Shown here: in pieces, positions 1 through 64,000 of the stretch
How the letters are laid out: the number at the start of each line of letters is the position of its first letter
How positions within the stretch are numbered: the stretch's first letter is position 1
Source of the DNA: a virus
Virus record (IMG/VR): IMGVR_UViG_3300028393_001967
DNA length: 64,000 nt
Direction: 5' to 3' (one strand)
Position numbers and translations under genes: made by a program
The notes under the pieces: model-generated
Database searches by the model: none
Told to the model about the DNA's origin: nothing
What the model saw: the letters and a program-made list of their open reading frames with translations, nothing else

Positions 1-1
1 C

Positions 2-850
2 AGCATGGAATCCGCTGGCATCGGCGGAGCCGCCCACCTTGTCAACTTCATGGGCACTGATACTATCACTGGCATTTTGTATGCTCGTGAGTATTACGGC
101 GCTGAAATCGCTGGATTTAGTATCCCTGCCGCAGAGCACAGCACTGTCACAAGTTGGGGTCGTCCAGACGAAGTAAAAGCCTATAGCAATATGGTTCAAC
201 AATTTGGCAAGCCTGGTGCATTGTTGGCAGTGGTGTCGGACAGTTACGACATTTACCAAGCCTGCCGCTTGTGGGGCACTGAGTTGAAACAACAGGTAAT
301 TGACAGCGGTGCTACTGTCGTTATTCGTCCTGACAGTGGCGATCCTGTTGAAGTACTGCCAAAGATGTTTCAAATCCTAGGCGAAACATTTGGATATACC
401 ACAAACGCCAAAGGCTACAAAGTACTGAACAATGTTCGTGTACTTTGGGGTGACGGTATCAACCAGTTGAGCATTCGCAGTATTCTTACAAAGATTGTTG
501 ACTTTGGTGGCTGGAGTGCAGACAACATTGCTTTTGGTATGGGTGGTGCATTGCTACAGCAATTGGATCGTGATACACAAAAGTTTGCGATGAAATGTAG
601 CGCGGCACTGATTAAAGGTGAATGGGTTGATGTGTTCAAAGACCCCGTTACTGACAAGGTCAAAGCGTCCAAGAAAGGTCGTGTAACTTTGTGGACCAGC
701 GGTGGTGAATTCCAAACCAGTGTTGAACAACCAAAAGGTTGGACAGATCGGGGCACTGTATGGACTGAAGCATTGGGAGAAGTTTACCGTGATGGTCGAC
801 TGATCAAAGAAATTACCTTTGACGAAGTTCGAGCAAATAGTATGAAGTAA
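2..850 (+). CDS. nadV: Nicotinamide phosphoribosyltransferase (NAMPT), 5'-truncated by window
   Basis: Motifs HLVNFMGTDT, SIPAAEHS, VSDSYD, VIRPDSGDP, GDGIN, FGMGGALLQ, KFAMKCS, SKKGR; frame open from window start. Confidence 0.95.
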   Translation, partial: SMESAGIGGAAHLVNFMGTDTITGILYAREYYGAEIAGFSIPAAEHSTVTSWGRPDEVKAYSNMVQQFGKPGALLAVVSDSYDIYQACRLWGTELKQQVIDSGATVVIRPDSGDPVEVLPKMFQILGETFGYTTNAKGYKVLNNVRVLWGDGINQLSIRSILTKIVDFGGWSADNIAFGMGGALLQQLDRDTQKFAMKCSAALIKGEWVDVFKDPVTDKVKASKKGRVTLWTSGGEFQTSVEQPKGWTDRGTVWTEALGEVYRDGRLIKEITFDEVRANSMK

Positions 851-855
851 ACTAT

Positions 856-884
856 ACAAGGGACTAGACAGTCCCTTGTTTTTA
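856..884 (+). terminator. Intrinsic terminator after nadV, overlapping next promoter
   Basis: ACAAGGGACT-AGAC-AGTCCCTTGT followed by T-run. Confidence 0.8.
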
Positions 885-893
885 ACGTATAAT
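865..893 (+). promoter_or_regulatory. sigma70-type promoter
   Basis: TAGACA-N17-TATAAT. Confidence 0.7.
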
Positions 894-927
894 TTTATAT
901 ATCAACAACACACATAGAAAGTCACAG

Positions 928-2007
928 ATGCCATATTTTCTAAAAAGCGGTAATACATTCCGAGTATCTTCGAAAGAAGCGTTGGATCTTCATGATCAAC
1001 TACCTGCTGGTAACTATACCATCAAAGCAGATATGCAGGGAAATTTGTTCCTTGAAACTATTGATTCTTTTGAAATCAAAGGCAAGCGTTACGGCGACTT
1101 GAATAGTAACTGTGACCGCATCATCAATACTTTTATGAGCCGTAGTGCAAGTACTGGCGTGATGCTTACTGGCGAGAAAGGTTCTGGTAAGAGCCTACTG
1201 GCCAAGGCATTGAGTATTCAAACTGCTACACAAGGTATTCCAACCATTGTTATCAATCAGCCTTGGACTGGTGACAAGTTCAATCAACTTATTCAAAACA
1301 TCGAACAACCTTGTATGGTATTGTTTGATGAGTTTGAAAAAGTCTATGACACCAATGATCAAGAAGCAATGCTGACCCTGCTGGATGGCGTATTCCCCAG
1401 CAAGAAATTGTTTGTTATTACCTGTAACGACAAATGGCGTGTTGATAGCCATATGCGTAATCGTCCAGGTCGCATCTTCTATATGTTGGACTACAAAGGT
1501 CTGACACAGGACTTTATCATTGAATACTGCGAAGATAACTTGAATGACAAGAGCCACATTCAGCGCATCTGTTCTATCACAAGTCTGTTCAGTCAATTCA
1601 ACTTTGATATGTTGAAGGCCTTGGTTGAAGAAATGAATCGCTACAATGAGCCTCCAGAAGCGGCCCTGCGTATGCTTAACGTCAAGCCAGAGTTTGACAG
1701 TGGTAACAAGTACGATGTTTCGCTGACTGTCAAAGGTGTGCTGGTAGAGAACGACAACATTGATAACAAACAATGGAAAGGCAATCCACTACAGGCCGAT
1801 GTTGATATCACTTTCAAAGTGATCACTCCAGCAGTGAGCCCAGATGAGGATGATTACTACGAGTGGGAACAGGCTGAGTTCAAGCCCAGTGATCTGCAAA
1901 AGATTGATCCACAAAAAGGTACATTCATCTTTATGAACAAAGATGGTGAAGCGTTGACATTGGTTAAGGTGCAAGAAAAACATCACTACTATATGGATGC
2001 TTTTTAA
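928..2007 (+). CDS. AAA+ ATPase
   Basis: Walker A GEKGSGKS, Walker B VLFDEFEK, NRPGR arginine finger. Confidence 0.85.
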   Translation: MPYFLKSGNTFRVSSKEALDLHDQLPAGNYTIKADMQGNLFLETIDSFEIKGKRYGDLNSNCDRIINTFMSRSASTGVMLTGEKGSGKSLLAKALSIQTATQGIPTIVINQPWTGDKFNQLIQNIEQPCMVLFDEFEKVYDTNDQEAMLTLLDGVFPSKKLFVITCNDKWRVDSHMRNRPGRIFYMLDYKGLTQDFIIEYCEDNLNDKSHIQRICSITSLFSQFNFDMLKALVEEMNRYNEPPEAALRMLNVKPEFDSGNKYDVSLTVKGVLVENDNIDNKQWKGNPLQADVDITFKVITPAVSPDEDDYYEWEQAEFKPSDLQKIDPQKGTFIFMNKDGEALTLVKVQEKHHYYMDAF

Positions 2008-2009
2008 TA

Positions 2010-2128
2010 GAACAGCGAGCAACCCACAAATCTCAGTATGAGTCGCAAGGTACCGCGGTAAATCCTTGGGCAAGTAATAGTACAACTCTTAGTGGTGACA
2101 CTCCGGAACAGACGGAGCGTAGATTAAA
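2010..2128 (+). ncRNA. Candidate structured RNA (unassigned)
   Basis: Non-coding, GC-richer than flanks; hairpins CTCA/TGAG, CAAGG..TACC/GGTA..CCTTG, CTCCG/CGGAG. Confidence 0.3.
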
Positions 2129-2135
2129 ATATCTC

Positions 2136-2164
2136 TTGACTGGAGAGGCAATTTTTGTTATAAT
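2136..2164 (+). promoter_or_regulatory. sigma70-type promoter
   Basis: TTGACT-N17-TATAAT. Confidence 0.85.
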
Positions 2165-2170
2165 ACACTT

Positions 2171-2452
2171 ATGAAAATTGTTAAACTTAATCGCAGATAC
2201 ACAGCATACAAGAGTGGTTTTACCCACGCCTTACGTTTCACTACCTGGGGCAAAAGTGCTGGTGAAATTGAACAGTTTTTAACAAAACGTTACGGGCATC
2301 AATATTCATGGCAACGAGAGCGAGGCCAGTGGAGTTCAAATTTTGGATCTCCACCACGTGGTGAAACTGTACGACCATATTGGATCAACCTCAAGAATGA
2401 AGCGGATATTTCAATGATTCTTTTGAGCGGAAATTATAAGGTCAACCGTTGA
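2171..2452 (+). CDS. Hypothetical protein
   Basis: ORF directly behind promoter. Confidence 0.7.
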   Translation: MKIVKLNRRYTAYKSGFTHALRFTTWGKSAGEIEQFLTKRYGHQYSWQRERGQWSSNFGSPPRGETVRPYWINLKNEADISMILLSGNYKVNR

Positions 2453-2477
2453 CAACAGTTTTATTTCTTGTTATAAT
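2449..2477 (+). promoter_or_regulatory. sigma70-type promoter
   Basis: TTGACA-N17-TATAAT. Confidence 0.9.
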
Positions 2478-2509
2478 ACACACATACTAAACAACTTAGG
2501 AGTTTTTAA

Positions 2510-3382
2510 ATGGCAAAAGCAAACACTAAACCGTCAGCAGTTTCTAACATTCTCGAGTTTGATACAGAAGCTATCAAAGCTCGTGAAGCAGAAGTTGCAC
2601 AGGAAACAGATGAACAAATTATGGATCGTCTGCGTGAACGGTTTGAGATCTTGGACAGTATGACACGTGCCGTGAAAGAAGGCAATGTTCGTGCTATGAT
2701 TGTTAGTGGCCCTCCAGGCGTTGGTAAGTCGTTTGGTGTTGAAACTGTGCTGGAAAAAGCAGACTTGTTTAATAAGTTGGCTGAAAAGAAACCCAAGTAC
2801 GAAGTTGTTAAAGGTGCAATGAGTGCAATTGGTCTGTATGCTAAACTGTACGAATTCAGCGCACACGGTAACGTGGTCGTGTTTGATGACTGTGACAGCA
2901 TTTTGCAAGAAGACCTTAGTTTGAATATTTTGAAAGGTGCATTGGACTCTAGTTCACGTCGCTTTATTAGTTGGAATACTGACAGCCGTATTTTGCGTAG
3001 CGAAGGTATTCCAGATCGCTTTGAGTTTAAAGGTGCGGCAATTTTCATTACCAACATTAAGTTTGAACACGTTCGCTCCAAGAAACTACGTGACCACTTG
3101 GACGCACTTGAGTCACGTTGCCACTACATTGATTTGCAGATGGATACTACCCGTGAAAAGATCCTGCGTATCAAACAAATTATCTCCGATGGTATGTTGG
3201 AAAAATATGATTTTGATAACATCGACATTGTGCGTGATGAACTGGTTGATTTCATTGTAACTAACCAAACTAAATTGCGTGAACTTAGTTTGCGTATGGT
3301 TCTTAAGTTGGCAGATTTGCGTAAGAGCTTTCCCAGCAATTGGCAGGCAATGGCCCGTACAACTTGTATGAAACGAGGCTAA
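2510..3382 (+). CDS. P-loop ATPase (phage AAA-like)
   Basis: GPPGVGKS, VVFDDCD; AGGAG RBS. Confidence 0.85.
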   Translation: MAKANTKPSAVSNILEFDTEAIKAREAEVAQETDEQIMDRLRERFEILDSMTRAVKEGNVRAMIVSGPPGVGKSFGVETVLEKADLFNKLAEKKPKYEVVKGAMSAIGLYAKLYEFSAHGNVVVFDDCDSILQEDLSLNILKGALDSSSRRFISWNTDSRILRSEGIPDRFEFKGAAIFITNIKFEHVRSKKLRDHLDALESRCHYIDLQMDTTREKILRIKQIISDGMLEKYDFDNIDIVRDELVDFIVTNQTKLRELSLRMVLKLADLRKSFPSNWQAMARTTCMKRG

Positions 3383-3383
3383 T

Positions 3384-3692
3384 ATGTGGGACTTACTAAC
3401 TGGTCGAACAATGCAAAGACTGGTGGTACTTTCCACTATCTTTTGGATATTGACTACCTTAGATTTGCATTGGGACGATACTCGCTGGTGGGCAGTATTT
3501 GTACTACTGTTAGTATTTGAATACATTTCAGGTGTGGAAGGCGAAATGCGTGGTACTAACAATATGCTCAGTATGTCACGTGATAAATTGATAAGTCTTA
3601 AAGACTTTATGGATTCCGTGGGTGCAGGCAATGTTCATTCTATCGATGAACTTAATAAAATTTTAAAGAAAGATGATACCGAAAATGAATGA
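3384..3692 (+). CDS. Hypothetical membrane protein
   Basis: Two hydrophobic segments; operon packing. Confidence 0.7.
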   Translation: MWDLLTGRTMQRLVVLSTIFWILTTLDLHWDDTRWWAVFVLLLVFEYISGVEGEMRGTNNMLSMSRDKLISLKDFMDSVGAGNVHSIDELNKILKKDDTENE

Positions 3693-3933
3693 TACTGAAA
3701 TTACCCAATGCACTTGGCTTGGCAATAGTACTAAAATGGCCTCGGCCTGTTGCAAGCCAACAGTTGAAGGTCGTAGTTATTGTGAAGAACACGTTTGGCT
3801 TGTTTATCAACAAGGTACTGCTGTTCGTAAACGCAAGAAGGATATCGAACGTGCAGAAGCATATTGGGATATTGAAAGTGAATTCAATGATGCCGTAAAT
3901 GAATTAGTTGCATCTGGTGAGATTGAACTATGA
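3685..3933 (+). CDS. Small Cys/His protein resembling GcrA C-terminal domain
   Basis: CTW..G...CC......SYCEEH...VYQ pattern. Confidence 0.45.
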   Translation: MNDTEITQCTWLGNSTKMASACCKPTVEGRSYCEEHVWLVYQQGTAVRKRKKDIERAEAYWDIESEFNDAVNELVASGEIEL

Positions 3934-4169
3934 ACGAACGAATTCGACAACTTGCTCTACAGGCTGGATTCAACCCGCCTAATAATTTAGTTGAAGGTCA
4001 AAATGGTCCGGGTGTTGTAACAGAAAAAGATAAGTTGGCAAAGTTCGCCGAGTTGATTGTCAGGGAATGTGCCCGTGTATGTTTATCTCAGCGTGATCCT
4101 GCCAATCTTAACTACAAACCCAGTGAACGATTCGCAGAAGCAGTGAAACAACATTTTGGAGTACAGTAA
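3930..4169 (+). CDS. Hypothetical protein, MNERI...KFAELIV...KQHFG paralog family
   Basis: Shares motifs with 11931, 21750 and 4169 ORFs. Confidence 0.75.
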   Translation: MNERIRQLALQAGFNPPNNLVEGQNGPGVVTEKDKLAKFAELIVRECARVCLSQRDPANLNYKPSERFAEAVKQHFGVQ

Positions 4170-4330
4170 TGAAACTATCGGTTGTGGTTGAGCAAGATGG
4201 AAAAAGTAAAACAATCTGCACTTGGGAACACGAACATTGTGTTCTAACAGGCGAGGTTAAAGATGTTACTGAAGAAGTATTAACAGAGATTAACCGTAGA
4301 ATTAAAGAACATTTTGGAGTTGAAGAATGA
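4169..4330 (+). CDS. Hypothetical 53-aa protein ending IKEHFGVEE (not in ORF track)
   Basis: Translated by hand; TAATG coupling to upstream gene. Confidence 0.65.
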   Translation: MKLSVVVEQDGKSKTICTWEHEHCVLTGEVKDVTEEVLTEINRRIKEHFGVEE

Positions 4331-4351
4331 AACAAATTAAGGATTTAGAAA

Positions 4352-4816
4352 ATGCCTAAGTGTTATCAATTGATTGGTGTGCCAGGTGCAGGTAAAAGCA
4401 CTTGGGTTGCTAATCAAGAATGGGCTAAAGATTGTGCATACATTTCTACTGACCATCACGTGGAACGACAAGCTGAACTTGAAGGTAAGACCTATAACGA
4501 AGTGTTCAAAGACTTTATGCCCATTGCTGTAAAGTTGATGGCAGACGATGTTGTCAAGGCCCGTGAAGCAGGCAAGGATATCATCTGGGACCAAACTAGC
4601 ACTAGCATTGCTAGTCGTACTCGCAAGTTTAATATGTTGCCTGACTATGAACATATTGCAGTGGTGTTTAAAACACCTGATGAAGAAGAATTGAATCGTC
4701 GTTTGGCAAGCCGCCCGGGTAAGAATATCCCCAAGCACGTTATGCAATCAATGATTGCAGGTTGGGACGAACCTGAATTAGATGAAGGCTTCAAAGAAAT
4801 TTGGTATGCATCATGA
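4352..4816 (+). CDS. Polynucleotide-kinase-like P-loop kinase (AAA_33)
   Basis: GVPGAGKST, STD, IIWDQT, lid RLASR. Confidence 0.75.
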   Translation: MPKCYQLIGVPGAGKSTWVANQEWAKDCAYISTDHHVERQAELEGKTYNEVFKDFMPIAVKLMADDVVKAREAGKDIIWDQTSTSIASRTRKFNMLPDYEHIAVVFKTPDEEELNRRLASRPGKNIPKHVMQSMIAGWDEPELDEGFKEIWYAS

Positions 4817-4962
4817 TTCGGTATATTACCAATTATGATGAATCAGTAAATCTTCCCTACGAACCAGGCTTGTTGGAATGGTTGGTGGTACAATATCCAT
4901 ATTCAAAATATCATATTGTAGAAGTAAAGTTTGAAACTGACTCAAGGGAAACTGCTGTATGA
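4813..4962 (+). CDS. Hypothetical 49-aa protein (not in ORF track)
   Basis: ATGA overlaps at both ends. Confidence 0.6.
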   Translation: MIRYITNYDESVNLPYEPGLLEWLVVQYPYSKYHIVEVKFETDSRETAV

Positions 4963-5228
4963 GCACTGCTAAAACTGTAAAAGCACCAATTGAACATAAG
5001 GACAAATTGGGCCGTATTATCAAGGTTGGTGATGCTGTTTGCTATCCTTACCACAATAATTTGGAGTTTGGTACCATTAAAAAACTTAATAACAAAATGG
5101 TTAAAGTTTGGGAAGTTGGTGCTCACAGTAAATGGTATACTGGTGCCAACAAATATCCACAAGATGTGGTCATTGTAGAAGGTCCTGAAGTAACTCTTTA
5201 CTTGCTTAAAATGAATATGAAGTCTTGA
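4959..5228 (+). CDS. Hypothetical protein (KOW/SH3-like)
   Basis: DKLGRIIKVGDAV pattern. Confidence 0.65.
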   Translation: MSTAKTVKAPIEHKDKLGRIIKVGDAVCYPYHNNLEFGTIKKLNNKMVKVWEVGAHSKWYTGANKYPQDVVIVEGPEVTLYLLKMNMKS

Positions 5229-5253
5229 CATTTGTTCAAGATTACTGTATAAT
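5225..5253 (+). promoter_or_regulatory. sigma70-type promoter
   Basis: TTGACA-N17-TATAAT. Confidence 0.9.
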
Positions 5254-5281
5254 TAGTTTATCTTAACTTAATGAGGTTTTT

Positions 5282-5983
5282 ATGAAAAAGTTTCTTGCAG
5301 TATTGGCAATTAGTTTGGCTTTTGCCTGTGCAGTCGATGCCAAGCCAGGTGGAGGAGGTGGAGGAGGTGGCCACGCTAGTTCAGGCGGTGGACATAGTTC
5401 AGTTAGTTCAGGCGGATCTAAAGGTAGTTTCAGTGCTCCTTCAGCCGCGCCCCGGCCAGTTGCGCCACCTACTGCCAATAAAGGCAGTTTTAGTGCGCCC
5501 CCTGCCGCTGCTCCAAGGCAGACTACTACAACTACATCAACTACCACAATGACACGTAGGACTACTGGCGGTGGTTATGCAGGTGCACCTATGATGTACG
5601 GCGGTATGGGTATGGGGTTTGGCTACAGTAACGGACTATTGACTGGTTTGATTATTGGTAATATGATGCATCCTCATAACACTGTTGTTTATTCAGGTGG
5701 TGGTTATAATGGTAATGCATTGCTTTACCCAGATGGTCGAGTAGTTAACCAGCAAGGTTATCAAGTTGGCACATACCAAAATGGACAATTTGTTCCTATG
5801 CAAAATGGTGCTATGGTAGCACAGGCTGCTCCTGCAGATGCTTTGCAGTATCAAAGTTCACAACCCGCTCAACAAGTTGTCTATGTTGAAAAACCTGGTC
5901 CTAGTGTTGGCGAAATCGTGCTTATGATTTTCCTTGGTATTGGTTGTGTTTTGCTGTTTATTTTTATTATTGGAGTTCTATAA
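5282..5983 (+). CDS. Gly/Ser/Pro-rich exported protein with C-terminal membrane anchor
   Basis: Signal peptide, low-complexity linker, C-terminal hydrophobic helix. Confidence 0.75.
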   Translation: MKKFLAVLAISLAFACAVDAKPGGGGGGGGHASSGGGHSSVSSGGSKGSFSAPSAAPRPVAPPTANKGSFSAPPAAAPRQTTTTTSTTTMTRRTTGGGYAGAPMMYGGMGMGFGYSNGLLTGLIIGNMMHPHNTVVYSGGGYNGNALLYPDGRVVNQQGYQVGTYQNGQFVPMQNGAMVAQAAPADALQYQSSQPAQQVVYVEKPGPSVGEIVLMIFLGIGCVLLFIFIIGVL

Positions 5984-6298
5984 ATGAGTTTTCTTATTGT
6001 TTTGTTTTTCTTATTGTTTTTTGTGGCTATTATTGTGGCCGTTATTCGAAGGAGTGAGCCTGTGATGTATAATGATTTTGACGATGAAGAAGTAACGCAT
6101 ACTACCGTTACAACTACTACCACAACTACTGAGCAACCTGCTCCGTTGGTTGCCACAGTTGGTGTTATTAATTCTTATCAAAAGTCGGGTAGTGCACAAT
6201 GGTATGTAATTGATCCAGTGGACAAAGAAGAAACCGCCGTGGATGCTAACGACGACTATTACCGTGATGCTGGTGGAAAGATTTGGGATTTGCAGTAA
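5984..6298 (+). CDS. Hypothetical membrane-anchored protein
   Basis: N-terminal TM, Thr-rich linker. Confidence 0.7.
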   Translation: MSFLIVLFFLLFFVAIIVAVIRRSEPVMYNDFDDEEVTHTTVTTTTTTTEQPAPLVATVGVINSYQKSGSAQWYVIDPVDKEETAVDANDDYYRDAGGKIWDLQ

Positions 6299-6858
6299 TG
6301 CCGTGGATACAAAATGTTGCACTGAGCGACATTAAACGAGGGTTACATATTAACCCAGGTGAGAACTCTATGTTGATCCAGATATGCGATCCAGATATGG
6401 AATATCCCGCCCCCTTGTATACCTTTAAGGAAGTCCATCAATTTAAATTTTTGGACATTGAAGAAAATGACAAATGCTTGGATGAGTCAATGCGATGCAG
6501 TCACAAACAGGCTGCTGAGTTGGCTCAACTGTTGCAACACGCATTGGCTAACCATATGAACGTTATCGTTCATTGCCACGCAGGTGTTTGTCGTAGTGGT
6601 GCAGTTTGTGAAGTTGGTGTTATGATGGGCTTTGATGACACTGAAGTTTTCCGTAGCCCTAACCTGTGTGTCAAACATCGTATGATGAAGCACTTGGGTT
6701 GGACCTATGATGAGAATGAGCCCCACACTATCAACGGTGTAACAACTGAGTTTGGGATCATTCTCCCTAAGGAAATCGACTGGGCCAATGATAATGAAAA
6801 AGTTTTCACATTGGCCAAAGAAAGAAAAGCTCGTAGAGAACGAGAAGGCGATATCTAA
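6298..6858 (+). CDS. Cys-based (PTP/dual-specificity-like) phosphatase
   Basis: HCHAGVCRS = HCxxGxxRS; FLD acid loop; TAATG-coupled start. Confidence 0.85.
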   Translation: MPWIQNVALSDIKRGLHINPGENSMLIQICDPDMEYPAPLYTFKEVHQFKFLDIEENDKCLDESMRCSHKQAAELAQLLQHALANHMNVIVHCHAGVCRSGAVCEVGVMMGFDDTEVFRSPNLCVKHRMMKHLGWTYDENEPHTINGVTTEFGIILPKEIDWANDNEKVFTLAKERKARREREGDI

Positions 6859-7742
6859 TGAGTATCTCATTGATGAGTGTTAGCAATATCAATCACGAGC
6901 TTACAGAGTTTTCTATCAATAAAAGCTGTGAGGCAAAGAAGTTTGATGAAGTGTTGGTATTTTCAGATCGGGTCCTGCCCAATTTGAAGTATCAACACAC
7001 CTATCACGATATTGCAACTTCCATCGCACCGTATGATACGACTACGATGAAGCCAGTACCGCTAACATTGGATATATACTGTGACTTCTTGTTTAAGCAT
7101 ATGGGCCCATATATCAACACTGAACACGTGATCAGTATTCAGTATGATGGGTTTTGCGTCAATCAAGATGAATGGACTGACGAGTTCTTGGATTATGACT
7201 ACATTGGATCTCCTACTCATAAAAAGTGGTATCCATTGGCCAATAGTTTGATACAACACGAAGTCTATGATAGTTCGCCCAATGGATGGTACAATGGTGG
7301 TGGTGGCTGTAGTCTGCGTAGTAAGAAACTTATTACTGCACTACAGGATCCTGAGATCAGTGTATTCATTTCAGATAAGAATTATCAACGTTGTGAAGAT
7401 TGGAGTATCTCTGTTCGATACAGGGAGTATTTGGAAAAAGCACACGGTATTAAATTTGCCCCGCTTGATCTGTCATTGAAGTTTAGTACTGAATTACTTA
7501 CAGGATTGAACTTTAGTTTTGGATTTCACGGTTGGGAAAACATACCCTTGTTTTTTACAGAAGAAGAATGTATTTGGTATATTGAGAATTTACAAAAAGA
7601 AAATCTCAAACGTGGTCATTATATGACACGCAGATTTGCGGCAATGTGTTGGATCCAAAACTATCACCAAGCGTTGGCACATTTAGATCACGTATTAAAT
7701 GAAATAGATCAAAATATTAGGAATAATAATTATTCAAGATGA
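6858..7742 (+). CDS. DUF5672-like putative glycosyltransferase
   Basis: IQYDGF, YDYIGSP, NGGGGCSLRSKKL, ED, FGFHG. Confidence 0.7.
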   Translation: MSISLMSVSNINHELTEFSINKSCEAKKFDEVLVFSDRVLPNLKYQHTYHDIATSIAPYDTTTMKPVPLTLDIYCDFLFKHMGPYINTEHVISIQYDGFCVNQDEWTDEFLDYDYIGSPTHKKWYPLANSLIQHEVYDSSPNGWYNGGGGCSLRSKKLITALQDPEISVFISDKNYQRCEDWSISVRYREYLEKAHGIKFAPLDLSLKFSTELLTGLNFSFGFHGWENIPLFFTEEECIWYIENLQKENLKRGHYMTRRFAAMCWIQNYHQALAHLDHVLNEIDQNIRNNNYSR

Positions 7743-7751
7743 AAGTAATAA

Positions 7752-8003
7752 ATGTTTGAAGTGATTGGTAAAGAAGAAACATTCAAAGTTTTAACACTGA
7801 CTGAGGCGATGAATCTTGCCAAGCACATGAATGAGTTTGTGACTATCAAAGGTCAAGACTTTGAAATTGTAGGTATGTTTGGTGTAGACAGTATTCGTGA
7901 TGGTGTTTGTCCAGATGGTGTTAAATACGATTGGAACAAAACCAGCCGAATAGGCGCATCAAAAAGAAATGAAAGGGTAATTGAAAATGAAGAAGATTAT
8001 TGA
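7752..8003 (+). CDS. Hypothetical protein
   Basis: ORF, operon packing. Confidence 0.7.
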   Translation: MFEVIGKEETFKVLTLTEAMNLAKHMNEFVTIKGQDFEIVGMFGVDSIRDGVCPDGVKYDWNKTSRIGASKRNERVIENEEDY

Positions 8004-8661
8004 GATTAGAGCTGCCGAAGGTGGCGAAGATAGTAAACTGTTTGTACGAGATCTGGCACAAGCCTATATCAAGTTTGCACAAAGCCGGGGCTGAACTACC
8101 CGCCTGATAGGTGAGTACCAAGGCGAACTTCATTTAGAAGTACAGGGCACTGACCTATCCGGCTTAAAGAATGAACCTGGAGGACATCGCATACAGCGTG
8201 TTCCACCCACCGAAAGGAAAGGACGTGTTCATACCAGCACAGTGACCGTGGCCATCATAGATGACACTGATCGTCCAAGAGTTGTGGCTATACCAGAAAC
8301 TGATTTAAAAATCGAGTGGTACAGCGGCACTGGTGCTGGAGGTCAGCACCGTAACAAGCACCAAAATTCCTGCCGAATAACTCATATTCCCACTGGAGAA
8401 GTGGCCACTGCACAGTGCCGTAGTCGTCAAAACAGTTTGGATCAAGCTAGGACAGATATACAGCAAAGAGTTGACAAACTGACTAAAACCAGTTATAATA
8501 CACACATAGCAAGTGATAGGCGGCAACAGGTTGGGTCGGGTATGCGTGGTGATAAAATTCGTACTTACCGTTTCCAAGATGATGTTGTCAAGGATCACTT
8601 AACAGATCGTACAGCCAGTGTTAAAAAGGTATTGGCTGGTAATTTTGATTTACTTTGGTAA
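7987..8661 (+). CDS. RF1-like peptide chain release factor lacking domain 1, with in-frame TGA at 8092-8094 (readthrough or pseudogene)
   Basis: MKKIIEIRAAEGGEDSKLF...AQSRG*TTRLIG...NEPGGHRIQRVPPTERKGRVHTSTVTVA...GAGGQHRNK...RITHIPTG...KIRTYRF...VKDH; single frame, 224 codons. Confidence 0.9.
8471..8499 (+). promoter_or_regulatory. Consensus sigma70 promoter inside the release-factor gene
   Basis: TTGACA-N17-TATAAT followed by ACACACATA as at 2449. Confidence 0.8.
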
Positions 8662-8673
8662 AAGGAGTTTAAA

Positions 8674-9693
8674 ATGACTCGTAAAATGGCAACTATCCGT
8701 AAGATTGATGCACTGCGTCCTATTGAAGGCGCTGATGCAATTGAATGCGCTATCGTAGGTGGATGGACCTGCGTGGTAAAGAAGGGTGAATACACTGCTG
8801 GTGATCTGGCTGTGTACTGCGAAATTGATTCTTGGATTCCACATAACATTGCACCATTTCTATCAAAAGGAAACTTTCCACGTGTTTTCAATGAAGTCAA
8901 GGGTGAACGTCTGCGTACTGTAAAGTTGCGTGGTCAACTGTCACAGGGCCTTCTATTGGACCGATACACTGTTCTAGACAAGGTTGGTGAGATTTACGAA
9001 GGTATGGATGTTTCTGAACTGCTTGGCATCACCAAGTATGAAGCACCCATCCCCGCAGAACTTGCAGGTGAAGTCAAAGGTATGTTCCCTTCAGTGATTC
9101 CGAAGACTGACCAAGAGCGTATTCAAAACTTGTCAGCAGAGTTGGCGGAGTGGAAGACTGAAAATCTATCTTGGGAAATTACAGAGAAACTCGATGGGTC
9201 TTCAATGACTGTTTATGTTATTGATGGTGAAGTTGGTGTTTGCTCACGCAACCTTGACCTCAAGCGTAATGTTGATAATTCATTGTGGCGTGCCGCTATC
9301 CGGCACGACTTAGAAGAAAAGTTGAAGATTGCAGGTGGTAACATTGCAGTCCAAGGTGAACTGATTGGAAACGGCATTCAAGGTAACAAGTACCAAATGC
9401 GTGATCAAGACTTTTATGTTTACGACATTTATGACATTGATGCAGGTCGTTACTACACTCCTGCTGAACGAGTGGCGTTTGTAACTGAACACAAGTTGAA
9501 TCACTGCCCTATTTTGATCTCTAATGATCGTTTGGGCGGCGGCGAAACTATTGAAAATCTGTTGAAGTACGCTGAAGGTAATTCAGAATTGAATCCCAAG
9601 CAAGAGCGTGAAGGACTGGTGTTCAAGTGTAACGAAAAGTCTGTGAGCTTCAAGGCAATTTCTAACAAATTTTTATTAAAGAGTGGTGAATAA
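8674..9693 (+). CDS. RNA ligase, DRB0094/Rnl2-like family
   Basis: N-terminal RKMATIR..IEGADAIE, TEKLDGSS (motif I), QGELIG, REGLV, FKAISN. Confidence 0.9.
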   Translation: MTRKMATIRKIDALRPIEGADAIECAIVGGWTCVVKKGEYTAGDLAVYCEIDSWIPHNIAPFLSKGNFPRVFNEVKGERLRTVKLRGQLSQGLLLDRYTVLDKVGEIYEGMDVSELLGITKYEAPIPAELAGEVKGMFPSVIPKTDQERIQNLSAELAEWKTENLSWEITEKLDGSSMTVYVIDGEVGVCSRNLDLKRNVDNSLWRAAIRHDLEEKLKIAGGNIAVQGELIGNGIQGNKYQMRDQDFYVYDIYDIDAGRYYTPAERVAFVTEHKLNHCPILISNDRLGGGETIENLLKYAEGNSELNPKQEREGLVFKCNEKSVSFKAISNKFLLKSGE

Positions 9694-10238
9694 TGAATAC
9701 TTGGGTAACAAGTGATTTACATTTTGGACATAAGAACATTATGTCCTTTTGTCCTGTATCGCGGGCAAGGTTTCGTAATGACGTAGACTATATGAACGAG
9801 CAAATGGTCAAGGAATGGAACGACCTGATTGCTCCTGAAGATACAGTGTACATATTGGGTGATGTGGCATTCTTGCCTGCTCAAAAGGCAGCAGAATTTA
9901 TGAACCGCTGTAACGGCACTAAGATCTTAGTTGAAGGTAATCACGACCGTAAGACACTGAACGATCCCACATTCCGCAAGTGTTTTAAGGAAGTACACCA
10001 ATACCTGCGATTGGTCTATGATGGCACTGTTGTATGTATGTTTCATTATCCAATTCAGGAATTTGATCAACAACATCGTGGCTCTGTTCACTTACACGGT
10101 CATCTTCATGGAGGTGTTAGTGGAATCGAGCACTACAGAGTCCTTGATGTAGGTATGGATGCAACTGGTATGATTGCGATCTCGATGGATGATGCTGTTG
10201 CACAGGCCCTAAAAGGCCAAATCAAAGGGCATCACTAA
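9693..10238 (+). CDS. Calcineurin-like metallophosphoesterase
   Basis: SDLHFGH, LGD, GNHD, HYP, HGHLH. Confidence 0.9.
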   Translation: MNTWVTSDLHFGHKNIMSFCPVSRARFRNDVDYMNEQMVKEWNDLIAPEDTVYILGDVAFLPAQKAAEFMNRCNGTKILVEGNHDRKTLNDPTFRKCFKEVHQYLRLVYDGTVVCMFHYPIQEFDQQHRGSVHLHGHLHGGVSGIEHYRVLDVGMDATGMIAISMDDAVAQALKGQIKGHH

Positions 10239-10239
10239 T

Positions 10240-10476
10240 ATGATCACTGATATGATCGACCGTGAGATCAAGGTAGATGACTTTGTTGTATTTTACAGCA
10301 ACATCTACCGTGTCAAAAGTTTGGGAAAAGAGTATCCCGCCAATTCCGGACGAGGTCGAATTAAGATAAAGATTTGGAATGGCGGTGCTACCAGTCGCCC
10401 AGTTGAAAAACATTCCAAAGATGTAGCTCTTTTGGACCAAAATCAAGTATTGGTTTGGATGCTAAAACAAGGTTGA
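10240..10476 (+). CDS. Hypothetical protein
   Basis: DMIDREIKVDDFV, similar pattern to 4959 ORF. Confidence 0.65.
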   Translation: MITDMIDREIKVDDFVVFYSNIYRVKSLGKEYPANSGRGRIKIKIWNGGATSRPVEKHSKDVALLDQNQVLVWMLKQG

Positions 10477-10501
10477 CACTCCATTAAAACTCTGCTATAA
10501 T
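10473..10501 (+). promoter_or_regulatory. sigma70-type promoter
   Basis: TTGACA-N17-TATAAT with TG extension. Confidence 0.9.
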
Positions 10502-10534
10502 ACACTCATAGCAAGTAACTAATTGGAGTAGTAT

Positions 10535-10732
10535 ATGATGATTGTAGCAAAATTCAAAGATAAGATTGTACAAATTGTCAAGGTACAAGAATCAGTTATG
10601 TTCTCCGAGGACAAGGGCTGGATCTTTATCTGCTTTGACTTTGACAAGATCAACCGTCGTCGTGAACAATTTAAATGGGTCAAGGCCAGCAAAACTCGTT
10701 TTGAGTGGGTTCGCGAATTTGTAGGAGAATAA
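10535..10732 (+). CDS. Hypothetical protein
   Basis: GGAG RBS. Confidence 0.7.
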   Translation: MMIVAKFKDKIVQIVKVQESVMFSEDKGWIFICFDFDKINRRREQFKWVKASKTRFEWVREFVGE

Positions 10733-10733
10733 T

Positions 10734-11021
10734 ATGCGTGGAAAATACAGCCCAACCGTAAACCGTGCGTACATGAATGATCAGGAATGGTGGACAAAAT
10801 ATTCAGGATCAGACAAACCATCTGAAGAATATGTCCAGTATGATCCTGAAGGTTACGACAGTTACGGTTACAATAAAGACGATAAGGATCGTGCTGGTAA
10901 CTATGAGCACGAGTATTACAAAAACGACAGTGCTCATCCAGGATATGCAGATTACAATATCGCATACGATGACGCAGACAGTGAATGGGGTTTTGATGGC
11001 GTGAAGCCAGTAAGGATTTAA
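10734..11021 (+). CDS. Hypothetical Tyr/Asp-rich protein
   Basis: AGGAG RBS. Confidence 0.7.
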   Translation: MRGKYSPTVNRAYMNDQEWWTKYSGSDKPSEEYVQYDPEGYDSYGYNKDDKDRAGNYEHEYYKNDSAHPGYADYNIAYDDADSEWGFDGVKPVRI

Positions 11022-11022
11022 A

Positions 11023-11934
11023 ATGAACAAAGATGAATTGAAAGAGTTTGTATTGGCTAACCCACGGTTGGTCAGTATGAAGCCTGCTGGCGATGGTATC
11101 TATGTGCTAAAGTATTCCAAGCGAGTCTTCTACGATGACTTGTGGAATGACTTTCTTGAAGAATGTCGCGGCACAATTGTGGATGCTGACTTCAATGTAG
11201 TATCACGGCCATTTACAAAGATCTATAATTTCCGCGTAGAAGCCAATGCTCCTGTGTTGACTGATGATACTCCTGTAACTGCTTATCGTAAGGTCAACGG
11301 ATTTATGGTGGCAATGACTTGGCATAACAACGATATCCTAGTGAGCACCACTGGTTCCACTGCTAACGACTATGTTGACTATGCTAAAGAAATGATGCTG
11401 AAGCACTCCTGCTGGGCTGACTGGCAAATGGCAGTGCTGGGTGCTCGAGGTCATACTTTGATGTTTGAATGTGTGCATCCAAGCGACCCACATATCATTG
11501 TAGAAAAGACTGGGATGTATTTCTTAGGCTGGCGTGAAAATGCCTGGAACTCTCGAGTTCACGGCTTTGGTTGTGATGAGGTGTGGCGGATATTTGCTGA
11601 AGATACGTTAAAGTGTTATGCAGTAGAATCTTATCACATGACTGTGGGTGAGTTGGTAGCAGAGTCTAAAAAGGTTCGCCACGAAGGATTTGTGGCCTAT
11701 ACTGTGAACGGTCAAGCGTTTAAGATCAAGAGTCCATACTACTTGACCAGCAAGTGGGTTGCTCGTAATCCTCGCACTGACAAGTTAGTGAATATGGAAG
11801 CCGACATCAAGAAAAACCTCGATGAAGAATACTATCCACTAGTTGACGCGATACGTGCTAATATAGTAGAATATACTGCAATGGATGAACAAGCACGCCT
11901 AGCCTGGGTGCGTAACTATTTGGAGATGGTATGA
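11023..11934 (+). CDS. T4 Rnl1-like RNA ligase
   Basis: ECRG, SRPFTKIYN, KVNG (motif I), FE, EGFV, KIKSPYY. Confidence 0.8.
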   Translation: MNKDELKEFVLANPRLVSMKPAGDGIYVLKYSKRVFYDDLWNDFLEECRGTIVDADFNVVSRPFTKIYNFRVEANAPVLTDDTPVTAYRKVNGFMVAMTWHNNDILVSTTGSTANDYVDYAKEMMLKHSCWADWQMAVLGARGHTLMFECVHPSDPHIIVEKTGMYFLGWRENAWNSRVHGFGCDEVWRIFAEDTLKCYAVESYHMTVGELVAESKKVRHEGFVAYTVNGQAFKIKSPYYLTSKWVARNPRTDKLVNMEADIKKNLDEEYYPLVDAIRANIVEYTAMDEQARLAWVRNYLEMV

Positions 11935-12245
11935 ACGAACGAATTAAAAAACTTGCTGAACAGGCAGGCGTAAGTATTTTACTAGGTGACTTGACGGATG
12001 AAGATACCGGCAAAGTAGAGCGATCTAGACTAGAAATATTCGCCGAGTTGTTGATTAGTGAATGCTGTGCGGCATTGTGGACTGAAGAATGCCGCACAAG
12101 TGATTTGGCATTTGAAGAAGTTAAACGCAACGAGGCCAAGATTAAACAACATTTTGGAATTGATCCAGACAAGATTACAATAGAGATGTTGGACAGAACG
12201 ATTGCTTGGTGTGAGCAACAACAAGCGGAGAAACGGGATGAGTGA
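11931..12245 (+). CDS. Hypothetical protein, MNERI paralog family
   Basis: MNERIKKLAEQAG...FAELLISEC...IKQHFG. Confidence 0.75.
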   Translation: MNERIKKLAEQAGVSILLGDLTDEDTGKVERSRLEIFAELLISECCAALWTEECRTSDLAFEEVKRNEAKIKQHFGIDPDKITIEMLDRTIAWCEQQQAEKRDE

Positions 12246-12432
12246 AGAACCGGAACTAATTGGCTATACAGAGCGTGAACAAGTATTTGAACCCTTGTAT
12301 GCTCCACCACGAGGGTATATAGTTACACAAGCATTTATACTTTGTAAGTATTGCCGTGGTGCTATCTATCCCTGTATGGGACCAAAGTATGATGCAGTGT
12401 GTTTCGCCTGTTATGATGAGAAAACGAAATGA
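12238..12432 (+). CDS. Small CxxC zinc-finger protein
   Basis: CKYC, CFAC. Confidence 0.6.
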   Translation: MSEEPELIGYTEREQVFEPLYAPPRGYIVTQAFILCKYCRGAIYPCMGPKYDAVCFACYDEKTK

Positions 12433-12737
12433 TTAAGTGTGAAAAATGTGGATACAGTGATAATGGCACTGGCGACTGGGCTCACGTGTGCGGTCCAGTA
12501 AAGATAAAGACACCCGAACTTCACGAAGAATTTGATCGTTTTGAGGAACTTATGGTTAAAGATGAAAGTCATTTGCCCGTAAGTGAACAAAGTCTAGTGT
12601 TTCGTTTGAGAAAACGGGCAGAAATTCGTAGACAAATTCCTGGCAGAAAAAGCGTAGAAGAGGGAAAATCAGATCGTATTGCTGATTTATTGGAAGAAGC
12701 AGCAGATGAAATTGAGAGACTCCTATTGAAAAGTTAG
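12429..12737 (+). CDS. Hypothetical protein
   Basis: ATGA overlap; LVFRLRKRAEIR..ADLLEEAADEIERL. Confidence 0.7.
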   Translation: MIKCEKCGYSDNGTGDWAHVCGPVKIKTPELHEEFDRFEELMVKDESHLPVSEQSLVFRLRKRAEIRRQIPGRKSVEEGKSDRIADLLEEAADEIERLLLKS

Positions 12738-12804
12738 TCGCTCCATTTGACATCACAATCATTTATAGTTTATTATAATAAATACTAATGTTAAAGGGGA
12801 GACT

Positions 12805-13521
12805 ATGTTTGATTGGAGTAACCTAGAACGTGCTAAAATTATAGAAGGGCTATACAGTCTTGCACCACGCATTACTGATAAGACAATTTCGGCTTACGAA
12901 TTCCACAAAACAGTTACCAACTATCTCAAAAGAACATATCCCGTTAAAACTTCTATAAGTTGGGATGAGAAAATTAAATCTCATATCACATTTGTGGGCG
13001 GCGCATATTATAGCGACTACGATGAAGAAGATAAGAAATGTATAGAAATAACATTTGTCTATCATCCCATTCACGATGATTTCAAAATAACCAAAAAACG
13101 ATTTAAAGGTATTTGTGGCACCATTGCTGACACACTACTACACGAAATCATCCATATGAGACAATATCGTCGTCGTGGATTTAAATCTTTGCCCAATTAT
13201 GCTAGTACAGCGGCATCTACTAAACTGCGTGAAGAACAAGCCTATTTAGGTTGTACGGATGAGATTGATGCATATGGATTTAACATTGCTTGCGAACTTT
13301 TGGAAAAGTATAAAAGTGATCAAAGACTTGTGATCAAACATTTAGATTTGGATTTGAGCAAATGCAGAAAAAATGGCGGCAGTTGGAAAATGTATTTGAA
13401 AGCATTTGGGCACGACCACAATCACGAAATTATAAAAAGAGTAAAGAAAAAAGTAATACGCTATCTTCCCCGAGCAATAGAGGGAAAGCCTTTCAAGAGT
13501 CGCGACTGGATCTGTCATTGA
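12805..13521 (+). CDS. HExxH zincin-like protein
   Basis: LLHEIIHMRQ plus downstream DEIDAY; AATAAATA at 12777 upstream. Confidence 0.6.
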   Translation: MFDWSNLERAKIIEGLYSLAPRITDKTISAYEFHKTVTNYLKRTYPVKTSISWDEKIKSHITFVGGAYYSDYDEEDKKCIEITFVYHPIHDDFKITKKRFKGICGTIADTLLHEIIHMRQYRRRGFKSLPNYASTAASTKLREEQAYLGCTDEIDAYGFNIACELLEKYKSDQRLVIKHLDLDLSKCRKNGGSWKMYLKAFGHDHNHEIIKRVKKKVIRYLPRAIEGKPFKSRDWICH

Positions 13522-13546
13522 CCTTTAAATAACACTATGCTATAAT
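13518..13546 (+). promoter_or_regulatory. sigma70-type promoter
   Basis: TTGACC-N17-TATAAT with TG extension. Confidence 0.8.
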
Positions 13547-13552
13547 AGTGTT

Positions 13553-13789
13553 ATGACATTTATATCTAAACGAAGCACTATTCGAAGCCTTAAACCAGGT
13601 GACAGGAATTTCCGTATCAGTGACGGATTAATTACTGCTCCCCGAGCAGGATTTGAAATAAGTCAGCGATGTCCAGAAAATTATCGAGATATATTACAAG
13701 AATGCATTGGGCATGGTTGGATAAAACCAGTTGCATATATTACAGAACGTGAATTGCTGTTTATGGGATTGAGTAAAGATGATGTTTAA
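13553..13789 (+). CDS. Hypothetical protein
   Basis: ORF behind promoter. Confidence 0.65.
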   Translation: MTFISKRSTIRSLKPGDRNFRISDGLITAPRAGFEISQRCPENYRDILQECIGHGWIKPVAYITERELLFMGLSKDDV

Positions 13790-13840
13790 TTGCTTGACAA
13801 AACCTAAATAATACTATATTATAAACTATAGGAATAATAT

Positions 13841-14560
13841 ATGACCCAGCTCTATTATAGAAAAGAAGACGGAAGACCTCTTGCCCAGGTTATCCGAGAA
13901 AGAATGAAACGTGATAATAAACGTTTCTGGGCAGGTGATAACATTAGTGAATATGTTAGCGATGTTGAAAAAGATGAACTGATCAAAGAAGCGACAGTAG
14001 CATTTGAACAAGTATTAGATACATTGTTAATTGATCGAGAAAACGATCCTAACTCGCGTGGTACTGCGAAGCGTCTTGCTAAAATGTACTATAACGAAAT
14101 AATGGCAGGACGATATGAATCAGGACCAGATTGTACAGCATTTCCTAACGACAGCGAAGATCGCTATGAAGGTATGTTGGTGGTTAGGAGTGAGCTTCGT
14201 AGTATGTGCAGTCACCATCATCAGCCTGTTACTGGTGTGGCCTACATCGGAATACTCGCCGCCCAGAAACTCATTGGATTGTCCAAATACACAAGAATCG
14301 CCCAATGGTGTGCCCGAAGAGGCACCCTCCAAGAAGAACTATGTAATGACATTGCTAAAGAAATCTCACAAGCAACTGACAGTGAAGACGTAGCAGTCTA
14401 CATACAGGCTACTCATGGCTGCTGTGAGAATAGAGGAATTATGGCACATTCTAGTTTAACACAGACAACAGTGCTCAAAGGTGCATTTAAAAATGACCAA
14501 GGCACTAAAAAAGAGTTTTTTGATAATATCAAACTACAACAAGAGTTTGCACCACGATAA
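13841..14560 (+). CDS. folE: GTP cyclohydrolase I
   Basis: SMCSHH, IGLSKYTR, LQEEL, HGCCENRG. Confidence 0.95.
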   Translation: MTQLYYRKEDGRPLAQVIRERMKRDNKRFWAGDNISEYVSDVEKDELIKEATVAFEQVLDTLLIDRENDPNSRGTAKRLAKMYYNEIMAGRYESGPDCTAFPNDSEDRYEGMLVVRSELRSMCSHHHQPVTGVAYIGILAAQKLIGLSKYTRIAQWCARRGTLQEELCNDIAKEISQATDSEDVAVYIQATHGCCENRGIMAHSSLTQTTVLKGAFKNDQGTKKEFFDNIKLQQEFAPR

Positions 14561-14575
14561 CACAAGGAAATTAAA

Positions 14576-14770
14576 ATGGCAAAACAACTAGGTAAACTAA
14601 CTAAGGTAAATGAATCATTTACTGTCAATCGTTACGACAATGGCTTTATGATTGAAGTCGGCGGCCGCGATAGTGAAAATGATTGGAAGAACTGTAAAGT
14701 CCTTTGCAGTACTGAGGAAGAACTATTTGCAGTGATTAAAGAAGCACTTGCAATGGATTTGGACAATTAA
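14576..14770 (+). CDS. Hypothetical protein
   Basis: AAGGA RBS. Confidence 0.7.
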   Translation: MAKQLGKLTKVNESFTVNRYDNGFMIEVGGRDSENDWKNCKVLCSTEEELFAVIKEALAMDLDN

Positions 14771-14780
14771 AAGGTAAAAC

Positions 14781-15503
14781 ATGAAAAAAACAAAACTTAA
14801 TATTCCCCAACGGCCGTCGATGGTTCCAAAAACCACCTCACCGTTGACGCCTATGACTGCAAAACAACCAGGAGGTAAACCGCCAAGTGTTATGATTGCA
14901 GTTCCAGCAATGGAAATGGTCAATGCTGAATTTGCGCAACATCTAGCAATGGCCGCAGCCAATATGGTTGCTAATGGTATTAAAATCAATTGTGCATTTA
15001 ACATTGGCTCAGTTATTACCATTGCCCGTCGTAACTTAGTTGATATCTTTTTAAAGAGTGACTTTGACCATATTTTCTGGGTAGACAGTGATATGAAATT
15101 CCCCATTGATGCGCCTATGCGTTTGTTGGCTCGTAACAAGCCAATCGTTGGTGCTAACTATCGTCGTCGTCGTTTCCCCAATCCTAACTTTACAGGTATG
15201 ATGGGATCAAGTGGTCAGTTCACAGAATTTCAAACAACTGACAACAGTCCTGCAATGGAACTGATTGATGTATTACCCCACGGACTAGTAATGTGCAAAC
15301 GTGAAGTTTACGAAAAGATTCCTCAACCGCATTATCTACAAGAATATGTGCCAGCACTTAATCTTGAAATTGGTGAGGACATATTCTTCTGCCAACAGGC
15401 ACAAAAGGCAGGATATGAAATTTGGTGCGATCAAGAGCTGAGCAGAGAAGTAGCACACATTGGTATTTTCCACTTTAACTACAATTTATCAGTTCCAAAA
15501 TAA
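14781..15503 (+). CDS. GT-A fold glycosyltransferase-like protein
   Basis: ARRNLV, FWVDSD (DxD), IGEDIFFC, HIG. Confidence 0.75.
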   Translation: MKKTKLNIPQRPSMVPKTTSPLTPMTAKQPGGKPPSVMIAVPAMEMVNAEFAQHLAMAAANMVANGIKINCAFNIGSVITIARRNLVDIFLKSDFDHIFWVDSDMKFPIDAPMRLLARNKPIVGANYRRRRFPNPNFTGMMGSSGQFTEFQTTDNSPAMELIDVLPHGLVMCKREVYEKIPQPHYLQEYVPALNLEIGEDIFFCQQAQKAGYEIWCDQELSREVAHIGIFHFNYNLSVPK

Positions 15504-15519
15504 ACGAAAGGGACACATA

Positions 15520-15693
15520 ATGTTGTTCGAAAGCATAGAGATTCGTAAAGTGAAGAATGGCGTAATCGTCACTCTTCGAACTGACGAGGACGAAGATCAA
15601 GAATATGTCTATGACCGAGATAGCAAAGCTATCAAATTTGTCAAAGACCTTCTTGAAAACAAAGGTAAGGTCTCTGTATCAGAGGCCGATTAA
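15520..15693 (+). CDS. Hypothetical protein
   Basis: RBS-supported ATG at 15520. Confidence 0.65.
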   Translation: MLFESIEIRKVKNGVIVTLRTDEDEDQEYVYDRDSKAIKFVKDLLENKGKVSVSEAD

Positions 15694-15696
15694 AAT

Positions 15697-16149
15697 ATGA
15701 CAGTTAAAAAATCCTACAAAGTGGGCGATAACGTTTGGATATACGGTATCAATAGAAGCAATTTAAAACCTAGTAAAGGCCGCGTAATCAAAGTCGTGGA
15801 TTTAACTGATGCTGGTTATACAGTTGGCAATCACTATGTTATCGAAATTCCCTCGCATATCGAACCTCTATTGGAAATTAGAACTTGGCATAATATTAGT
15901 CAAGATGAACTTGGTCCAGTTGGCTCTTTGAGAAATATTGGCAGCATTGAGTCCACTATCAAATTTGCTAGTACTGTGGGTTTTGTATTTGATGACGATC
16001 CCGTACTTGACACAGATGCGGAAGACGATGGAATTAGTGACGATGACATTCACGCCGCTCTTGAAAAATCAAAACAAAGTACTGAACACACTCCGTTGGT
16101 AATGGATAAACCCAAGCGCAGACATTATCCACGGAAGAAGAAACTTTGA
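15697..16149 (+). CDS. Hypothetical protein
   Basis: Operon packing. Confidence 0.7.
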   Translation: MTVKKSYKVGDNVWIYGINRSNLKPSKGRVIKVVDLTDAGYTVGNHYVIEIPSHIEPLLEIRTWHNISQDELGPVGSLRNIGSIESTIKFASTVGFVFDDDPVLDTDAEDDGISDDDIHAALEKSKQSTEHTPLVMDKPKRRHYPRKKKL

Positions 16150-16442
16150 TTGCAGCCTTTGACGATTTAGATAAAGTAGTTCGAAGTTGGACATACAGGG
16201 AATCGGTGATTAAACCTACACTACACCAACGTGCCACGGGTTATCGTTTACAATTTGTAGAAGAGTCCGATGATGATACCACTTGGACTACTACTAAACT
16301 TAATGACATAGTTGAGTGGGCTGCTGAAAAATTAAAGAGTTGGCCTGATGTTAATCGAATGAGTTTTGATATATGGGATTTTAAACATAGTAAAGATGCT
16401 GAAAAGTTTATAACATTGTTTCATTTGTCATGGGATCAGTAA
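16146..16442 (+). CDS. Hypothetical protein
   Basis: Overlap with neighbours. Confidence 0.65.
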   Translation: MIAAFDDLDKVVRSWTYRESVIKPTLHQRATGYRLQFVEESDDDTTWTTTKLNDIVEWAAEKLKSWPDVNRMSFDIWDFKHSKDAEKFITLFHLSWDQ

Positions 16443-16726
16443 GGTATACAGTTGATGACAACCATAATGTGAAAGAAATTCATAAAGTTGTCGTCCATCG
16501 TTTTCGATTAAGTGATGTAGAAGATCCAGATCTGTATGCTGCCGAACCTTTGCACAAATGGGAAAAGAGTGAACAGGGTCAGTTTGTCATGCAACACGCT
16601 ATTGATAAACCCGAATGGCATAGGAACGTGGATCATTTGACATACGGTTATCAGTATGCTATTGTAGCAGAATTAGAAAAGAAAAAGTTAAGTGAGTTTT
16701 ATCTAAAATGGGGACAAGTTAAATGA
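16430..16726 (+). CDS. Hypothetical protein
   Basis: DVEDPDLYAAEPL motif; operon packing. Confidence 0.7.
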   Translation: MGSVRYTVDDNHNVKEIHKVVVHRFRLSDVEDPDLYAAEPLHKWEKSEQGQFVMQHAIDKPEWHRNVDHLTYGYQYAIVAELEKKKLSEFYLKWGQVK

Positions 16727-17691
16727 AAGTTTTATTTCATAACAACCAACTTGATACTCGTGGCACCACAGTAGCAACTGTTGCATACGCTCGATATAAT
16801 CAAGAAATATTAGGAAATGAAAGTATTATTTGTTATGATGCTACACAACGTCCTGATGGATATTTAGGAACTGATCTCGGTGTTCGTGAGCGATTAGAAT
16901 CAGAGTTCCAAATTATTGGACATCAGGGTGTTGAAGATTTGCAACGTATAATTGAAAAAGAAGCAGTTGATTTTTCTTATTTTTTAAGAAGTGGAAACAT
17001 TGAGTTTTTGCCTAATAATTGTAAAACTGGAGTACACTCTGTATTTCAAAATTACGAACCGCACGGAGACAAATATGCGTATGTATCCGAATGGTTGGCC
17101 AAAACCATGACACAACGGTCAGGCGTTGCATCACTGCCTTGGGTACCGCATATTGTAGACTTGCCAGAACCAAACGACAACTATCGTGAACAATTAGGTA
17201 TTAGACCTGACCAATTTATTTTTGGAAGGCATGGCGGAAAAAATACTTTTGATTTACCATTTGTTAAAAAAGCCATTGCTGATCTAGTAAATGCTACTGA
17301 TAAGTTTGTATTTTTATTTGTTGGAACTGAACCTTGGATTGACCATCCTAATGTTAGATTCTTTAATGAGATTCAAGATTTACAAGATAAAGCTAATGTA
17401 ATCGATACTTGGGATGCAATGATACACGCTCGAATAGATGGCGAAAGTTTTGGTCTTTCTGTTGTTGAAGCACTGAGTCTTAATAAACCTGTGTTGTCTT
17501 GGGAAGGCGGAAATGATTTGCATCATACAAAAGTTTTAGAAAATTCAGGACTACTGTATAATGAAAACACAATACTTAATAAACTAACTCGTATTGAAGA
17601 ACTAGCTAAATCAGAGGATTGGACTAAACGGGTAGAACAATTCAAACCCGAGATAGTTATGCAGCAATTTAACAATGTCTTTTTAAAATAA
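16723..17691 (+). CDS. GT-B (family 4-like) glycosyltransferase
   Basis: RGT at N-terminus, GESFGLSVVEA..NKPV. Confidence 0.8.
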   Translation: MKVLFHNNQLDTRGTTVATVAYARYNQEILGNESIICYDATQRPDGYLGTDLGVRERLESEFQIIGHQGVEDLQRIIEKEAVDFSYFLRSGNIEFLPNNCKTGVHSVFQNYEPHGDKYAYVSEWLAKTMTQRSGVASLPWVPHIVDLPEPNDNYREQLGIRPDQFIFGRHGGKNTFDLPFVKKAIADLVNATDKFVFLFVGTEPWIDHPNVRFFNEIQDLQDKANVIDTWDAMIHARIDGESFGLSVVEALSLNKPVLSWEGGNDLHHTKVLENSGLLYNENTILNKLTRIEELAKSEDWTKRVEQFKPEIVMQQFNNVFLK

Positions 17692-17700
17692 AGGTGTCAA

Positions 17701-17931
17701 ATGGAAGTTGTTCGTTACGGTGACAAGTGTGTAGTCAAGCAGGATAACAGCAGTAAGTCAGTGGAGGCTGAAGTGCTGGAATTCAAAGAAAAGAAAAACT
17801 TAATAGTTGTCTTGAACAAATCAGTTAAATTGAATATGATTTGGAATGGTAAACTATACGAAGGAAAAATGGCCGGTATTGATTTCAATACCACAGGACC
17901 AACAATTAGTAGATCAACAACAGGAAGATAA
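17701..17931 (+). CDS. Hypothetical protein
   Basis: AAGGTG RBS. Confidence 0.7.
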   Translation: MEVVRYGDKCVVKQDNSSKSVEAEVLEFKEKKNLIVVLNKSVKLNMIWNGKLYEGKMAGIDFNTTGPTISRSTTGR

Positions 17932-17933
17932 AA

Positions 17934-18119
17934 ATGGAAACACAATTAAAAGTGGGCGACAAGGTAGAAAAAGTTAGCGGATACAAATGGCCAGGTGTTG
18001 TTGTATCAGTGTTTGATACATTATCAAACGAACGCAGAGTAGTAGTCGAATGTACTGTTGCTGAAATTGCAGGTGCATTGCACATCTATAACGAAAAACA
18101 ATTAAAGGTAGTAGAGTAA
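17934..18119 (+). CDS. DfrB/R67 type II dihydrofolate reductase-like SH3 protein
   Basis: GDKVEKVSGYKWPGVVV...VVE....GALHIY parallels R67 GDRVRKKSGAAWQGQIV...AVE...GSVQIY. Confidence 0.65.
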   Translation: METQLKVGDKVEKVSGYKWPGVVVSVFDTLSNERRVVVECTVAEIAGALHIYNEKQLKVVE

Positions 18120-18120
18120 T

Positions 18121-18486
18121 ATGAATCCGTTTAGAGATCAAGAAAAGTTTATGCGGGCTTGCGACCAAACAGTAGACGGTCCTCCAGGATCGCAGTTTGA
18201 TATGTACTGTGCTCTTATTGAAGAAGAACATAAAGAACTGAAGCAAGCATTGGCAGACAACGATGATATTGAAGTATTAGACGCACTCATCGACATTTTG
18301 GTTGTTACTATTGGAGCAATACATAGTGCAGGCTTTGATGCTGAAGGTGCTTGGAAAGAAGTAATGCGTACTAACTTTGACAAGATTGATAAAGAAACTG
18401 GCAAAGTTCGTAAACGGGAAGATGGGAAGGTTTTGAAACCTCTTGGTTGGCAACCGCCTGAACTATCGCAATTCCTTAAAAAGTAA
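18121..18486 (+). CDS. MazG-like/PRA-PH NTP pyrophosphohydrolase
   Basis: LIEEEHKEL, DALIDIL, KREDGKVLKP. Confidence 0.85.
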   Translation: MNPFRDQEKFMRACDQTVDGPPGSQFDMYCALIEEEHKELKQALADNDDIEVLDALIDILVVTIGAIHSAGFDAEGAWKEVMRTNFDKIDKETGKVRKREDGKVLKPLGWQPPELSQFLKK

Positions 18487-18534
18487 TTGACACACAATCC
18501 TGTTTAGCGTACAATTAAATACATAAACAGGATT
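18487..18534 (+). promoter_or_regulatory. sigma70 promoter straddled by 11-bp inverted repeat
   Basis: TTGACA-N17-TACAAT; AATCCTGTTTA (18496) / TAAACAGGATT (18524). Confidence 0.7.
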
Positions 18535-18542
18535 TTTACATT

Positions 18543-19388
18543 ATGGCACATCATTCAAATTATTGGAGTTGTACTCCCTTTGCAGACTGGGTACGCGGCA
18601 CTAAAAAACTCAGTATGGGTACCAGCGAGCAGTGGGACGAGTGGACTACCACTGCCCAAATGAAACATAACTTCCGCTACTGGTTGGCCGAAGAAGGGCT
18701 TAGCCATTTGCAAGACTTTGTAACGTGGCCTGTTAGAAAGATTTACGATGCAAAATATTACATTAACAACCGTTGGGTTAGCCGTACTCATAGTCTTACC
18801 GCTCATCCCCGGGATATTAAACCTGGCCAGTGGCAAGACGTGGGGAACCGCTTTTTGCCTTGCTTATTCAATGAGTTGGTTGATTTTATTGAAATAGAAT
18901 CAGCGTGGAGTCATATTGCCTGGGGCAGCAAAGAAGACCGTGCCAAATACAACCCTCCCTTCTGGGCAACGGGTTGGTGGCGTTGGCGCACTTGGCGTTG
19001 TCCACAAGCAGGATTAGATCATCTTGACTGGGCAATGACACTTACACTTGGCAACGATATGGGTGTAGAAGAAGGTGACAAAAACTACGGACGCCCAACT
19101 GGTCAAGCATTACGTGCCAAAGAACTTAAAGAACTATATGTATGGTGGACTGAAACTTACCGCAATCGCCCAGACCCATACGATGCTAGTGGTTGGACTG
19201 CCTACTGTGAGCTTAGCCGCTTGGCAAATGGTGGCAAATTAAATTTTAGTGGCGATAAGAGTCCTGCACTTAAAAAGGCCGGAACACAGGCACATAAGGA
19301 ACTAAGAAAGATTGAAGCGGCTTACGAAAAAGAAGATGAGCAAATGATGATTCGTTTGATTAAAGTGCGCGATGCACTATGGACTTAA
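18543..19388 (+). CDS. Hypothetical Trp-rich protein
   Basis: Long ORF; all Trp as TGG. Confidence 0.8.
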   Translation: MAHHSNYWSCTPFADWVRGTKKLSMGTSEQWDEWTTTAQMKHNFRYWLAEEGLSHLQDFVTWPVRKIYDAKYYINNRWVSRTHSLTAHPRDIKPGQWQDVGNRFLPCLFNELVDFIEIESAWSHIAWGSKEDRAKYNPPFWATGWWRWRTWRCPQAGLDHLDWAMTLTLGNDMGVEEGDKNYGRPTGQALRAKELKELYVWWTETYRNRPDPYDASGWTAYCELSRLANGGKLNFSGDKSPALKKAGTQAHKELRKIEAAYEKEDEQMMIRLIKVRDALWT

Positions 19389-19401
19389 TTGAAAGAAGTA
19401 A

Positions 19402-19641
19402 ATGACTGAAGAAAAGAAACTTAAATTAGAATTTGCACCCGGCTGCTTTGATGATTTTGATGGCACCCAGGAAGAACTTGATGAACTAATGGAAGAGATT
19501 ACTCGTATGGTCGCATCTGGCGAAATTTTAAATCAATCACGATCAGTTGACATCGATGATTTGATTGAAGAAGATCCAGAACTTGCTCAAAAGATAATGA
19601 AATCTTTCTCCAATATTGAAACACCGAGAAATTTACAATGA
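19402..19641 (+). CDS. Hypothetical acidic protein
   Basis: FAPGCFDDFDGTQEELD. Confidence 0.7.
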   Translation: MTEEKKLKLEFAPGCFDDFDGTQEELDELMEEITRMVASGEILNQSRSVDIDDLIEEDPELAQKIMKSFSNIETPRNLQ

Positions 19642-19787
19642 CTTTTAGATCTTGGTGCCAGTCTAAATGGTATGAGCATATTGATGAGTTAGAAAGTTAT
19701 GGGCAAAAGTTAACCTATGACTCTATCGAATATTTTCAAAAATACAAATGGTGGTTAAAGCGTGAGTACCGATTCCAAAATAAATAG
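19638..19787 (+). CDS. Hypothetical 49-aa protein (not in ORF track)
   Basis: ATGA overlap; hand translation MTFRSWCQSKWYEH... Confidence 0.6.
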   Translation: MTFRSWCQSKWYEHIDELESYGQKLTYDSIEYFQKYKWWLKREYRFQNK

Positions 19788-20334
19788 CAGTCCCGAGCGT
19801 CATACTTTTCAAATGGAGGGGTATGTAAAACGTTGTGAGGAAGCAGGAAAATTACCCAATCCCGACTATGTTAATATGTATAAAACTTGGCGTGAACAGG
19901 ATGAAGAAAATCTTGTAGATCCTAAATGGCAAAAAGATAATATGGAGTATGATCTCCGTAGTACCAAATGGATTTGTGATAAGGCAAAAGAATCAGAATC
20001 TTATGCCCAAAACTTATATGCGGCAATGTGCAATATGCAGTTTATCAAATTGGATACAATGCCAATTCTAAAGAACCAACGCTGGAGTTGCAGTTGGCGT
20101 CGCAGTGGCGGTATTGTTGCCGATATGCGTGAATGTGGTGACTACATTAATTGGTACTGTAGCGGCATTCGAGGTGAAAACCTCACTCCAGAAGAACTGG
20201 CGGCATTTACTCCTGAACAACTTGCCCACCAAGAATTGGTAAACAAGTTTGTGGGCGAAGGTTTTGTTACTGACGAAATCCGGGAAGATTTGAAAAAACT
20301 AGGCTGGATTGCAGTGGAGTGGGACGAAGAATAA
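19762..20334 (+). CDS. Hypothetical protein
   Basis: YAQNLYAAMCN, WSCSWR..GG, DYINWYCSG. Confidence 0.75.
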   Translation: MSTDSKINSSPERHTFQMEGYVKRCEEAGKLPNPDYVNMYKTWREQDEENLVDPKWQKDNMEYDLRSTKWICDKAKESESYAQNLYAAMCNMQFIKLDTMPILKNQRWSCSWRRSGGIVADMRECGDYINWYCSGIRGENLTPEELAAFTPEQLAHQELVNKFVGEGFVTDEIREDLKKLGWIAVEWDEE

Positions 20335-20512
20335 TGCCCTACGGGGCATTTATAGCCCCTACAGCAGGCGTAATTTAGTTAAAGCACCACATAACTACAA
20401 TATCTGCTGTAGGGGCTTATAGGGGCTAGAAGTTATCCACAGGTTATCCACACCAATTTTTGATAGAAATATCAAAACTTCACTTGACTTTCCTTTAGTC
20501 AGACATTATAAT
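20333..20512 (+). promoter_or_regulatory. Palindrome-rich intergenic region with two tandem DnaA boxes and a sigma70 promoter
   Basis: TTATCCACA at 20433 and 20444; IR AGCCCCTACAGCAG/CTGCTGTAGGGGCT; hairpin AATGCCC-TACG-GGGCATT; TTGACT-N17-TATAAT at 20484. Confidence 0.7.
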
Positions 20513-20541
20513 AACTACATTGCACAAATTAGGAGTTTTCC

Positions 20542-21753
20542 ATGGCAGTTGTAGCAGGCATTAAGATTAAGCCCAAAGCAAAGAAAGAAAAGATTACAAG
20601 TGTTAGCATTCGCGAAAATGCTAAACGTGATTACAGTCCCAAATGGGATGGTGCTGTTGATATGAGCCCAACTGAATTTGCTGCTCACTTTCGTGAAGCA
20701 ATGAAGTATTACAGATTGGAAAGTTCCGCAAAGGACCTTAAACCTAAGGTCATTGACTGGATGGGCCGTAATGATTACAGCCGCGAACAAATCCAAGAAT
20801 TTAAGAAAACTAAAGACTGGCGTTGTAATTTGACAATGGGTGCTATTGCTGCCTGTTTGCTCAAAGGTATGCCCACTGTTAAGCAAGGTTGGAACAACAA
20901 TGCTGATTCTGCAGATTGGCTTAAAGGTGAAATTGCAAAGGCTGTAGAACAAGGCAAATACGATATTGAAGAAGTGGTAGTGGACAAAACTGTTAAGGCA
21001 GTTGTTCCAACTGTTACTATCCAAGACCGCATCCGTGATCAAGCAGTTACTATGAGCGACGAACTTGATGCGGCAATTGACAGTTGGATTACAGATCCCG
21101 AAGCATTTGATCCTAAAGATATCAAAATTGTTAGCCTTTTGCGTGGCAAGGGTGCCAAGGCTGCACAGGCTCGCTATATCAAGAGTTTCTTTGCTCGTGG
21201 TTTGTCGGAGTTGCAGGAACTGGCTAGTGGCAATGCTGACGATCAATTGCGTGAAGGCTACAAGCACGTCAGTCGTAAGAACGTTAAAAAATTGATTGAG
21301 TTTTACGAAAGCATTGCACAGGCTTGCGAGCAGATTGCCGCAGAAGCCAAAGTGATGAAGAAGCCACGTGCTAAGAAGATTGTGCCAGCAGACAAGTTGG
21401 TTGCTAAGGTCAAGTTTAAAACAGTTGACGACAAGTTGGGCATTGTTAGCGTCCCAGTAGTGGGTTTGATTGGTGCTCAAAGTGCAGTAGTGTTCAATAC
21501 TAAGACTCGTAAGTTAGGCATTTATGTTGCTAAAACTAGCGCAGGATTGAGTGTTAAGGGTACTACCATTACAGAGTTTACCGAAAAGAGTATGCAAAAG
21601 ACTTTGCGTAAGCCTGCTGAACAGATTAAAGAGTTCAAAGAGCAGAACACTCAACGCAGAGTTGACACTTGGTTTGGTAAGATCAAAGCAATGGAAACTG
21701 TTATGAATGGTCGTATGTCTGAAGACATTGTACTGTTGAAGGTGTACAAATGA
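20542..21753 (+). CDS. Hypothetical basic phage protein
   Basis: AGGAG RBS, 403 aa, strongly biased codons. Confidence 0.85.
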   Translation: MAVVAGIKIKPKAKKEKITSVSIRENAKRDYSPKWDGAVDMSPTEFAAHFREAMKYYRLESSAKDLKPKVIDWMGRNDYSREQIQEFKKTKDWRCNLTMGAIAACLLKGMPTVKQGWNNNADSADWLKGEIAKAVEQGKYDIEEVVVDKTVKAVVPTVTIQDRIRDQAVTMSDELDAAIDSWITDPEAFDPKDIKIVSLLRGKGAKAAQARYIKSFFARGLSELQELASGNADDQLREGYKHVSRKNVKKLIEFYESIAQACEQIAAEAKVMKKPRAKKIVPADKLVAKVKFKTVDDKLGIVSVPVVGLIGAQSAVVFNTKTRKLGIYVAKTSAGLSVKGTTITEFTEKSMQKTLRKPAEQIKEFKEQNTQRRVDTWFGKIKAMETVMNGRMSEDIVLLKVYK

Positions 21754-22001
21754 ACGACAAGTTCGATAGTCAACTATACAGTGCTGGCCTAACGGCCAGT
21801 GGCTGTTGGGACAAAATGGACAAGTATGATCAAGAAGCAATTATTAAATTTGGCGACATCATTATTCAACAGTGCATTGAACTAATTGAACAATCCAGTA
21901 AACATTGTTCAATTACAACTTTTGATAAGAGTGTGGTTGACTGCACCAAGGAATCTGCTGTACAATTAATTAAACAACATTTTTACCCTGAAGGAAAATA
22001 A
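21750..22001 (+). CDS. Hypothetical protein, distant MNERI family member
   Basis: KFGDIIIQQC...IKQHF. Confidence 0.7.
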   Translation: MNDKFDSQLYSAGLTASGCWDKMDKYDQEAIIKFGDIIIQQCIELIEQSSKHCSITTFDKSVVDCTKESAVQLIKQHFYPEGK

Positions 22002-22002
22002 A

Positions 22003-22560
22003 ATGCTCACAATGAAAGAATGGATGGAATTGGTAGACTATAAAATCACTGAAGGTAGTGTTTATGGTTGGACTTGCTACGGCCCAAATGCTTATATTCT
22101 AAGCAGTTGGAATGGTGTTCACGGCGCAGGTGGATACAGTTTTGATATTATTTTCAGCACAAAGACCCAAAAGGTATATGAAGTGTGCGTACACGACTAT
22201 ACCAATGATCGTGCATATCGTATGATTGCGGAAACCAAGCGTGAAAAGCATCGTAAGGAAGCTGAACATAAAAGTGTTCTAGCCAATCAAGCGTGGGACG
22301 ATGTTGACTATGTGGATTTGGAAGTTGTAGAAGACTTTATTGAAAAGGCGCAAGCCATTATGGCAGGTGAGGACTATGACACTTGTATTAGTGTGCCTTT
22401 GGATCTCCCTAATGATCTATTGTTGGAGGCAGCATTGAACGCACACCGCCAAAATATTACTCTTAACGAGTACATCAATAACGCATTGCGCGAAATGTTG
22501 GTAGAATTTGAGCGTGATCCAGAAGGTGTCAAGGCTCGTTTATTGAAAGATGCAGAATGA
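22003..22560 (+). CDS. Hypothetical protein with C-terminal ribbon-helix-helix-like tail
   Basis: VPLDLP..L..AAL.AH...ITLNEYIN.AL (HicB-like tail). Confidence 0.65.
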   Translation: MLTMKEWMELVDYKITEGSVYGWTCYGPNAYILSSWNGVHGAGGYSFDIIFSTKTQKVYEVCVHDYTNDRAYRMIAETKREKHRKEAEHKSVLANQAWDDVDYVDLEVVEDFIEKAQAIMAGEDYDTCISVPLDLPNDLLLEAALNAHRQNITLNEYINNALREMLVEFERDPEGVKARLLKDAE

Positions 22561-22982
22561 AAATTGGACTTAGTTACAGCCGTTGTATCCGTGACATTGT
22601 TGAAGGTCGAGTGGATATGCAAGATGTATTGGTTGTTATTGCCCGTACAAACTTTGATCCTAACAATGACGAACAGTGGAGTGGGATCTGGGCGGGATAT
22701 TGCCAAGGTGGGATGAGTGCGGCCGAATGGAGAGATTACGATTTTTACAATCCTGAAGATGAAGCAAAGTTTCGACAAGTTAGTATTGACTTGTGGGAAC
22801 AAGGCAAGTTTCATCAGCCCCGCAAGTTTGGAGCACATCCGTTACGCCGAAGTGAGTATTGGTTGGAGACCTGCTTGCCCGACAGTGAGTTGGAACATAA
22901 TCCAGCCGCAAAGATTGCTTGGGATAATTTCCAAGTAGTTGCTGGGTTGTCTAATATTAAGATGGATAAGGAATATCAATAA
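22557..22982 (+). CDS. Hypothetical protein
   Basis: ATGA overlap. Confidence 0.75.
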   Translation: MKIGLSYSRCIRDIVEGRVDMQDVLVVIARTNFDPNNDEQWSGIWAGYCQGGMSAAEWRDYDFYNPEDEAKFRQVSIDLWEQGKFHQPRKFGAHPLRRSEYWLETCLPDSELEHNPAAKIAWDNFQVVAGLSNIKMDKEYQ

Positions 22983-23221
22983 TGTTTGATTGGTTTAAAA
23001 AGCCTGACTACAGTAACGTGGTTAAGTTTCCGGCGCCAGTGCCATATATTGAACCTGCCAAAGAAGAGCATACACCAGATTCCATTTACAGTATTGGTAT
23101 GACTGCTGAATGTACACATATGACTTTGAAAATGGGATATAGTACACTTACTATGACCAAATCAGGCTGTCAAAATCTTATCGATCAACTTGAAGTATTT
23201 AAAAATCAACTAACAGATTAA
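22982..23221 (+). CDS. Hypothetical protein
   Basis: TAATG coupling. Confidence 0.7.
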
Positions 23222-23234
23222 CAAAGGAAAAATA

Positions 23235-23858
23235 ATGTATAATAACCTAATCCCAATGGTGGTCGAGAAGACCGGTCAAGGCGAACGTGCTTTTGATATT
23301 TTTAGTCGCTTGCTTAATGAGCGCATTGTTTTCCTAAATGGTCCAGTTGATGATCATAGTGCTAACATTGTAGTTGCACAATTGCTACATTTGGAAAGTG
23401 CCGACAGCGAAAAGGACATTCACTTGTACATTAACAGCCCCGGTGGATTAGTTACTGCTGGACTTAGCGTTTATGATGTAATGCAATTTGTTAAACCGGA
23501 TGTATGTACTTATGTTATGGGACAGGCCGCTAGTATGGGCTCGTTCCTTGCCAATGCAGGTGCTGCCGGTAAACGATTTGTATTGCCTGAATCACGCACA
23601 ATGGTACATCGTGTTAGTTCAGGTACACGTGGTACAAGTGGCAGTGTACACGTTCAAGAACTGCAATTTGAAGATGCCAAACGTAGTTTTGAAGAAAGTC
23701 AACGTATTAACAAACGCTTAACTGAACTATATGTCAAACACAATACTGCTGGCAAAACTTATGAAGAAATGTTTTCTACTATGAAGTTTGATACATTCTT
23801 GAGTGCTGAAGAAGCAGTTGCATACGGGTTGGCCGATAAGGTTGTTCAAAGCCGTTAA
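23235..23858 (+). CDS. clpP: ATP-dependent Clp protease proteolytic subunit
   Basis: [34 protein letters not shown] (Ser), MVH (His), DTFLSAEEA (Asp). Confidence 0.95.
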
Positions 23859-23917
23859 CCAATAACTAAACTTGATCCTAAAGTACAGTAAATAATTATG
23901 TACTTTAGGAAATAACT

Positions 23918-24100
23918 ATGTCAATACAGGAATATTATTTAATACTAACATTACTATTCCTGGGAGGATTTGTAGGCTGGGTTTTATTCATATATACACT
24001 GATAAAAGTAATTTCCAGTCATCGAATAGAAATAACAATGATAGAAGAAATTTCCGTAGAACTCAAAAAAGTTAAAGACGAATTACAGACACTTAAATAG
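23918..24100 (+). CDS. Small membrane protein
   Basis: TM helix, AGGA RBS. Confidence 0.55.
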   Translation: MSIQEYYLILTLLFLGGFVGWVLFIYTLIKVISSHRIEITMIEEISVELKKVKDELQTLK

Positions 24101-24105
24101 TGTTA

Positions 24106-24170
24106 ACCGGCCTTCGGCGTTCATCCCGGTATACAAACTCTGCCGCCTATGCTATAATTATACATAGGAG
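24106..24170 (+). ncRNA. Candidate preQ1-I-like riboswitch/pseudoknot leader of queD
   Basis: P1 ACCGG/CCGGT, loop CGGC pairing with GCCG after A-rich ATACAAA linker; next hairpin CCTATG/CATAGG covers the RBS. Confidence 0.45.
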
Positions 24171-24176
24171 AACATA

Positions 24177-24659
24177 ATGGCAAAGAAATATTTCAGTACA
24201 AAAACATACAAGCAAATCGGCCCCGTTGCATATCGTCAATGGCGTGCCCAAAGTCACTGTAATCTAATTCACGGTTACGCAATGAGTTTCCACTTTGAAT
24301 TTGAGTGTGATACACTTGATGCTAGAAACTGGTGTACAGACTTTGGCGGGTTGAAACCACTTAAGGCAAATCTTGAAGAGTGGTTTGATCATACTTTGTT
24401 GGTCGCACAAGATGATCCAATGCGTGAACACTTGTTGGAACTTGGTCGTTTGAAACTTGCTAAAATTACAGAAGTTGAAAAGACTGGCTGCGAAGGACTT
24501 GCTGACTTCTTGTATGAATATGTAAACACAATCTTTTTACCCAACTGTGGTAGTGAAGAAGCCCAACGTGTTTGGTGCTGTAAAGTAGAAGTTCGTGAAA
24601 CTGATAGCAATATGGCCGGTCGTCAAGGACACCGCGAGGACAATGAATTTCAGGATTGA
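24177..24659 (+). CDS. queD: 6-carboxy-5,6,7,8-tetrahydropterin synthase (QueD/PTPS)
   Basis: HCNLIHGY, DFGGLK, FDHT, EVRET. Confidence 0.85.
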   Translation: MAKKYFSTKTYKQIGPVAYRQWRAQSHCNLIHGYAMSFHFEFECDTLDARNWCTDFGGLKPLKANLEEWFDHTLLVAQDDPMREHLLELGRLKLAKITEVEKTGCEGLADFLYEYVNTIFLPNCGSEEAQRVWCCKVEVRETDSNMAGRQGHREDNEFQD

Positions 24660-24662
24660 TCT

Positions 24663-24809
24663 ATGTTAGATAAAGAATGGTTAGAAAAAGTAACATTGGC
24701 ATATAAAGTTTATGGTACAGAAGTGGGGCCAAAATTAGACATTGAAAATTTTATTGCTTGGTTGTATCGCCAATACGGAATAGAAGAAAATAAAAAGGAT
24801 AACAAATGA
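24663..24809 (+). CDS. Hypothetical 48-aa protein (not in ORF track)
   Basis: Fills gap, ATGA overlap downstream. Confidence 0.55.
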   Translation: MLDKEWLEKVTLAYKVYGTEVGPKLDIENFIAWLYRQYGIEENKKDNK

Positions 24810-25294
24810 AAATTGGTTTTAACTGTAGCAGTTTTGATTTATTACACGCAGGGCACGTTACTATGCTCAAAATGGAAAAACAACTTTGTGACTATTTGAT
24901 AGTTGCATTACAAATTGATCCAACTATTGATCGACCTGGTGTTAAAAATAAACCAGTACAAAGTTCATATGAACGTTATGTACAATTGCAAGCCTGTAAG
25001 TATGTAGATGAAATTTTAGTTTATGAAACTGAATTTGATCTACTACAACTATTGCAAACACAAACTATTCACATTCGTTTTTTAAGTGATGAATATTTGA
25101 ATAGAGACTTTACCGGCAAGCAATGGTGTATGAACAATGGTATTGAATTACATTATCACAAGCGCGATCACATTTATGGTTCTAGCGAACTTCGTGAAAG
25201 AACAGCAAGACTTGAAAATGCTAAAAAAATAGGCAGCAATAAAGAAGCCGACTTACCACAACACTCACCTGAACTTATAAAGGCACCAGAATGA
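24806..25294 (+). CDS. Cytidylyltransferase (TagD-like)
   Basis: SFDLLHAGH, YVDEI, SSELRER. Confidence 0.9.
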   Translation: MKIGFNCSSFDLLHAGHVTMLKMEKQLCDYLIVALQIDPTIDRPGVKNKPVQSSYERYVQLQACKYVDEILVYETEFDLLQLLQTQTIHIRFLSDEYLNRDFTGKQWCMNNGIELHYHKRDHIYGSSELRERTARLENAKKIGSNKEADLPQHSPELIKAPE

Positions 25295-26070
25295 TTACTC
25301 TTATTGGACACGGTTATGTAGCCAATCACATTTCCCACGAACTTTTCAATCAACGACGATCGTATAATTGGATTAGTCACACGGACGCACTTCCTGAAGA
25401 TACAACTGTCATTATCAATGCTGCTGGATATACTGGCGCACCTAATGTTGATGCTTGTGAAATTTACAAACAAGACACAATTAGTGGCAATGTGATTTGG
25501 CCAGTACAACTTGAATTGGCAAATCCTAATATTCCTATTGTGCATATCAGCAGTGGGTGTGTTTATACAGGGTATGATAAACATTTTACTGAACTAGACG
25601 AGCCTAACTTCAATTTTGATAATGGAAGTTTTTATAGCGGATCAAAATCACTTGGTCAGAAAATGCTTGAGCCATTTATGCACAAGAGTTATTTGTTGCG
25701 TATTCGTATGCCATTTGGTGATTACGAACATCCTAAAAACTTCTTGACCAAAATGAAGAAGTACAACAAATTGATCAGTTACGATAACAGTTTGAGTTAT
25801 ATGCCGGATGTTGCTGCCGTTGCAGTAAAGATGGCAGTTGATCAAACTATACCTACAGGAATTTACAATGTATGTAATCCTGGATTTAGTAATGCTCAAG
25901 AAATTGTCAGTATGATGGGCATTGAAAAAGAATTCTTCACTGAAGATGAATTTGTTAATGCAGTTGTTGCTCCGCGAAGTAACTGTATTTTATCAACGGA
26001 TAAATTACAGGCGGTGTTTCCAATTCGTCCAATTGCAGATGCTTTGAAAGAAGCAATCAGCAAACTATGA
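25291..26070 (+). CDS. RmlD-like NDP-sugar reductase/epimerase
   Basis: [32 protein letters not shown]. Confidence 0.85.
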
Positions 26071-26993
26071 AAAAAATCCTAGTAACTGGTGGTGCTGGAT
26101 TTCTTGGTAGCCACCTGTGTGATAGATTAGTTGCACAAGGTCATCACGTTCTTTGTGTGGACAATTATTTTACAGGCAGCAAAAAAAATATCGAACATTT
26201 ACTTGACTGCAAAAATTTTGAAATTATTCGTCAAGATATTTGTATCCCACTATATGTTGAAGTAGATGAAATTTACAATTTAGCCTGTCCCGCAAGTCCA
26301 CAACATTATCAGCACGATCCAATACAGACAATGAAGACTAGTGTCATCGGTGCGTTCAATATGTTGGGTCTGGCCAAACGAACTGGTGCTAGGATTTTAC
26401 AGGCCAGTACCAGCGAATGTTACGGCGATCCTACTGTACATCCGCAACCAGAAGAATATTGGGGCAATGTAAATCCAATCGGCATTCGTAGTTGCTACGA
26501 TGAAGGCAAACGTGCTGCTGAAACCCTGTTTATGGATTACCATCGTAAACACAATGTTGATGTAAAGATTATGCGTATCTTCAATACCTACGGTCCAAGA
26601 ATGGCCATAGGCGATGGACGAGTAGTTAGTAATTTTATCGTTCAAGCCCTACGCGGGGAAGATATCACAATTTACGGCGATGGTGGTCAAACTCGTAGTT
26701 TTTGTTATTTTGAAGATAATTTGGATGGTATGATGTCACTTATGGCCAGTAATGAACACGGTCCAATTAATATTGGCAATCCTGGAGAATTTACTATCAA
26801 AGAACTGGCCGAAACTGTTATTGAGATGACTAATAGTGCCAGTAAAATCATTTACTTGCCACTACCACAAGATGATCCAAAACAACGGAAACCTGATATT
26901 ACCAAGGCTAAGATGATATTGAATTGGGAACCATCAGTGATATTGGCAAATGGTCTAGTTGATACGATTGACTATTTCCGTAAAATAGTGTAA
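26067..26993 (+). CDS. UDP-glucuronate decarboxylase (UDP-xylose synthase)
   Basis: [41 protein letters not shown]. Confidence 0.93.
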
Positions 26994-27017
26994 AATAGTG
27001 TTTTACAAGGAGTTATT

Positions 27018-27194
27018 ATGAGCGAATTTCGTAATTGGTATGTTCGAAATCAAGATGCAATTACTTGGTTTATTATTGGTTGGTTGTCTCTATCGTGTAT
27101 TGACAACTTAACTAATGGAAGTTATTTTTGGGCTACATTTGATGCAGTCATTGTTTTCATTAATTTAAAACTTAACGACATTCGACTACAATGA
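27018..27194 (+). CDS. Small membrane protein (not in ORF track)
   Basis: AAGGAG RBS; promoter TTGACT-N17-TAAAAT at 26968. Confidence 0.65.
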   Translation: MSEFRNWYVRNQDAITWFIIGWLSLSCIDNLTNGSYFWATFDAVIVFINLKLNDIRLQ

Positions 27195-27361
27195 CCCAAT
27201 GGACGGTAACTGTTGAAGAGGCAGATGATGGCAGCGGTGATCTAGTACTGCCATTACCTCAAGAACTATTAGATCAAGTTGGTTGGAAAGAAGCCGATAC
27301 ATTGGAATGGGTTGACAACAAAGACGGTTCATGGTCTATTCAGAAAGTTATTAATGATTAA
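27191..27361 (+). CDS. AbrB/MazE-like small protein (not in ORF track)
   Basis: GDLVLPLPQELLDQVGWKEADTLEW. Confidence 0.65.
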   Translation: MTQWTVTVEEADDGSGDLVLPLPQELLDQVGWKEADTLEWVDNKDGSWSIQKVIND

Positions 27362-28370
27362 ACGTATTGGTTTTGCGTGTAAGTGGATTGATCGTCCAGA
27401 TCAAGTTGACGGTGTTGGTGCTAACGACGATGCCAAACAATATACTACAGGCGGCACTACAATCACCTGGCTTGACAGACAAACTAAAGATGTTGCTGAA
27501 CAAAAACTCTGGGATCTTATGGTCCAAAACATTGAATCTGTTCGTAAGTTGGTTGAACGAGTTTCCACATTAGACCCACATTTGCGTATGGTGCGTATAA
27601 GCAGTGATATTCTACCTGCTTATACCCACGCTAATTGGAGTTATTTTTGGTTACGTCCAGATGTTATTGATTATCTCGAGCGTAACTTTGCAGTAGTGGG
27701 TGATATTGCTCGTGCCAATGATGTCAGGCTTAGTATGCATCCAGGCCAGTTTGTTGTTCTAGCAAGCGTCAATCCGGGTATTGTACAACGTTCAATAGAA
27801 GAATTTGAATACCACGCTAGTATGGCACGGTGGATGGGCTACGGTAAAACGTTTCAAGATTTTAAAATTAATGTACACATTTCTGGCAAGTTGGGTCCAG
27901 ATGGTATTCGTGCCGCATATGACCGACTTAGTAATGAAGCAAGAAATTGCATCACAATTGAAAATGAAGAAAATGCTTGGGGATTAGATGATTGTCTTTC
28001 TATTAGTGACTTGGTGCCTATCGTTTTGGATGTGCATCACAATTGGATCAAAACAGGCGATTACATTTCGCCCGTGGACGCTCGTGTCGATCGGGTTATT
28101 CAGTCTTGGCGTGGTATCCGGCCTACTATGCACTATTCTGTTAGCCGTGAAGATTACCTCGTGGGTCATGACACTATTGTAATGCCAGATCATTCTGCAT
28201 TACTTGCACAAGGCTACAAAAAACAAAAACTTAGGGCACACAGTGATTTTTATTGGAATAAATCTGTAAATGATTGGGCTTTATCATTTAATGATAAGTT
28301 TGATATTATGTGCGAATCTAAAGGAAAAAACATTGCCAGTTTTGCATTGGCCGATCAGTTAAAAAGATAA
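27354..28370 (+). CDS. uvsE: UV damage endonuclease
   Basis: RIGFAC, RISSDILP, RLSMHPGQF, IENEE, LDVHH, HYS, RAHSD, DIMCESK. Confidence 0.92.
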   Translation: MIKRIGFACKWIDRPDQVDGVGANDDAKQYTTGGTTITWLDRQTKDVAEQKLWDLMVQNIESVRKLVERVSTLDPHLRMVRISSDILPAYTHANWSYFWLRPDVIDYLERNFAVVGDIARANDVRLSMHPGQFVVLASVNPGIVQRSIEEFEYHASMARWMGYGKTFQDFKINVHISGKLGPDGIRAAYDRLSNEARNCITIENEENAWGLDDCLSISDLVPIVLDVHHNWIKTGDYISPVDARVDRVIQSWRGIRPTMHYSVSREDYLVGHDTIVMPDHSALLAQGYKKQKLRAHSDFYWNKSVNDWALSFNDKFDIMCESKGKNIASFALADQLKR

Positions 28371-28415
28371 ACAAGTATATTAATAAAAATATATTTAAAT
28401 TTAGGAAAGAACAGA

Positions 28416-29024
28416 ATGCACGATTCCGCATACAAAGCAGCAAAACTCTTTTTTGATACATACTGCGCCCGTTTAGGAAATATTTCAGTAGTTGAAATTG
28501 GATCACAAAATGTAAATGGTTCTTTGAAAGATCATATTACACCAAATGTTGTTGAATATGTTGGGGTGGATTTTGCAGCAGGCAACGGCGTGGATGTTGT
28601 ATTGTCAGATCCGTTTGTATATCCTTTTGCAGATAACACATTTGATGTGTTAATAACATCGTCGTGTTTTGAACATTCTTCAATGTTTTGGTTAACATTT
28701 ATGGAATGTTTACGTATTTTAAAACCAACAGGTATAATGTATTGCAGCGCACCATCAGTTTGGCCATACCATGCTTGGCCCGTTGATTGTTGGAGATTTA
28801 ATCCTGATGCAGGCCAAGGTTTAGAAACTTGGGGACGATATAATAAAATTCCTGTAAAAATGCTAGAAACATATATCTATAATGCCAATGTAAACGAGGG
28901 AGGCTGGGTTGATTGGAATTCTGTTTTTATCAAAGATCAAGCCTACGAAAATTTACACCCATCTAGAATGCTAACCAAATTAGTTAATGATACTAGAGTT
29001 TCTTTTCCAAAAATTAATCAATGA
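28416..29024 (+). CDS. Class I SAM-dependent methyltransferase
   Basis: VEIGS, GVD, FDV..SSCFEH, RILKPTG. Confidence 0.85.
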   Translation: MHDSAYKAAKLFFDTYCARLGNISVVEIGSQNVNGSLKDHITPNVVEYVGVDFAAGNGVDVVLSDPFVYPFADNTFDVLITSSCFEHSSMFWLTFMECLRILKPTGIMYCSAPSVWPYHAWPVDCWRFNPDAGQGLETWGRYNKIPVKMLETYIYNANVNEGGWVDWNSVFIKDQAYENLHPSRMLTKLVNDTRVSFPKINQ

Positions 29025-32000
29025 ATATAAAAATTAATTTGCCTAAAATAGCAATATTTTATCATTTGGGCCAATTGGGAAATTGGGAGGAACTGTATTT
29101 AGAGCATATGAATCTTCTCGTTGCCAACGGATTGTATGATGCTTGTGAATTTATTCACATAGGCATCAATGGCAATTTACCATTACCAAAAGTTTTTAAT
29201 AAATCGAGAATTAAATATAATTCAGATCATGTGTTGGAAGCCAACACCTTAGAATCTTTGTGGAATTTTAGCCAAGAAAATCGTGATTATAAGATTTTGT
29301 TTTTTCATAGCAAGGGTGTTACACACGGTATAAATTCTCCTTTTAACGATAATGTTATTGCTTGGAGAAAATATTTAGAATATTTTAATATAGTAAACTG
29401 GAAAGATAGTGTACAATATCTCAATGAATACGATTGTACAAGTGTAGAATTGCTGGATACGTCTTACCACAACGATATTGTAATACCTGGATTATTTTAC
29501 GCAGGCAATTTTTGGTGGGCAAATAGCCAGTATATTTCTACATTAGATACAAACTTTTTATACGACAACACTAACGGTCTAGCACGGTGGCAAAGTGAGA
29601 AATGGATAGGGACTGGTAATCCCCGCGCTCATTCACAATTTAATTTTAATTGCGTAGAATATTACAATTTTAATTACCCAAAAGAATTTTATATAAAACA
29701 AGAAATGACAGATAATCAAACAATACAAACTAACTGTGAAGATAAAATTGTAGAAATACTTAATAAATTTCAAATTAATGGTTGGGGAAATAATTTAGAA
29801 AACGGCACAGATAAAGCAGACTGGCATTCTTATGATAAACTATATGGGAAATATCTTAACAATTATATAGATAAGAAAGGCACGCTACTGGAGATTGGCG
29901 TTTGGGGTGGTGGATCTTCAGTTTTATGGAGTAATTTACTACCTAATTTTGATTTTTGTTTAGTTGATATAGAAAATAAATTATCTATTAAAAATAGACA
30001 AAATTTAGATTTTACCAAAACTAGATATATTATCACTGATGCATATCACATAGAAGTAAAAAATCAAATTAAAGATTTATATCCCCAAGGATTTGATGTT
30101 ATTATTGATGACGGGCCACATACAGTGGAAAGTCAAATAAAATGTGTTGAATTATATTTAGATACGCTGACTGACAATGGTGTTTTAATTATTGAAGATA
30201 TTACAAGTACTGAAAATCTTCAACTTATTATAAACTCTATACCTAAAAATTACGATTATGTTGTAGAAGATTATAGGCACCTCAAAGGCCGATTTGATGA
30301 TTTGGCAATAGTTATTAAGAAAAAAACATTGAGCAAAAAACCTAAAATTGTAATGAATACAATGTTTAGGAACGAAGCAACTGTTATAAAAAGAATGCTC
30401 GAATCTTGCTACAAATATATAGACTATTATGTAATACAAAATAATGGTTCAACTGACGGTACCGACGAAATTGTTCGAGAATTCTTTGCTGATAAAAATA
30501 TTCCTGGTATATTATACAATGTTGAAGAGGGTTGGCAAGGATTTGGATGGAACCGAGATCATTTGATGCAGTACACACAAAATACCAATCATGGGTGTGA
30601 TTGGATCTTAAAAATGGACTGTGACGAAGTATTAGAGGTTGACGAAGACATGGATTGGACACCATTTGAAGATTTGTCAATCCATTCTTTCCATATTACT
30701 GCTATTACAGGTAGCTCAATTTATTATCGTGCTTGGATGTGGAATGCACATATGCCCTGGAGATTTAACCACGATCCCTGTCACGAAACAAGCTATTGCC
30801 CTATTGAAGGTATTGGCGAAAATTTTCAAAGATATGATTTACCTAATAAAATTAGACAAATTGGATTTCCACAAGGACAAAGTTGGAGCAACCCTACTAA
30901 ATTTATTAGCGATGCATTGATTCTTGAAGAAAAGATGATCAAGGAAAATTCTATATTAACTGACTTGTATCACTTTTGGTATATTGGCAAGAGTTATCAT
31001 GATGCTCGTCAAGGATCGTTTCCTCTAGGTAGTTCACAACAGATAGAATTTTCTAGACGTTGTATCTATTATTTTACTGAATATTTGAACACCACTCACG
31101 ATTTTAGTAATACCAAAACTGCTAACGGTATTCACGAAATGGCCTATATGGCATTGATATTTTTAAGCTCTGATCAAAAGTTTATTGGCGATATTGATAG
31201 TGCTATTGAAAATTTAATATTAAGCGAACAATTTGCGCCTGAGCGCAATGATCATTTAGTTGCGTTGGCAGAGATTTATAATCAACAACAACAATATGAT
31301 AAGATGCTAGAAATTACAACTAGATTAGTTGATCCAAATAGAAAGAATCCGTTTCCTACATACCATCTAATGATTAATTCTAACGCTTATGTTGACACTG
31401 GAAATTATGTGCAATCACTCCATGATATTGCAAAATCAAACTTACCACAAAAATTAAATCCATTTATGATTAATACACAATTAGATAAAAAATTGTTTGT
31501 AGTAGACAACTTTTATTCAAATCCAGATCAGATTAGAGAATTTGCTTTGAATGTAGAATTTAAGGAAGATATTAAATGGTACAAGGGAAAGAGATCTACG
31601 CAGCATTACCATCCACCAGGCATTGTGGAAGCATTTGAAAATATTATAGGACAAAAAATTGTTAAATTTGATCAATCTATGCCTAACGGTTGTTTTCAAA
31701 TAACCACAGCAAATGACCCACAAGTTTATCATCACGATTTACAAAAGTGGGCTGCTATGATTTATTTGACACCTAATGCTCCTATTGAAAGCGGAACAAG
31801 ATTAATGCGTTCAAAAATCAATCAAGCCGCACATATGAATGATCCAAATATCAATGATGCATTTAGTGGGGGATTTTTAGATGCTACAAAATTTGAAGTT
31901 GTGGCGGACGCAGGAAACCTGTATAATAGACTTGTTATAATGGATGCACAAAACATTCATTCAGCAGGAACTTACTTTGGACAAAACAACGACACTGGTC

Positions 32001-32029
32001 GTCTAACTCACTTATTCTTCTTTGATTAA
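29021..32029 (+). CDS. Multidomain: GT-like + methyltransferase + GT2/TPR + 2OG-Fe(II) oxygenase
   Basis: FHSKG..NFWWA; LEIGVWGGGS/DVIIDDGPH; NEA..DCDE; VVDNFY..HHD..MIYL..NRLV..HS..RL. Confidence 0.8.
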   Translation: MNIKINLPKIAIFYHLGQLGNWEELYLEHMNLLVANGLYDACEFIHIGINGNLPLPKVFNKSRIKYNSDHVLEANTLESLWNFSQENRDYKILFFHSKGVTHGINSPFNDNVIAWRKYLEYFNIVNWKDSVQYLNEYDCTSVELLDTSYHNDIVIPGLFYAGNFWWANSQYISTLDTNFLYDNTNGLARWQSEKWIGTGNPRAHSQFNFNCVEYYNFNYPKEFYIKQEMTDNQTIQTNCEDKIVEILNKFQINGWGNNLENGTDKADWHSYDKLYGKYLNNYIDKKGTLLEIGVWGGGSSVLWSNLLPNFDFCLVDIENKLSIKNRQNLDFTKTRYIITDAYHIEVKNQIKDLYPQGFDVIIDDGPHTVESQIKCVELYLDTLTDNGVLIIEDITSTENLQLIINSIPKNYDYVVEDYRHLKGRFDDLAIVIKKKTLSKKPKIVMNTMFRNEATVIKRMLESCYKYIDYYVIQNNGSTDGTDEIVREFFADKNIPGILYNVEEGWQGFGWNRDHLMQYTQNTNHGCDWILKMDCDEVLEVDEDMDWTPFEDLSIHSFHITAITGSSIYYRAWMWNAHMPWRFNHDPCHETSYCPIEGIGENFQRYDLPNKIRQIGFPQGQSWSNPTKFISDALILEEKMIKENSILTDLYHFWYIGKSYHDARQGSFPLGSSQQIEFSRRCIYYFTEYLNTTHDFSNTKTANGIHEMAYMALIFLSSDQKFIGDIDSAIENLILSEQFAPERNDHLVALAEIYNQQQQYDKMLEITTRLVDPNRKNPFPTYHLMINSNAYVDTGNYVQSLHDIAKSNLPQKLNPFMINTQLDKKLFVVDNFYSNPDQIREFALNVEFKEDIKWYKGKRSTQHYHPPGIVEAFENIIGQKIVKFDQSMPNGCFQITTANDPQVYHHDLQKWAAMIYLTPNAPIESGTRLMRSKINQAAHMNDPNINDAFSGGFLDATKFEVVADAGNLYNRLVIMDAQNIHSAGTYFGQNNDTGRLTHLFFFD

Positions 32030-32030
32030 A

Positions 32031-33302
32031 ATGAAACAATTAAAATATAGCATTATCACAGGCGAGCATAGTCCTGAAAACATTCCGTTTTTAATAGAAC
32101 TGTATGATTCTCTACTAGCACAAACTTACAATAACTGGGAATGGATTATTTTAACTAATAACAAATGTCTCCCTGCACATATTCCAGAAACAATACGCAG
32201 CAATAATAAAGTTAAGGTAGTTGATACTAGAATTCCAATTAAAAATATTGGTATGGCTAAAAAAATGGCTTGTTTGGAGGCCACTGGCGATGTTTTAGTT
32301 GAAGTTGATCACGACGATATGTTAACACCTGATTGTTTGGCAGAATTAAACATAGCGTACCAAGATGATGAAGTTGGGTTCGTCTATAGTGACAATGCCA
32401 CGCTAGACATGAATAAAGATTTTATACCATATATTAAAGAAAATGGATGGACTTACACCAAATATAATTTTAGAGATCGTGAATTATATTCTATGAATAG
32501 TTTTAAACCAACAAGTCAAAGTTTTTGTTATATTTGGTTTGCCCCCGATCACGTTAGATCTTGGAGAACAACTGCCTATTTTGAAGCTGGCGGATATGAT
32601 GAAAACGCATTTGTCTGTGAAGATCACGACTTATGTATTAGGACATACTTAATAACTAAAACTGTCCATATTCCCAAGGTATTGTACATTTATCGAGTTA
32701 CAGGTGTTAATACATCTATGACAGAACGTAACGCAGAAATCCAAGTTAGAACCAAAGAACTGTTTAATCAATACGCTCGCAAATTGGCCGAGCGTGATGC
32801 AGATCTAAAGGGCCTAATGAAAGTAGATATTGGAGGAGGGTTAAATCCATATCCTGAATATTTCTCTATTGATTTACGAGATACTGCGGATATGAAAGCA
32901 GACTTGAATGACGGGATTCCGTTACCTGACAATTCAGTTGGAGTACTGAACGCTAGTCACATTATTGAACATTTGTACGACAAAACTAAAATTATGAGTG
33001 AAATACATCGTGTATTGGCACACGGCGGGTGGGCATTCATTGAAGTACCTAGTACAGATGGTCGTGGAGCATTCCAAGATCCCACGCACGTTAGCTATTG
33101 GAATGAAAATTGCTTCTTATATTATACAGATGCATATATGGCTAATTTTATTGACAATACCACAATTAGATTCCAAGAATATCGAAGAGAAACTTATTTT
33201 CCCAACGAATGGATGGAGAATATGAAAAGCTGTGTAACTAGTGCTTGGTTAGTAGCAATTAAAGATGATGGAGAAAGATTTCCAGGATCGTTAAAAATTT
33301 AA
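32031..33302 (+). CDS. GT2 glycosyltransferase fused to methyltransferase
   Basis: QTYNNWEW, VDHDD, EDHDL; DIGGG, SHIIEH, QDPTH. Confidence 0.85.
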   Translation: MKQLKYSIITGEHSPENIPFLIELYDSLLAQTYNNWEWIILTNNKCLPAHIPETIRSNNKVKVVDTRIPIKNIGMAKKMACLEATGDVLVEVDHDDMLTPDCLAELNIAYQDDEVGFVYSDNATLDMNKDFIPYIKENGWTYTKYNFRDRELYSMNSFKPTSQSFCYIWFAPDHVRSWRTTAYFEAGGYDENAFVCEDHDLCIRTYLITKTVHIPKVLYIYRVTGVNTSMTERNAEIQVRTKELFNQYARKLAERDADLKGLMKVDIGGGLNPYPEYFSIDLRDTADMKADLNDGIPLPDNSVGVLNASHIIEHLYDKTKIMSEIHRVLAHGGWAFIEVPSTDGRGAFQDPTHVSYWNENCFLYYTDAYMANFIDNTTIRFQEYRRETYFPNEWMENMKSCVTSAWLVAIKDDGERFPGSLKI

Positions 33303-33303
33303 T

Positions 33304-33338
33304 CAAAACAAAGCCCCATTAACTGGGGCTTTGTTTTG
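33304..33338. terminator. Bidirectional intrinsic terminator
   Basis: CAAAACAAAGCCCCA-TTAAC-TGGGGCTTTGTTTTG between convergent genes. Confidence 0.9.
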
Positions 33339-33349
33339 AGCGTAATCAA

Positions 33350-33730
33350 TTAAGATTTTTTAGCACGTGGCTTTTTAGCAGCAGGTGTTGCTTTAGTTGC
33401 CGCAGGTACTTTAGTAGATTTAGCAGCCGAAGCCTTAACAACTTTAGCAGCCTTAACTGGTTTAGCAACAGGTTCTGCTTTAGGGGCACGTGGTTTACGT
33501 GGTTTTTTGGCAGGTGCCACTTCAACAACTGGATCAGGAGTTGCTTCAACAACTGGTGCAATTTCAACAACTGGAGTTGCTTCTACTACAGGTTCAGGTG
33601 TTTCAACAACTACTGGAGCAGGCTCAGGAACTTTGTAAGGTGCAGGTGTTTGTTCAACAACTGTCTTCTTACGAGATACCAAATACCAACTTACAAGCGC
33701 GATAAAAATAAGACCAACAATAAATTCCAT
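33350..33730 (-). CDS. Membrane-anchored Pro/Val/Glu then Lys/Ala-rich protein
   Basis: MEFIVGLIF.. TM, PVVE repeats, histone H1-like tail; AAGGA RBS. Confidence 0.75.
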   Translation of the reverse strand: MEFIVGLIFIALVSWYLVSRKKTVVEQTPAPYKVPEPAPVVVETPEPVVEATPVVEIAPVVEATPDPVVEVAPAKKPRKPRAPKAEPVAKPVKAAKVVKASAAKSTKVPAATKATPAAKKPRAKKS

Positions 33731-33797
33731 GATATGGATTCCTTTTAAAATGTACATATATTTAACTACCGATAAATATCTATATGCAAAAACTGAA

Positions 33798-33897
33798 GTC
33801 AAGTGCCAATTTACCTTTAAACCACATTGGCTGTATTGCGCAAAGACAGGGAAAGTTCGCAATTAGGGGTCCTTGGATGCCCTGTTAACCACTTGAC
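33798..33897 (+). ncRNA. Candidate multibranch structured RNA upstream of SOD
   Basis: Closing stem GTCAAGTG/CACTTGAC enclosing GCCAAT/ATTGGC, ATTGCG/CGCAAT, AGGG..GTCC/GGAT..CCCT. Confidence 0.45.
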
Positions 33898-33909
33898 ACT
33901 AATATTTAT

Positions 33910-34461
33910 ATGTACAATTTTATCAAATTATTAAACGAGTCGACTCCAAAAAAGAAATTGGTACAAGTGTCGTTGCCATATCCCAAAGGCGGTTTAGGTC
34001 GCAGTCAAAGTAAACAAACTATTGAATATCATTTTGGTCAATTATACAAAGGATATGTAGACAGATTTAATGCGGGCGAAGGTGATGCAGATTTTAACGA
34101 AGCAGGTGCCTTTTTACACAGCATATATTTTCCACAATTAAGACCTCCTAAAGGAAATAACAAACCTACAGGTACAATTTTAGAATTTATCGATAAAAAT
34201 TTCAAAAGTTGGGATAAATTCAAAGATGATTTTAAAGATGTTGCAATGAAAATACAGGGCAGCGGATGGGTTTATTTGAGTACAGATGGCAAAATCAAAA
34301 CTATTGTTAATCACGAAATCAAAAATGATATACTGATATTAGTAGATTGGTGGGAACACGCCTGGGCACTAGATTATCAAAGCCACAAGGAAAAATATTT
34401 GGAAAATATTTGGAAAATTATGGATTGGGATAGAATAAACGTAAAAATGGAAAGCGTTTAA
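33910..34461 (+). CDS. Fe/Mn superoxide dismutase
   Basis: LPY, EYH, LHSIYF, GSGW, DWWEHA (four metal ligands). Confidence 0.9.
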   Translation: MYNFIKLLNESTPKKKLVQVSLPYPKGGLGRSQSKQTIEYHFGQLYKGYVDRFNAGEGDADFNEAGAFLHSIYFPQLRPPKGNNKPTGTILEFIDKNFKSWDKFKDDFKDVAMKIQGSGWVYLSTDGKIKTIVNHEIKNDILILVDWWEHAWALDYQSHKEKYLENIWKIMDWDRINVKMESV

Positions 34462-34493
34462 AGATACAAATTAACATCATAAATGGAGGATGT

Positions 34494-34718
34494 ATGTCCA
34501 ACAACAATGTCGAAGCCGTCGTAACAATTGAAGAATACGATGAGGAAAATGATTACGGTCCTGATGATTTTGGATTTGTATTGGGACCAGATGGGGAATT
34601 AAAAAGTTTTATGATTCCCGAACATTTGATGGAAGACCCCCCAGAAGAAGTATTAATGATTTTAAGTATATTTGGCATAGATAATATACATGAATTAGAA
34701 AACAAAACTCTACATTAA
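34494..34718 (+). CDS. Hypothetical acidic protein
   Basis: GGAGG RBS. Confidence 0.7.
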   Translation: MSNNNVEAVVTIEEYDEENDYGPDDFGFVLGPDGELKSFMIPEHLMEDPPEEVLMILSIFGIDNIHELENKTLH

Positions 34719-34773
34719 ATTCAGTAAGTTCTTTAGGTAAATACATCTATACCTATGGAACACCATTTGAAAA

Positions 34774-37700
34774 ATGTCTAATTCAGAAACAACTAAGGCC
34801 GTACCGTCTTCATTAAAAAAAATAGACCTAGTAGATAATGCAACGGGATTGATGCCCACAGCAATACCATCTGCAGGAACAGTGACCCCGCCACAGATTG
34901 CTACTGCCTATGGGATACCTGCAAGTGATGGTGCAGGAATCAAAGTTGCCATTATTAGCTTAGGGGGCGGCTTCCTACAAAGTGATCTTAATAAATCATT
35001 TGCAGATTTACGAACTGCTGGACTTATTAATTCAACAGTTGTTGCTCCAACCATTAAACAGGTGTTAGTAGATGGCAGTAGTGGAAATTTTTATAGTAAT
35101 ATAAATTACAGCGGAGAAAATACCGTAGATATCTTTTGCGTGGCTACCATGGTGCCAGCTGCTGATATTACAATTTATATAGGACAGAATAGCTACATTG
35201 GGTGGCGAAATGTAGTTGCCCGTGCAATCAGCGACGGAAATCACATACTTACTATTAGCTGGTGTACAACTGATGCTACGTTTTTAGAATCTACACTTGC
35301 CACGGCGGCTGAAAATAAAATTGCAGTATGTGTAGCTTCTGGCGATTGGGGATCAACACTTGATGGATATCCAACATTAGAGACGATGTATCCAGCTTCA
35401 AGCCCTAACGCAATATCCATTGGCGGCACACATTTATATTTGAATCCAGATAATACTCGAGCAAATGAAACAGATGATAATAGAGATCCCAGTTTTGGTA
35501 ACGGCTGGGGCGGTGGTGGTGGTGTTAGTGCATTATTTTCACGACCTAGTTGGCAAGCTGGATTATATTATACACCTATTATTAACGGCGTAACTGGCAA
35601 TCCAACCGTTTTATCAATGCGTGGTGTGCCAGATATTTCTGCACCAATGAATGCATATTCTTTGTATTTTAATGGCAGTGTGACAGGATACGGGGGGACT
35701 AGTTTAGCAAGCCCCACAGTTGCAGGTATACTTGCCCGTATGCAAAAATTAACAGGAATACAGCGATCCAGTGCTGAATATAATGCGATATTCTATGCTA
35801 GTACTGGATCGTTCTTTGATATTACTGTAGGAACAAACAACGATCAAATTACTAGTGGATATGCTGGTACAGCAGGTTGGGACGCCGTCACCGGGTTAGG
35901 TCCTCCCATTGGTACAAGTTTACTAGATAGTTTAACCCCACCAATATCTTATCCCGTAGACCAAACTGTATTAATTAACTCTACTAATAATTTAATCACT
36001 ACTAATATTACTGGTGTATATACATCTATTTCTACAACCAATCCTTCAAACGGTACAATATCAGTTTCATTAGGCAAACATCTTTACTATACTCCAGACT
36101 TAAATTTTTCAGGTTTTGATAATTTTACTTATTCGGCAGTTAGTCCAGCAGGAAATTCATCTTTTAGTAACATATTAATACGTGTAGTATCCCCTACACC
36201 AGAAGTCCCAGTTACATTAACTTCAGAAGTAACGGTATTATCAAATTCAAGTAACAATATTATACAATTAAGATCTATCAATAATCCAACATCGTTTAAT
36301 ATTGTGTCTGCGCCCAACTACGGCATTGCTACAATTTTAGGCCAAGAATTAGTATATACACCGCGGTATAGTTATTACGGGGCAGACTATCTACAATTTA
36401 CTGCATCTAATTCTTATGGAACTTCAAATATTAGCACAATATTAATAACAGTGCTTCCTGGAATTCCAACTACATCCATTTCAAGTCAAACTGTTGCATT
36501 TAATTCCTTCAATACTCCAATTAATTTAATTGTAGATGGAATTTATACAAACATTGGTATCAGTGTCTCCCCGTCACACGGTACAGTAAATATTTTTGGT
36601 ACAAACATATCTTATGTGCCAGATCCTCAATATCAAGGTTTTGATAGTTTTAAATATTATGTATCAAATGTTTCCGGACATTCAAACAGCTCTACAGTAT
36701 TTTTAAATGTTGCAGTTCCTGTAATTGTTGCATTACCAAGCTCAGGAGAATTAACAAAGGGAGTAGTTAATACATCATATCCGCCAATAACCTTATCTGC
36801 ATCTGGAGGGTTGGCCCCATACAGTACAGCAGTAATCAAAGGATCGTTACCCCCAGGAATTACATTAAATTCAAATGTTATAAGTGGTATTCCAACTAGG
36901 GCAGGTTTATATCAGTTTACTATTGCAATTACAGACAGTAATTCCCCCAATCATTTTACAGTATACAACAATTATACCCTATCAATTTACGCATCTGCAC
37001 ATACCAACAAATTTCAATGGTTTACAAATCCGGGTCTCTTAACTACCGCAACTAGTGGGGTATTCACCAGTACTATAGTGGAGGCCTCGGACATCAATGC
37101 CACATATAAATTATTAGCAGGTACATTGCCGCCAGGTCTTACATTTCAATCAAATGGATATATTTCTGGAACGCCAACACCAGTAATTAATTTAGAAAGA
37201 CATAAATTTGTAGTTAGAGCATCTATTTTACAAACAATAATAGATAGTACGTTTATTATTGATGTTAATGCTGTAAGTGCCCCAATTTGGTCATATGGGA
37301 CTAATCCATTTGAATTAAGAACAGTTGACAATAATATTTTTATTGATCAAGAATATGTTAATATTCCATTAATTGCTACCCCACCTACAATTGCCCCTAC
37401 AAATTATCCAATTACTTATAAATTATCATCTAATTATAATACGTTACCTAGAGGATTAACTATATCATCAAATGGCGTTTTATCTGGATATTTGTCAACT
37501 GACACTAACCCAGGTACACTTGATAGATATACATTTTCAGTAACAGCTAGTAACAACAATTATTCCAGTACTCAAACATTTATTATGCAAGTGCAGAATG
37601 TATATAGCAATTTAAATCAAATTATTACTCCTATATTTGCAAATCCATCGTTTTTAGGCGTTTTTAGCGATCGAGAAAATCAATATATTCCAGTAACTGC

Positions 37701-39015
37701 ATATGATCCATACCCAATACTTGGTCCTATAACTTATACTACTGGTACAAATACTGTCCTACCATCTGGGTTGAATTTAGATTCCAGTACAGGTTTTTTG
37801 TATGGATATGTTTCCACACAAACTGATTATTTGGTAACTTATCCCGTAAGTATAATTGCAACCAAAAAAAATTCACGCACTGGGGTAAGCACTATTGCCA
37901 AAAATACATTTACATTGACAATAGTACATAAAGATTTTGATAAAATAAATTGGATCACACCCGAAGATTTGGGAACAATTATAAATGGAACGCCCAGTAC
38001 ATTAAAAGTAGAAAGTACACAAACTTCAAATATATATCCATTACAATATGGGATTGATTCTGGTAAATTACCCGACGGATTAACCCTATACCCTGATGGA
38101 AATATAATTGGTACTCCTATTTCCAGCGGAGTATATACTGCTACTATTATTGCTAGTCCAGCACCATACGGGTTCAATTCAGTTAAACCTGATACTATTA
38201 ATTTTCCTTTTGAATTAAATCTGCGCACATTCAAACTAACCGTAATAGACGCAGCTACGCCCTATACAAACATATATGTAAAACCATTACTAAGTATTGA
38301 AAAACGAAACGAATACAATAATTTTATTACAAATACCGATATGTTTCCACCCAAGTTATTGTATCGAGCTAATGACCCCAATTTTGGGGTGCAGAAAGAT
38401 CTTAAAATGTATTTAGAATATGGCATACAAAAATTTATAAGTGCTGCAAGTTATGCACCTGCATTAGAACGTAATTTTTATAATAGATCATTTAACTATG
38501 GAAATATTAAATCACTTACTACCTTAGACAATGCAGGAAACCCAATTTATGATTTAGTATATGTTGAAATAGTGGATTCATTAGATAATATTAGTTCTGA
38601 AATAAAACCACTGCCATTGGTTGCTACCACGTCAACTAATAGTGGTGTTACGGTTACCTTTCCAGATGGCGGCGGTGGTGCCAATATTGGCCCGTGGTTC
38701 CCCAGCGCCCCTAAGCCATCATTATATCCTAGTAGTATTCAAAATATGAGGAAAAATTTGGAATCAGTTGCTACTGTAAACCCCGAAGTTGCACCACTGT
38801 TTGTAAAAACTGCAACTGCCCTTGGCTTAGGATGGTTAAATATTGTGGTACTATGTTATGCATTGCCTGGAAAAGGTTTTAGGATTGTTAATAAACTTAA
38901 AACTTTTGATTTTAACCATTTTGAGTTTTATATAGATCGTATTACGATAGAAAGTACATTAGCTACCAAAACTATAGAACCAGTATCCTTAATATTTCCA
39001 AGGAAAACAATTTAA
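34774..39015 (+). CDS. S53 (sedolisin/kumamolisin) protease fused to Ig-like repeats; probable virion/baseplate protein
   Basis: ENTVD (Glu/Asp), ASGD, RGVPDIS, GGTSLASP, GWDAVTGLG; YTP..F.G.D.F.Y and LP.GL....G.ISGTP repeats. Confidence 0.85.
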   Translation: MSNSETTKAVPSSLKKIDLVDNATGLMPTAIPSAGTVTPPQIATAYGIPASDGAGIKVAIISLGGGFLQSDLNKSFADLRTAGLINSTVVAPTIKQVLVDGSSGNFYSNINYSGENTVDIFCVATMVPAADITIYIGQNSYIGWRNVVARAISDGNHILTISWCTTDATFLESTLATAAENKIAVCVASGDWGSTLDGYPTLETMYPASSPNAISIGGTHLYLNPDNTRANETDDNRDPSFGNGWGGGGGVSALFSRPSWQAGLYYTPIINGVTGNPTVLSMRGVPDISAPMNAYSLYFNGSVTGYGGTSLASPTVAGILARMQKLTGIQRSSAEYNAIFYASTGSFFDITVGTNNDQITSGYAGTAGWDAVTGLGPPIGTSLLDSLTPPISYPVDQTVLINSTNNLITTNITGVYTSISTTNPSNGTISVSLGKHLYYTPDLNFSGFDNFTYSAVSPAGNSSFSNILIRVVSPTPEVPVTLTSEVTVLSNSSNNIIQLRSINNPTSFNIVSAPNYGIATILGQELVYTPRYSYYGADYLQFTASNSYGTSNISTILITVLPGIPTTSISSQTVAFNSFNTPINLIVDGIYTNIGISVSPSHGTVNIFGTNISYVPDPQYQGFDSFKYYVSNVSGHSNSSTVFLNVAVPVIVALPSSGELTKGVVNTSYPPITLSASGGLAPYSTAVIKGSLPPGITLNSNVISGIPTRAGLYQFTIAITDSNSPNHFTVYNNYTLSIYASAHTNKFQWFTNPGLLTTATSGVFTSTIVEASDINATYKLLAGTLPPGLTFQSNGYISGTPTPVINLERHKFVVRASILQTIIDSTFIIDVNAVSAPIWSYGTNPFELRTVDNNIFIDQEYVNIPLIATPPTIAPTNYPITYKLSSNYNTLPRGLTISSNGVLSGYLSTDTNPGTLDRYTFSVTASNNNYSSTQTFIMQVQNVYSNLNQIITPIFANPSFLGVFSDRENQYIPVTAYDPYPILGPITYTTGTNTVLPSGLNLDSSTGFLYGYVSTQTDYLVTYPVSIIATKKNSRTGVSTIAKNTFTLTIVHKDFDKINWITPEDLGTIINGTPSTLKVESTQTSNIYPLQYGIDSGKLPDGLTLYPDGNIIGTPISSGVYTATIIASPAPYGFNSVKPDTINFPFELNLRTFKLTVIDAATPYTNIYVKPLLSIEKRNEYNNFITNTDMFPPKLLYRANDPNFGVQKDLKMYLEYGIQKFISAASYAPALERNFYNRSFNYGNIKSLTTLDNAGNPIYDLVYVEIVDSLDNISSEIKPLPLVATTSTNSGVTVTFPDGGGGANIGPWFPSAPKPSLYPSSIQNMRKNLESVATVNPEVAPLFVKTATALGLGWLNIVVLCYALPGKGFRIVNKLKTFDFNHFEFYIDRITIESTLATKTIEPVSLIFPRKTI

Positions 39016-39032
39016 CCTAGTTTTTAAAATTT

Positions 39033-39040
39033 AATAAATA
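39033..39040 (+). promoter_or_regulatory. Late-type promoter core
   Basis: AATAAATA; related cores at 33771, 34736, 41824, 57488, 57941, 62111 precede structural genes. Confidence 0.6.
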
Positions 39041-39071
39041 CAATATCAAAATTAATTAGGTTACCCAATTT

Positions 39072-41828
39072 ATGACCACTCGCCCAAATCTTATATCCCT
39101 GCCGCATTTAACCTTTGCTAATTCTGGCACAACTTACTTTGTTGTACAAGATTCAGGGACCGATCTTTATATTACAGTGCCTCAAGCACAAGAATTAATT
39201 TTAGGATACACACAAGTTGGTCCACAAGGAAGTCAAGGATCACAAGGATATCAAGGTGTACAGGGAACCCAGGGTAGTCAGGGATATCAAGGCGTTCAAG
39301 GAACACCAGGATCGCAAGGATCACTAGGTATACAAGGAAATCAGGGTGTTCAAGGAGCACAAGGAAGTCAAGGTATTCAAGGAGGTGCAGGATCACAGGG
39401 AAGTCAAGGTCGTCAGGGCGCTATTGGAAATCAGGGCGTTCAGGGAGATCACGGAGTTCAAGGTTCCCAAGGTTCTCTTGGTTTAGGTTATGCAGGATTA
39501 ACATCAAATACTCCAAATTTAATTAGTCTAAGTCAAAAAACATTTGTAACTAACCTAAGTTCATCAAATACTGCATTTACAGTAGGGCAATATGTAAGAG
39601 CATTTTATAGTACAGTACCAACAAATTATTTAGAAGGTATAATCACATCTTTTAGTGGAAATATTTTAATATTAGATGTTTCTATTATAGGTGGCAATGG
39701 AGGGCCGTATCCAGATGTTGGCGGGTTATGGGTATTTGCTATCACCGGATCTCCTGGTGCACGTGGTTCTCAAGGTGCGCAGGGTGTTCAAGGAATTCAA
39801 GGTGTTCAAGGATATCGAGGATCAGACGGTGTTCAAGGAGCACAAGGAGCCCAAGGTATACAAGGAGCCCAGGGATATCAAGGATATCAAGGCGTTCAAG
39901 GGGCACAAGGTATACAAGGAGCAATTGGTGCTCAGGGACTTCAGGGCGTAATAGGCGCACAAGGAAGTCAGGGCATTCAGGGATCTCGAGGCGCACAAGG
40001 TGTTAGTGGCGCTCAAGGACCTTTGGGGCCTTATCAAAGCGGCCCTCAAGGTCCTGCCGGCCGTCAAGGATCACAGGGATTTCAAGGAACACAGGGTTCA
40101 ACAGGCGCTCAAGGTGCACAGGGATTTCAAGGAGCACAAGGTGCACAGGGATTACAAGGAGCACAGGGATTTCAAGGAGCACAAGGTGCACAGGGATTAC
40201 AAGGAGCACAGGGAAGTCAAGGCGTTCAAGGAACACAAGGTTCTAGGGGATTCCAAGGAGCACAAGGTATTCAAGGAACACAAGGTTCTCAAGGCTTTCA
40301 AGGAACACAGGGTGTTCAAGGCACCCGTGGTGCACAGGGACCACAAGGTATCCAAGGCGGCGCAGGTTTTCAAGGAAGTCAAGGAATCCAAGGAAGTCAA
40401 GGTATTCAGGGCGACCAAGGCATACAGGGTGCCCAAGGCATACAGGGTGCCCAAGGGTTTCAAGGACCGTTAGGACCTTATCAAAATGGTCCGCAAGGAC
40501 CTGCTGGTTTCCAAGGACCTCAAGGATATCAAGGAAGTCAGGGTTATCAAGGAAGTCAGGGTTATCAAGGTGCTCAAGGAGCACAGGGAAAACAGGGCAG
40601 TACGGGAGCTCAAGGATCAGTTGGATATCAAGGAAGTCAGGGTGCTCAAGGGTTTCAAGGACCACAAGGATTCCAAGGTGCCCAAGGTGCCCAGGGATAT
40701 CAAGGGTTAGACGGGACACAGGGTTCCAGGGGAGTGCAAGGAGCACAGGGATTCCAAGGTACGGTGGGTGCTCAAGGAAGTCAAGGTTTTACTGGTAGTC
40801 AAGGAACTATTGGATTCCAAGGACCTCAAGGATATCAAGGAAGTCAGGGATATCAAGGAAGTCAAGGTTTTACTGGTAGTCAAGGAACTGTTGGTTTCCA
40901 AGGAAACCAAGGATATCAAGGAAGTCAGGGATATCAAGGAAGTCAAGGCGTTCAAGGAACACAGGGTATACAAGGGGCAATTGGTACTCAGGGACTTCAA
41001 GGAGCACAAGGATATCAAGGCGCCCTTGGTGTTCAAGGCTATCAAGGAGCAGTGGGTGCTCAGGGATTACAAGGAACGGCAGGTTCTCAAGGTGTTCAAG
41101 GAACACAGGGTGCTCAAGGATACCAAGGCATTCAAGGAGTTAACGGCGTAGGCTCACAAGGTGTACAAGGAACGGCAGGTGCTCAAGGTGTCCAAGGTGC
41201 TCAAGGTCGTCAAGGTGCTCAGGGTCGTCAAGGCTTTCAGGGCGCTGGCGGCGGTGCAGGTCCAATTGGTGGAACAAACGGACAAGTGTTATATAATTCC
41301 GCCGGTAGTGTTGCTGGATTTGCTTCTACGGACGGTGCTAATATGTCATTATATGGCAATTTAACTGTTCAAGGGGATATTACCGCATACCGCAGTGGCG
41401 GAACTACGGGCGTTATCTATCTTAATTCAGCTCAAGATAGATATTTGTACTATGATGGCTCCACCTATATATTACATACTGCTGGATTGAGCGTCGGCGG
41501 GGACATTACTTCTTCTGGTAATGTCACTGCGTATTCTGATGCTAGATTAAAAGATAATATTCAGGTTATTACAGACGCATTGTCTAAACTTTGTGAACTA
41601 CGAGGAGTAACTTATACCAGAATAGACAGTGGAATAAGACAAACTGGTGTAATTGCGCAGGATGTAGAAAAAGTTTTACCAGAAGCTGTTGTTAAACTTG
41701 ATGACGAAACTGGAACGTTGACTGTTGCTTACGGTAATATGATAGGACTATTGATTGAATCTATTAAAGAATTAAAAGCTGAAGTAGACGAAATTAAGAA
41801 AAATATTGGTTCAAATATACAACCATAA
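39072..41828 (+). CDS. Collagen-like tail fibre with C-terminal S74 intramolecular chaperone
   Basis: Long G-X-Q triplet tracts; YSDARLKDNI autocleavage motif, GVIAQDV, coiled-coil end. Confidence 0.9.
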   Translation: MTTRPNLISLPHLTFANSGTTYFVVQDSGTDLYITVPQAQELILGYTQVGPQGSQGSQGYQGVQGTQGSQGYQGVQGTPGSQGSLGIQGNQGVQGAQGSQGIQGGAGSQGSQGRQGAIGNQGVQGDHGVQGSQGSLGLGYAGLTSNTPNLISLSQKTFVTNLSSSNTAFTVGQYVRAFYSTVPTNYLEGIITSFSGNILILDVSIIGGNGGPYPDVGGLWVFAITGSPGARGSQGAQGVQGIQGVQGYRGSDGVQGAQGAQGIQGAQGYQGYQGVQGAQGIQGAIGAQGLQGVIGAQGSQGIQGSRGAQGVSGAQGPLGPYQSGPQGPAGRQGSQGFQGTQGSTGAQGAQGFQGAQGAQGLQGAQGFQGAQGAQGLQGAQGSQGVQGTQGSRGFQGAQGIQGTQGSQGFQGTQGVQGTRGAQGPQGIQGGAGFQGSQGIQGSQGIQGDQGIQGAQGIQGAQGFQGPLGPYQNGPQGPAGFQGPQGYQGSQGYQGSQGYQGAQGAQGKQGSTGAQGSVGYQGSQGAQGFQGPQGFQGAQGAQGYQGLDGTQGSRGVQGAQGFQGTVGAQGSQGFTGSQGTIGFQGPQGYQGSQGYQGSQGFTGSQGTVGFQGNQGYQGSQGYQGSQGVQGTQGIQGAIGTQGLQGAQGYQGALGVQGYQGAVGAQGLQGTAGSQGVQGTQGAQGYQGIQGVNGVGSQGVQGTAGAQGVQGAQGRQGAQGRQGFQGAGGGAGPIGGTNGQVLYNSAGSVAGFASTDGANMSLYGNLTVQGDITAYRSGGTTGVIYLNSAQDRYLYYDGSTYILHTAGLSVGGDITSSGNVTAYSDARLKDNIQVITDALSKLCELRGVTYTRIDSGIRQTGVIAQDVEKVLPEAVVKLDDETGTLTVAYGNMIGLLIESIKELKAEVDEIKKNIGSNIQP
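39216..41247 (+). repeat. 9-nt-period CAAGGN/CAGGGN collagen repeat (two blocks separated by ~39490-39745)
   Basis: Visible periodicity, with exact 45-nt duplication near 40120-40210. Confidence 0.9.
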
Positions 41829-41852
41829 ATAATACAAATTGGAGATTAATCA

Positions 41853-42881
41853 GTGTCAAGCACAGCCAGCACCTTTATTGCAAACATAGACCCAAACTTC
41901 CCTGTACCTGGGGTAGATAATAACACACAGGGTTTTAGAAATAATTTTAATAACATTCAAGTTGCATTGGGTGCAATGAACAGTTATATTGGAACTTTAG
42001 CCGATGTTACTTTGGATGTTAACGCTCCAAACGTAACTGGTACTTATATTACTGCAAATACATCTTTGAATATTGGTGGAACTGCTGTTATTACAACCGG
42101 TAGCGACAATACACTATTGGTCAGTGCCGATGGAATGTCTGGAAAAATTGCGGTATTTCCAAATGTATTAACTGCAAGTGTTATTGCTAATACTACTGGT
42201 GAAAAACTTACAGTTAACGGGCACGTTCAAAATATTCAAGTGGGTGGCACATTTACATTAACTGGCGCCCAATCTACTTTAACATTTAATGTTGTACAAG
42301 TTGACGCAGTCAATTCTGTTGTATATGCCGACCAAAATATTACACAGGGAATTTATGAGGGGTTTTTTACCAACCCATTGTTTCCAACTGACTATATAGC
42401 AGTTAACCCTAAACAAGTTGCTTCAGCAATCGAAACTGCATTACCATATGGTATGATTACCTTGTGGTATGGCACAATTGCAACTATTCCAAATGGATGG
42501 GCATTATGCGATGGCACTAATGGTACTCCAAATTTAACAAATATGTTTGTTATTGGCGCCAATGCTGATTACAATGGGGTTCCAACATCTAATGTAACGT
42601 CTACCCCGTTAAGTACTGGCGGTAGTGCTGCTAGTTCATTACCAATTCATACACACGGAGTAAATGATAATGGACACAATCACTCACTAAATGCTGCTGG
42701 CAATGCTACTACTAACCCAACAGCAAATGGTGGATCAGTACAGTTCATAGCAACTGGGCCCGGGGGGTTTGAAACTGGTATTGCTAATACTAATATTAGT
42801 ATAGCAAATGCTGGTACTGATACTACATATGCCAACTTGCCACCATTCTACGCACTTGCATACATTATGAAAGTTGTCTAA
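41853..42881 (+). CDS. Tail fibre/baseplate protein with tail-collar domain
   Basis: GMITLWYG..IPNGWALCDG..GTPNL..FVIG; LPPFYALAYIMK. Confidence 0.8.
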   Translation: MSSTASTFIANIDPNFPVPGVDNNTQGFRNNFNNIQVALGAMNSYIGTLADVTLDVNAPNVTGTYITANTSLNIGGTAVITTGSDNTLLVSADGMSGKIAVFPNVLTASVIANTTGEKLTVNGHVQNIQVGGTFTLTGAQSTLTFNVVQVDAVNSVVYADQNITQGIYEGFFTNPLFPTDYIAVNPKQVASAIETALPYGMITLWYGTIATIPNGWALCDGTNGTPNLTNMFVIGANADYNGVPTSNVTSTPLSTGGSAASSLPIHTHGVNDNGHNHSLNAAGNATTNPTANGGSVQFIATGPGGFETGIANTNISIANAGTDTTYANLPPFYALAYIMKVV

Positions 42882-43126
42882 TGTTTAATCCTCTATTGGG
42901 AAATTTAAGTAAATTAAAAACTGAAGACCTAGAGAATAAAATATTTGAACTTACAAAAAAATATTATATTGCAATGCGTCTGGGTCAAGGAAGTGCTGCC
43001 CAACAGATTGCTCTTAATTTAGACGCATTCAAAACTGAACAACAGCAAAGACAAATGGCTTCTTTAAAAGCACTAAACAAAAATAATCAAGACAGTGGAT
43101 TGGACGATTTAATTAATGTTGATTGA
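42881..43126 (+). CDS. Hypothetical protein
   Basis: TAATG coupling. Confidence 0.7.
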   Translation: MFNPLLGNLSKLKTEDLENKIFELTKKYYIAMRLGQGSAAQQIALNLDAFKTEQQQRQMASLKALNKNNQDSGLDDLINVD

Positions 43127-43670
43127 TTTAGAACCATATGTTTGGCCCACTAGTTTTATATGTACACTAATTACCAACACCATTGTAATTCCCAATCATT
43201 ATAATATTAGTATAGGAATTGAACCTGCCGATCCGCCAACACTTGCACTGGGATTTAGAAGATTGAGAACGTTTGTTGATACTTGTCTGAACAACAGTAT
43301 TGTATTAAACCAAACTCATTTTTTATCCGACTCATTGCAAAATGTTGATACCAACTTGGTACAATTTCCTACAGAACCATATGACTACTTTGTAGGCAGT
43401 GTGTTAATGAGAAAATTTCAAATTATTACTCACAAATATTTTGAAATTGGTTTCATTACTATTGACAGTGCAATAGGTGATCACGTACAATACTGTATAC
43501 GAGATCCAGAAGAAACTGGATTAGATTTAGCAGGCGATCACAATTGGTGGAATATGGATAATTTAGATACAGGTACAGGCATTGATTTGACCTGGGATGA
43601 TCTAGACCTAAGCGATGGCCCTAAATTCGAACCTCGAGTTATTAAGGGCGGACGCAGTGATAAAAAATGA
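43116..43670 (+). CDS. Hypothetical protein
   Basis: Operon packing. Confidence 0.7.
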   Translation: MLIDLEPYVWPTSFICTLITNTIVIPNHYNISIGIEPADPPTLALGFRRLRTFVDTCLNNSIVLNQTHFLSDSLQNVDTNLVQFPTEPYDYFVGSVLMRKFQIITHKYFEIGFITIDSAIGDHVQYCIRDPEETGLDLAGDHNWWNMDNLDTGTGIDLTWDDLDLSDGPKFEPRVIKGGRSDKK

Positions 43671-44169
43671 ATACGGTGAAATCACATTAACAGAACAAGA
43701 AGCATTTGAAGCATTATACACAGGTAAGATCAGTAGTCTCGAAGGCGTATATGTTAATAATGTTGAATTGTATAATAATGCTAGATTGATCAATGCCGAT
43801 CGCATACCACAATTAGATATTCTCAAATACGGCAAATTTGACAGTGTTGAAATGTTTGATGAGGAGAATCAACTTAGTTGGTTTATGCCCAAACAATATT
43901 GTCCCAATCTTATTAACGAACTGTATGATAAATGTACTACATCTGAGCAAACTGCTAGGGTAACTCAAGAGTTAGAATTGTTTATTCAACATAATATGTT
44001 AGAGGTTTTGTACTATTGTAAATACTTAGTTGACACAATGAGGGAGAACAAAATCCTTTGGGGTGTTGGAAGAGGTAGTAGTGTTGCCAGTTATGTGCTA
44101 TACTTAATTGGTATACATAAAATTGATAGTCTTCGATACGACTTAGATATAACAGAATTTTTAAAATAA
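43657..44169 (+). CDS. Stand-alone fragment of DNA polymerase III alpha (DnaE-like)
   Basis: RVTQELELF, WGVGRGSSVASYVLYLIGIHKIDSLRYDL..EFL. Confidence 0.8.
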   Translation: MIKNEYGEITLTEQEAFEALYTGKISSLEGVYVNNVELYNNARLINADRIPQLDILKYGKFDSVEMFDEENQLSWFMPKQYCPNLINELYDKCTTSEQTARVTQELELFIQHNMLEVLYYCKYLVDTMRENKILWGVGRGSSVASYVLYLIGIHKIDSLRYDLDITEFLK

Positions 44170-44179
44170 GGAGAATGAT

Positions 44180-44440
44180 ATGGCTCATATGTCAATGAGA
44201 GGTAAGCAAATCGACATGGAAAAGTTGATGCGTCAAAATGAAACAACGCAGGCTGTGGGTAATGCTAGGTTCAATGCTCGAGGTGATAAACTTGGTCCAA
44301 ACGGACAAATCATCGAACGCCGTGAAGATATGGCTGCAACTTATCACGAAGCAAATACAAAGGCACGTGCCGTCCCAGCAAGCGGGCCTGTGGGAATTAA
44401 ACCACAAGTTGATAAAAAGAAAGCACAAGGCGAACTATGA
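44180..44440 (+). CDS. Hypothetical protein
   Basis: AAGGAG RBS. Confidence 0.75.
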   Translation: MAHMSMRGKQIDMEKLMRQNETTQAVGNARFNARGDKLGPNGQIIERREDMAATYHEANTKARAVPASGPVGIKPQVDKKKAQGEL

Positions 44441-44778
44441 AAGTAACAGGAACACTTACACCATTACGCGATCGCGTATTATTCTCCGATATGGAGTTTG
44501 GTGAAGAAATTACCAAAGGCGGAATTATCTTAAAAAGTGATAATGGCAAAGCTGATGGTATCAAACCACGGTGGGGTCGAGTTTGGGCAGTGGGTCCAGA
44601 ACAAACAGAAGTCAAAGTAGGAGAATGGATTCTATTAGAACACGGTCGTTGGAGTCGTGCAGCCGAATATGAAAACGAAGATGGCACAATTACAAAAATT
44701 CAATTGGCCGACAACGATGCTATTATGATGGTATCGGATGAAAAACCAGGTAATGAAATTACTGGCGTTCCTAAATAA
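44437..44778 (+). CDS. groES: Co-chaperonin GroES-like
   Basis: PLRDRVL, TKGGIIL, GRVWAVGP, VKVGE. Confidence 0.85.
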   Translation: MKVTGTLTPLRDRVLFSDMEFGEEITKGGIILKSDNGKADGIKPRWGRVWAVGPEQTEVKVGEWILLEHGRWSRAAEYENEDGTITKIQLADNDAIMMVSDEKPGNEITGVPK

Positions 44779-44815
44779 CTGTTGACACATTTTAAATCCC
44801 GTGCTATATTATAGT

Positions 44816-45064
44816 ATGGGATTTAAAAAATCATTAGATGTTGCCAACATCGTCCAACAAATAAATGCAGCAGTATATTCTGTCAGTAGCCCATATACTG
44901 ACGGATTCAACGGCTGGTGCACTAAACAAGACCTATATCAAATAAAAGAAATACTAGATGACGCTATTCGTCGTTGTCCAGAATTTGGCACGACTGAATT
45001 GGAATGGCTCAAAGAACAAGAGCAGAGAAAAATAATTAAAATACTCAAAAATGATATTCAATAA
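44816..45064 (+). CDS. Hypothetical protein
   Basis: Follows TTGACA-N17-TATATT at 44782. Confidence 0.65.
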   Translation: MGFKKSLDVANIVQQINAAVYSVSSPYTDGFNGWCTKQDLYQIKEILDDAIRRCPEFGTTELEWLKEQEQRKIIKILKNDIQ

Positions 45065-45515
45065 AATAAAACAACTAAAACAAGATGGATTGAAAGTTGG
45101 TGTAGTGTTTAGCTCATTTGACTTATTCCACGCAGGGCACGTGGCTATGTTGGCCGAAGCAAAGAACCATTGCGATTATTTAATTGCAGCATTACAAACA
45201 GATCCAACCATCGATCGTCCTGATAGTAAAAATCCGCCAATTCAAAGTATTGTAGAACGACAAATACAGGTCAGCACAAATCGTAATGTGGACGAAGTAG
45301 TAGTCTATCAGACAGAAAAAGATCTAGAAGATCTCTTGCTTATTTTGCCTGTTGACGTTAGAATATTAGGTGTAGAGTATAAAGACAAAGAGTTTACAGG
45401 ACGTGAAATTTGTCTCAAGCGTGGGATTGAAATTGTTTATAACGGGCGAGATCATTCCTTTAGTAGTAGCAGCCTACGCAAACGTGTAGCAGAAGCAGAA
45501 GGAAAAAAGAAATGA
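45051..45515 (+). CDS. Cytidylyltransferase (TagD-like), paralog of 24806
   Basis: SFDLFHAGH, LQTDPTIDRP, SSSLRKR. Confidence 0.9.
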   Translation: MIFNKIKQLKQDGLKVGVVFSSFDLFHAGHVAMLAEAKNHCDYLIAALQTDPTIDRPDSKNPPIQSIVERQIQVSTNRNVDEVVVYQTEKDLEDLLLILPVDVRILGVEYKDKEFTGREICLKRGIEIVYNGRDHSFSSSSLRKRVAEAEGKKK

Positions 45516-45805
45516 ACTGGTTGAAAAGACGACTTCAAAATTGGCTTAATAGCAATGACATAGAATCTATGGCTTCAAATCGCAAAAATCCTAGAGGACT
45601 TGCCATAGCATCAGATAGCGATAGTCTAAGTTCGGAACCACTTCGCCTAAGTATCTATCGTGCCAACGGTGGAACTATTGTCGAAACTCGTACATATGAT
45701 CGTCAGAAGGATCGAAGTCAAAATCAACTGCACATTGTCAGTCACGATGAGGATCTTGGCCACAGTCTAGCAAAAATTATTACAATGGAGAGCCTACGTG
45801 GATAA
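45512..45805 (+). CDS. Hypothetical protein
   Basis: ATGA overlap. Confidence 0.7.
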   Translation: MNWLKRRLQNWLNSNDIESMASNRKNPRGLAIASDSDSLSSEPLRLSIYRANGGTIVETRTYDRQKDRSQNQLHIVSHDEDLGHSLAKIITMESLRG

Positions 45806-45974
45806 TTTTGAAATACAACCTAAAGATACAAGCAAGGGTCATTTTTATGTTAGCCTTGTAAAGAGTGCTGTACGTATTGTAGCAGGTGGTTGTTTGATTA
45901 CAGGAAACTTGCTAATGGCAGGTATTTGTTTTATAATGGCAGAAGTATTAGGAATTGTTGAGGAAATGGTATGA
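45798..45974 (+). CDS. Small membrane protein (not in ORF track)
   Basis: GTG start, GGAG RBS, two hydrophobic segments. Confidence 0.6.
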   Translation: MDNFEIQPKDTSKGHFYVSLVKSAVRIVAGGCLITGNLLMAGICFIMAEVLGIVEEMV

Positions 45975-46162
45975 TTGATAAAGAAGCAACTAAAAAGCGA
46001 ATGTCAGAACTGATGGCACCAGTAGAGCAGCAAATTTTAATGTGTGATGACAGACAAGATTTGCTAATGATGGCCTGTGCTATGATGCAACGCACTCACG
46101 AAATATTACTAAATGAATTAGGTGAAGAAGGCGCCAAACTAATGTATAAGGATTTTGTATAA
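45971..46162 (+). CDS. Hypothetical protein
   Basis: ATGA overlap. Confidence 0.65.
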   Translation: MIDKEATKKRMSELMAPVEQQILMCDDRQDLLMMACAMMQRTHEILLNELGEEGAKLMYKDFV

Positions 46163-46374
46163 TGTATGTTACTACAGAAGTTGAAGTAGATCTAGCAGAT
46201 TTTGATACTGCTGATCTAATTGAAGAATTAGAGCATCGAGGCGGATTGCCTGTAGAGTATGAGGGTGATGCTAAAGAAATAGTCGAGGCAATTTGGCTGC
46301 GTCGACGTAATGGACAAGACTATGATGATCTAGTGGATCAATTAATTTATAAAGTATTAGGAAAGGTAATTTAA
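46162..46374 (+). CDS. Hypothetical protein
   Basis: TAATG coupling. Confidence 0.65.
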   Translation: MYVTTEVEVDLADFDTADLIEELEHRGGLPVEYEGDAKEIVEAIWLRRRNGQDYDDLVDQLIYKVLGKVI

Positions 46375-46375
46375 A

Positions 46376-47299
46376 ATGGCAAAAGAACTTTGGGTAGAAA
46401 AATACCGTCCTGATACTTTCGACGGATACGTTTTTAAAGATAGCAATCAAAAGAAGCAAATTGAATCTTGGATTGCCGATGGAATGATTCCGCATTTATT
46501 GTTTAGCGGTACTGCCGGAGTTGGCAAAACTACCCTTGCTAAAATCCTTATCAATAAACTGGGTGTCGAAGATAGCGATGTACTGTACGCTAATGGTAGT
46601 AAGGAAGGTCGTAAAATTGAATGGGTTGACAAACTAATTGGATTTTGTCAAACAATGCCCTTTGGTGAATTTAAGATTGTTCTTATTGACGAAGCCGACT
46701 TTTTGAATGCCCAATCAGTACAACCAGCATTGCGTAATCTTATGGAAGAATATTCCAATAGTGTGAGATTTATCCTAACTTGTAATTACAAGAATCGTAT
46801 TATTCCAGCATTGCATAGTCGTTGCCAAGGTTTCCATATTGAGCGTACCGATTTGACGGAATTTACAACAAGGGTAGCAACTATTTTGGTCGATGAAAAC
46901 ATTGACTTCGATCTCGATACATTAGACACATATGTGAATGCCACTTACCCTGATTTGCGCAAGTGTATCAACAATGTGCAAATGAATAGCGTGGGTGGAA
47001 AGTTGACTATTCCCGAAGAGTCTGATTCAACGGCTGACTATAAATTAGAAATGGTAGATTTGTTTAAGAAGGGCCAAATTGCACAGGCACGTAAATTGGT
47101 ATGCGCATCTGCAAGGCCAGAAGAAATGGAAGACATCTATCGTTGGATGTATGACCATTTAGAATACTTTGGTACCACTGAAGAACAGAAAGACAGTGCT
47201 GTATTGATTATCAAGCAGGGCTTGGTTGATCATACTATTTGTGCTGATAGTGAAATCAATCTTGCAGCAGTTATGGTAAAATTGGCTCGTTTACAATAA
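46376..47299 (+). CDS. Clamp loader subunit (RFC small / T4 gp44-like)
   Basis: LWVEKYRP, GTAGVGKT, IDEAD, FILTCNY, SRC, PDLRK. Confidence 0.95.
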   Translation: MAKELWVEKYRPDTFDGYVFKDSNQKKQIESWIADGMIPHLLFSGTAGVGKTTLAKILINKLGVEDSDVLYANGSKEGRKIEWVDKLIGFCQTMPFGEFKIVLIDEADFLNAQSVQPALRNLMEEYSNSVRFILTCNYKNRIIPALHSRCQGFHIERTDLTEFTTRVATILVDENIDFDLDTLDTYVNATYPDLRKCINNVQMNSVGGKLTIPEESDSTADYKLEMVDLFKKGQIAQARKLVCASARPEEMEDIYRWMYDHLEYFGTTEEQKDSAVLIIKQGLVDHTICADSEINLAAVMVKLARLQ

Positions 47300-47303
47300 A
47301 ACA

Positions 47304-47342
47304 AAACCGCGTAGTCGATGCAGGTCGTTTACTACGCGGTTT
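47304..47342. terminator. Hairpin between convergent genes (probable bidirectional terminator)
   Basis: AAACCGCGTAGT / ACTACGCGGTTT. Confidence 0.75.
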
Positions 47343-47369
47343 CCTATTGTAAAAAATTAGGTTGGTATA

Positions 47370-48134
47370 TTATTCGTCTGTATCTTCCTCATAGATTTTT
47401 AATATTTCTCTGACAACTGGATGACGTTCAACGTGTTCCGTTCCAAACTGTGCCATAGCAATCATACGATAATCACCTCCTCGGCCGTATAAATTACAAA
47501 ATTCTAGCAGTCCATTCTCTCTAGGACGATCAGCTTGGTTTAAGTCTCCAGTTACTACCATACGGCTTCCATCGCCTAAACGGGTAAGTAACATTTTCAT
47601 CTGACTGGGTGTAGCATTCTGCATTTCATCTGCAACGACAAATGCATTTTTAAAAGTGCGTCCACGCATATATGCAAGTGGACTAATTTCAATCACACCG
47701 TCATCTAGCATTTCTGCAATTTCTTTTGGATGGTAGTATTCCTCAAACACATCCATAATAGGCCTAGTCCACGGTGCCATTTTTTCATTTAGCGTCCCTG
47801 GTAAGAACCCGTGATCCTCATCAACACTTACAGCTGGCCTTGTAATGATAATTTTATTAATCACCCCCTCTTTGTATAGTTTAATAGCCATCTGTACACC
47901 CAACATTGTTTTACCCGTGCCTGCTGGCCCGATGGCAAATACAATGAATTTCTTGGGATTTTTTAGCAGTTCTAAGTATTGTTCCTGCGCTAGATTGCGC
48001 GGAACTATAGATACCTGCTTATTTCTTTTCAAATACGGTTTGATCTGAATCAAGTTAGTATTTGCGTCAGGTAACAATCGCGGATCTCGATGTACCTGAT
48101 CTTTTTCGCTTCGTCTTTTGTTTGCTCTGGACAA
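47370..48134 (-). CDS. phoH: PhoH-like ATPase
   Basis: GPAGTGKT, ITRPAV, GFLPG, YMRGRTF, DEMQN, GDLNQ, RHP. Confidence 0.95.
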   Translation of the reverse strand: MSRANKRRSEKDQVHRDPRLLPDANTNLIQIKPYLKRNKQVSIVPRNLAQEQYLELLKNPKKFIVFAIGPAGTGKTMLGVQMAIKLYKEGVINKIIITRPAVSVDEDHGFLPGTLNEKMAPWTRPIMDVFEEYYHPKEIAEMLDDGVIEISPLAYMRGRTFKNAFVVADEMQNATPSQMKMLLTRLGDGSRMVVTGDLNQADRPRENGLLEFCNLYGRGGDYRMIAMAQFGTEHVERHPVVREILKIYEEDTDE

Positions 48135-48251
48135 ATTATGCCTCCATTATTGAAGATCGACCTGCATAGATATTTACACTCCTATTCAAAAACCAGCCCA
48201 AAAGGGGTCAAAACGCTGTCAACAGTTTGATCAATTTTAAATCTTAATCTA

Positions 48252-48259
48252 TATAAATA
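48252..48259 (+). promoter_or_regulatory. T4-type late promoter
   Basis: Exact TATAAATA. Confidence 0.75.
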
Positions 48260-48279
48260 ATTGAATAAAGAGAACCACT

Positions 48280-48816
48280 ATGCACGATATTGTAGATACT
48301 ATTAAAAACATACAAAGTCTAAGCGAAAATAACGATGCTTTTAAAATCATTAAAGATTTTGAAAGAGTTATTGACGAACTAGATATCTATGTTTTTAAAA
48401 ACTGGGAAGATGGCGAACTATGTGTTGGCCCCGATGTAGGCCGTTACAGCGTTAAATGTAGTTTTATGTGGGACCGTGAAGATATGCCAGACCCAGAAGG
48501 CGCTAAACGTCTATACGATTATGGATGCCAAGTAGTTTACAAGCGTGAACACATTATGGTACCACGCAAGATTAAAACTCCTGGAGATTTTCGTCCTGGT
48601 ACTAAAAAGGGCAAGATTGATGCACACCCTGTTTGGGTAGTGGATATTACTATGCCAAAGAAATTAATGCAAGACATTTACGTTGGCAAAGAAAATCAAA
48701 CACATAATCAAATGGCCGAGTTGATGAAGTATAAACAAGACGGCACTAGTGAAACAGGCGAAGTTGCACAAGAAGAACCAGGACAAACAGATGACACAAC
48801 AATACCAGAAGCGTAA
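48280..48816 (+). CDS. Hypothetical late protein
   Basis: Behind late promoter. Confidence 0.8.
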   Translation: MHDIVDTIKNIQSLSENNDAFKIIKDFERVIDELDIYVFKNWEDGELCVGPDVGRYSVKCSFMWDREDMPDPEGAKRLYDYGCQVVYKREHIMVPRKIKTPGDFRPGTKKGKIDAHPVWVVDITMPKKLMQDIYVGKENQTHNQMAELMKYKQDGTSETGEVAQEEPGQTDDTTIPEA

Positions 48817-49549
48817 TCTATCTGAAGGATTACATAGCGGTGATCTAAAAGAATTTGTAAGTGATCTTTTTACTGTAGACCAGTATAAGAGTAAAATGGG
48901 CAACGACGGTGATGTTGTTGTACTAGGTTTTCGTGTCAAAGAAAAATACCCAGCAATGGACTTGGTAGAGTTTATTGAAAAAGGTTACACATATGTATTA
49001 GATGCTGATATGAGTACCGGCGAAGAACACGATGGTCAATATCAAGTGTTTGTTGAATTAGAAAGAAATAAAAACCTTCCACGTAACCTTAGACATTTAC
49101 TAGACGGCATTGGACAGTTAACTGACAATTACGATTGGCGTTTTAGATATCAAAAATCTCCCAATAGTGTCGAGTTTGATGATAAATCTGTTTTGGAACA
49201 TATTCCAATGACTCCAGAAGAATACGATAACAAAATTCTAGAAATCAAAACAACTGATGTACAAGAATTCTTTGATCAAGGCAGTGTAGACATTGCCTTA
49301 GAATCAGACAACACACTTACATTCAGCAAAACATATAGCGGTGACATTGTAACAAAGTTTGTTGGCATAGGTGATTACGAAGATGTAAAACAAACACTAC
49401 CAGGTGCGCTAAGTTTAGACGAAAGCAGTCAAAGTCAAACAATGTTTTTGCACAAGTATTTAGGAAATTACGATATTAATAAGATTGGCGATAAGTTTCT
49501 AATTAGAAACGGTGATCGAGCAGTTGTTATCCAAAAAGATAGGTGGTAA
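48791..49549 (+). CDS. Hypothetical late protein
   Basis: Long ORF; N-terminal NLSE-G possible prohead cleavage site. Confidence 0.75.
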   Translation: MTQQYQKRNLSEGLHSGDLKEFVSDLFTVDQYKSKMGNDGDVVVLGFRVKEKYPAMDLVEFIEKGYTYVLDADMSTGEEHDGQYQVFVELERNKNLPRNLRHLLDGIGQLTDNYDWRFRYQKSPNSVEFDDKSVLEHIPMTPEEYDNKILEIKTTDVQEFFDQGSVDIALESDNTLTFSKTYSGDIVTKFVGIGDYEDVKQTLPGALSLDESSQSQTMFLHKYLGNYDINKIGDKFLIRNGDRAVVIQKDRW

Positions 49550-49550
49550 T

Positions 49551-50036
49551 ATGGATCAAATATATTGGGTGATTGGATTGATACCGGATAGTATTTTACT
49601 TCAAATTTATTACGCATTTATATATGTCGGACTAATCAGTTATATCGGCAGTAAATTCTTTAGAAGTTTCCCATTTAAATATATTCCATTTTTAGGACAG
49701 TATCCTTTACTATCAGAAGTTGGTGGCGTAGTTTTGATATCTGCAGGATTGTTCTGTTATGGTGGATATACTACTGAAATAAAATGGCAAGAAAAAGTTA
49801 AACAGGCCGAGGCAAAAGTTGTAGCAGCAGAAGCACAATCAAAAGAAGCCAATGTAGTAATAAAGACTAAAATTGTAAAACAAAAGAAAATCATCCACGA
49901 TACTCAAGTTGTTATACAGCAGGAAATCAAAGAAGTTGAAAAACTAATTGACAGTGAATGCAAGTTAGATCCAGTTGTGCCTAAAATACTTAATAAGGCT
50001 GCAAAAAATCCATTAACTCTAGAAGGCGATAAATGA
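49551..50036 (+). CDS. Putative inner-membrane spanin (Rz-like)
   Basis: TM segments then coiled coil; precedes lipoprotein. Confidence 0.6.
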   Translation: MDQIYWVIGLIPDSILLQIYYAFIYVGLISYIGSKFFRSFPFKYIPFLGQYPLLSEVGGVVLISAGLFCYGGYTTEIKWQEKVKQAEAKVVAAEAQSKEANVVIKTKIVKQKKIIHDTQVVIQQEIKEVEKLIDSECKLDPVVPKILNKAAKNPLTLEGDK

Positions 50037-50311
50037 AAAAGTTAATCATATTATTGTTTCCGTTGTTTATTCTTGCAGGGTGCAAGGATGATGCAGTACC
50101 AATAATGGCTAAATTTCCAGAAGTGCCACAAGAATTGTTGGAAGCGTGTCCAGATCTAGCATTAGTAGATCCTGCTACTGATAAACTTACTGATGTTATG
50201 TCAGTTGTATCAAGTAATTATGGATCATATTACGAATGTAAGATCAAAGTTGATAATTGGATTGAGTGGTATAAAACACAAAAACCTATTTTTGATAAAG
50301 TTAGCAAATGA
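50033..50311 (+). CDS. Putative outer-membrane spanin (Rz1-like lipoprotein)
   Basis: Lipobox LAGC, Pro-rich, P..LL..CP.L. Confidence 0.7.
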   Translation: MKKLIILLFPLFILAGCKDDAVPIMAKFPEVPQELLEACPDLALVDPATDKLTDVMSVVSSNYGSYYECKIKVDNWIEWYKTQKPIFDKVSK

Positions 50312-50709
50312 ATAAGTTTTTAGCAATTATAGTAGCAACATTATTATCAGGATGTACTGTATTAGATGCGTACCTAATGACGCACTATGATCCTAATGAA
50401 TACAAATTAATCACAGATGTTAGGGCCGAAGCCCAATTATTCAAAGCACAGTGCGACGATGCCGATCAAAGTAAACTAAATGCTGTTAAATTGGCAAATG
50501 ATACACAGTTATTTGTTTTATACAGCGAACACGTTCCACGAAATGACGATGTCATAAGTGCAAGCAAAGATTTACATACATTAGCGCAAGGCCTGGCTGA
50601 TCAATATAGCAAAGCCCGAGTAAGTCCGGGATTTTGTAAAATTAAATTCACTGCTGTTGAATCTAGTGCTGATAAAATGCAAAAAGTTATAGGGAGTAGA
50701 CCAAGATGA
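50308..50709 (+). CDS. Lipoprotein
   Basis: Lipobox LSGC. Confidence 0.7.
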   Translation: MNKFLAIIVATLLSGCTVLDAYLMTHYDPNEYKLITDVRAEAQLFKAQCDDADQSKLNAVKLANDTQLFVLYSEHVPRNDDVISASKDLHTLAQGLADQYSKARVSPGFCKIKFTAVESSADKMQKVIGSRPR

Positions 50710-50966
50710 CTGTAGAACATAATCAACAATTATTAGGACAAGCATATGCAAGTCCAGATCCTGCCATACGAGAAGCAGCAAGTAATGCCCAACAATATAC
50801 AGAAATGTTTAAGCAGGGACAACTTAGCAAAGATGAGTATCAACAAGCAATAGCAGATCTTGCTATCCAAGCAAGAATTAACCAAAGTATGAACGATTTA
50901 TCTCGCCTAGAAATGTTAAATACTGCTATAAATGGTTTAATCAATTTAGCAAGTTTAGCAGGATAA
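50706..50966 (+). CDS. Hypothetical protein
   Basis: ATGA overlap. Confidence 0.7.
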   Translation: MTVEHNQQLLGQAYASPDPAIREAASNAQQYTEMFKQGQLSKDEYQQAIADLAIQARINQSMNDLSRLEMLNTAINGLINLASLAG

Positions 50967-50972
50967 CACACT

Positions 50973-51587
50973 ATGACAACACTAACAAAAGAACAACTAT
51001 CAAAACTTATACCAGGAAATCCTTATCTGGATCACTGGTTTGATGCATTAAGTCAAGCATTGCCAGACTATGAAATTAACACACCACAACGTATTGCAGC
51101 ATTTCTTGCTCAATGTGCCCACGAAAGTGGCAGTTTCACAGCAATCAAAGAAAACTTAAATTATAAAGCAGAAAGTCTCTGCAAAGTTTGGCCAAGATAT
51201 TTTAATGCAGGAAATGCTGCACAATATGCACACAATCAAGAAGCAATCGCCAATCGAGCATACGGCGGGCGTATGGGTAACGGTCCAGAAGAAAGCGGCG
51301 ACGGCTGGAAATTCTGTGGTCGTGGATTGATACAATTAACTGGACGCAGTAACTATCAAGCGTTTGCTGATAGCATACAAATTAGTATTGATGATGCCAG
51401 TGAGTATTTGAAAACATTTGAAGGATGTGTACAAAGTGCTTGCTGGTTCTGGGAAGCAAACAATTTAAATCAATACGCAGACTCGGGCGATATTTTAACA
51501 ATGACCAAACGTATTAACGGTGGTACTCTTGGTTTAGATGATCGTATCAAACACTATCAACACGCATTATACATTTTAGGAGCATAA
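50973..51587 (+). CDS. GH19 endolysin
   Basis: AAFLAQCAHES, ENLNY, GRGLIQLTGRSNY, SACWFW, KRINGG. Confidence 0.92.
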   Translation: MTTLTKEQLSKLIPGNPYLDHWFDALSQALPDYEINTPQRIAAFLAQCAHESGSFTAIKENLNYKAESLCKVWPRYFNAGNAAQYAHNQEAIANRAYGGRMGNGPEESGDGWKFCGRGLIQLTGRSNYQAFADSIQISIDDASEYLKTFEGCVQSACWFWEANNLNQYADSGDILTMTKRINGGTLGLDDRIKHYQHALYILGA

Positions 51588-51590
51588 CAA

Positions 51591-52175
51591 ATGGCATTAT
51601 TAGATTCAGTATTGGGGTTGGTCACTAAAACTCCAAAAGACCCAGACGCACCAAAGCCACCAGCAGGTAGCCGTAGCGAACGTGAAGCAAAGATCAAAGA
51701 CAAAGCGGGTATGGTTATTAATATCTTTGCACTATGTCTAGCAATTAATTCTTGGTATGGTGGCAAGTTGGGTAGCACCGTTCTTAATAACACTATTAAG
51801 GCCAACGACACTTATAGTTTCTACCAAGCAAAAAGCATTAAACAAAGTCTAGCAGAACAAAACTTGTATGACGCACAACGCAATGGCGACAAAGCCCGCG
51901 CTGCGGAAATGGCTGCTAAGATTGACAAATATGAGAATGAACCTAAAGAAGGTAAGAAAGATTTATTAATCAAAGCAAAAACATTAGAAGCAGAACGTGA
52001 AGATGCTAAAACACGCAGCCCTTGGATTGGATATGCCAGCACAGCATACCAGTTGGCAATTGTATTGCTATCCGCAAGTATTCTTGCCGTTAGTATGCCG
52101 CTGTTTTGGGGTAGTTTTGTAGTAGCAGGATTAGGCCTAGTATTGAGCCTAAACGGTTTATTTCTTTGGTTTTAA
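51591..52175 (+). CDS. DUF4337-like membrane protein
   Basis: YSFYQAKSIKQ, QLAIVLLSASIL; 3 TM. Confidence 0.7.
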   Translation: MALLDSVLGLVTKTPKDPDAPKPPAGSRSEREAKIKDKAGMVINIFALCLAINSWYGGKLGSTVLNNTIKANDTYSFYQAKSIKQSLAEQNLYDAQRNGDKARAAEMAAKIDKYENEPKEGKKDLLIKAKTLEAEREDAKTRSPWIGYASTAYQLAIVLLSASILAVSMPLFWGSFVVAGLGLVLSLNGLFLWF

Positions 52176-52188
52176 TTAGGAGCAACAA

Positions 52189-52824
52189 ATGGCAGACGAA
52201 CAAGAACAAGAACAAAGTAAAAAAGATCCTAATTGGATGCAAAACCTATGGCGTCCAATGATGGGGTGGATGTATATGCTAATTTGTCTATTAGACATGG
52301 CAGTATTTCCAGTCTTATGGAGCCTGCTACAGGCCACAATGCATATGCCCATCACACAATGGAATCCGTTAACACTTCAAGGTGCTGGATTATTCCACAT
52401 TGCAATGGGTGCAGTATTAGGTATCAGTGCATTTGGTCGTACACAAGAAAAATTAGCAGGCACTGCTGCTAACCCAACAGCGACTACTCAAACTGTTACA
52501 CAACCTAGCGGGGCTATGAGTGGCGGTTTTGGCAGCGGTGGTATGCCATTAGGCGGTAACACCATGAGTACAGGAGGATTTGGCAATGGCAACTCAACGG
52601 TACCAACAACAGGATTTGGGGGCGGGACTTCAGCATTTGGCACTCCGTCAGCAGGAGGCTTCGGCAACTCCGGTGGTTTTGGTTCACCAGCGACCGGAGC
52701 AGCAGTTGCACCAGCACCAAGTTGGGGAACGACCCCAATTGCAGCGGCGTCAACAACCCCAGCAGTCGTAACAGGATTTGGGGGCAAACCTGCTCCTGCT
52801 CCACAAATAGATCCAGTATTATAA
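52189..52824 (+). CDS. Putative holin-like membrane protein with Gly-rich tail
   Basis: WRPMMGWMY, GAVLGISAFGRTQEK; in lysis cluster. Confidence 0.55.
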   Translation: MADEQEQEQSKKDPNWMQNLWRPMMGWMYMLICLLDMAVFPVLWSLLQATMHMPITQWNPLTLQGAGLFHIAMGAVLGISAFGRTQEKLAGTAANPTATTQTVTQPSGAMSGGFGSGGMPLGGNTMSTGGFGNGNSTVPTTGFGGGTSAFGTPSAGGFGNSGGFGSPATGAAVAPAPSWGTTPIAAASTTPAVVTGFGGKPAPAPQIDPVL

Positions 52825-52833
52825 GGAACACTT

Positions 52834-52977
52834 ATGTTAGAAACACTATTTTGGATTATGGTTGGCGCATTTATTGGATGGAATTTTCCACAGCCAATTT
52901 ATGCAAAAACTTTTCAAGAAAAATACTTGCAAAAGTATATTGACAAATTAAAAACATTACTATTCTTTTGGAGATAA
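52834..52977 (+). CDS. Small membrane protein (not in ORF track)
   Basis: AAGGA RBS, hand translation 47 aa. Confidence 0.6.
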   Translation: MLETLFWIMVGAFIGWNFPQPIYAKTFQEKYLQKYIDKLKTLLFFWR

Positions 52978-52978
52978 C

Positions 52979-53185
52979 ATGAAAAAAATATTAGCATTAT
53001 TAGCATTTACATTGGCAACTACCGCATTTGCTGAAGCAGAAACAAAACAAGTATGCCACGATAAAATGGACAAAGCAGGCAAGCCTGTGATGGACAAAAA
53101 AACTGGCAAACCAGCACAAGATTGCAAAACAATCAAAGTTCATAAAAAGTTAGAAGGCTCCGATGTAGTTCCAGTTAAGAAATAA
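52979..53185 (+). CDS. Small secreted protein
   Basis: Signal peptide AFA, two Cys. Confidence 0.7.
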   Translation: MKKILALLAFTLATTAFAEAETKQVCHDKMDKAGKPVMDKKTGKPAQDCKTIKVHKKLEGSDVVPVKK

Positions 53186-53191
53186 TTTTAC

Positions 53192-53236
53192 TTGACTACT
53201 GTTAAAAGGTATAGTATAATTTACTATACCTTTTTT
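53192..53236 (+). promoter_or_regulatory. sigma70 promoter overlapped by terminator-like hairpin
   Basis: TTGACT-N17-TATAAT; AAAAGGTATAGTA/TACTATACCTTTT. Confidence 0.75.
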
Positions 53237-53241
53237 CTATT

Positions 53242-54075
53242 ATGGATCATTACAATACCTTAGGCGTCAATAAAAATTCAAGTCCAGACGATATCAAACG
53301 TGCATATCGTAAGTTGGCTAGCCAGCATCATCCGGATAAAGGCGGGGATACCAAAAAGTTTCAAGAAGTGGAGGAAGCATATCGCACATTAAGTGATCCG
53401 GACAAGCGGGCACAATACGATAATCCTCAACCACAATTCAATGGCGGGTTTGGTGGCGGAATGCCCCCAGGCTTTGAAGATATCTTTGGACAAATGTTTG
53501 GCGGTGGCGGGCATCCTTTTGGAAATATGTTTGGGCAGAGGCCACAGCAACAGGCCAGAAATAGAATATTGAATATCCAAACTGTTATTACTTTGGAAGA
53601 AGCATTTAACGGTAAGGATATGATTGCCAATCTTCAACTACCAACTGGCCGAGATCAAGTTTTAGAAATTAAAATTCCTGCGGGCATTAGTGACGGGATG
53701 ACATTGCGACTGGCAGGTATGGGCGATGATAGTGTGCCCAATGCTCCTAGAGGTGATATACATCTAACTGTACAAGTACAACAACATCACACCTTTGGTA
53801 GACAAGGCGATGACTTAGTTCGCACAATAGACGTTAATTGTATTGATGCAATACTAGGCAAGACTGTTCAAATATCCGCCATAAACGGTGCACTATTAGA
53901 TATCAAAATTCCGCCAGGTACACAGCACGGACAAATACTTGCGGCTGCTGGTTATGGAATGCCCAAAGTAAATGATAATAGATTTAAAGGTCGTATGCTA
54001 TTAAGCATTAATATCACTATACCAACCAACTTTACAGATACGCAAAAAGAACTGTTGAAACAACTAACCATTTAA
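53242..54075 (+). CDS. DnaJ-class chaperone (CbpA-like, no zinc finger)
   Basis: J domain with HPD, G/F region, C-terminal substrate domains. Confidence 0.92.
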   Translation: MDHYNTLGVNKNSSPDDIKRAYRKLASQHHPDKGGDTKKFQEVEEAYRTLSDPDKRAQYDNPQPQFNGGFGGGMPPGFEDIFGQMFGGGGHPFGNMFGQRPQQQARNRILNIQTVITLEEAFNGKDMIANLQLPTGRDQVLEIKIPAGISDGMTLRLAGMGDDSVPNAPRGDIHLTVQVQQHHTFGRQGDDLVRTIDVNCIDAILGKTVQISAINGALLDIKIPPGTQHGQILAAAGYGMPKVNDNRFKGRMLLSINITIPTNFTDTQKELLKQLTI

Positions 54076-54083
54076 ATAAAACT

Positions 54084-54584
54084 ATGTTAAACATTGTAAA
54101 ATTTCCTGATAATATGCTTCGAGAAAAAACTGAAGAATTTGATTTTGAGAATTGTGTCTTAGATCCAGTTAAATTAGAACAGGAGCTCATAGAAACTATG
54201 TTGGCTAATGATGGGATTGGACTTGCAGCAACACAAGTTGGACTGCCTTTGCGTGTCTTTGTTATGGGACACAAGGCAACTCCTGAATTGGCACAGGCAT
54301 TTTTCAATCCAATCGTAGTAGCAACAACTGATACTATCGAAGATTTGGAAGAAGGATGTTTGAGTTTTCCCGGTATCTATGTTAATATTAAACGTCCCAC
54401 AGCAATTAAGGCTCGGTGGCAAAATAGTAAAGGTGAATGGCAAGAATCAGAATTTGACGGATATAATTGTAAATGCTTTCTTCACGAATTGGATCATTTA
54501 GAAGGCATTGTGTTTAAAGATAGGATTAGCCCCTTAAAATGGGCTATGGCAGTTAAGAAACTTAAAAATAGGAAATTTAAATAA
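54084..54584 (+). CDS. def: Peptide deformylase
   Basis: GIGLAATQ, EGCLS, HELDH. Confidence 0.95.
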   Translation: MLNIVKFPDNMLREKTEEFDFENCVLDPVKLEQELIETMLANDGIGLAATQVGLPLRVFVMGHKATPELAQAFFNPIVVATTDTIEDLEEGCLSFPGIYVNIKRPTAIKARWQNSKGEWQESEFDGYNCKCFLHELDHLEGIVFKDRISPLKWAMAVKKLKNRKFK

Positions 54585-56854
54585 TGTTGGAACCAAATAA
54601 AGATCTGGAACAAATCTTTGAAAATGCAATTAATGTAGCTGGTGTTAATAACCACGAGTACATTACACTGGAGCATTTTTTGTATAGTATGCTGAACAAT
54701 GAATCATTCACAGCTATATTAACTTCTTTTGGTGCCGATATTACTCAGCTAAAGCAAGACGTTGAATTATATATTGAAAACGAATTAGGTGACATTGTAA
54801 ATCCTGACGTAGAAAAACCTAAGAAAACTGATATACTGGATCGTATGTTGAATCGTGCGTTTACCCAAGTACTATTCAGCGGACGTCAGATTATTGAACC
54901 TGTTGATTGTTTTATCAGTATGTTTAGTGAAAAGAAAAGTCACGCAAACTTCTTTATTAACAAAGCCAACATTGATAAAGATAAGTTTATTACATTCTTA
55001 AACAAAGAATCGGCACGTGAAGAAGTTGTTGAAGAAGAAAAGAATGTTAATCCCCAAATTGCTCGAATGATTACTCAATTCTGTACTGATTTAACTGCCA
55101 AAGCTAAGAGTAAAAAAATTGACCCAGTTATTGGTCGAGATAAAGAGATTGAAGAAATTGAATTGGTATTGGCTCGCCGTACAAAAGCTAATGCAATTTT
55201 GATTGGTGATCCAGGTGTTGGTAAGACTGCTATTGCAGAAGGCCTTGCTCGCAAAATTGTAGAAAATACTGTACCTAAATTTATCCAAGAACATACTGTT
55301 TATAGTTTGGATATCAGTGCATTGTTGGCAGGCAGTAAATATCGTGGTGATTTTGAAGAACGATTGAAAGCAGTTATTGGTGGCCTTGAAAAGAAAGGCA
55401 ACTGTATTCTGTTTATTGACGAAGCACATATGATGAATGGTGCTGGTACTAGTGGCGGCGGCAGCAATGATATGGCTAATATGCTTAAATCAACATTGGG
55501 CCGCGGCAAGATCAAAGTTATTGCCAGTACAACGTGGGAAGAATATCGTAAACACTTTGAAAAAGATCGTGCATTGATGCGCCGTTTCCAACGTGTCACT
55601 ATTGACGAGCCCAATGAAGCAACTGCTGTTAAGATTATGAAAGGTCTTAAAAAGTATTACGAAAAACATCACGGTGTTAAGATTACTAATCAAGCAATCA
55701 TTGACTCAGTTAAGTACAGTGTCAAATATATGACTGATAAGAAGTTACCTGACAAGGCAATTGATTTGATTGACTGCGCCTGTGCTCGTTTTAAAGTACG
55801 TGACGAAGAAGGTGGAACAGTTGACCATGCTGAAATCTTGTTTGAGATCAGTAAGATTGCTAACATTCCATTGGAACAATTAAGCAATAAAGACAATACT
55901 AATTTAGCTAACCTAGAAAAGAATATGAAGGCCAAAGTATATGGCCAAGAAACTGCTATTGAAAGTTTGTTGGACAAGGTGTTTATTGCACAGTCTGGAT
56001 TAAAATCTTTAAACAAACCAGTTGGTAGTTTTCTATTTGTTGGCCCCACGGGTGTTGGTAAAACAGAAGCGGCTAAACAACTTGCATCTAATATGGGAAC
56101 AAAACTTGTTCGCTTTGATATGAGCGAGTTCCAAGAGAAACATAGTGTGGCCAAGTTTATCGGTGCTCCCCCAGGATATGTTGGCTTTGACGACAATGCT
56201 GGACAACTGATTACAAGTTTGCAAGAGAATCCTAACTGTGTTCTATTGTTAGACGAAGTTGAAAAGGCTCACCCAGATGTGCTAACTGTTATGTTGCAAT
56301 TGATGGATAATGGATTTATAACTGGTAGTAATGGTAAGAAAGCAGATGGTCGCAATGCTATTATCATTATGACAAGTAATTTGGGTGCAGCTGATGCTGA
56401 AAAAAATGCAGTGGGTTTTGGTAGTTTGGAACGTGACAGTGATCCCAAAGATGCTGTTAGCAAGTTCTTTGCTCCAGAGTTTCGCAATCGGTTAGATGGT
56501 GTTATCCGCTTTGGCAAATTAGACAAGACCACAATGATTCTTATTGTTAAGAAGTTTATCGGTGAACTCAATGCACTAGTTAAGGATAAAAACATTCACG
56601 TTAAACCTACTAACGATGCATTAGAGTACCTAGTTAATAAAGGCTTTGATAGTAAAATGGGCGCACGTCCATTACAACGTACTATTGATGACATGATTAA
56701 GAAACCATTAAGCAAAGAGATTTTATTTGGTAAGTTAACTAATGGCGGGGTAGTTGAAATTACACTTGATGATAACAAATTAAAGTTGAACTTTATTGAT
56801 CCCCTGCCAGTAGTAAAGGTTAAAAATGACATACAACAAGCAAGCAACATCTAA
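54584..56854 (+). CDS. clpA: ATP-dependent Clp protease ATPase subunit ClpA
   Basis: Clp-[25 protein letters not shown], no M-domain, VGF ClpP-docking loop. Confidence 0.92.
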
Positions 56855-57542
56855 ATTGTTTTACGGCAAGTGGCCTTATAAAATTAGGTGCAACGTTGAA
56901 GGATCGTGGAGAATCAAACGGACCAGTGTTGCGGAAACTTTAAACTTCTGTCACAATAAAAGTAACGGTATTGTAGGGTGGCCTGCCAAGCGTAGACAAG
57001 TTGATAAACCACGCCTGTTAAAATTCACAAGGTCCTTGATTCCATTCTTGGACAAAGAAATACAAATCAGAGCAGAGCAAAGTATTTTTAGTATATATTG
57101 TAAAGATAAAGAACTTTACAATTCTATCATAAAAGAACTGACACCTTATATAGCTGAAGTATATGAACCAGCAAGTGACTTGGAGTTTGATTATATCACT
57201 AACAACGGTGCAAAAAAAGTTATTCGAAATACTTTACCGCATCAGAAATATCGATATAAGGTCTACTTTAAATCAGAATGTAATGCAAATACCAAAGTTC
57301 AATTTGAATCTTGGAGTCATAATTACGGTGACAAAATTAAGATTCCTAGATCAACGGTTAATTGGTTTATACAGGGATGGCAGCAAAATCCATATATCCT
57401 AGTGGAAGATTCGTCCACACTGGCTATGATTGGATTATTCATGGGTCATAACGTACACAAGGTTGAGGAATTTATCCTGCGTTCTAGCATAAATACTTGT
57501 CTAGATCAGGAACAAGTATGTCAGCACTCAGTATCGGCTTAG
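56826..57542 (+). CDS. Hypothetical protein
   Basis: Long ORF. Confidence 0.75.
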   Translation: MTYNKQATSKLFYGKWPYKIRCNVEGSWRIKRTSVAETLNFCHNKSNGIVGWPAKRRQVDKPRLLKFTRSLIPFLDKEIQIRAEQSIFSIYCKDKELYNSIIKELTPYIAEVYEPASDLEFDYITNNGAKKVIRNTLPHQKYRYKVYFKSECNANTKVQFESWSHNYGDKIKIPRSTVNWFIQGWQQNPYILVEDSSTLAMIGLFMGHNVHKVEEFILRSSINTCLDQEQVCQHSVSA

Positions 57543-57919
57543 AATTTCCCATATATAACAGTACCAGTAGCGTAGCTGTTGTATACCCCAATAGTGGTAC
57601 AAATACCCTAGTATTCATTAGCCAAAAAGAAAAAGGTGATGGATACTATGGTTCCAGTGTAGGTTTACACACCGTACAATATACTTGCAATAACACATTT
57701 GTTGGCACGGTCACTATGCAAGCTACTCTTGCCACAGCTCCACAAGATACTGATTGGTTCCCAGTTGATGGCACTAGTTTTAGTATGACTAGTTACCAAG
57801 CAATGGAGCAAAATACCTCTACAGTAAGCGTTTTTAATTTCTACGGCAACTTTGTCTGGGTTAGAAGCCGCGTTGAATTAGACGCCGGTACAGTTCAATC
57901 CGTTCTATATAATCACTAA
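57518..57919 (+). CDS. Hypothetical beta-rich (probable virion) protein
   Basis: CATAAATA upstream; GDGYYG..GLHTV, GNFVWVR. Confidence 0.7.
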   Translation: MSALSIGLEFPIYNSTSSVAVVYPNSGTNTLVFISQKEKGDGYYGSSVGLHTVQYTCNNTFVGTVTMQATLATAPQDTDWFPVDGTSFSMTSYQAMEQNTSTVSVFNFYGNFVWVRSRVELDAGTVQSVLYNH

Positions 57920-58001
57920 TTAACTATTTGGTTAAAGTTGAATAAATACACGATAGGATATCTATCGTAATATATAGTTGCGATTGAAATAAGGAACCAG
58001 T

Positions 58002-58379
58002 ATGTTTTTAAGAGAATTCTTTGGCAAGGGTGTTGACATCAACAAAACGATGGCAAAAAACAAGGACGACAATAATATGAATAATGACCTATTCTGGTTT
58101 ATTATTGACCACGATAAATTGCATAAGGATTTCTTCCACCCAATTGCAACAAAGATTCATAAATCACATAAAAATAAAACTTTGGACAAAGAAGAAATGA
58201 CCAAAGAATTTATGCCAATGGTTGAAAAAGGCTGCAAAGAATTTTATCATCAAAAAAAATTACCTGGACATTTTGAAAATAACTTTGACAAAGAACTAAT
58301 GAAAGAAATGTGTGAACGATTATACGACCACTATCGAGAAGATATCACCAGTGGCAAACATTATAAGATAGGGGCATAA
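58002..58379 (+). CDS. Hypothetical late protein (MFLREF N-terminus)
   Basis: AATAAATA and AAGGA upstream. Confidence 0.75.
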   Translation: MFLREFFGKGVDINKTMAKNKDDNNMNNDLFWFIIDHDKLHKDFFHPIATKIHKSHKNKTLDKEEMTKEFMPMVEKGCKEFYHQKKLPGHFENNFDKELMKEMCERLYDHYREDITSGKHYKIGA

Positions 58380-58380
58380 A

Positions 58381-59355
58381 ATGAGAATAACAGAACTATT
58401 AAGTTACCTCACGGAAGGCGGAAATGTATTTGCAGGTAAGACTACTAGTATCAAACGTGAAGATATTGAGCCCACGCTGGCTGCATACTTTACAGAATTA
58501 AAACATATATTTCCAAAGAAGGCTGGCATATTTAACAGCCAACATTTTATTCCACTAGGGTCAGTAGGTAAGAAAGATGTTAGCGGAGACATTGACTTAG
58601 GTGTTAGTGCTAGTGAGTTACTAGACAAAGAAATGAGTGATGCGAGTATTGCAGCCTGGGGAATCGATCCAGCAGGTGTTGCAGCAGAAGCAGAAGCATT
58701 ACAAAAACGTGCCCGTAGCAGCACACCAGAACAAAGTCGTATGAAAGCGTTCTTAAAATTGTTAACATTGCATATCAACAGTCACGCACCTAGTTTATAT
58801 TGTGATGAAAAGAAAGTTACTGATGGCAACATCTTTGGACTGTTTCCACAAATTGATGCCAAGGGACAACACGTCGGAAGTGGCGTACAAATTGATTGGA
58901 TGATTGGTAATTTAGATTGGTTAAAGTTTAGTTATCATTCCGCAGCATATCCAAAAGAATCAAATATCAAGGGCCTACATAGAACACAATTAATGTTGGC
59001 TGCATTTCAAGTAGCAGGACTATCTTTTAATCACGTTAATGGAGTCAAGGATAAATCCACTGGCGAAATCATTGCACACGATCCAGACAGTGCATTAGCG
59101 GTATTAGGTCAGCGACTAGGATTTAAGATTACCCAAGCAGATGCAGAAGATTATTACAAACTACATAATCTATTTAAAGCCAAAATGAAGCCTGAAGAAT
59201 ACAGCACATTGTTAAACATTTACTTCAAAATCCTAGACAGCACTCGCGCAGACATTCCAGACGATATGCAAGATGAATGGCGCAAACGTAAAGATGCATT
59301 GGGACTAACGGGCAAGTTCCTCCCAGACAATTCAGCATTAAAGGTGAGACAATAA
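58381..59355 (+). CDS. Pol-beta-superfamily nucleotidyltransferase, putative internal head protein
   Basis: LGSVGKKDVSGDIDL and VQIDW; N-terminal MRITELL..LTE-GG. Confidence 0.7.
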   Translation: MRITELLSYLTEGGNVFAGKTTSIKREDIEPTLAAYFTELKHIFPKKAGIFNSQHFIPLGSVGKKDVSGDIDLGVSASELLDKEMSDASIAAWGIDPAGVAAEAEALQKRARSSTPEQSRMKAFLKLLTLHINSHAPSLYCDEKKVTDGNIFGLFPQIDAKGQHVGSGVQIDWMIGNLDWLKFSYHSAAYPKESNIKGLHRTQLMLAAFQVAGLSFNHVNGVKDKSTGEIIAHDPDSALAVLGQRLGFKITQADAEDYYKLHNLFKAKMKPEEYSTLLNIYFKILDSTRADIPDDMQDEWRKRKDALGLTGKFLPDNSALKVRQ

Positions 59356-61862
59356 TGAGCGGCGTAGCAGGAGCAGATAGAGTAAAAAGTCGTCAAGACT
59401 TTAAACAATTCTTGGCATCGTATCAACACCTACTATCAAAGTTTCCAGGCTTTGTTAGTATGACTCCAAGTGGAAGTTATAATAGCAATCCTAACAAACA
59501 AGATTTTGGTGACATTGACCTAGTTGTTCATATTCAAAGCGACAAAGACAAAGCGACCATCAAAAAAGAACTTCAGGCATTTTTTACTAAGATGCCTGAA
59601 ACTGTTATTGTACCTTTTAGCAGTGCCAAACACGCAGGTAAAAGAACATACAATGCAGGTGAATTGGTCAGCGTTCGTTATCACGATGATGCATTAGGGT
59701 ATAGCGCACAGGTTGATAACATTGTCGCATTAGATGCAGCAGAAGCAAGTTTCAAACAAAGTTTTTTAGATATGCCTGCTGAAGAACAGGGATTGATTTT
59801 AGGACTGACCAAGATTGCCACTATTGAAACAGACCCTGCCATATTGTTTCAAAAGTTGGGTATTAAAATTAAAGAGCCTTTGTCGCAAGATCAAGAATAC
59901 GAATTTAATCTAAGTGGAGTTGAATTACAACTGCGCAGGGTAACATATGAACCAGGTACATTCAAACAGGCCAATAGAGAAGTACTGTGGTCAAGTAAAA
60001 ACTTTAATGACGTTCAAAAATTATTATTTCAGTATGATTTAACTGCTGGCTTTGACGATTTACTACAACAATGCAAGCGCAACATTCGTAATCCCCGCAG
60101 CGGTGAACGTATGAAGGGTGTATTTGCCAGTATGATATCTGTTAAGAGTGGCGAAGTAGGAACCGCCAAAGGTGCTGGTAAAGAAGCAGCATTGGCCAAG
60201 ATACAACAGACATTTAAGGAAAATAGATCCATATTTAGAAGCCTAATGGAAAACGGCAACAAGAAAATTGTATTTGCATTTGGACGTTTTCAACCTCCTA
60301 CAATTGGGCACGAATTGTTGATCACTAGTGTCAAGCACATAGCAGAACAACAAGGCGCAGATCATGCAATTTATGTGTCAAAAACACAAGATCACAAGTC
60401 AAATCCCCTGTCAGTTGAACAAAAAATTGCATATTTGCGCAAGATGTTTCCTGGTGTTAATTTCGTAGCCTGTGATGCCACTGTTAGAACTCCCATTGAA
60501 GCTGCTAAGGTTTTGAATGGCAAGTATCAAGAGTTGATCATGGTAGCTGGTTCAGATCGTGTAGCAAATTTTGAAAAATTGTTAAATGATTACAACGGTA
60601 AAGAATATCAGTACGCCATGCTTAGAGTGGTATCAGCAGGCGAGCGTGATCCAGATTCGGACGATGTTAGTGGAATGAGTGGAACCAAAATGAGAGCCGC
60701 AGCGGTAGCAGGTGACTTGCAAACATTTATGCAAGGTTTGCCAGGAACTATAAGCGAGAAAGATGCTATGAATTTAATGGAACTGATCAAACAGGGTTTA
60801 CAAAAACCTGTCAAGGCAAAGAAAGGTGTGGCGGAAGGTCAACAGGATGATCCAGAAGATTATCGAGCACATTTAATAAAGACCCTGCCGGCAATGATGA
60901 ACTATTTTGCCAAGACAGGTAAGGGTTGGAGTCCTAGCAAAGAACAAATGTTAGCCGCAGTTGATACTGCATATGAAGTTATGAAACATACTAGTGATGT
61001 TCAACAAGCAGGCAAAGCATTAATGGACGAACTGAATACTCTACACAGAATGAGTCAAGGTCAGCAAGGTGTGGCGGAAGGCTTATCCAAACGTGACCAA
61101 CAGGATGTGGCTGCTATTCGGGCCACTATAGAAAGATTACAAGCACAACTCAAACAACCCAATGCCGACAAGGCTGCTATACAACAAAGTATTGCCCACG
61201 AGCAGAAGCGACTAGCATTGTATAAGGAAGGTGTGGCGGAGGGCTCCGAAGAAGATAGTTACTCAAACAAGTTTGTTCAAAGTCAGATTGACTATTATAA
61301 GAAACATCTCTTATCAGGAAATACTGGTGACCAGCATCGTATTCGTGGTTCGTTAATGAATTACGAAAGAATTAAAAATCAACGAATCAAAAATAACACT
61401 TGGCAAGAGCAAGGTGTGGCGGAAGGCGAAGCAGACTACGGTGCTGACTATCAAGACAAAGTAAAACGATTGAGTCAGATGGCTAAACAAGGCGAGCGCA
61501 AAACTGTTTGGGATCCTATCAAGCGTGTGTACAAGACTGTTCCTGTCAACCCACCCAAAGAGCAAGGCGTAAATGAAAAGATGATGCCTGCAAGTACCTT
61601 TGCAGGATCTAAGAAAAACAAACTTGGCCCAGCAGGACAATTAAAAGGTTCTATGAAGCGCCCAGCACGAGCAGGTGACTTAGTTGGCGGCAGTGCTGAA
61701 GAAAGTTTTGATGGTGGAAGTTATGCTGCCAAGAAGCCAGGCTACAGCGGAGAAGCAAACTATACTGCGCAGCCTAACTGGCGTGGACAAAATATCGGCG
61801 AAGATGTAGATGTTGCTATGGCCAATGCTATTGCTCGACTAATTGAAAGCCAATTAAAATGA
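59355..61862 (+). CDS. Polyprotein: pol-beta NTase + HxGH-type nucleotidyltransferase + GVAEG-delimited modules
   Basis: SGSY....DFGDIDL, QVDN; FGRFQPPTIGH, GSDR, MSGTKMR; GVAEG x4, GVNE x1. Confidence 0.8.
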   Translation: MSGVAGADRVKSRQDFKQFLASYQHLLSKFPGFVSMTPSGSYNSNPNKQDFGDIDLVVHIQSDKDKATIKKELQAFFTKMPETVIVPFSSAKHAGKRTYNAGELVSVRYHDDALGYSAQVDNIVALDAAEASFKQSFLDMPAEEQGLILGLTKIATIETDPAILFQKLGIKIKEPLSQDQEYEFNLSGVELQLRRVTYEPGTFKQANREVLWSSKNFNDVQKLLFQYDLTAGFDDLLQQCKRNIRNPRSGERMKGVFASMISVKSGEVGTAKGAGKEAALAKIQQTFKENRSIFRSLMENGNKKIVFAFGRFQPPTIGHELLITSVKHIAEQQGADHAIYVSKTQDHKSNPLSVEQKIAYLRKMFPGVNFVACDATVRTPIEAAKVLNGKYQELIMVAGSDRVANFEKLLNDYNGKEYQYAMLRVVSAGERDPDSDDVSGMSGTKMRAAAVAGDLQTFMQGLPGTISEKDAMNLMELIKQGLQKPVKAKKGVAEGQQDDPEDYRAHLIKTLPAMMNYFAKTGKGWSPSKEQMLAAVDTAYEVMKHTSDVQQAGKALMDELNTLHRMSQGQQGVAEGLSKRDQQDVAAIRATIERLQAQLKQPNADKAAIQQSIAHEQKRLALYKEGVAEGSEEDSYSNKFVQSQIDYYKKHLLSGNTGDQHRIRGSLMNYERIKNQRIKNNTWQEQGVAEGEADYGADYQDKVKRLSQMAKQGERKTVWDPIKRVYKTVPVNPPKEQGVNEKMMPASTFAGSKKNKLGPAGQLKGSMKRPARAGDLVGGSAEESFDGGSYAAKKPGYSGEANYTAQPNWRGQNIGEDVDVAMANAIARLIESQLK

Positions 61863-62119
61863 AGCAGTACAGGATCACTACGGCCAACATCACTCCAAAA
61901 AGTGATGACGATTGCTATTTGTCTCCGGAAGATCCCATACAAGAACTTATCGCTGCCGCTGCAATGAATGGATTAGGTGCTAACGAACGACTAGCAGAAT
62001 ATAGGGCAAAACAGAGACAGCCAGTAATAGGCAGCAACAAAGGGCAACTACAACGTGAACAGGGTATTAGGCCTGGCACCGACGAATGGTTTCAACTTTG
62101 GTTTGGTAAGAATAAATAA
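61859..62119 (+). CDS. Hypothetical protein
   Basis: GIRPGTDEWFQLWF; ATGA overlap. Confidence 0.75.
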   Translation: MKQYRITTANITPKSDDDCYLSPEDPIQELIAAAAMNGLGANERLAEYRAKQRQPVIGSNKGQLQREQGIRPGTDEWFQLWFGKNK

Positions 62120-62136
62120 CACAACTAGGAAATATT

Positions 62137-62514
62137 ATGAGATCAAAAGAATTTATTCGCGAATATGCTACTGGAGGAAAAATAAATCCAGAAACTAAAG
62201 CAGTAATTAGCAATACGCACACATTTCCTGATCAAAATATGTATCACGGCAGCGGTTATTTGCATAGTAGAATGCTACTGTCAGTGGCACCAGCGGGTGC
62301 CGGTGATACTCCCGATGCTTATCTTCCCGTGGATAACTTTTCCAGCGGTGATCCAACTGCAAGCCCATATCATCCAATGGAAGAAGAAATGATAGATCGT
62401 GCAGCCAAAAATATTGGAGATAAGAGCAAGAGAACTTGGGGAAATAGAAGAAGTGAAGAACCCAAAGGTACTCACAAAGTTAGCCCAGTGTCAAATTGGA
62501 ATAAAGCAAAATGA
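62137..62514 (+). CDS. Putative internal head protein (MRSKEFIRE leader)
   Basis: Leader resembles T4 capsid-targeting sequence; paralog of next gene. Confidence 0.65.
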   Translation: MRSKEFIREYATGGKINPETKAVISNTHTFPDQNMYHGSGYLHSRMLLSVAPAGAGDTPDAYLPVDNFSSGDPTASPYHPMEEEMIDRAAKNIGDKSKRTWGNRRSEEPKGTHKVSPVSNWNKAK

Positions 62515-62882
62515 GAATACGCGAATTAGTTGAAGGAAGAACTGGCAGCATTCAAGACGATGCTGCCAGTGCACTGCCTGCGACTTATACGATTCCTGAA
62601 CTTCGAAATCAAGATCCATATAAACAATACAGATTTGGTGTTGCTATTGCACAGGCCAAAGGTCGATCAGAACAAACTGAAAAGTTTGAACCCACAAGTC
62701 CCTGGGGTGAGAATTTAATTGTAGTATCATATGAAAACGGTGTTGACAAATTTATCGACGATGCATTGAAATTAGTAGGTTTATCGTCGGGAGATAAGAA
62801 ACTTATTAGCACTACAAAAAGTGAAGAAACTAAAGATGTGGGAACACTAAGCCCTATTTCAAATTGGATGAAAAAGAAATGA
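62511..62882 (+). CDS. Putative internal head protein (MRIRELVE leader)
   Basis: Shares SEE.K.....SP.SNW C-terminus with 62137. Confidence 0.65.
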   Translation: MRIRELVEGRTGSIQDDAASALPATYTIPELRNQDPYKQYRFGVAIAQAKGRSEQTEKFEPTSPWGENLIVVSYENGVDKFIDDALKLVGLSSGDKKLISTTKSEETKDVGTLSPISNWMKKK

Positions 62883-64000
62883 ACAAAGAATTTAAAGCCA
62901 AAAAATTTAAAGACGCAACAGTCTACACATTAGAAAGTGCCACTAGTGGCGGAACTAGTTCAGGTAACATTGCTAGTGTAAGTAGCCCAATGGGCGGTGT
63001 ACGCAAGCGTGGTGATAATCTTATTGCACAAGAAGCAAATAAAGACACTGTTCCCTCAACTACTCCTAGAAACTTTGTTGCTAAAAATGCCAAGATGGGT
63101 GGTGCTGGTGCGCACAAGGATAAAAAGAAGGCCGAAAAGCAAGGTGATGTCAAACACAAGAATAAACAGTTTGAATTGGCAGAAGCAGGCTATGGCCGCA
63201 ATCGCGATTATAGTCACGGATTTGGTAGTCCCACTGCTCCTAAACTAGGTGGTCGGGAATATTATGGTCAGGGTGCAGCGGACGATGAAAGCAATATGTT
63301 GTATATCTATGTAGACGGTAGACTAAAGCAAAAGATGGTTTCCAATCAAAACGAAAGACAGGCCCGTGCACAGGGTTTCAGAGATAGTCAAGACGAAGCA
63401 CTAAAATTACACGGCATTATCCGCAGCAAGTTTGATCCTAAAAAGTTTGTACAGAATCAAGGCGGCAAATGGGTACAAGTATTTCCCTACGGTGAAGAGC
63501 AAGGTGTGGCGGAGGGCTATGATACTGTTACAGGTGTTGTTGGATCTAGTGACTGGGACATGAAAGGTTGGAAAATTAAGTGGGGTGAGACTGATCGATC
63601 TAGTGGTGACTACGAAAAAATGTATCAAGGGATCGTTAATAAAGATGGTATACATTCCGAAATGAGTCGTTCGGGGTTTCATTTTGTTGTTTTTACTCCT
63701 ATTAACACAGGTAATACAAAAGTTGAAAATAAAAGGCAGGATATTGAGGTAGGTCTGGACCACAGGGTTGAAGTCTTTGATCCTAATAAAAACGACTGGG
63801 TAATGTTAAGTATTCAGGCAAAACCAGCCGACACTTCAAAAGACTATGGGTCGTCAAGGCCGAACAAATCTGGGTGGCAAAAGCCTAGCAAATATGGGTG
63901 GACAGACTATAATCCTGAAGAAAGTGTGGCGGAAGGTGAATACAATCCTGATACTTTCGTAGGCAAAAAAGGAACATACAAAGGATATGGCATAACACAG
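62879..64000 (+). CDS. Modular GVAEG-containing protein, 3'-truncated (not in ORF track)
   Basis: Hand translation MNKEFKAKK... open for 374 codons to window end; QGVAEG and SVAEG. Confidence 0.85.
   Translation, partial: MNKEFKAKKFKDATVYTLESATSGGTSSGNIASVSSPMGGVRKRGDNLIAQEANKDTVPSTTPRNFVAKNAKMGGAGAHKDKKKAEKQGDVKHKNKQFELAEAGYGRNRDYSHGFGSPTAPKLGGREYYGQGAADDESNMLYIYVDGRLKQKMVSNQNERQARAQGFRDSQDEALKLHGIIRSKFDPKKFVQNQGGKWVQVFPYGEEQGVAEGYDTVTGVVGSSDWDMKGWKIKWGETDRSSGDYEKMYQGIVNKDGIHSEMSRSGFHFVVFTPINTGNTKVENKRQDIEVGLDHRVEVFDPNKNDWVMLSIQAKPADTSKDYGSSRPNKSGWQKPSKYGWTDYNPEESVAEGEYNPDTFVGKKGTYKGYGITQ

Follow-up and report, generated by a model that had tools for sequence, protein, structure and literature searches.

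The analysed DNA, referred to as the window, is a 64,000-nt viral stretch (IMGVR_UViG_3300028393_001967) in which a reading frame homologous to class I release factors (RFs) lies on the plus strand. The gene runs in frame 0 from ATG 7987 to TAA 8659–8661 and comprises 224 codons, with a sole internal stop at TGA 8092–8094, which is codon 36 in the context GGC-TGA-ACT. The +1 frame closes after four codons (GAA CTA CCC GCC TGA) and the -1 frame after seven, therefore only in-frame decoding of UGA-36 yields the whole factor. A sequence-only reading made earlier had described RF homology in one frame from ATG 7987 across the TGA, as well as rapid closure of the shifted frames; the Pfam and NCBIfam matches found on both sides of the stop and the frames themselves agree with this description. 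The coordinates of the gene and its surroundings are given in Table 1. In two related loci (L166 and L167), an ORF similar to the one overlapping the RF start was observed, with a length of 74 aa and an overlap of 13 nt. An ATG was present at the homologous start codon in all 79 aligned relatives. Translational coupling of the upstream ORF to the RF start is possible.

Table 1. Features of the release factor locus and neighbouring genes, in window coordinates.
Feature	Position	Strand	Remarks
PNK-like AAA_33 kinase	4352-4816		
Dual-specificity phosphatase	6283-6858		weak match, below cut-off
Upstream ORF	7752..8003	+	83 aa, no Pfam match; own TGA stop overlaps RF start by 17 nt
Shine-Dalgarno-like AAGGG	7973..7977	+	9 nt upstream of ATG 7987
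Codons 1-35 of the RF1-type factor	7987..8091	+	dN/dS 0.13 (79 sequences)
Gate, in-frame TGA, codon 36	8092..8094	+	opposite conserved RF1 Trp; 115/120 unique relatives
Codons 37-224 and TAA	8095..8661	+	rest of domain 2, PPT, GGQ, domain 4; dN/dS 0.11-0.12
3' context with low synonymous variation	8095..8124	+	ACT ACC CGC CTG ATA ... CTT in most relatives
Stem-loop TACCCGCCT-GAT-AGGTGAGTA	8097..8117	+	forms in window, not conserved
PPT motif	8203-8211	+	residues 73-75
GGQ motif	8338-8346	+	residues 118-120
DraRnl-type (DRB0094) ATP-dependent RNA ligase	8674..9693	+	13 nt downstream; TIGR02306 1.3e-57, above cut-off; PF09414, PF21189
Rnl1-type ligase	11023-11934		

When the stop was read through, the translation matched the Pfam families PCRF (PF03462, 2.8e-24) and RF-1 (PF00472, 5.7e-19) above cut-off over residues 4–204, with the PCRF match covering only the last 92 positions of the profile (103–194 of 194). 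Residues 4–222 were matched to positions 107–333 of the 347-position NCBIfam prfA model with 199 bits, against cut-offs of 400 and 423; the window protein thus falls below the full-length RF1 (prfA) equivalog level, and the N-terminal domain 1 is missing. The RF2 and PrfH models scored far below prfA. A PrfH identity was rejected, as its model (TIGR03072) reached 41 bits against a cut-off of 166.65 with the GGQ domain only, the PPT motif is present, and the neighbouring ATP-dependent ligase is not RtcB.

The residues with which RF1 decodes stop codons are present (AEGGED, Q70, PPT and VHTS), together with the catalytic GGQ, and the alignment of the decoding residues sets IQRVPPTERKGRVHTS of the window protein against VQRVPVTESGGRIHTS of T. 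maritima RF1. The AEGGED loop, encoded within codons 1–35, is the counterpart of the U1-recognising GG(D/E)E of RF1. The stop lies opposite the Trp of ...AERKGW... in T. maritima RF1, and no gap was observed near it relative to the solved RF1 structures. The PxT motif had previously been attributed to the RF1 type, which is consistent with the intact PPT, GGQ and UAA/UAG-recognition residues. PPT is a signature of the short family, found in 34 of 49 short RFs versus one of 94 full-length RF1 hits. The predicted product is clearly an RF1-type class I release factor composed of domains 2–4, without domain 1. One RF homologue was found per genome examined.

A conserved operon of the RF and the downstream ligase, as a PrfH-like pair for rescue and repair, was considered and rejected. 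The two genes are adjacent in only two of 146 RF loci (one contig: the window and its closest relative). The usual neighbourhood is a tRNA array instead: the RF gene adjoins tRNA genes in 46 of the 48 loci of at least 8 kb, with a median of 10 tRNA genes within ∼6 kb. Rescue-and-repair pairing is therefore not a conserved feature of these genes.

The conservation of the stop was analysed among the relatives of the gene. A scan of IMG/VR gave 264 relatives, and each of the 80 loci fetched from it (67–85% identity) carried TGA at the homologous codon. The full set comprised 120 unique genes with 45–85% identity, collected from IMG/VR, ENA, Logan, JGI and NCBI assemblies; TGA was located at the Trp codon in 115 of them, and each of the 79 fully aligned genes contained exactly one internal stop. 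The Nei-Gojobori dN/dS values, calculated for 79 sequences, were 0.13 for codons 1–35, 0.11 for codons 37–85 and 0.12 for codons 86–224, while the synonymous sites were near saturation (pS 0.63–0.75). Since the TGA was retained in 80/80 and 115/120 genes despite this near-saturation, the stop is not there by chance. No close relative was found among cultured or GenBank phages, where a 25-kb megablast was empty and the best protein matches reached at most 41% identity.

The obtained results showed a conserved in-frame stop with purifying selection in frame 0 on both of its sides, which is the pattern by which programmed readthrough is recognised. The sequence-only reading had put forward this pattern as its check, and a predominance of TGG among the homologues as the contrary outcome; the TGA prevailed, with a dN/dS of about 0.12 on each side. 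A private nonsense mutation or an assembly error was rejected because the same TGA recurs in relatives from many assemblies, and the conserved stop with equal purifying selection on either side excludes a sequencing error or a pseudogene. The apparently full-length database proteins of 222–226 residues are code-4 calls on short contigs ('with_TGA=W') and not TGG alleles.

The remaining genes of the set revealed that the gate can be displaced or lost. The Trp codon is TGG in three genes (63–65% identity) whose frame is interrupted by TAG at Trp+3, and also in one deep lineage with TGA at Trp+4; others, at 45–46% identity, carry TGA in the Trp position itself. A single gene is ungated, with TGG and no stop. 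All lineages without a stop at the Trp position carry TGG there, and this replacement fits a UGA that is read as Trp. The earlier description of a stop at the conserved Trp codon holds as far as the alignment with the RF1 Trp is concerned; the stop is not tied to that codon, as demonstrated by the TAG at Trp+3 and the TGA at Trp+4. Most simply, what selection maintains is an in-frame stop in the region of codons 36–40, and not UGA as such.

Published huge phages extend this range. In the 485-kb phage LR745208.1, a short RF without PxT contains GGAGG-GGU-CUU-UGA-C at codons 37–38 and its homology resumes in the +1 frame, which corresponds to a canonical prfB-type cassette at the equivalent place. 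In two other huge phages with published genomes, the short RF contains TGA at codon 52 and codon 44, respectively, which may be a stop or a sense codon depending on their genetic codes, and another has a short RF without an internal stop. In IMG/VR, the LR745208.1 factor, P0126 and the UAG-gated lineage matched only their own records.

A maximum-likelihood tree rooted with full-length RF1 recovered the short family as monophyletic (100/100), and its earliest branch already carries TGA in the Trp position; some of the variant genes are on long branches, which makes their precise positions uncertain. Within the crown, the TAG clade falls inside a 99/96 clade, and the ungated gene groups with TGA-bearing genes (98/89); the Trp+4 variant, too, is placed among genes with TGA. 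The UGA gate is reconstructed as ancestral to the phage family and the TAG, Trp+4 and ungated variants as derived. Because more than 100 related phages kept the stop or moved it slightly, the comparison firmly identifies it as an ancient, selected, putative control point built into the gene, and not as a defect.

The nucleotides around the stop were analysed for signals that might act on its decoding. The hairpin proposed by the earlier reading does form in the window, where eight of nine pairs can be made, counting one G-U, with one C-A mismatch. As a conserved element it was rejected: eight of nine pairs occur in just 16 of 90 unique contexts, five or six of nine being usual, and its two central C-G pairs are mostly C-A in the relatives. 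RNAalifold gave no consensus structure for the relatives, and a fold with relaxed parameters gave a different and unconvincing one. A 4-bp CGCC/GGCG stem (+7..+10 with +28..+31) is conserved in its nucleotides and displays one-sided changes only, and no helix supported by covariation was found 3' of the stop among the relatives. Rfam families, including SECIS, had no match at positions 6000–11000.

In contrast to these structures, the sequence itself is constrained. Codons 35–41 displayed the lowest synonymous variation of any five-codon run in the gene (105 genes), four of the six least variable columns are codons 38 (ACC), 39 (CGC), 41 (ATA) and 45 (CTT), and the relative synonymous entropy is 0.34 for codons 36–42 versus a gene mean of 0.85; the columns for the resampling test of synonymous variation were chosen post hoc. 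The stretch 8095..8124 is therefore presented as a candidate cis element for readthrough. The base following the TGA (+4) is A in 83 relatives, G in 25, C in 6 and T in none. This base had been read as a leaky UGA-A context, an argument that does not stand: at the real TGA terminators of the window the next base is A in 16 of 31, the commonest, and T in 7 of 31, hence the fourth base alone is not special here.

The features of a prfB-type +1 frameshift site were not found. The stop, in the context GGC-TGA-ACT, is preceded by variable codons; a CUU slippery codon is missing, a conserved SD-like element was not found, and the +1 frame closes after the four codons given above. As the homology continues in frame 0 with neither a slippery codon nor a conserved SD-like element, the site points to readthrough and not to frameshifting.

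Taken together, the reading that we consider probable is a programmed, gene-specific readthrough of the UGA, likely with insertion of Trp, that couples synthesis of the factor to weak termination at UGA. The proposal that the full protein requires in-frame UGA readthrough without a global change of code, which had been made from the window, appears sound in light of the conserved TGA and the equal dN/dS on its two sides. Most ribosomes would terminate at UGA-36 through the host RF2 and release a 35-residue peptide, and a minority would insert an amino acid, most likely Trp, while an element in the ∼30 nt after the UGA probably tunes the competition between termination and decoding. The yield of the factor would be low, and would rise when RF2-dependent termination at UGA is slow relative to decoding by tRNA. 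As RF2 reads UGA, the output should track slow termination, and the gate would function as a sensor of termination capacity, following the UGA logic of prfB through readthrough instead of frameshifting. The UGA gate would not be self-regulating in the manner of prfB, since UGA should not be recognised by an RF1-type factor with PPT. In the UAG-gated sister lineage, the RF1-type factor would terminate its own synthesis, and an RF1-type factor stopping at its own UAG would imply direct negative feedback. The existence of one lineage without a gate counts against the preferred explanation.

The stop could also act without any sensing, as a simple attenuator through which only a few percent of initiations yield a potentially toxic factor lacking domain 1. 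Classical viral readthrough sites such as Q-beta A1 typically give such a constant low proportion, and a quantitative role would fit the variable position and identity of the gate and the one ungated lineage. However, a weak ribosome-binding site would suffice for this purpose, whereas the stop has persisted or arisen anew across very deep divergence, and in another short phage RF its position is taken by a proven sensor, the prfB-type cassette of LR745208.1. That cassette indicates that a UGA read by RF2 early in a phage RF gene serves as a control device, which supports the sensor idea. We regard the simple attenuator as unlikely, although it deserves consideration.

The identity of the tRNA decoding UGA-36 was analysed in the window and in its relatives, which are phages of 320–524 kb with 41–50 tRNA genes and a permuted tmRNA of the alpha- or beta-proteobacterial type. 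Near-cognate tRNA-Trp(CCA) is the classical reader of UGA. Genes for tRNA-Trp(CCA) are present in the phages, and 16 of 22 unique copies contain U11:A24, the pair created by the Hirsh UGA-suppressor mutation of E. coli; this pair is weak evidence for suppression because it is common in ordinary bacterial tRNA-Trp. The residue at UGA-36 is most likely Trp, supplied by near-cognate tRNA-Trp(CCA).

A second candidate is a dedicated opal suppressor. No tRNA gene was found in the 64-kb window, and since the window holds only 64 kb of the genome, such a suppressor may be located elsewhere in this phage. Six of eight complete relatives (G001, G002, G003, G005, G006 and G007) have a tRNA(CUA) and no tRNA(UCA), where G001 and G002 were scanned whole and G003 and G005–G007 only in stretches around similarity hits. 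G001 and G002 have one tRNA(CUA) each and no tRNA(UCA) genome-wide, and G003 has two copies of tRNA(CUA) adjoining the tmRNA. In G004, two tRNA(UCA) genes adjoin the tmRNA and the UGA gate is present; residue 36 may be supplied by this suppressor there. Each of the two folds as a cloverleaf of the ordinary 7/5 type, 77 nt long, whose acceptor stem has 7 bp and whose variable arm is short. Overall, the suppressor tRNAs have A73 and an ordinary cloverleaf shape and resemble neither tRNA-Sec nor tRNA-Trp; comparison with their nearest paralogues gave no clear origin. Amber suppressors were observed in unrecoded genomes, and TAG is a rare terminator in the window (4/92).

These data bear on the possibility that the full factor is made only after a phage tRNA(UCA) is expressed, in which case the UGA would be a phage timer and not a sensor of RF2. 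Such a switch would agree with the two tRNA(UCA) genes and the same UGA gate in G004, CUA suppressors, which are frequent among these phages, would suit the gate of the UAG lineage, and a suppressor tRNA and RF1 form a 'code change module' in the TGA-recoded Jade phages, according to 10.1101/2021.08.26.457843. Against it, the six relatives with tRNA(CUA) are UGA-gated, and a UCA tRNA is absent from the flanks of the 80 RF loci and from the window. An opal suppressor was rejected as the general decoder, because it was seen in G004 only, where it explains the decoding of that genome and not of most relatives. Since six of the eight complete relatives have a CUA and no UCA tRNA, the timer is disfavoured for the clade and we consider it quite improbable.

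Gene callers split or truncate the gene or use code 4, so that the databases contain only fragments or mistranslations. The annotation of 139–187-aa C-terminal fragments alone might suggest a broken or split gene, meaning a pseudogene or a 35-aa peptide followed by an internally started C-terminal fragment, for instance from GTG 8242. This is highly improbable, as purifying selection is equal on both sides, no other disruption occurs in the 120 genes, and no conserved in-frame start lies downstream of the stop. A product initiated at GTG 8242 would also be without codon recognition, because this codon is 3' of the PPT motif.

It was further considered whether codon 36 is an ordinary Trp codon in a host or infected cell that generally reads UGA as Trp. 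The stop does fall at a Trp position, and gene callers use code 4 on short contigs. The 92 plus-strand ORFs of the window end in TAA (57), TGA (31) and TAG (4) and contain 300 TGG codons, and code-11 ORFs of at least 100 codons cover ∼88% of the window, G001 and G002. In-frame stops were screened in clean protein alignments (filtered HSPs) among the window, G001, G002 and G004, and such a stop was shared by all four in a single gene, the RF (E 1e-93 to 1e-117); the other cases were two adjacent in-frame genes or an antisense frame. Global reassignment of TGA (code 4 or a recoded genome) was rejected on these grounds, and the earlier statement that the code is not globally reassigned finds the TGA usage, the ORF coverage and the four-genome screen in agreement. 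A local or host-specific code is scarcely credible for the same reasons, and also because the tmRNAs are of alpha- and beta-proteobacterial type, groups that use the standard code, and a sister lineage is gated by TAG. The insertion of selenocysteine at UGA-36 is effectively refuted: ARAGORN labels both tRNA(UCA) genes of G004 'SeC', but this label is based on the anticodon alone and the tRNAs are ordinary cloverleaves without tRNA-Sec structure, no SECIS match or conserved hairpin was found, and the lineages that lost the stop use TGG and not TGT or TGC.

Beyond the preferred reading of UGA readthrough coupled to weak termination, a wider and more tentative idea can be formulated. The RF1 without domain 1 made by readthrough of UGA or, in one lineage, of UAG, the suppressor tRNAs (mostly amber) and the tmRNA might together constitute a termination-control circuit of large freshwater phages, which we consider possible but doubtful. 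If it is true, the in-frame stop would serve the phage as a sensor for the reading of stop codons in the infected cell, which the phage would also reset, and the gene would represent a readthrough counterpart of prfB autoregulation, of viral origin and kept over very deep divergence. The gate would thereby link three puzzles of giant phages, namely their own RF, suppressor tRNAs in unrecoded genomes and the tmRNA.

The phage RF1-type family is large and was previously unannotated, and its comparative support is very strong. Its variants (UGA at the Trp codon, UGA at Trp+4, UAG at Trp+3, none, and the prfB-type cassette) hint at design rules. With a length of ∼60 nt, the gate may further offer a natural sensor of RF2 or RF1 activity.

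In Q-beta A1, a UGA is decoded by tRNA-Trp at a few percent. The phage gene resembles it in having an in-frame UGA, a presumed near-cognate tRNA-Trp reader and a host with the standard code; in Q-beta the stop ends a complete coat protein to which an extension is added, whereas here the product before the stop is a 35-residue fragment and a release factor can arise from readthrough only. Among eukaryotes, plant eRF1 is autoregulated by stop-codon readthrough combined with NMD (PMC5397192). There too, the expression of a release factor is set by the efficiency of readthrough at a stop codon, but the phage stop is internal and the full product requires readthrough.

The PrfH-RtcB2 system shares with the window a class I RF homologue without domain 1 (PMC9304027, PMC1586002 and PMC6514570), and the window RF likewise has genes of RNA repair around it, namely a PNK-like kinase, a phosphatase and two RNA ligases of the ATP-dependent kind. 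Unlike PrfH, the phage factor retains every element of codon recognition by RF1 (GG-E-D, Q, PPT, VHTS), and no RtcB is present; the available text of the three papers describes no in-frame stop in prfH. Huge phages are known to encode RF1 or RF2, tmRNAs and suppressor tRNAs (PMC7162821 and 10.1101/2021.08.26.457843), and the present phages similarly combine an RF1, suppressor tRNAs and a tmRNA in very large genomes. In the Jade phages, the RF1 'code change operon' is in the standard code and the genome is TGA-recoded, as stated in 10.1101/2021.08.26.457843; here, conversely, an in-frame stop occurs in the RF gene alone, within a genome of standard code. The relevant passages of these two sources contain no mention of such a stop in a phage RF, and the open-access literature searched yielded phage RF genes, recoded phages and PrfH, and no in-frame stop in a phage RF gene.

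A further close parallel is bacterial prfB, which encodes RF2 and controls its own expression through an in-frame UGA early in the gene that is passed by +1 programmed frameshifting (PMC12421855). Both are class I RF genes with a conserved early UGA, and in both, synthesis needs termination to fail there. The window factor differs in being of the RF1 type (PPT), in lacking domain 1, in having its gate in domain 2 and in its frame-0 readthrough. The control of RF genes by recoding is thus already known from prfB; what would be new, judging from the comparison of sequences, is its operation through readthrough and in a virus. The prfB frameshift is the textbook case of recoding feedback, and the phage RF1 family would demonstrate the same principle by plain readthrough.

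The release factor (RF) of the window was found in an RNA-repair neighbourhood comprising a kinase, a phosphatase-like gene and two ligases. No tRNA genes were found in the 64-kb window; in the relatives, the RF was placed within a tRNA array and the adjacency of RF and ligase was not conserved. The window also encodes a GTP cyclohydrolase I, which may be linked to 7-deazaguanine or queuosine-type modification.

The amber suppressor tRNA(CUA) was present in six complete relatives that use the standard code (G001, G002, G003, G005, G006 and G007). A permuted tmRNA was located near this gene in G001, G002 and G003, with two tRNA(CUA) copies directly adjoining the tmRNA in G003, and two opal suppressor tRNA(UCA) genes lay next to the tmRNA of G004. 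No target genes bearing a conserved in-frame TAG were found, and TAG terminated just 4 of the 92 window ORFs. ARAGORN further predicted tRNA-like genes whose anticodons comprise four bases (tttc, tacc), which implies eight-membered anticodon loops. These tRNAs may resemble frameshift suppressors, or the predictions may be artefacts.

Coordinates of the features in the window, its relatives and other huge phages (L-numbers, stretches of DNA)
Feature	Location	Strand	Remark
AAA_33 (PNK-like) kinase	window 4352-4816
Dual-specificity phosphatase	window 6283-6858		weak match below cut-off
DraRnl-type ligase	window 8674-9693
Rnl1-type ligase	window 11023-11934
GTP cyclohydrolase I	window 13841-14560		PF01227, 5.5e-40
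tRNA(CUA)	G001 174391-174465	(-)	near permuted tmRNA
tRNA(CUA)	G002 363408-363482 = L129:3408-3482	(+)	near permuted tmRNA
Further suppressor-tRNA loci of relatives	L243:519-677; L240-L242
tRNA-like, four-base anticodon	G002 227532-227606 = L055:203-277	(-)	ARAGORN
tRNA-like, four-base anticodon	L030:2481-2581		ARAGORN
Aligned stop in HSP	G001 about 121734	(-)
Aligned stop in HSP	G002 about 95940	(+)
Short RF of LR756502.1	L337:577-1254		in-frame TGA at codon 52
Short RF of LR756504.1	L338:601-1269		in-frame TGA at codon 44
Short RF homologue of LR745208.1	L336:589-1243

On a 1560-nt contig (L237), a tRNA-Trp(CCA) with the U11:A24 pair accompanies an RF gated by a TGA four codons 3' of the Trp codon. 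An aligned stop, TGA in one genome and TAA in the other, was observed within a 235-residue HSP (E 1e-65) between G001 and G002, and probably reflects two adjoining genes sharing a frame.

Within the protein set P0121-P0270, the PPT tripeptide was carried by 34 of the 49 short RFs versus 1 of the 94 full-length RF1 hits, and was replaced by SPT or SKT in a few short RFs. Under the Ito tripeptide rule, second-base discrimination would be expected to be relaxed in the SPT and SKT forms.

Among other published huge phages, LR756502.1 and LR756504.1 (GC 26-32%) have an in-frame TGA, a putative stop, in their short RFs; none was present in the short RF of LR756511.1 (L339). The record of LR745208.1, a 485-kb uncultured phage, is without annotation. 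For its short RF homologue, which lacks PxT and contains …VQRTSNGRIHSS…, no IMG/VR relatives were found except the same genome. At codons 37-38 the homologue carries GGAGG-GGU-CUU-UGA-C, a +1 frameshift cassette of the canonical prfB type, past which RF homology carries on in the +1 frame.

Follow-up and report, generated by a model that had tools for sequence, protein, structure and literature searches.

Why would a phage place a stop codon inside the gene of a release factor, and what would such a factor do among genes for RNA repair? The question is raised by a reading frame in a 64,000-nucleotide stretch of viral DNA (IMG/VR record IMGVR_UViG_3300028393_001967; hereafter the window), which encodes a class-I release factor (RF) of 224 aa when the TGA at codon 36 is read through as Trp. 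The explanation towards which we lean, with modest confidence, is that of an auxiliary termination factor for UAA/UAG that is expressed early, is produced through programmed readthrough of the UGA and is encoded in a translation-maintenance island.

The RF resembles RF1 without domain 1

The gene and its upstream neighbour are the following.

7987–8661, + strand: RF1-type class-I release factor without domain 1 (Pfam, NCBIfam prfA, PPT and GGQ motifs)
7752–8003, + strand: conserved 83-aa partner ORF, its 3′ end overlapping the RF start by 17 nt

The NCBIfam prfA match to the RF covers model positions 107–333 of 347, and about 105 N-terminal residues, corresponding to domain 1, are therefore missing; because of this absence the score of 199 bits falls below the cut-off of 400. 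Similarly, Pfam PCRF is matched over positions 103–194 of 194 (E 2.8e-24), together with RF-1 at 5.7e-19. Where these matches begin bears out the first-pass annotation, which had read the gene at 7987 as an RF lacking domain 1.

What is left is closely related to bacterial RF1 (prfA). Domains 2–4 are about 39% identical to solved RF1 structures and carry the PxT motif (as PPT), the GGQ motif, the GGxE helix tip and the KIRTY switch region. The PPT and GGQ motifs are invariant, and the segments GGHRIQR(V/I)PPTER.GRVH and SGTGAGGQHRNKHQNS show no variation across 13 diverse members. The best solved relative is RF1 (PDB 2fvo, E 2.5e-42), versus 3e-6 for PrfH (9mor). Purifying selection acts on both sides of the internal stop, with a dN/dS of 0.12 upstream of the UGA and 0.10–0.13 downstream (0.10–0.13 across all segments). 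Unlike bacterial RF1, the phage RF lacks domain 1 (about 105 aa), has a frame broken by UGA, and is encoded by giant phages within tRNA arrays. Homologues from Alphaproteobacteria have another residue in place of the PxT threonine (PLG, PPN), and some family members may not be strict UAA/UAG readers.

The RF is best explained as an RF1-derived class-I factor that has lost its contact domain for RF3/L11. Codon-specific release is possible without domain 1, yet RF3 requires this domain (Baranov et al. 2006, PMC1586002).

In 62/81 loci the gene immediately before the RF is a homologue of the 83-aa ORF. We considered it as a separately encoded domain 1 and rejected it, given that Pfam and PHROG searches returned no match and its AF2 model (pLDDT 73) no significant fold match; its atlas matches are phage hypothetical clusters only.

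The internal UGA and a downstream hairpin are conserved

Two elements within the RF gene bear on its expression.

8092–8094, + strand: in-frame UGA, codon 36 of the RF, where Trp is conserved in RF1 proteins
8102–8163, + strand: predicted recoding hairpin, beginning 7 nt 3′ of the UGA

In an alignment, the UGA falls on the Trp of T. maritima RF1. TGA occupies the identical codon in 80/80 IMG/VR relatives and in 20/20 further ones (58–85% identity), and across these 100/100 the gating codon is UGA specifically, never UAG or UAA. The same internal UGA is also present in RF homologues from cultured Alphaproteobacteria, and full-length database entries translate only under TGA=W. Both alternative frames close after 4–6 codons. 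With the codon shared by 100/100 relatives, the UGA is not due to chance or decay.

The predicted hairpin has a minimum free energy of −30.4 kcal/mol (z −3.48) and 15 pairs, with 97.5% of cells paired versus 29–44% in slid controls. Five pairs are altered on both sides, and synonymous-site identity peaks at 0.7–0.82 over the hairpin, the value for the RF gene overall being 0.49. In distant lineages hairpins of different sequence recur 7–8 nt 3′ of the UGA. The first-pass annotation had taken the UGA for a damage-responsive switch; the TGA in 100/100 relatives and the hairpin uphold a programmed signal, and nothing in the analysis supports a response to damage.

Perfect sigma-70 promoters flank and enter the RF gene

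The region also contains promoter sequences that match the sigma-70 consensus.

5225–5253, + strand: perfect consensus promoter (TTGACA-17-TATAAT), preceding the gene block that continues into the RF
8471–8499, + strand: perfect promoter within the RF coding frame, directed at the genes further downstream
10473–10501, + strand: perfect consensus match with a TG extension

The window holds four perfect sites versus 0.14 expected, all on the + strand and within the first 10.5 kb. For the promoter inside the RF, 47/80 relatives have perfect hexamers at the equivalent position, with a variable spacer. This promoter accounts for a second peak of synonymous conservation in the gene, at codons 162–174, and its conservation means that expression of the downstream genes is uncoupled from the RF.

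Readthrough as a proposed gate for a probable auxiliary termination factor

We propose that the RF is expressed early, from sigma-70 promoters of host type, and that the full protein would be produced only when ribosomes read through the UGA at codon 36. Decoding would be near-cognate, most likely by a host or phage tRNA-Trp(CCA), and helped by the conserved hairpin 7 nt 3′ of the codon; insertion of Trp would return the residue that RF1 proteins carry at this position. UGA is read by RF2 only and the PPT motif is of the UAA/UAG-reading type, and RF output would therefore rise when RF2 activity falls short of demand or tRNA-Trp is plentiful. Since an RF1-type factor is unable to read its own gating UGA, it could feed back on RF2 load only indirectly, and such sensing is a model. 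The product may add RF3-independent termination capacity at UAA and UAG; UAA terminates 60% of this phage’s genes.

Phage use of leaky UGA decoding by tRNA-Trp is known from the Q-beta A1 protein, in which it extends the coat protein. For the phage RF, unlike A1, nothing functional would be made without readthrough, and Trp insertion would bring back a conserved residue. The proposed gate is also similar to the autoregulatory +1 frameshift of prfB (RF2) at an early in-frame UGA, where decoding competes with RF2. In contrast to prfB, the phage RF stays in frame 0, with both other frames closed, its stimulator is a 3′ hairpin instead of an upstream SD-like element, and its RF1-type product would not read its own gate. 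In-frame readthrough of this kind was described in 2016 as not known from RF2 genes, nor its UAG counterpart from RF1 genes (Atkins et al. 2016, PMC5009743), and our literature search found no paper describing a UGA-gated short RF. An amoeba giant virus likewise carries release-factor genes that need stop-codon readthrough (PMC5009743), but these eRF1 genes are of eukaryotic type and involve an additional frameshift, whereas the phage RF is a bacterial-type RF1 derivative.

An unlikely alternative is that the UGA and hairpin fix a low level of expression without any sensing, since an excess of a domain-1-less, RF3-unrecyclable RF1 would be harmful. In its favour, the RF has perfect consensus promoters upstream and a good ribosome-binding site, attenuation by a leaky stop is simple, and loss of RF3 recycling is expected when domain 1 is absent (PMC1586002). 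A weak ribosome-binding site or promoter would suffice for this purpose, yet UGA specifically is kept in 100/100 relatives, this is the sole stop that the RF’s motif type does not read, and a dedicated hairpin with covarying pairs persists across lineages.

The RF lies in an RNA heal-and-seal island

Five candidate RNA-repair genes surround the RF in the window.

4352–4816, + strand: P-loop (AAA_33) kinase, candidate polynucleotide 5′-kinase (Pfam AAA_33 at 8.2e-19; GAGKST P-loop; weak matches to bacterial Pnkp and phrog_505 PNK)
6283–6858 (ATG at 6298), + strand: Cys-based PTP/DSP-like phosphatase (HCxxGxxRS; VHCHAGVCRSG motif; weak Pfam matches to DSPc, Tc-R-P and PTP-SAK)
8674–9693, + strand: DRB0094/Rnl5-type ATP-dependent RNA ligase (TIGR02306 RNA_lig_DRB0094, 195 bits, cut-off 151; KLDG motif; N-terminal OB domain, PHA02142; Pfam RNA_ligase match; phrog_968 at 4e-93)
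9693–10238, + strand: calcineurin-like metallophosphoesterase, candidate 2′,3′-cyclic-phosphate / 3′-phosphate end healer (motifs DxH, GD, GNHD and HGHLH; phrog_547 at E 8.8e-52)
11023–11934, + strand: Rnl1-like ATP-dependent RNA ligase (Pfam RNA_lig_T4_1 at 3.2e-13; phrog_562 at 1e-49; KVNG motif I)

These assignments agree with the gene content and coordinates that the first-pass annotation had given for an RNA-repair module. The RF is followed on the + strand by the DRB0094-type ligase and the calcineurin-like phosphoesterase, coupled through a TAATG in which the ligase stop is overlapped by the phosphoesterase start (9693), and the Rnl1-like ligase, kinase and HCxxGxxRS phosphatase described nearby are present by Pfam matches and motifs. 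With its predicted kinase, its two phosphoesterases and its pair of ATP-dependent ligases, the RF region makes up an RNA heal-and-seal island.

Similar combinations of a kinase, phosphoesterases and Rnl1/Rnl5-type ATP-dependent ligases are seen in T4 Pnk/Rnl1, bacterial Pnkp/Hen1 and jumbo-phage repair sets. In contrast to T4 Pnk/Rnl1-type repair, the phosphatases in this phage are of calcineurin and PTP type, not HAD type. A further likeness to the jumbo-phage sets is that repair genes lie next to tRNA genes (Iyer et al. 2021, PMC7824862); that survey describes repair systems without mention of an RF.

Linkage of the RF to repair genes is facultative

Neighbours were counted within 5 kb of the RF in 81 loci, from relatives with 67–85% RF identity. 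The most persistent enzyme is the PTP-like phosphatase (72/81), followed by the phosphoesterase (51/81), the Rnl1-like ligase (25/81) and the kinase (23/81). Gene order is shuffled among relatives: the phosphoesterase is directly downstream of the RF in about 20 of the 81 loci, and the order RF–phosphoesterase–Rnl1 occurs in about 15. Only 6/81 loci have the DRB0094 ligase within 5 kb, and it adjoins the RF in this window and one other locus (L001) only. Among five complete genomes of relatives from the same lineage, three have the phosphoesterase–Rnl1 pair 64–72 kb away from the RF, and the phosphoesterase keeps next to the Rnl1-like ligase even where the RF is far away.

We also searched five complete genomes of more distant lineages, all with a UGA-gated RF, alongside a positive control. 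The PTP-like phosphatase was found in 0/5, the Rnl1-like ligase gave one marginal match (E 3.2e-4), and 1/5 has the phosphoesterase, at a distance of about 46 kb from the RF. The more general neighbour of the RF is the tRNA gene array, with tRNA genes nearby in 66/80 loci and 44–49 tRNA matches in complete genomes; this 64-kb window contains no tRNA gene.

These results bear on a second alternative, which was put forward in the first-pass annotation and which we consider rather improbable: a PrfH-like rescue, in which the RF frees ribotoxin-stalled ribosomes, the ligases and end-healers repair tRNA or rRNA, and the UGA is a damage-responsive switch. PrfH–RtcB is an established precedent (PMC9304027, PMC6514570), and PrfH with RtcB2 shares with the phage RF the absence of domain 1 (PMC1586002), a retained GGQ and nearby RNA ligase genes. 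The heal-and-seal island around the RF is genuine and its neighbourhood survives shuffling, as the counts for the PTP-like phosphatase, the phosphoesterase and the RF–phosphoesterase–Rnl1 order attest; Ro60/TROVE-like and HD genes are close to the RF in some relatives, and the Gemmobacter caeni homologue adjoins a Thg1-like tRNA-end repair enzyme. With a repair neighbour kept in most nearer-lineage loci, the RF may have some functional tie to RNA repair.

However, PrfH is defined by its own conserved, changed decoding residues and an invariant operon position downstream of RtcB (PMC1586002, PMC9304027), whereas the decoding region of the phage RF is that of canonical RF1, invariant, and the PrfH model gives 41 bits against a cut-off of 167. 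When tRNA cleavage causes the stall, the A site holds a sense codon, and an RF1-type reader should refuse it. No RtcB is present, the RF–ligase pairing is not conserved, the distant complete genomes keep the RF without repair enzymes, and the promoter within the RF gene uncouples it from the genes downstream. The RF is not tied to repair genes as in the bacterial PrfH–RtcB pair; the linkage is facultative.

The first-pass interpretation is consequently only partly supported. Its convergent PrfH counterpart does not agree with the unchanged stop-codon-reading elements of RF1, and its RF–ligase–phosphoesterase triad, surveyed for synteny, proved nearly unique to this window. The conserved linkage to repair genes that it expected stands for nearer relatives and fails in the distant complete genomes and where the pair is far removed.

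In the auxiliary-termination model, the island would serve translation maintenance, comprising in relatives a 44–49-gene tRNA array and, in this phage and its nearer relatives, the heal-and-seal kit as well (kinase, two phosphoesterases, Rnl1-like and Rnl5-like ligases). The repair enzymes would most likely act alongside the RF, mending tRNAs that have been cleaved. RF and ligases would share a theme and a neighbourhood and would not form an obligate two-step machine.

UGA is otherwise an ordinary stop

A very improbable third alternative is that phage tRNA-Trp makes UGA partly sense late in infection, the RF1 upholding termination at UAA and UAG, as in the ‘Jade’ phage proposal. TGA-recoded phages have been reported with RF1, TrpRS and a suppressor tRNA (Borges et al. 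preprint, 10.1101/2021.08.26.457843), and tRNA-Trp(CCA) is common among the phage tRNAs of relatives, mostly with a U11:A24 pair that mimics the Hirsh UGA suppressor. Against this, TGA terminates 35/97 window genes, 18 of the 35 as ATGA overlaps, no other long ORF in the 64 kb is split by TGA, structural genes included, and no UCA-anticodon tRNA occurs among roughly 750 phage tRNAs examined. TGA is an otherwise ordinary stop in this phage.

That the UGA encodes selenocysteine is hardly credible: a UGA closely preceding a conserved hairpin is the layout of a bacterial SECIS element, but ARAGORN called no tRNA-Sec in any locus, codon 36 corresponds to a conserved Trp in RF1 proteins, and the hairpin begins 7 nt 3′ of the UGA, with sequence and register varying between lineages.

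We note that the UGA-gated RF is carried by giant phages.

A release factor of RF1 type without domain 1

The release factor (RF) encoded in the window is 224 residues long when an in-frame TGA at its codon 36 is read through, and homology to release factors extends on both sides of that codon. A small ORF precedes it and is translationally coupled to it.

7752-8003 (+): 83-aa upstream ORF, whose 3' end overlaps the RF start by 17 nt
7987-8661 (+): RF gene, with ATG at 7987, in-frame TGA at 8092-8094 and TAA at 8659-8661

Pfam PCRF matches the RF only from profile position 103, followed by RF-1, and the NCBIfam RF1 (prfA) model covers it over positions 107-333 of 347 only; domain 1 is therefore absent, as the first-pass annotation had proposed. 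The score on the RF1 equivalog NF001859 is 199 bits against a cut-off of 400, the full four-domain architecture not being reached. The likeness to PrfH claimed in the same annotation does not hold up. In fact, the PrfH equivalog TIGR03072 gives 41.1 bits against a cut-off of 166.65, over the GGQ domain only, and the best match among solved structures is Thermotoga maritima RF1 (E 2.5e-42), compared with E 3e-6 for PrfH (PDB 9mor). An alignment of 13 diverse family members reveals an invariant helix-tip GG(E/D)D, GGHRIQR(V/I)PPTER.GRVH and GGQ segment. PxT (as PPT) and GGQ, in the RF1-like domains 2-4, are both present and invariant across the phage family.

Two features define PrfH: conserved changes in these very decoding elements, and an operon, invariant in its make-up, that it shares with RtcB (Baranov et al. 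2006, PMC1586002). Domain 1 is absent from both PrfH (RFH) and the RF, but the RF keeps PPT in place of the RFH-specific decoding residues, and where PrfH is coupled to an upstream RtcB, the RF has the coupled 83-aa ORF. The RtcB family gave no hit among the RF neighbours scanned. Judged by its sequence, the RF is an RF1 derivative and not a PrfH. Domain 1 is dispensable for codon-specific release and needed for RF3 action (summarised in Baranov et al. 2006, PMC1586002), from which the RF would be expected to be active but RF3-independent.

The 83-aa ORF is conserved in 62 of the 81 near-lineage loci (the window and the relatives closer to its RF), and the residues G, D, PDG, Y, W and K are invariant in its product. 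That product does not resemble domain 1 and hits no Pfam or PHROG family, its AF2 model found no significant PDB match, and an atlas search returned phage hypothetical clusters only, marking a phage-only family. A faint likeness of the model to Dmd, a phage antitoxin (E 3-8), was discarded as evidence.

A conserved in-frame UGA at codon 36

A first IMG/VR scan with the RF detected 264 relatives, and codon 36 is TGA in all of the best 80, which have 67-85% identity and come from contigs of up to 364 kb. A second scan, seeded with a divergent member, detected 477; among these, 20 new loci (58-73% identity) have TGA at codon 36 in 20/20 and no other in-frame stop. The UGA is thus fixed in 100/100 giant-phage relatives examined, out of the 477 detected. 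The dN/dS ratio of the gene is 0.12 in the 35 codons that precede the stop and 0.10-0.13 in those that follow. This conservation, together with dN/dS of about 0.1 on both sides, rules out a pseudogene or a sequencing error. Past the UGA, the +1 and -1 frames stay open for only 4 and 6 codons, respectively, while RF homology runs on in frame 0; only in-frame readthrough can therefore yield the full RF. In the alignment to T. maritima RF1, the TGA falls exactly at the Trp of a "...KGW" segment. Full-length entries in a large protein database occur only where gene callers used code 4 on short contigs ("with_TGA=W").

TGA is a normal stop in the window: of 97 crude gene calls, 35 terminate at it, 18 of these in ATGA stop-start overlaps, and TGA interrupts no further long ORF anywhere in the 64 kb. 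Use of code 4 across the whole phage is ruled out on both counts. A role for the RF as a code-switch helper is a lesser rival to the reading developed below.

Regulated recoding in a release-factor gene has a textbook case in the prfB frameshift. Both genes have an early in-frame UGA; however, prfB needs a +1 frameshift, whereas the RF continues in frame 0. Readthrough of an in-frame stop was unknown in bacterial RF genes as of Atkins et al. 2016 (PMC5009743).

Scanning one genome per prokaryote species reveals homologues outside the phage contigs, 47-54% identical, which likewise lack domain 1 and have TGA at codon 36. One, in the cultured alphaproteobacterium Gemmobacter caeni DSM 21823, is part of a 20-tRNA array on a 446-kb contig, which may be a phage, a plasmid or an island; beside it are genes for a SIR2 protein and a Thg1-like enzyme of tRNA-end repair. 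To test for a related jumbo phage, this genome was searched with the Terminase_6C family and with the terminase protein of a jumbo phage, and neither gave a match. Another cultured alphaproteobacterium, Pararhizobium sp. BT-229, has a homologue, as do Sphingomonas and Sphingobium MAGs. In the proteins of G. caeni and Pararhizobium sp. BT-229, other residues stand in place of the PxT threonine (PLG, PPN). Among GenBank phages, megablast with window positions 7700-12000 gave no match and tblastn found distant RFs only (<41% identity), so that the GenBank phage collection holds no cultured close relative.

A conserved hairpin 3' of the UGA and candidate decoding tRNAs

In the ten codons after the UGA, synonymous-site identity is 0.7-0.82, against 0.49 for the whole gene, and a long fold begins 7 nt after the stop.

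8102-8163 (+): hairpin, -30.4 kcal/mol, z -3.48

RNAalifold recovers this hairpin from 60 distinct sequences of the window's lineage, provided that the alignment window reaches +77 nt and is confined to a single lineage; short windows or mixed lineages gave no structure. In the pair count, 97.5% of cells are paired, compared with 29-44% with slid partners. Five pairs are altered on both sides, and the covariation score is 0.214 against at most 0.081 in controls. Hairpins of different sequence likewise begin 7-8 nt past the UGA in the distant lineages, one distant sub-lineage having its hairpin in another register. The gene therefore carries the hallmarks of readthrough (a conserved stop, purifying selection downstream, suppressed synonymous variation and conserved 3' structure), and on these signatures the UGA is predicted to be a programmed one.

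No suppressor tRNA was found: none of the approximately 750 phage tRNAs in the fetched loci has a UCA anticodon, and the window has neither a tRNA gene nor an Rfam hit. Selenocysteine insertion, a lesser rival for which a hairpin after the UGA is present, finds no tRNA-Sec called in about 100 loci, and the register of the hairpin varies between lineages. tRNA-Trp(CCA) is common in the fetched loci. We note that most of these phage genes (inspected at L014, L029, L030, L034, L046, L061, L063 and L081-L083, all loci of RF relatives) have U11:A24 in the D stem, as does the Hirsh UGA-suppressor tRNA, and a few have U11:G24 or C11:G24. ARAGORN also calls tRNA-like genes with four-base anticodons (tttc, tacc) at L083 2533-2607 (the same as L055) and at L030, which could be frameshift-suppressor-like tRNAs or miscalls.

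RNA-repair genes and tRNA genes around the RF

The first-pass annotation had placed the RF in a set of RNA-repair genes, and each member is as it described.

4352-4816 (+): AAA_33 P-loop kinase, upstream of the RF
6283/6298-6858 (+): PTP-like Cys-phosphatase with HCxxGxxRS, upstream of the RF
8674-9693 (+): DRB0094/Rnl5-type RNA ligase
9693-10238 (+): calcineurin-like phosphoesterase, with its ATG in a TAATG overlap with the stop of the ligase
11023-11934 (+): Rnl1-like ligase

The DRB0094 ligase scores 195.3 bits on TIGR02306 (cut-off 151.15) and combines an N-terminal OB domain (PHA02142, 1.9e-29) with a KLDG motif I, as expected of Rnl5/DRB0094. The Rnl1-like ligase has a KVNG motif and scores 50.5 bits on Pfam RNA_lig_T4_1 (cut-off 28.3) but 40 against a cut-off of 242 on the T4 RnlA equivalog, and is therefore a member of the T4 Rnl1 family rather than an orthologue.

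Across the 81 near-lineage loci, the neighbour genes listed below share the orientation of the RF and occur in heavily shuffled order.

Genes within 5 kb of the RF in the near lineage (loci of 81)
PTP-like phosphatase: 72
Small upstream ORF: 62
Phosphoesterase: 51 (directly downstream in about 20)
Rnl1-like ligase: 25
Kinase: 23
HD_4 protein: 16
Ro60/TROVE-like protein: 7
DRB0094 ligase: 6

The order RF, ligase, phosphoesterase, on which the annotation had built its module, occurs in this window only, and the adjacency of RF and ligase recurs only in its closest relative (L001). In the five complete near-lineage genomes, the phosphoesterase and the Rnl1-like ligase lie within about 1-3 kb of each other, and in three of them the pair is 64-72 kb from the RF. 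Wherever the two occur, they are about 0.5-3 kb apart, and they look like the real conserved heal-and-seal unit. Sites of the pair in complete related genomes include 219.4-222.2 kb in G001, 214.2-218.7 kb in G002, 134.5-136.6 kb in G005 and 95.8-98.0 kb in G012.

None of the window's repair genes lies within 6 kb of the RF in the 19 distant-lineage loci. Its neighbours there are HNH endonucleases, NUDIX proteins and M16 peptidases, with peptide deformylase (2), SmpB (1), Ro60 (1) and an RNA ligase (1). Of five complete distant genomes, none (0/5) has the PTP (positive control: 5/5 near-lineage genomes), the Rnl1-like ligase gave one marginal hit, and the phosphoesterase is present in one, about 46 kb from the RF. 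The RF-repair neighbourhood is real but of short reach, and the linkage is thematic and specific to one lineage.

Co-oriented tRNA genes surround the RF in 66 of 80 loci (656 in total), and five near-complete genomes of 320-364 kb have 44-49 tRNA matches each. It is the tRNA array, rather than the repair genes, that travels with the RF; the 64-kb window is unusual in that it has no tRNA gene. Some of the related genomes have three tRNA-Lys genes directly after the RF (just downstream of it at L023, L025 and L027). PrrC and PARIS are nucleases that target tRNA-Lys.

Promoters of the island

Perfect sigma-70 promoters (TTGACA-17-TATAAT) number four in the window, where chance predicts 0.14; all lie within its first 10.5 kb and are directed towards the genes.

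2449-2477 (+): perfect sigma-70 promoter
5225-5253 (+): perfect sigma-70 promoter
8471-8499 (+): perfect sigma-70 promoter, inside the RF ORF
10473-10501 (+): perfect sigma-70 promoter

This excess suggests that the island is probably read early, by the host polymerase. The hexamers of the promoter inside the RF ORF are perfect at the same place in 47 of 80 relatives, with a varying spacer, and appear to constrain the RF residues that they encode (V-D-K and Y-N); the embedded promoter accounts for a second peak of synonymous conservation in the gene. Its position also makes the genes downstream independent of RF transcription or translation.

Interpretation

The best-supported reading of these sequences is that the RF is an auxiliary termination factor of RF1 type, RF3-independent and made by programmed readthrough of the UGA, and that it would belong to an early island for translation maintenance, which also holds tRNAs and, in some lineages, RNA repair enzymes. 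Among release factors, UGA is read only by RF2, so that the gate belongs to the other release factor and should open if the demand for RF2 outruns its supply or if tRNA-Trp is abundant. The RF product could then take over at UAA, the stop of 60% of the phage's genes.

We tentatively suggest, as a possibility that we ourselves hold to be rather unlikely, that the UGA, hairpin and RF1 domains form a trans-acting sensor of UGA-termination capacity in the infected cell, joined to an effector that would sustain phage termination through an RF3-independent factor. The capacity measured would be RF2 activity or the integrity of the decoding centre, and host shut-off or an attack by ribotoxins could lower it; the circuit would run beside the tRNA supply and tRNA repair of the same island. 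If true, the cassette would control a release factor through a circuit that has no described counterpart in cells.

The rescue-and-repair machine of the first-pass annotation, a less likely alternative, retains the missing domain 1 and the repair genes nearby; the canonical RF1 decoding elements, the facultative linkage to the repair genes and the promoter inside the RF gene all weaken it. Loss of domain 1 with ligases nearby does not make a PrfH analogue. That the UGA is a simple attenuator of RF expression is a lesser rival to the auxiliary-factor reading.

Huge phages and recoded phages are reported to carry RF1 and RF2 genes (PMC7162821; preprint 10.1101/2021.08.26.457843), and jumbo phages RNA repair sets (PMC7824862); our literature search found no paper on a domain-1-less RF1 gated by an in-frame UGA. 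The predicted readthrough design, simpler than the prfB frameshift and unreported from bacterial RF genes as of a 2016 review, would be fixed in 100/100 giant-phage genomes examined and present in elements of cultured Alphaproteobacteria. Recoding research gains a natural, predicted UGA-readthrough cassette with a defined hairpin, and the findings suggest that phages monitor or supplement termination, beyond tRNA supply.

Other features of the window

Three long ORFs lie further downstream.

34774-39015 (+): 1413-aa ORF with no PHROG family match
39072-41828 (+): 918-aa collagen-repeat tail-fibre protein, at a local GC peak (0.466)
54584-56854 (+): 756-aa ClpA/Lon-like AAA+ protease ATPase (phrog_4871, E 1.5e-247)

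The ClpA/Lon-like protein shares 42-44% identity with proteins of Pseudomonas phage PA5oct-like jumbo phages and of Sinorhizobium phage Phosso.

Follow-up and report, generated by a model that had tools for sequence, protein, structure and literature searches.

An 18-nt in-frame junction that joins unrelated protein modules in uncultured jumbo phages and may carry both a DNA code and a peptide code

Two genes with linker-bounded modules

The window analyzed here is a 64,000-nt stretch of IMG/VR virus record IMGVR_UViG_3300028393_001967, whose source is a large uncultured freshwater phage. Toward its 3′ end, two genes (ORF1 and ORF2, Table 1) carry a short repeat, GGTGTGGCGGARGG, in five exact copies at 60825, 61068, 61230, 61413, and 63503 and in a sixth copy, with A at base 1, at 63923, all on the + strand. 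The chance expectation is 0.28 copies, and none of 100 shuffles attained six. All six copies translate as (K/Q/E)(G/S)VAEG. Two further linkers lie beyond the window end, at window-equivalent positions 64094 and 64241; these, and the full length of ORF2, come from L147, an 8.9-kb contig from another assembly that is identical to the window. A first-pass annotation had described six in-frame copies and one degenerate copy in two genes, separated by unrelated modules, and had noted that GTG valine codons in ORF2 are confined to the repeats. Our recount bears out each point: the spacings between successive copies (243, 162, 183, 153, and 420 nt) are each divisible by 3, the only GTG codons of ORF2 within the window are those at 63506 and 63926, and the intervening modules share nothing but the linker (best pairwise E 0.09). 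Across the window genes, GTG accounts for 14.4% of Val codons and GCG for 7.1% of Ala codons. The degenerate copy (QGVNE at 61566) is a genuine decayed junction, as shown by blocks of homology to other contigs that stop or start at this point.

Table 1. Features of the two linker genes and their flanks (window positions; a slash marks a predicted cut)
Feature	Position	Strand	Remarks
125-aa ORF	58002..58379	+	Leader-type N-terminus MFLREFF...; 57-67% conserved in syntenic relatives
324-aa nucleotidyltransferase-like ORF	58381..59355	+	Leader MRITELLSYLTE/GG
ORF1, 835 aa	59355..61862	+	Enzyme part, four cassettes, and tail
Linker 1, KGVAEG	60822..60839	+	Border of enzyme part and cassette 1; L078 fuses enzyme straight to tail here
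Cassette 1, 81 aa, helical	60837..61079	+	73-78% DNA identity to cassettes of L084, L035
Linker 2, QGVAEG	61065..61082	+	
Cassette 2, 54 aa, helical	61080..61241	+	93% DNA identity to L038
Linker 3, EGVAEG	61227..61244	+	GAG form
Cassette 3, 61 aa	61242..61424	+	96.5-97.5% DNA identity to L003, L004, L005
Linker 4, QGVAEG	61410..61427	+	
Cassette 4, 51 aa	61425..61577	+	78% DNA identity to L072; match stops at decayed linker
Decayed linker, QGVNEK	61563..61580	+	Kept as such in relative L013; borders conserved tail
Conserved C-terminal tail of ORF1, 94 aa	61578..61859	+	Basic DUF7230-like motif
125-aa ORF	62137..62514	+	Leader MRSKEFIRE, very close to the T4 internal-protein targeting sequence (PMC9026906)
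123-aa ORF	62511..62882	+	Leader MRIRELVE/G; paralogue of the 62137..62514 ORF
ORF2, truncated by window end	62879..64000	+	771 aa full length in L147, ending at window-equivalent 65194
Linker 5, QGVAEG	63500..63517	+	GAG form
ORF2 cassette, 140 aa	63515..63934	+	
Linker 6, ESVAEG	63920..63937	+	First base A

The N-terminal part of ORF1 is pol-beta-type nucleotidyltransferase-like and is followed by a cytidylyltransferase domain at aa ~300-490. ORF1 has no leader resembling the T4 capsid-targeting sequence (CTS), and its start overlaps the stop of the leader-bearing 324-aa ORF (TAATG); in relatives L013 and L007, the counterparts of these two genes are fused into a single ORF of 1146-1286 aa. 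The ORF1 tail is common to L001, L002, L007, L012, L013, and L078. AlphaFold confidence drops exactly at linkers 1-3, between helical modules that are confidently predicted. In ORF2, the first ~100 aa are kept in relatives and are followed by a variable cassette array. A putative targeting leader of ~10 residues ending in hydrophobic-x-Glu is present on four flanking ORFs and, in a capsid-protein-like form, on ORF2; beyond a predicted TLE/S cut, the N terminus of ORF2 is similar to that with which the mature major capsid protein begins in related phages. The 140-aa cassette of ORF2 has no relatives among the fetched loci and no Pfam or Atlas match; the sequence 3′ of linker 6 is 100% identical to L050 over 65 nt, beginning exactly at the linker. 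The four leader ORFs of the window (starting at 58002, 58381, 62137, and 62511) all flank the two linker genes.

The junction at the DNA level and the exchange of modules

The consensus of the junction is 18 nt (CAA GGT GTG GCG GAA GGC, read as QGVAE/G). Among the matches listed, its 17-mer occurs in more than 120 IMG/VR contigs and in 308 unique contexts, with conservation sharply limited to ~18-20 nt; the flanks are unconserved and show no inverted repeat, and the 18-nt site itself has no palindrome. We found that 355 of 356 DNA matches lie in frame inside long ORFs and that the junction does not occur outside coding frame 0. The carriers, uncultured T4-type jumbo phages of the Rak2/PA5oct-like capsid lineage, make up a deep clade, with DNA polymerase identities of only 55-70%; no linker was found in cultured relatives. 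The linker is exact in 49 of 75 non-seed copies. The earlier claim that conservation exceeds the needs of the protein holds across this set: among 257 GVAEG peptides, valine is encoded by GTG in 243, alanine by GCG in 243, and the first glycine by GGT in 252, against a background use of 20% for GTG and 9% for GCG. Silent sites thus do not vary freely. In the leader peptide MRAxEFIxE of the same loci, the choice among synonymous codons follows the background; therefore, the DNA constraint is specific to the linker.

Several comparisons show that homology between contigs breaks at this junction. For cassettes 2 and 3, identity to other contigs falls to a random level (~25-30%) just beyond both linkers, and the ClpB-like genes of the three contigs that share cassette 3 almost unchanged are only 64-68% identical to that of the window. 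Cassette 3 itself recurs in 13 different proteins, where its position ranges from residue 18 to residue 635, and in each it is flanked by linkers and stands beside differing domains; the counterparts of cassette 1 likewise have neighbors other than those in the window. Of 45 near-identical, non-duplicate module pairs (at least 85% identity), all but one (44) are bordered at both ends by sequence of random-level identity. One relative (L078) is without the entire cassette array, and the arrays of syntenic relatives differ from that of the window. Together, these comparisons support the recombination half of the first-pass proposal: the linker is a DNA-level junction for the gain, loss, and movement of modules. 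The order of modules varies among relatives, and modules do recur between linkers in other genes.

In these comparisons, identical junctions are the crossover points at which single modules are inserted, deleted, or replaced, and at which they pass from gene to gene and from one phage to another, diverged one. With a single frame common to all junctions, each exchange leaves the product open. The likeliest mechanism would be homologous or short-homology recombination in mixed infection, possibly by way of excised circles of a module plus a linker. Gene-level selection may preserve junction identity, in that a cassette must have its junctions intact to go on spreading. Of note, 18 nt is short for homologous recombination, and selection for "swappability" is an argument with no obvious account of the near-invariant silent T of GGT.

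The junction peptide as a candidate protease site

In T4, the prohead protease gp21 cleaves after L/I-X-E, and the enzymes of phiKZ and SPN3US cleave after S/A-X-E and A-X-E (PMC9026906, PMC10052503). To the linkers that have decayed (n = 155), the T4 rule applies closely: the residues they retain are a hydrophobic P3 (V, M, L, or I in 100%) and a P1 Glu (98.7%), with P1′ Gly in only 54% and P5 Gln in 56%. An S77 protease (PF03420 above the cut-off) is present in six of ten carrier records (G002, G003, G005, G006, G008, and G010), as read from carriers that include syntenic relatives of the window, the head module lying outside the window itself; none was detected in G001, a 99%-complete carrier. 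In the capsid proteins of carrier phages, an LAE/(S/N) site takes the place of LTE/A in T4 gp23. CTS-like leaders occur on 39% of linker ORFs compared to 10.7% of other ORFs (p = 9e-11), and in some genes the leader passes directly into QGVAEG. In a 97%-complete genome, the leader is found on all four linker genes and on a small head-module protein beside the S77 gene, the PA5oct homologue of which is annotated as virion-found by MS. Linker genes mostly adjoin replication genes, not head genes, and the window shows no excess of the T4 late promoter TATAAATA. Some metabolic enzymes also have leader-like N termini, namely cytidylyltransferases and dCMP-deaminase-like and HAD-like ORFs, and such enzymes would be unexpected as capsid cargo.

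Cleavage after VAE by a T4-type prohead protease is plausible on these sequence features. Thus, of the dual-purpose element originally proposed, the exchange junction stands on the comparison of contigs, whereas the protease site is plausible from indirect signs. We favor a reading in which an 18-nt in-frame junction, joining unrelated modules of 50-300 aa in "cargo" proteins, probably carries two codes: a DNA code, evident when contigs are compared, and a peptide code, to which the decayed linkers and leaders would point. The motif [V/I/L/M]-x-Glu followed by a small residue is what gp21-type (S77) prohead proteases recognize; the N-terminal leader would draw the chain into the prohead, where cleavage at every junction would release individual small proteins to accompany the DNA. 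A more specific version, which we put forward only tentatively, is that a module with one linker excises as a circle between two linkers and re-enters, in frame, any linker of a co-infecting phage. The clade would then share a pool of hundreds of head-delivered effector modules, freed by the head protease at the same sites, and selection on the cassettes would keep a single 18-nt recombination and protease site identical.

Alternative explanations and known systems

The linker could be a recombination junction and nothing else, with GVAEG a harmless flexible translation and the products uncut multi-domain (polyvalent) proteins acting in the cytoplasm or virion. Cassette compatibility requires one shared frame in any case, so that in-frame constancy is no proof of a peptide function; the leaderless enzyme fusion in ORF1, the leaders on metabolic enzymes, and the replication neighborhoods of linker genes also fit. 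We nevertheless consider this explanation unlikely, because a neutral spacer would not be expected to hold its hydrophobic P3 and P1 Glu while adjacent positions drift, and because linkers are strongly associated with CTS-like leaders. If the peptide is cut, another protease might do so elsewhere: a cytoplasmic glutamyl endopeptidase of phage or host could process the chain in the manner of an RNA-virus polyprotein, with no capsid packaging. The [VMLI]-x-E pattern requires only a Glu-specific protease, some metabolic enzymes carry the leader or linkers, and G001 has no S77 match. However, we found no other candidate protease: the nearby "ATP-dependent protease" lacks a protease domain and is an unfoldase of the ClpA/B type. 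Carriers do have the S77 protease, and a head-module protein in them bears the same leader; we give this explanation little credence.

A direct function in RNA or DNA, such as a ribosome pause at domain borders, a two-tetrad G-quadruplex, or a binding site for a regulator or nuclease, with the breakpoints as a by-product, would account for near-invariant silent positions with rare codons. The motif matches (GG-N1-3)x4, and the leader control indicates that the constraint is not generic. Yet decayed copies keep the GG tracts no better than the loop positions, the last GG being the most variable site, and the majority GAA form weakens Shine-Dalgarno-like pairing. With no antisense partner in the window, no flanking structure, no tRNA genes, and a strict restriction to coding frame 0, we regard a direct function as very improbable. 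Finally, all carriers are metagenome assemblies, and assemblers might have fused unrelated sequences at a shared short repeat to give false mosaics. The arrangement of the window is not such an artifact because two more assemblies, made from two further samples, repeat it letter for letter, with 0 mismatches over 6218 nt. Several other arrays are also identical among contigs of different samples, long open frames are intact across all junctions, and assemblers usually end with k-mers longer than the repeat; false joining is hardly credible.

If the two-code reading is true, one short sequence is read as DNA by the recombination machinery and as peptide by a protease, giving exon-shuffling-like protein evolution in a virus without introns. 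It would account for the turnover, in large phages, of an extensive repertoire of small delivered proteins, and it would be a natural design rule for packing several proteins into T4-type heads. The modules would likely be counter-defense or take-over factors, mostly without a known family, and each linker-bounded segment would be a ready-made functional unit, by which the modules would be marked for discovery.

The closest parallel is with the T4 internal proteins IPI-III and Alt (PMC9026906, PMC3012670), in which highly diverse payloads follow a conserved leader of the type MKTYQEFIAE (here MRSKEFIRE, MRAxEFIxE, and similar) in T4-type phages with an S77 protease, and in which a Glu-specific cut after hydrophobic-x-Glu is the counterpart of the one predicted here. 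Unlike in T4, many putative payloads share one reading frame, in which a recurring internal site with conserved DNA sets them apart, and their sequences are not homologous to those of the T4 proteins. The heads of phiKZ, 201phi2-1, and SPN3US carry many internal proteins, and their inner-body and ejection proteins are jumbo-phage head proteins with repeated x-x-Glu cuts (PMC9026906, PMC10052503), but those cuts mostly remove propeptides, at sites that are neither DNA-conserved nor linked to module exchange. Integron gene cassettes resemble the modules in being unrelated, bounded by a common site, and found singly in new contexts. The earlier description of the array as integron-like is not supported in the strict sense: no recombinase recurs among the neighbors of 120 loci, there is no integrase, attI, or structured attC, and translation runs in frame through the cassettes to give one protein. 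In PeSL cassettes, too, a short conserved DNA motif marks the breakpoints of insertion, deletion, and replacement of variable segments in T4-type genomes, and by that likeness excised mini-circles are a plausible vehicle. PeSLs, however, are intergenic promoter-plus-terminator units that move whole genes, whereas this 18-nt coding junction has no promoter or stem-loop, keeps one frame, and moves protein modules within genes.

Polyvalent proteins, known from phages and conjugative elements, share with the linker genes the combination of several unrelated domains in one phage polypeptide and a rapid mosaicism (Iyer et al. 2017, PMC5512222). That work describes no repeated linker or DNA-conserved junction and proposes processing by a built-in metallopeptidase (MPTase); among 131 carrier ORFs scanned against Pfam, we found no peptidase family. 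Unlike polyvalent domains, most modules here match no known family. ORF1 is nonetheless multi-domain in the same sense, with its nucleotidyltransferase-like part, cytidylyltransferase, and four unrelated cassettes, and the domains present in carrier proteins include ART-PolyVal, ParB_N, GNAT, LysM, methyltransferase, and peptidoglycan-binding or -cleaving domains.

Rare-codon repeat in and beyond the window

The repeat GGTGTGGCGGARGG occurs in the window as five exact copies and one copy with A at base 1, all on the + strand and, as the window count confirmed, each where the first-pass annotation had placed it. By chance 0.28 copies would be expected, and no shuffle reached six. Every copy is in frame, within either ORF1 (59355-61862, 835 aa), which comprises an enzyme part, four cassettes and a tail, or ORF2 (62879 to the window end), and encodes the peptide (K/Q/E)(G/S)VAEG; we refer to the repeat as the linker. 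L147, an 8.9-kb contig from a separate assembly, matches the window exactly along 6218 nt and extends ORF2 to its full 771 aa, with two additional linkers just beyond the window end. Three further claims of the annotation were borne out. The modules between repeats are mutually unrelated (best E-value among pairs 0.09). The QGVNE at 61566, read as a degenerate copy, marks a genuine junction, since it is where blocks of homology to other contigs start or end. The linker's GTG-GCG codons are rare: GTG accounts for 14.4% of Val codons and GCG for 7.1% of Ala codons in window genes, and ORF2 has GTG only inside its two linkers.

The 17-mer CAAGGTGTGGCGGARGG is present in at least 120 IMG/VR contigs, and we drew linker statistics from 134 fetched loci. 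Among 257 GVAEG peptides in these loci, GTG was used in 243, GCG in 243, and GGT in 252, and 49 of 75 non-seed copies were exact. Conservation stops sharply at about 18-20 nt, with random flanks (308 unique contexts). The carriers' DNA polymerases are just 55-70% identical (median 64%), and therefore silent sites elsewhere are saturated. The leader peptide MRAxEFIxE, also conserved in these loci, served as an internal control: across its 49 unique instances, silent sites track background codon use. The nucleotide constraint is therefore specific to the linker. Large records carry 1-7 copies each, grouped in few genes on one strand. Linker genes mostly adjoin replication genes, and we found no recurrent recombinase or homing endonuclease next to them. 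No description of a GVAEG-linker peptide in a phage context was found in the literature searched.

Several other accounts of the repeat were considered and rejected. A G-quadruplex (GG-TGT-GG-C-GG-AA-GG) is not borne out, as 155 decayed copies keep the GG positions no better than the loops. An antisense partner or structure is likewise rejected: there is no minus-strand copy in the window, and the flanks are unconserved. Assembly chimeras do not account for the arrangement, which is identical in other assemblies. Phage tRNAs serving the linker's rare codons are ruled out, as the whole window has no tRNA gene. Finally, the adjoining 756-aa "ATP-dependent protease" was considered as a site-specific Lon-like protease and proved to be a ClpA/B-type double AAA+ unfoldase without a protease domain.

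Cassette exchange at the linkers

Cassette 3 of ORF1 (61242-61424) has 96.5-97.5% DNA identity to three fetched loci (L003, L004, and L005), and cassette 2 has 93% to L038; for both, ungapped identity drops to about 25-30% right outside both linkers. The window's ClpB-like gene shares merely 64-68% identity with L004 and L005. We found 94 module pairs at least 85% identical between loci, 49 of them from duplicate contigs; in 44 of the 45 non-duplicate pairs, the flanks were random on both sides. Arrays differ among syntenic relatives, and in L078 the array is absent, with a cytidylyltransferase fused directly to the conserved tail. Among 5.8 billion collected proteins, seven (129-984 aa) contain cassette 3 with 98-100% identity and another six with 71-77%. 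Across these 13 proteins it lies anywhere from residue 18 to 635, with linkers flanking it every time, and its partners vary (cytidylyltransferase, GP88, DUF6321, DUF5872, and ART-PolyVal plus methyltransferase). The linker-bounded identity, the random flanks, the array-less locus, and the protein census uphold the cassette-junction half of the first-pass reading, and we conclude that a role of the linker as a cassette junction is well supported.

A 324-aa ORF overlaps ORF1 as TAATG (58381-61862), with a Shine-Dalgarno-like GGTGAG upstream. The two correspond to a single ORF of 1146-1286 aa in two relatives, L013 (7007-10447) and L007 (6392-10252), and for this reason the difference is a split or fusion polymorphism. 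An Atlas look-up for the 140-aa ORF2 cassette gave no usable match. A basic motif like that of DUF7230/phrog_1359 (F-x-A-K/S-x-x-K-x-G-x-A-G) lies in the ORF1 tail and in the N-terminal part of ORF2, and recurs in many carrier proteins.

Four known systems come closest. These are the T4 internal proteins with a targeting sequence; the phiKZ-like phages, whose head proteins are cut at multiple sites; the intergenic PeSL shuffling cassettes known from T4-type phages (PMC2839356, PMC4122927); and the polyvalent proteins, for which a repeated linker is not described (PMC5512222).

Leaders and predicted cleavage

Of the 356 linker DNA matches, 355 are in frame inside a long ORF, the sole exception lying at a contig end. 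The common frame is no proof of peptide function, because compatible cassettes need one frame anyway. The 155 in-frame decayed linkers with 2-4 changes in the 18-mer tell more. All of them (100%) have V, M, L, or I at P3, and 98.7% have Glu at P1; retention is 84% for P4 Gly, 85% for P2 Ala, 56% for P5 Gln, and 54% for P1' Gly. The T4 prohead protease gp21 cleaves after L/I-X-E, and its jumbo-phage relatives after S/A-X-E and A-X-E (PMC9026906, PMC10052503); the decayed-linker pattern matches the gp21 rule. The carriers' capsid proteins have LAE↓(S/N) aligned where T4 gp23 has LTE↓A, in a stretch of the alignment that holds an indel, and we infer that the two sites correspond. Past a predicted TLE↓S in the ORF2 N-terminus (62879-63013), 10 of 15 residues equal those at the start of the mature major capsid protein in related phages (L138, L139, and L140). 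Modelled by AlphaFold from the single sequence, ORF1 residues 476-835 gave confident, helical modules 1 and 2 (pLDDT 75-92), with confidence falling under 50 precisely at linkers 1-3 and a poor model elsewhere. S77 prohead protease, the gp21 type, is encoded by two of the syntenic relatives L007, L012, and L013, and one 99%-complete carrier gave no S77 match. A predicted protease site is the most likely reading of the linker.

Among linker ORFs whose 5' end is complete, 39% start with a T4-targeting-type leader; for the remaining ORFs of these loci the share is 10.7% (odds ratio 5.4, p=9e-11). In some linker genes the leader continues directly into QGVAEG. The strict leader pattern occurs on just four real ORFs in the window, all flanking the two linker genes; ORF1 is without a leader. 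In the 97%-complete genome record G002, the leader is on four of four linker genes and on a 76-aa ORF adjoining the S77 gene. The PA5oct homologue of this 76-aa ORF has the same start, and its annotation lists it as an MS-detected virion protein. PA5oct virions contain 93 proteins, enzymes among them (PMC7318152). The leader in PA5oct is on gp150 only, a family that is not expanded and too small for a virion-enrichment comparison.

Some enzyme ORFs (dCMP-deaminase-like, HAD-like, and cytidylyltransferase) likewise have leader-like N-termini; the first two lie just past the window end (L147:7412-8805). Either these phages package metabolic enzymes in the head, or the leader means something broader. 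The enzyme leaders, the leaderless ORF1, the replication-gene neighbourhoods of linker genes, and the carrier without an S77 match weigh against the predicted cleavage in the head. The capsid-start-like segment is also found on several other leader-bearing ORFs of the fetched loci and may be a shared prohead-core contact. Upstream of ORF2, two adjoining paralogous ORFs (125 and 123 aa) have similar leaders, similar C-termini (SP[VI]SNW..K), and divergent middles.

Phage and genome setting

The makeup of the window is that of a large phage: almost all long ORFs are on a single strand, and they encode an RNA ligase, a collagen-like tail fibre, and the chaperone/protein-quality cluster at 53242-56854, immediately upstream of the cargo-like genes. 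The contigs of the syntenic relatives are about 100-128 kb at an estimated completeness of about 30%, suggesting a genome size near 350 kb. PA5oct, GAP32, and a 349-kb Vibrio phage have capsid proteins 65-70% identical to that of the 97%-complete carrier. No near cultured phage was found: neither DNA nor protein searches of 50,697 phage records matched the cassette regions, and the linker is absent at up to 2 mismatches from the two cultured phages nearest by capsid, PA5oct and Vibrio phage 2.275.O. Use of T4 late promoters is rejected, as the octamer TATAAATA is depleted in the window (2 matches where 6.7 would be expected); the phage's signals for late transcription are probably unlike those of T4.

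Coordinates of selected window features
Feature	Coordinates	DNA identity to syntenic relatives L007, L012, and L013
1002-aa ORF, methyltransferase-like and glycosyltransferase-like parts, C-terminal "minor coat protein" domain (phrog_1644)	29021-32029	
918-aa collagen-repeat tail-fibre protein	39072-41828	
DnaJ	53242-54075	72-73%
Peptide deformylase	54084-54584	72-73%
ClpA/B-type double AAA+ unfoldase, 756 aa	54584-56854	72-73%
Basic motif, ORF1 tail	61590-61680	
Paralogous 125-aa and 123-aa ORFs	62137-62882	
Basic motif, ORF2 N-terminal part	63065-63160	

The collagen repeats of the tail-fibre gene give rise to several spurious ORFs in other frames.
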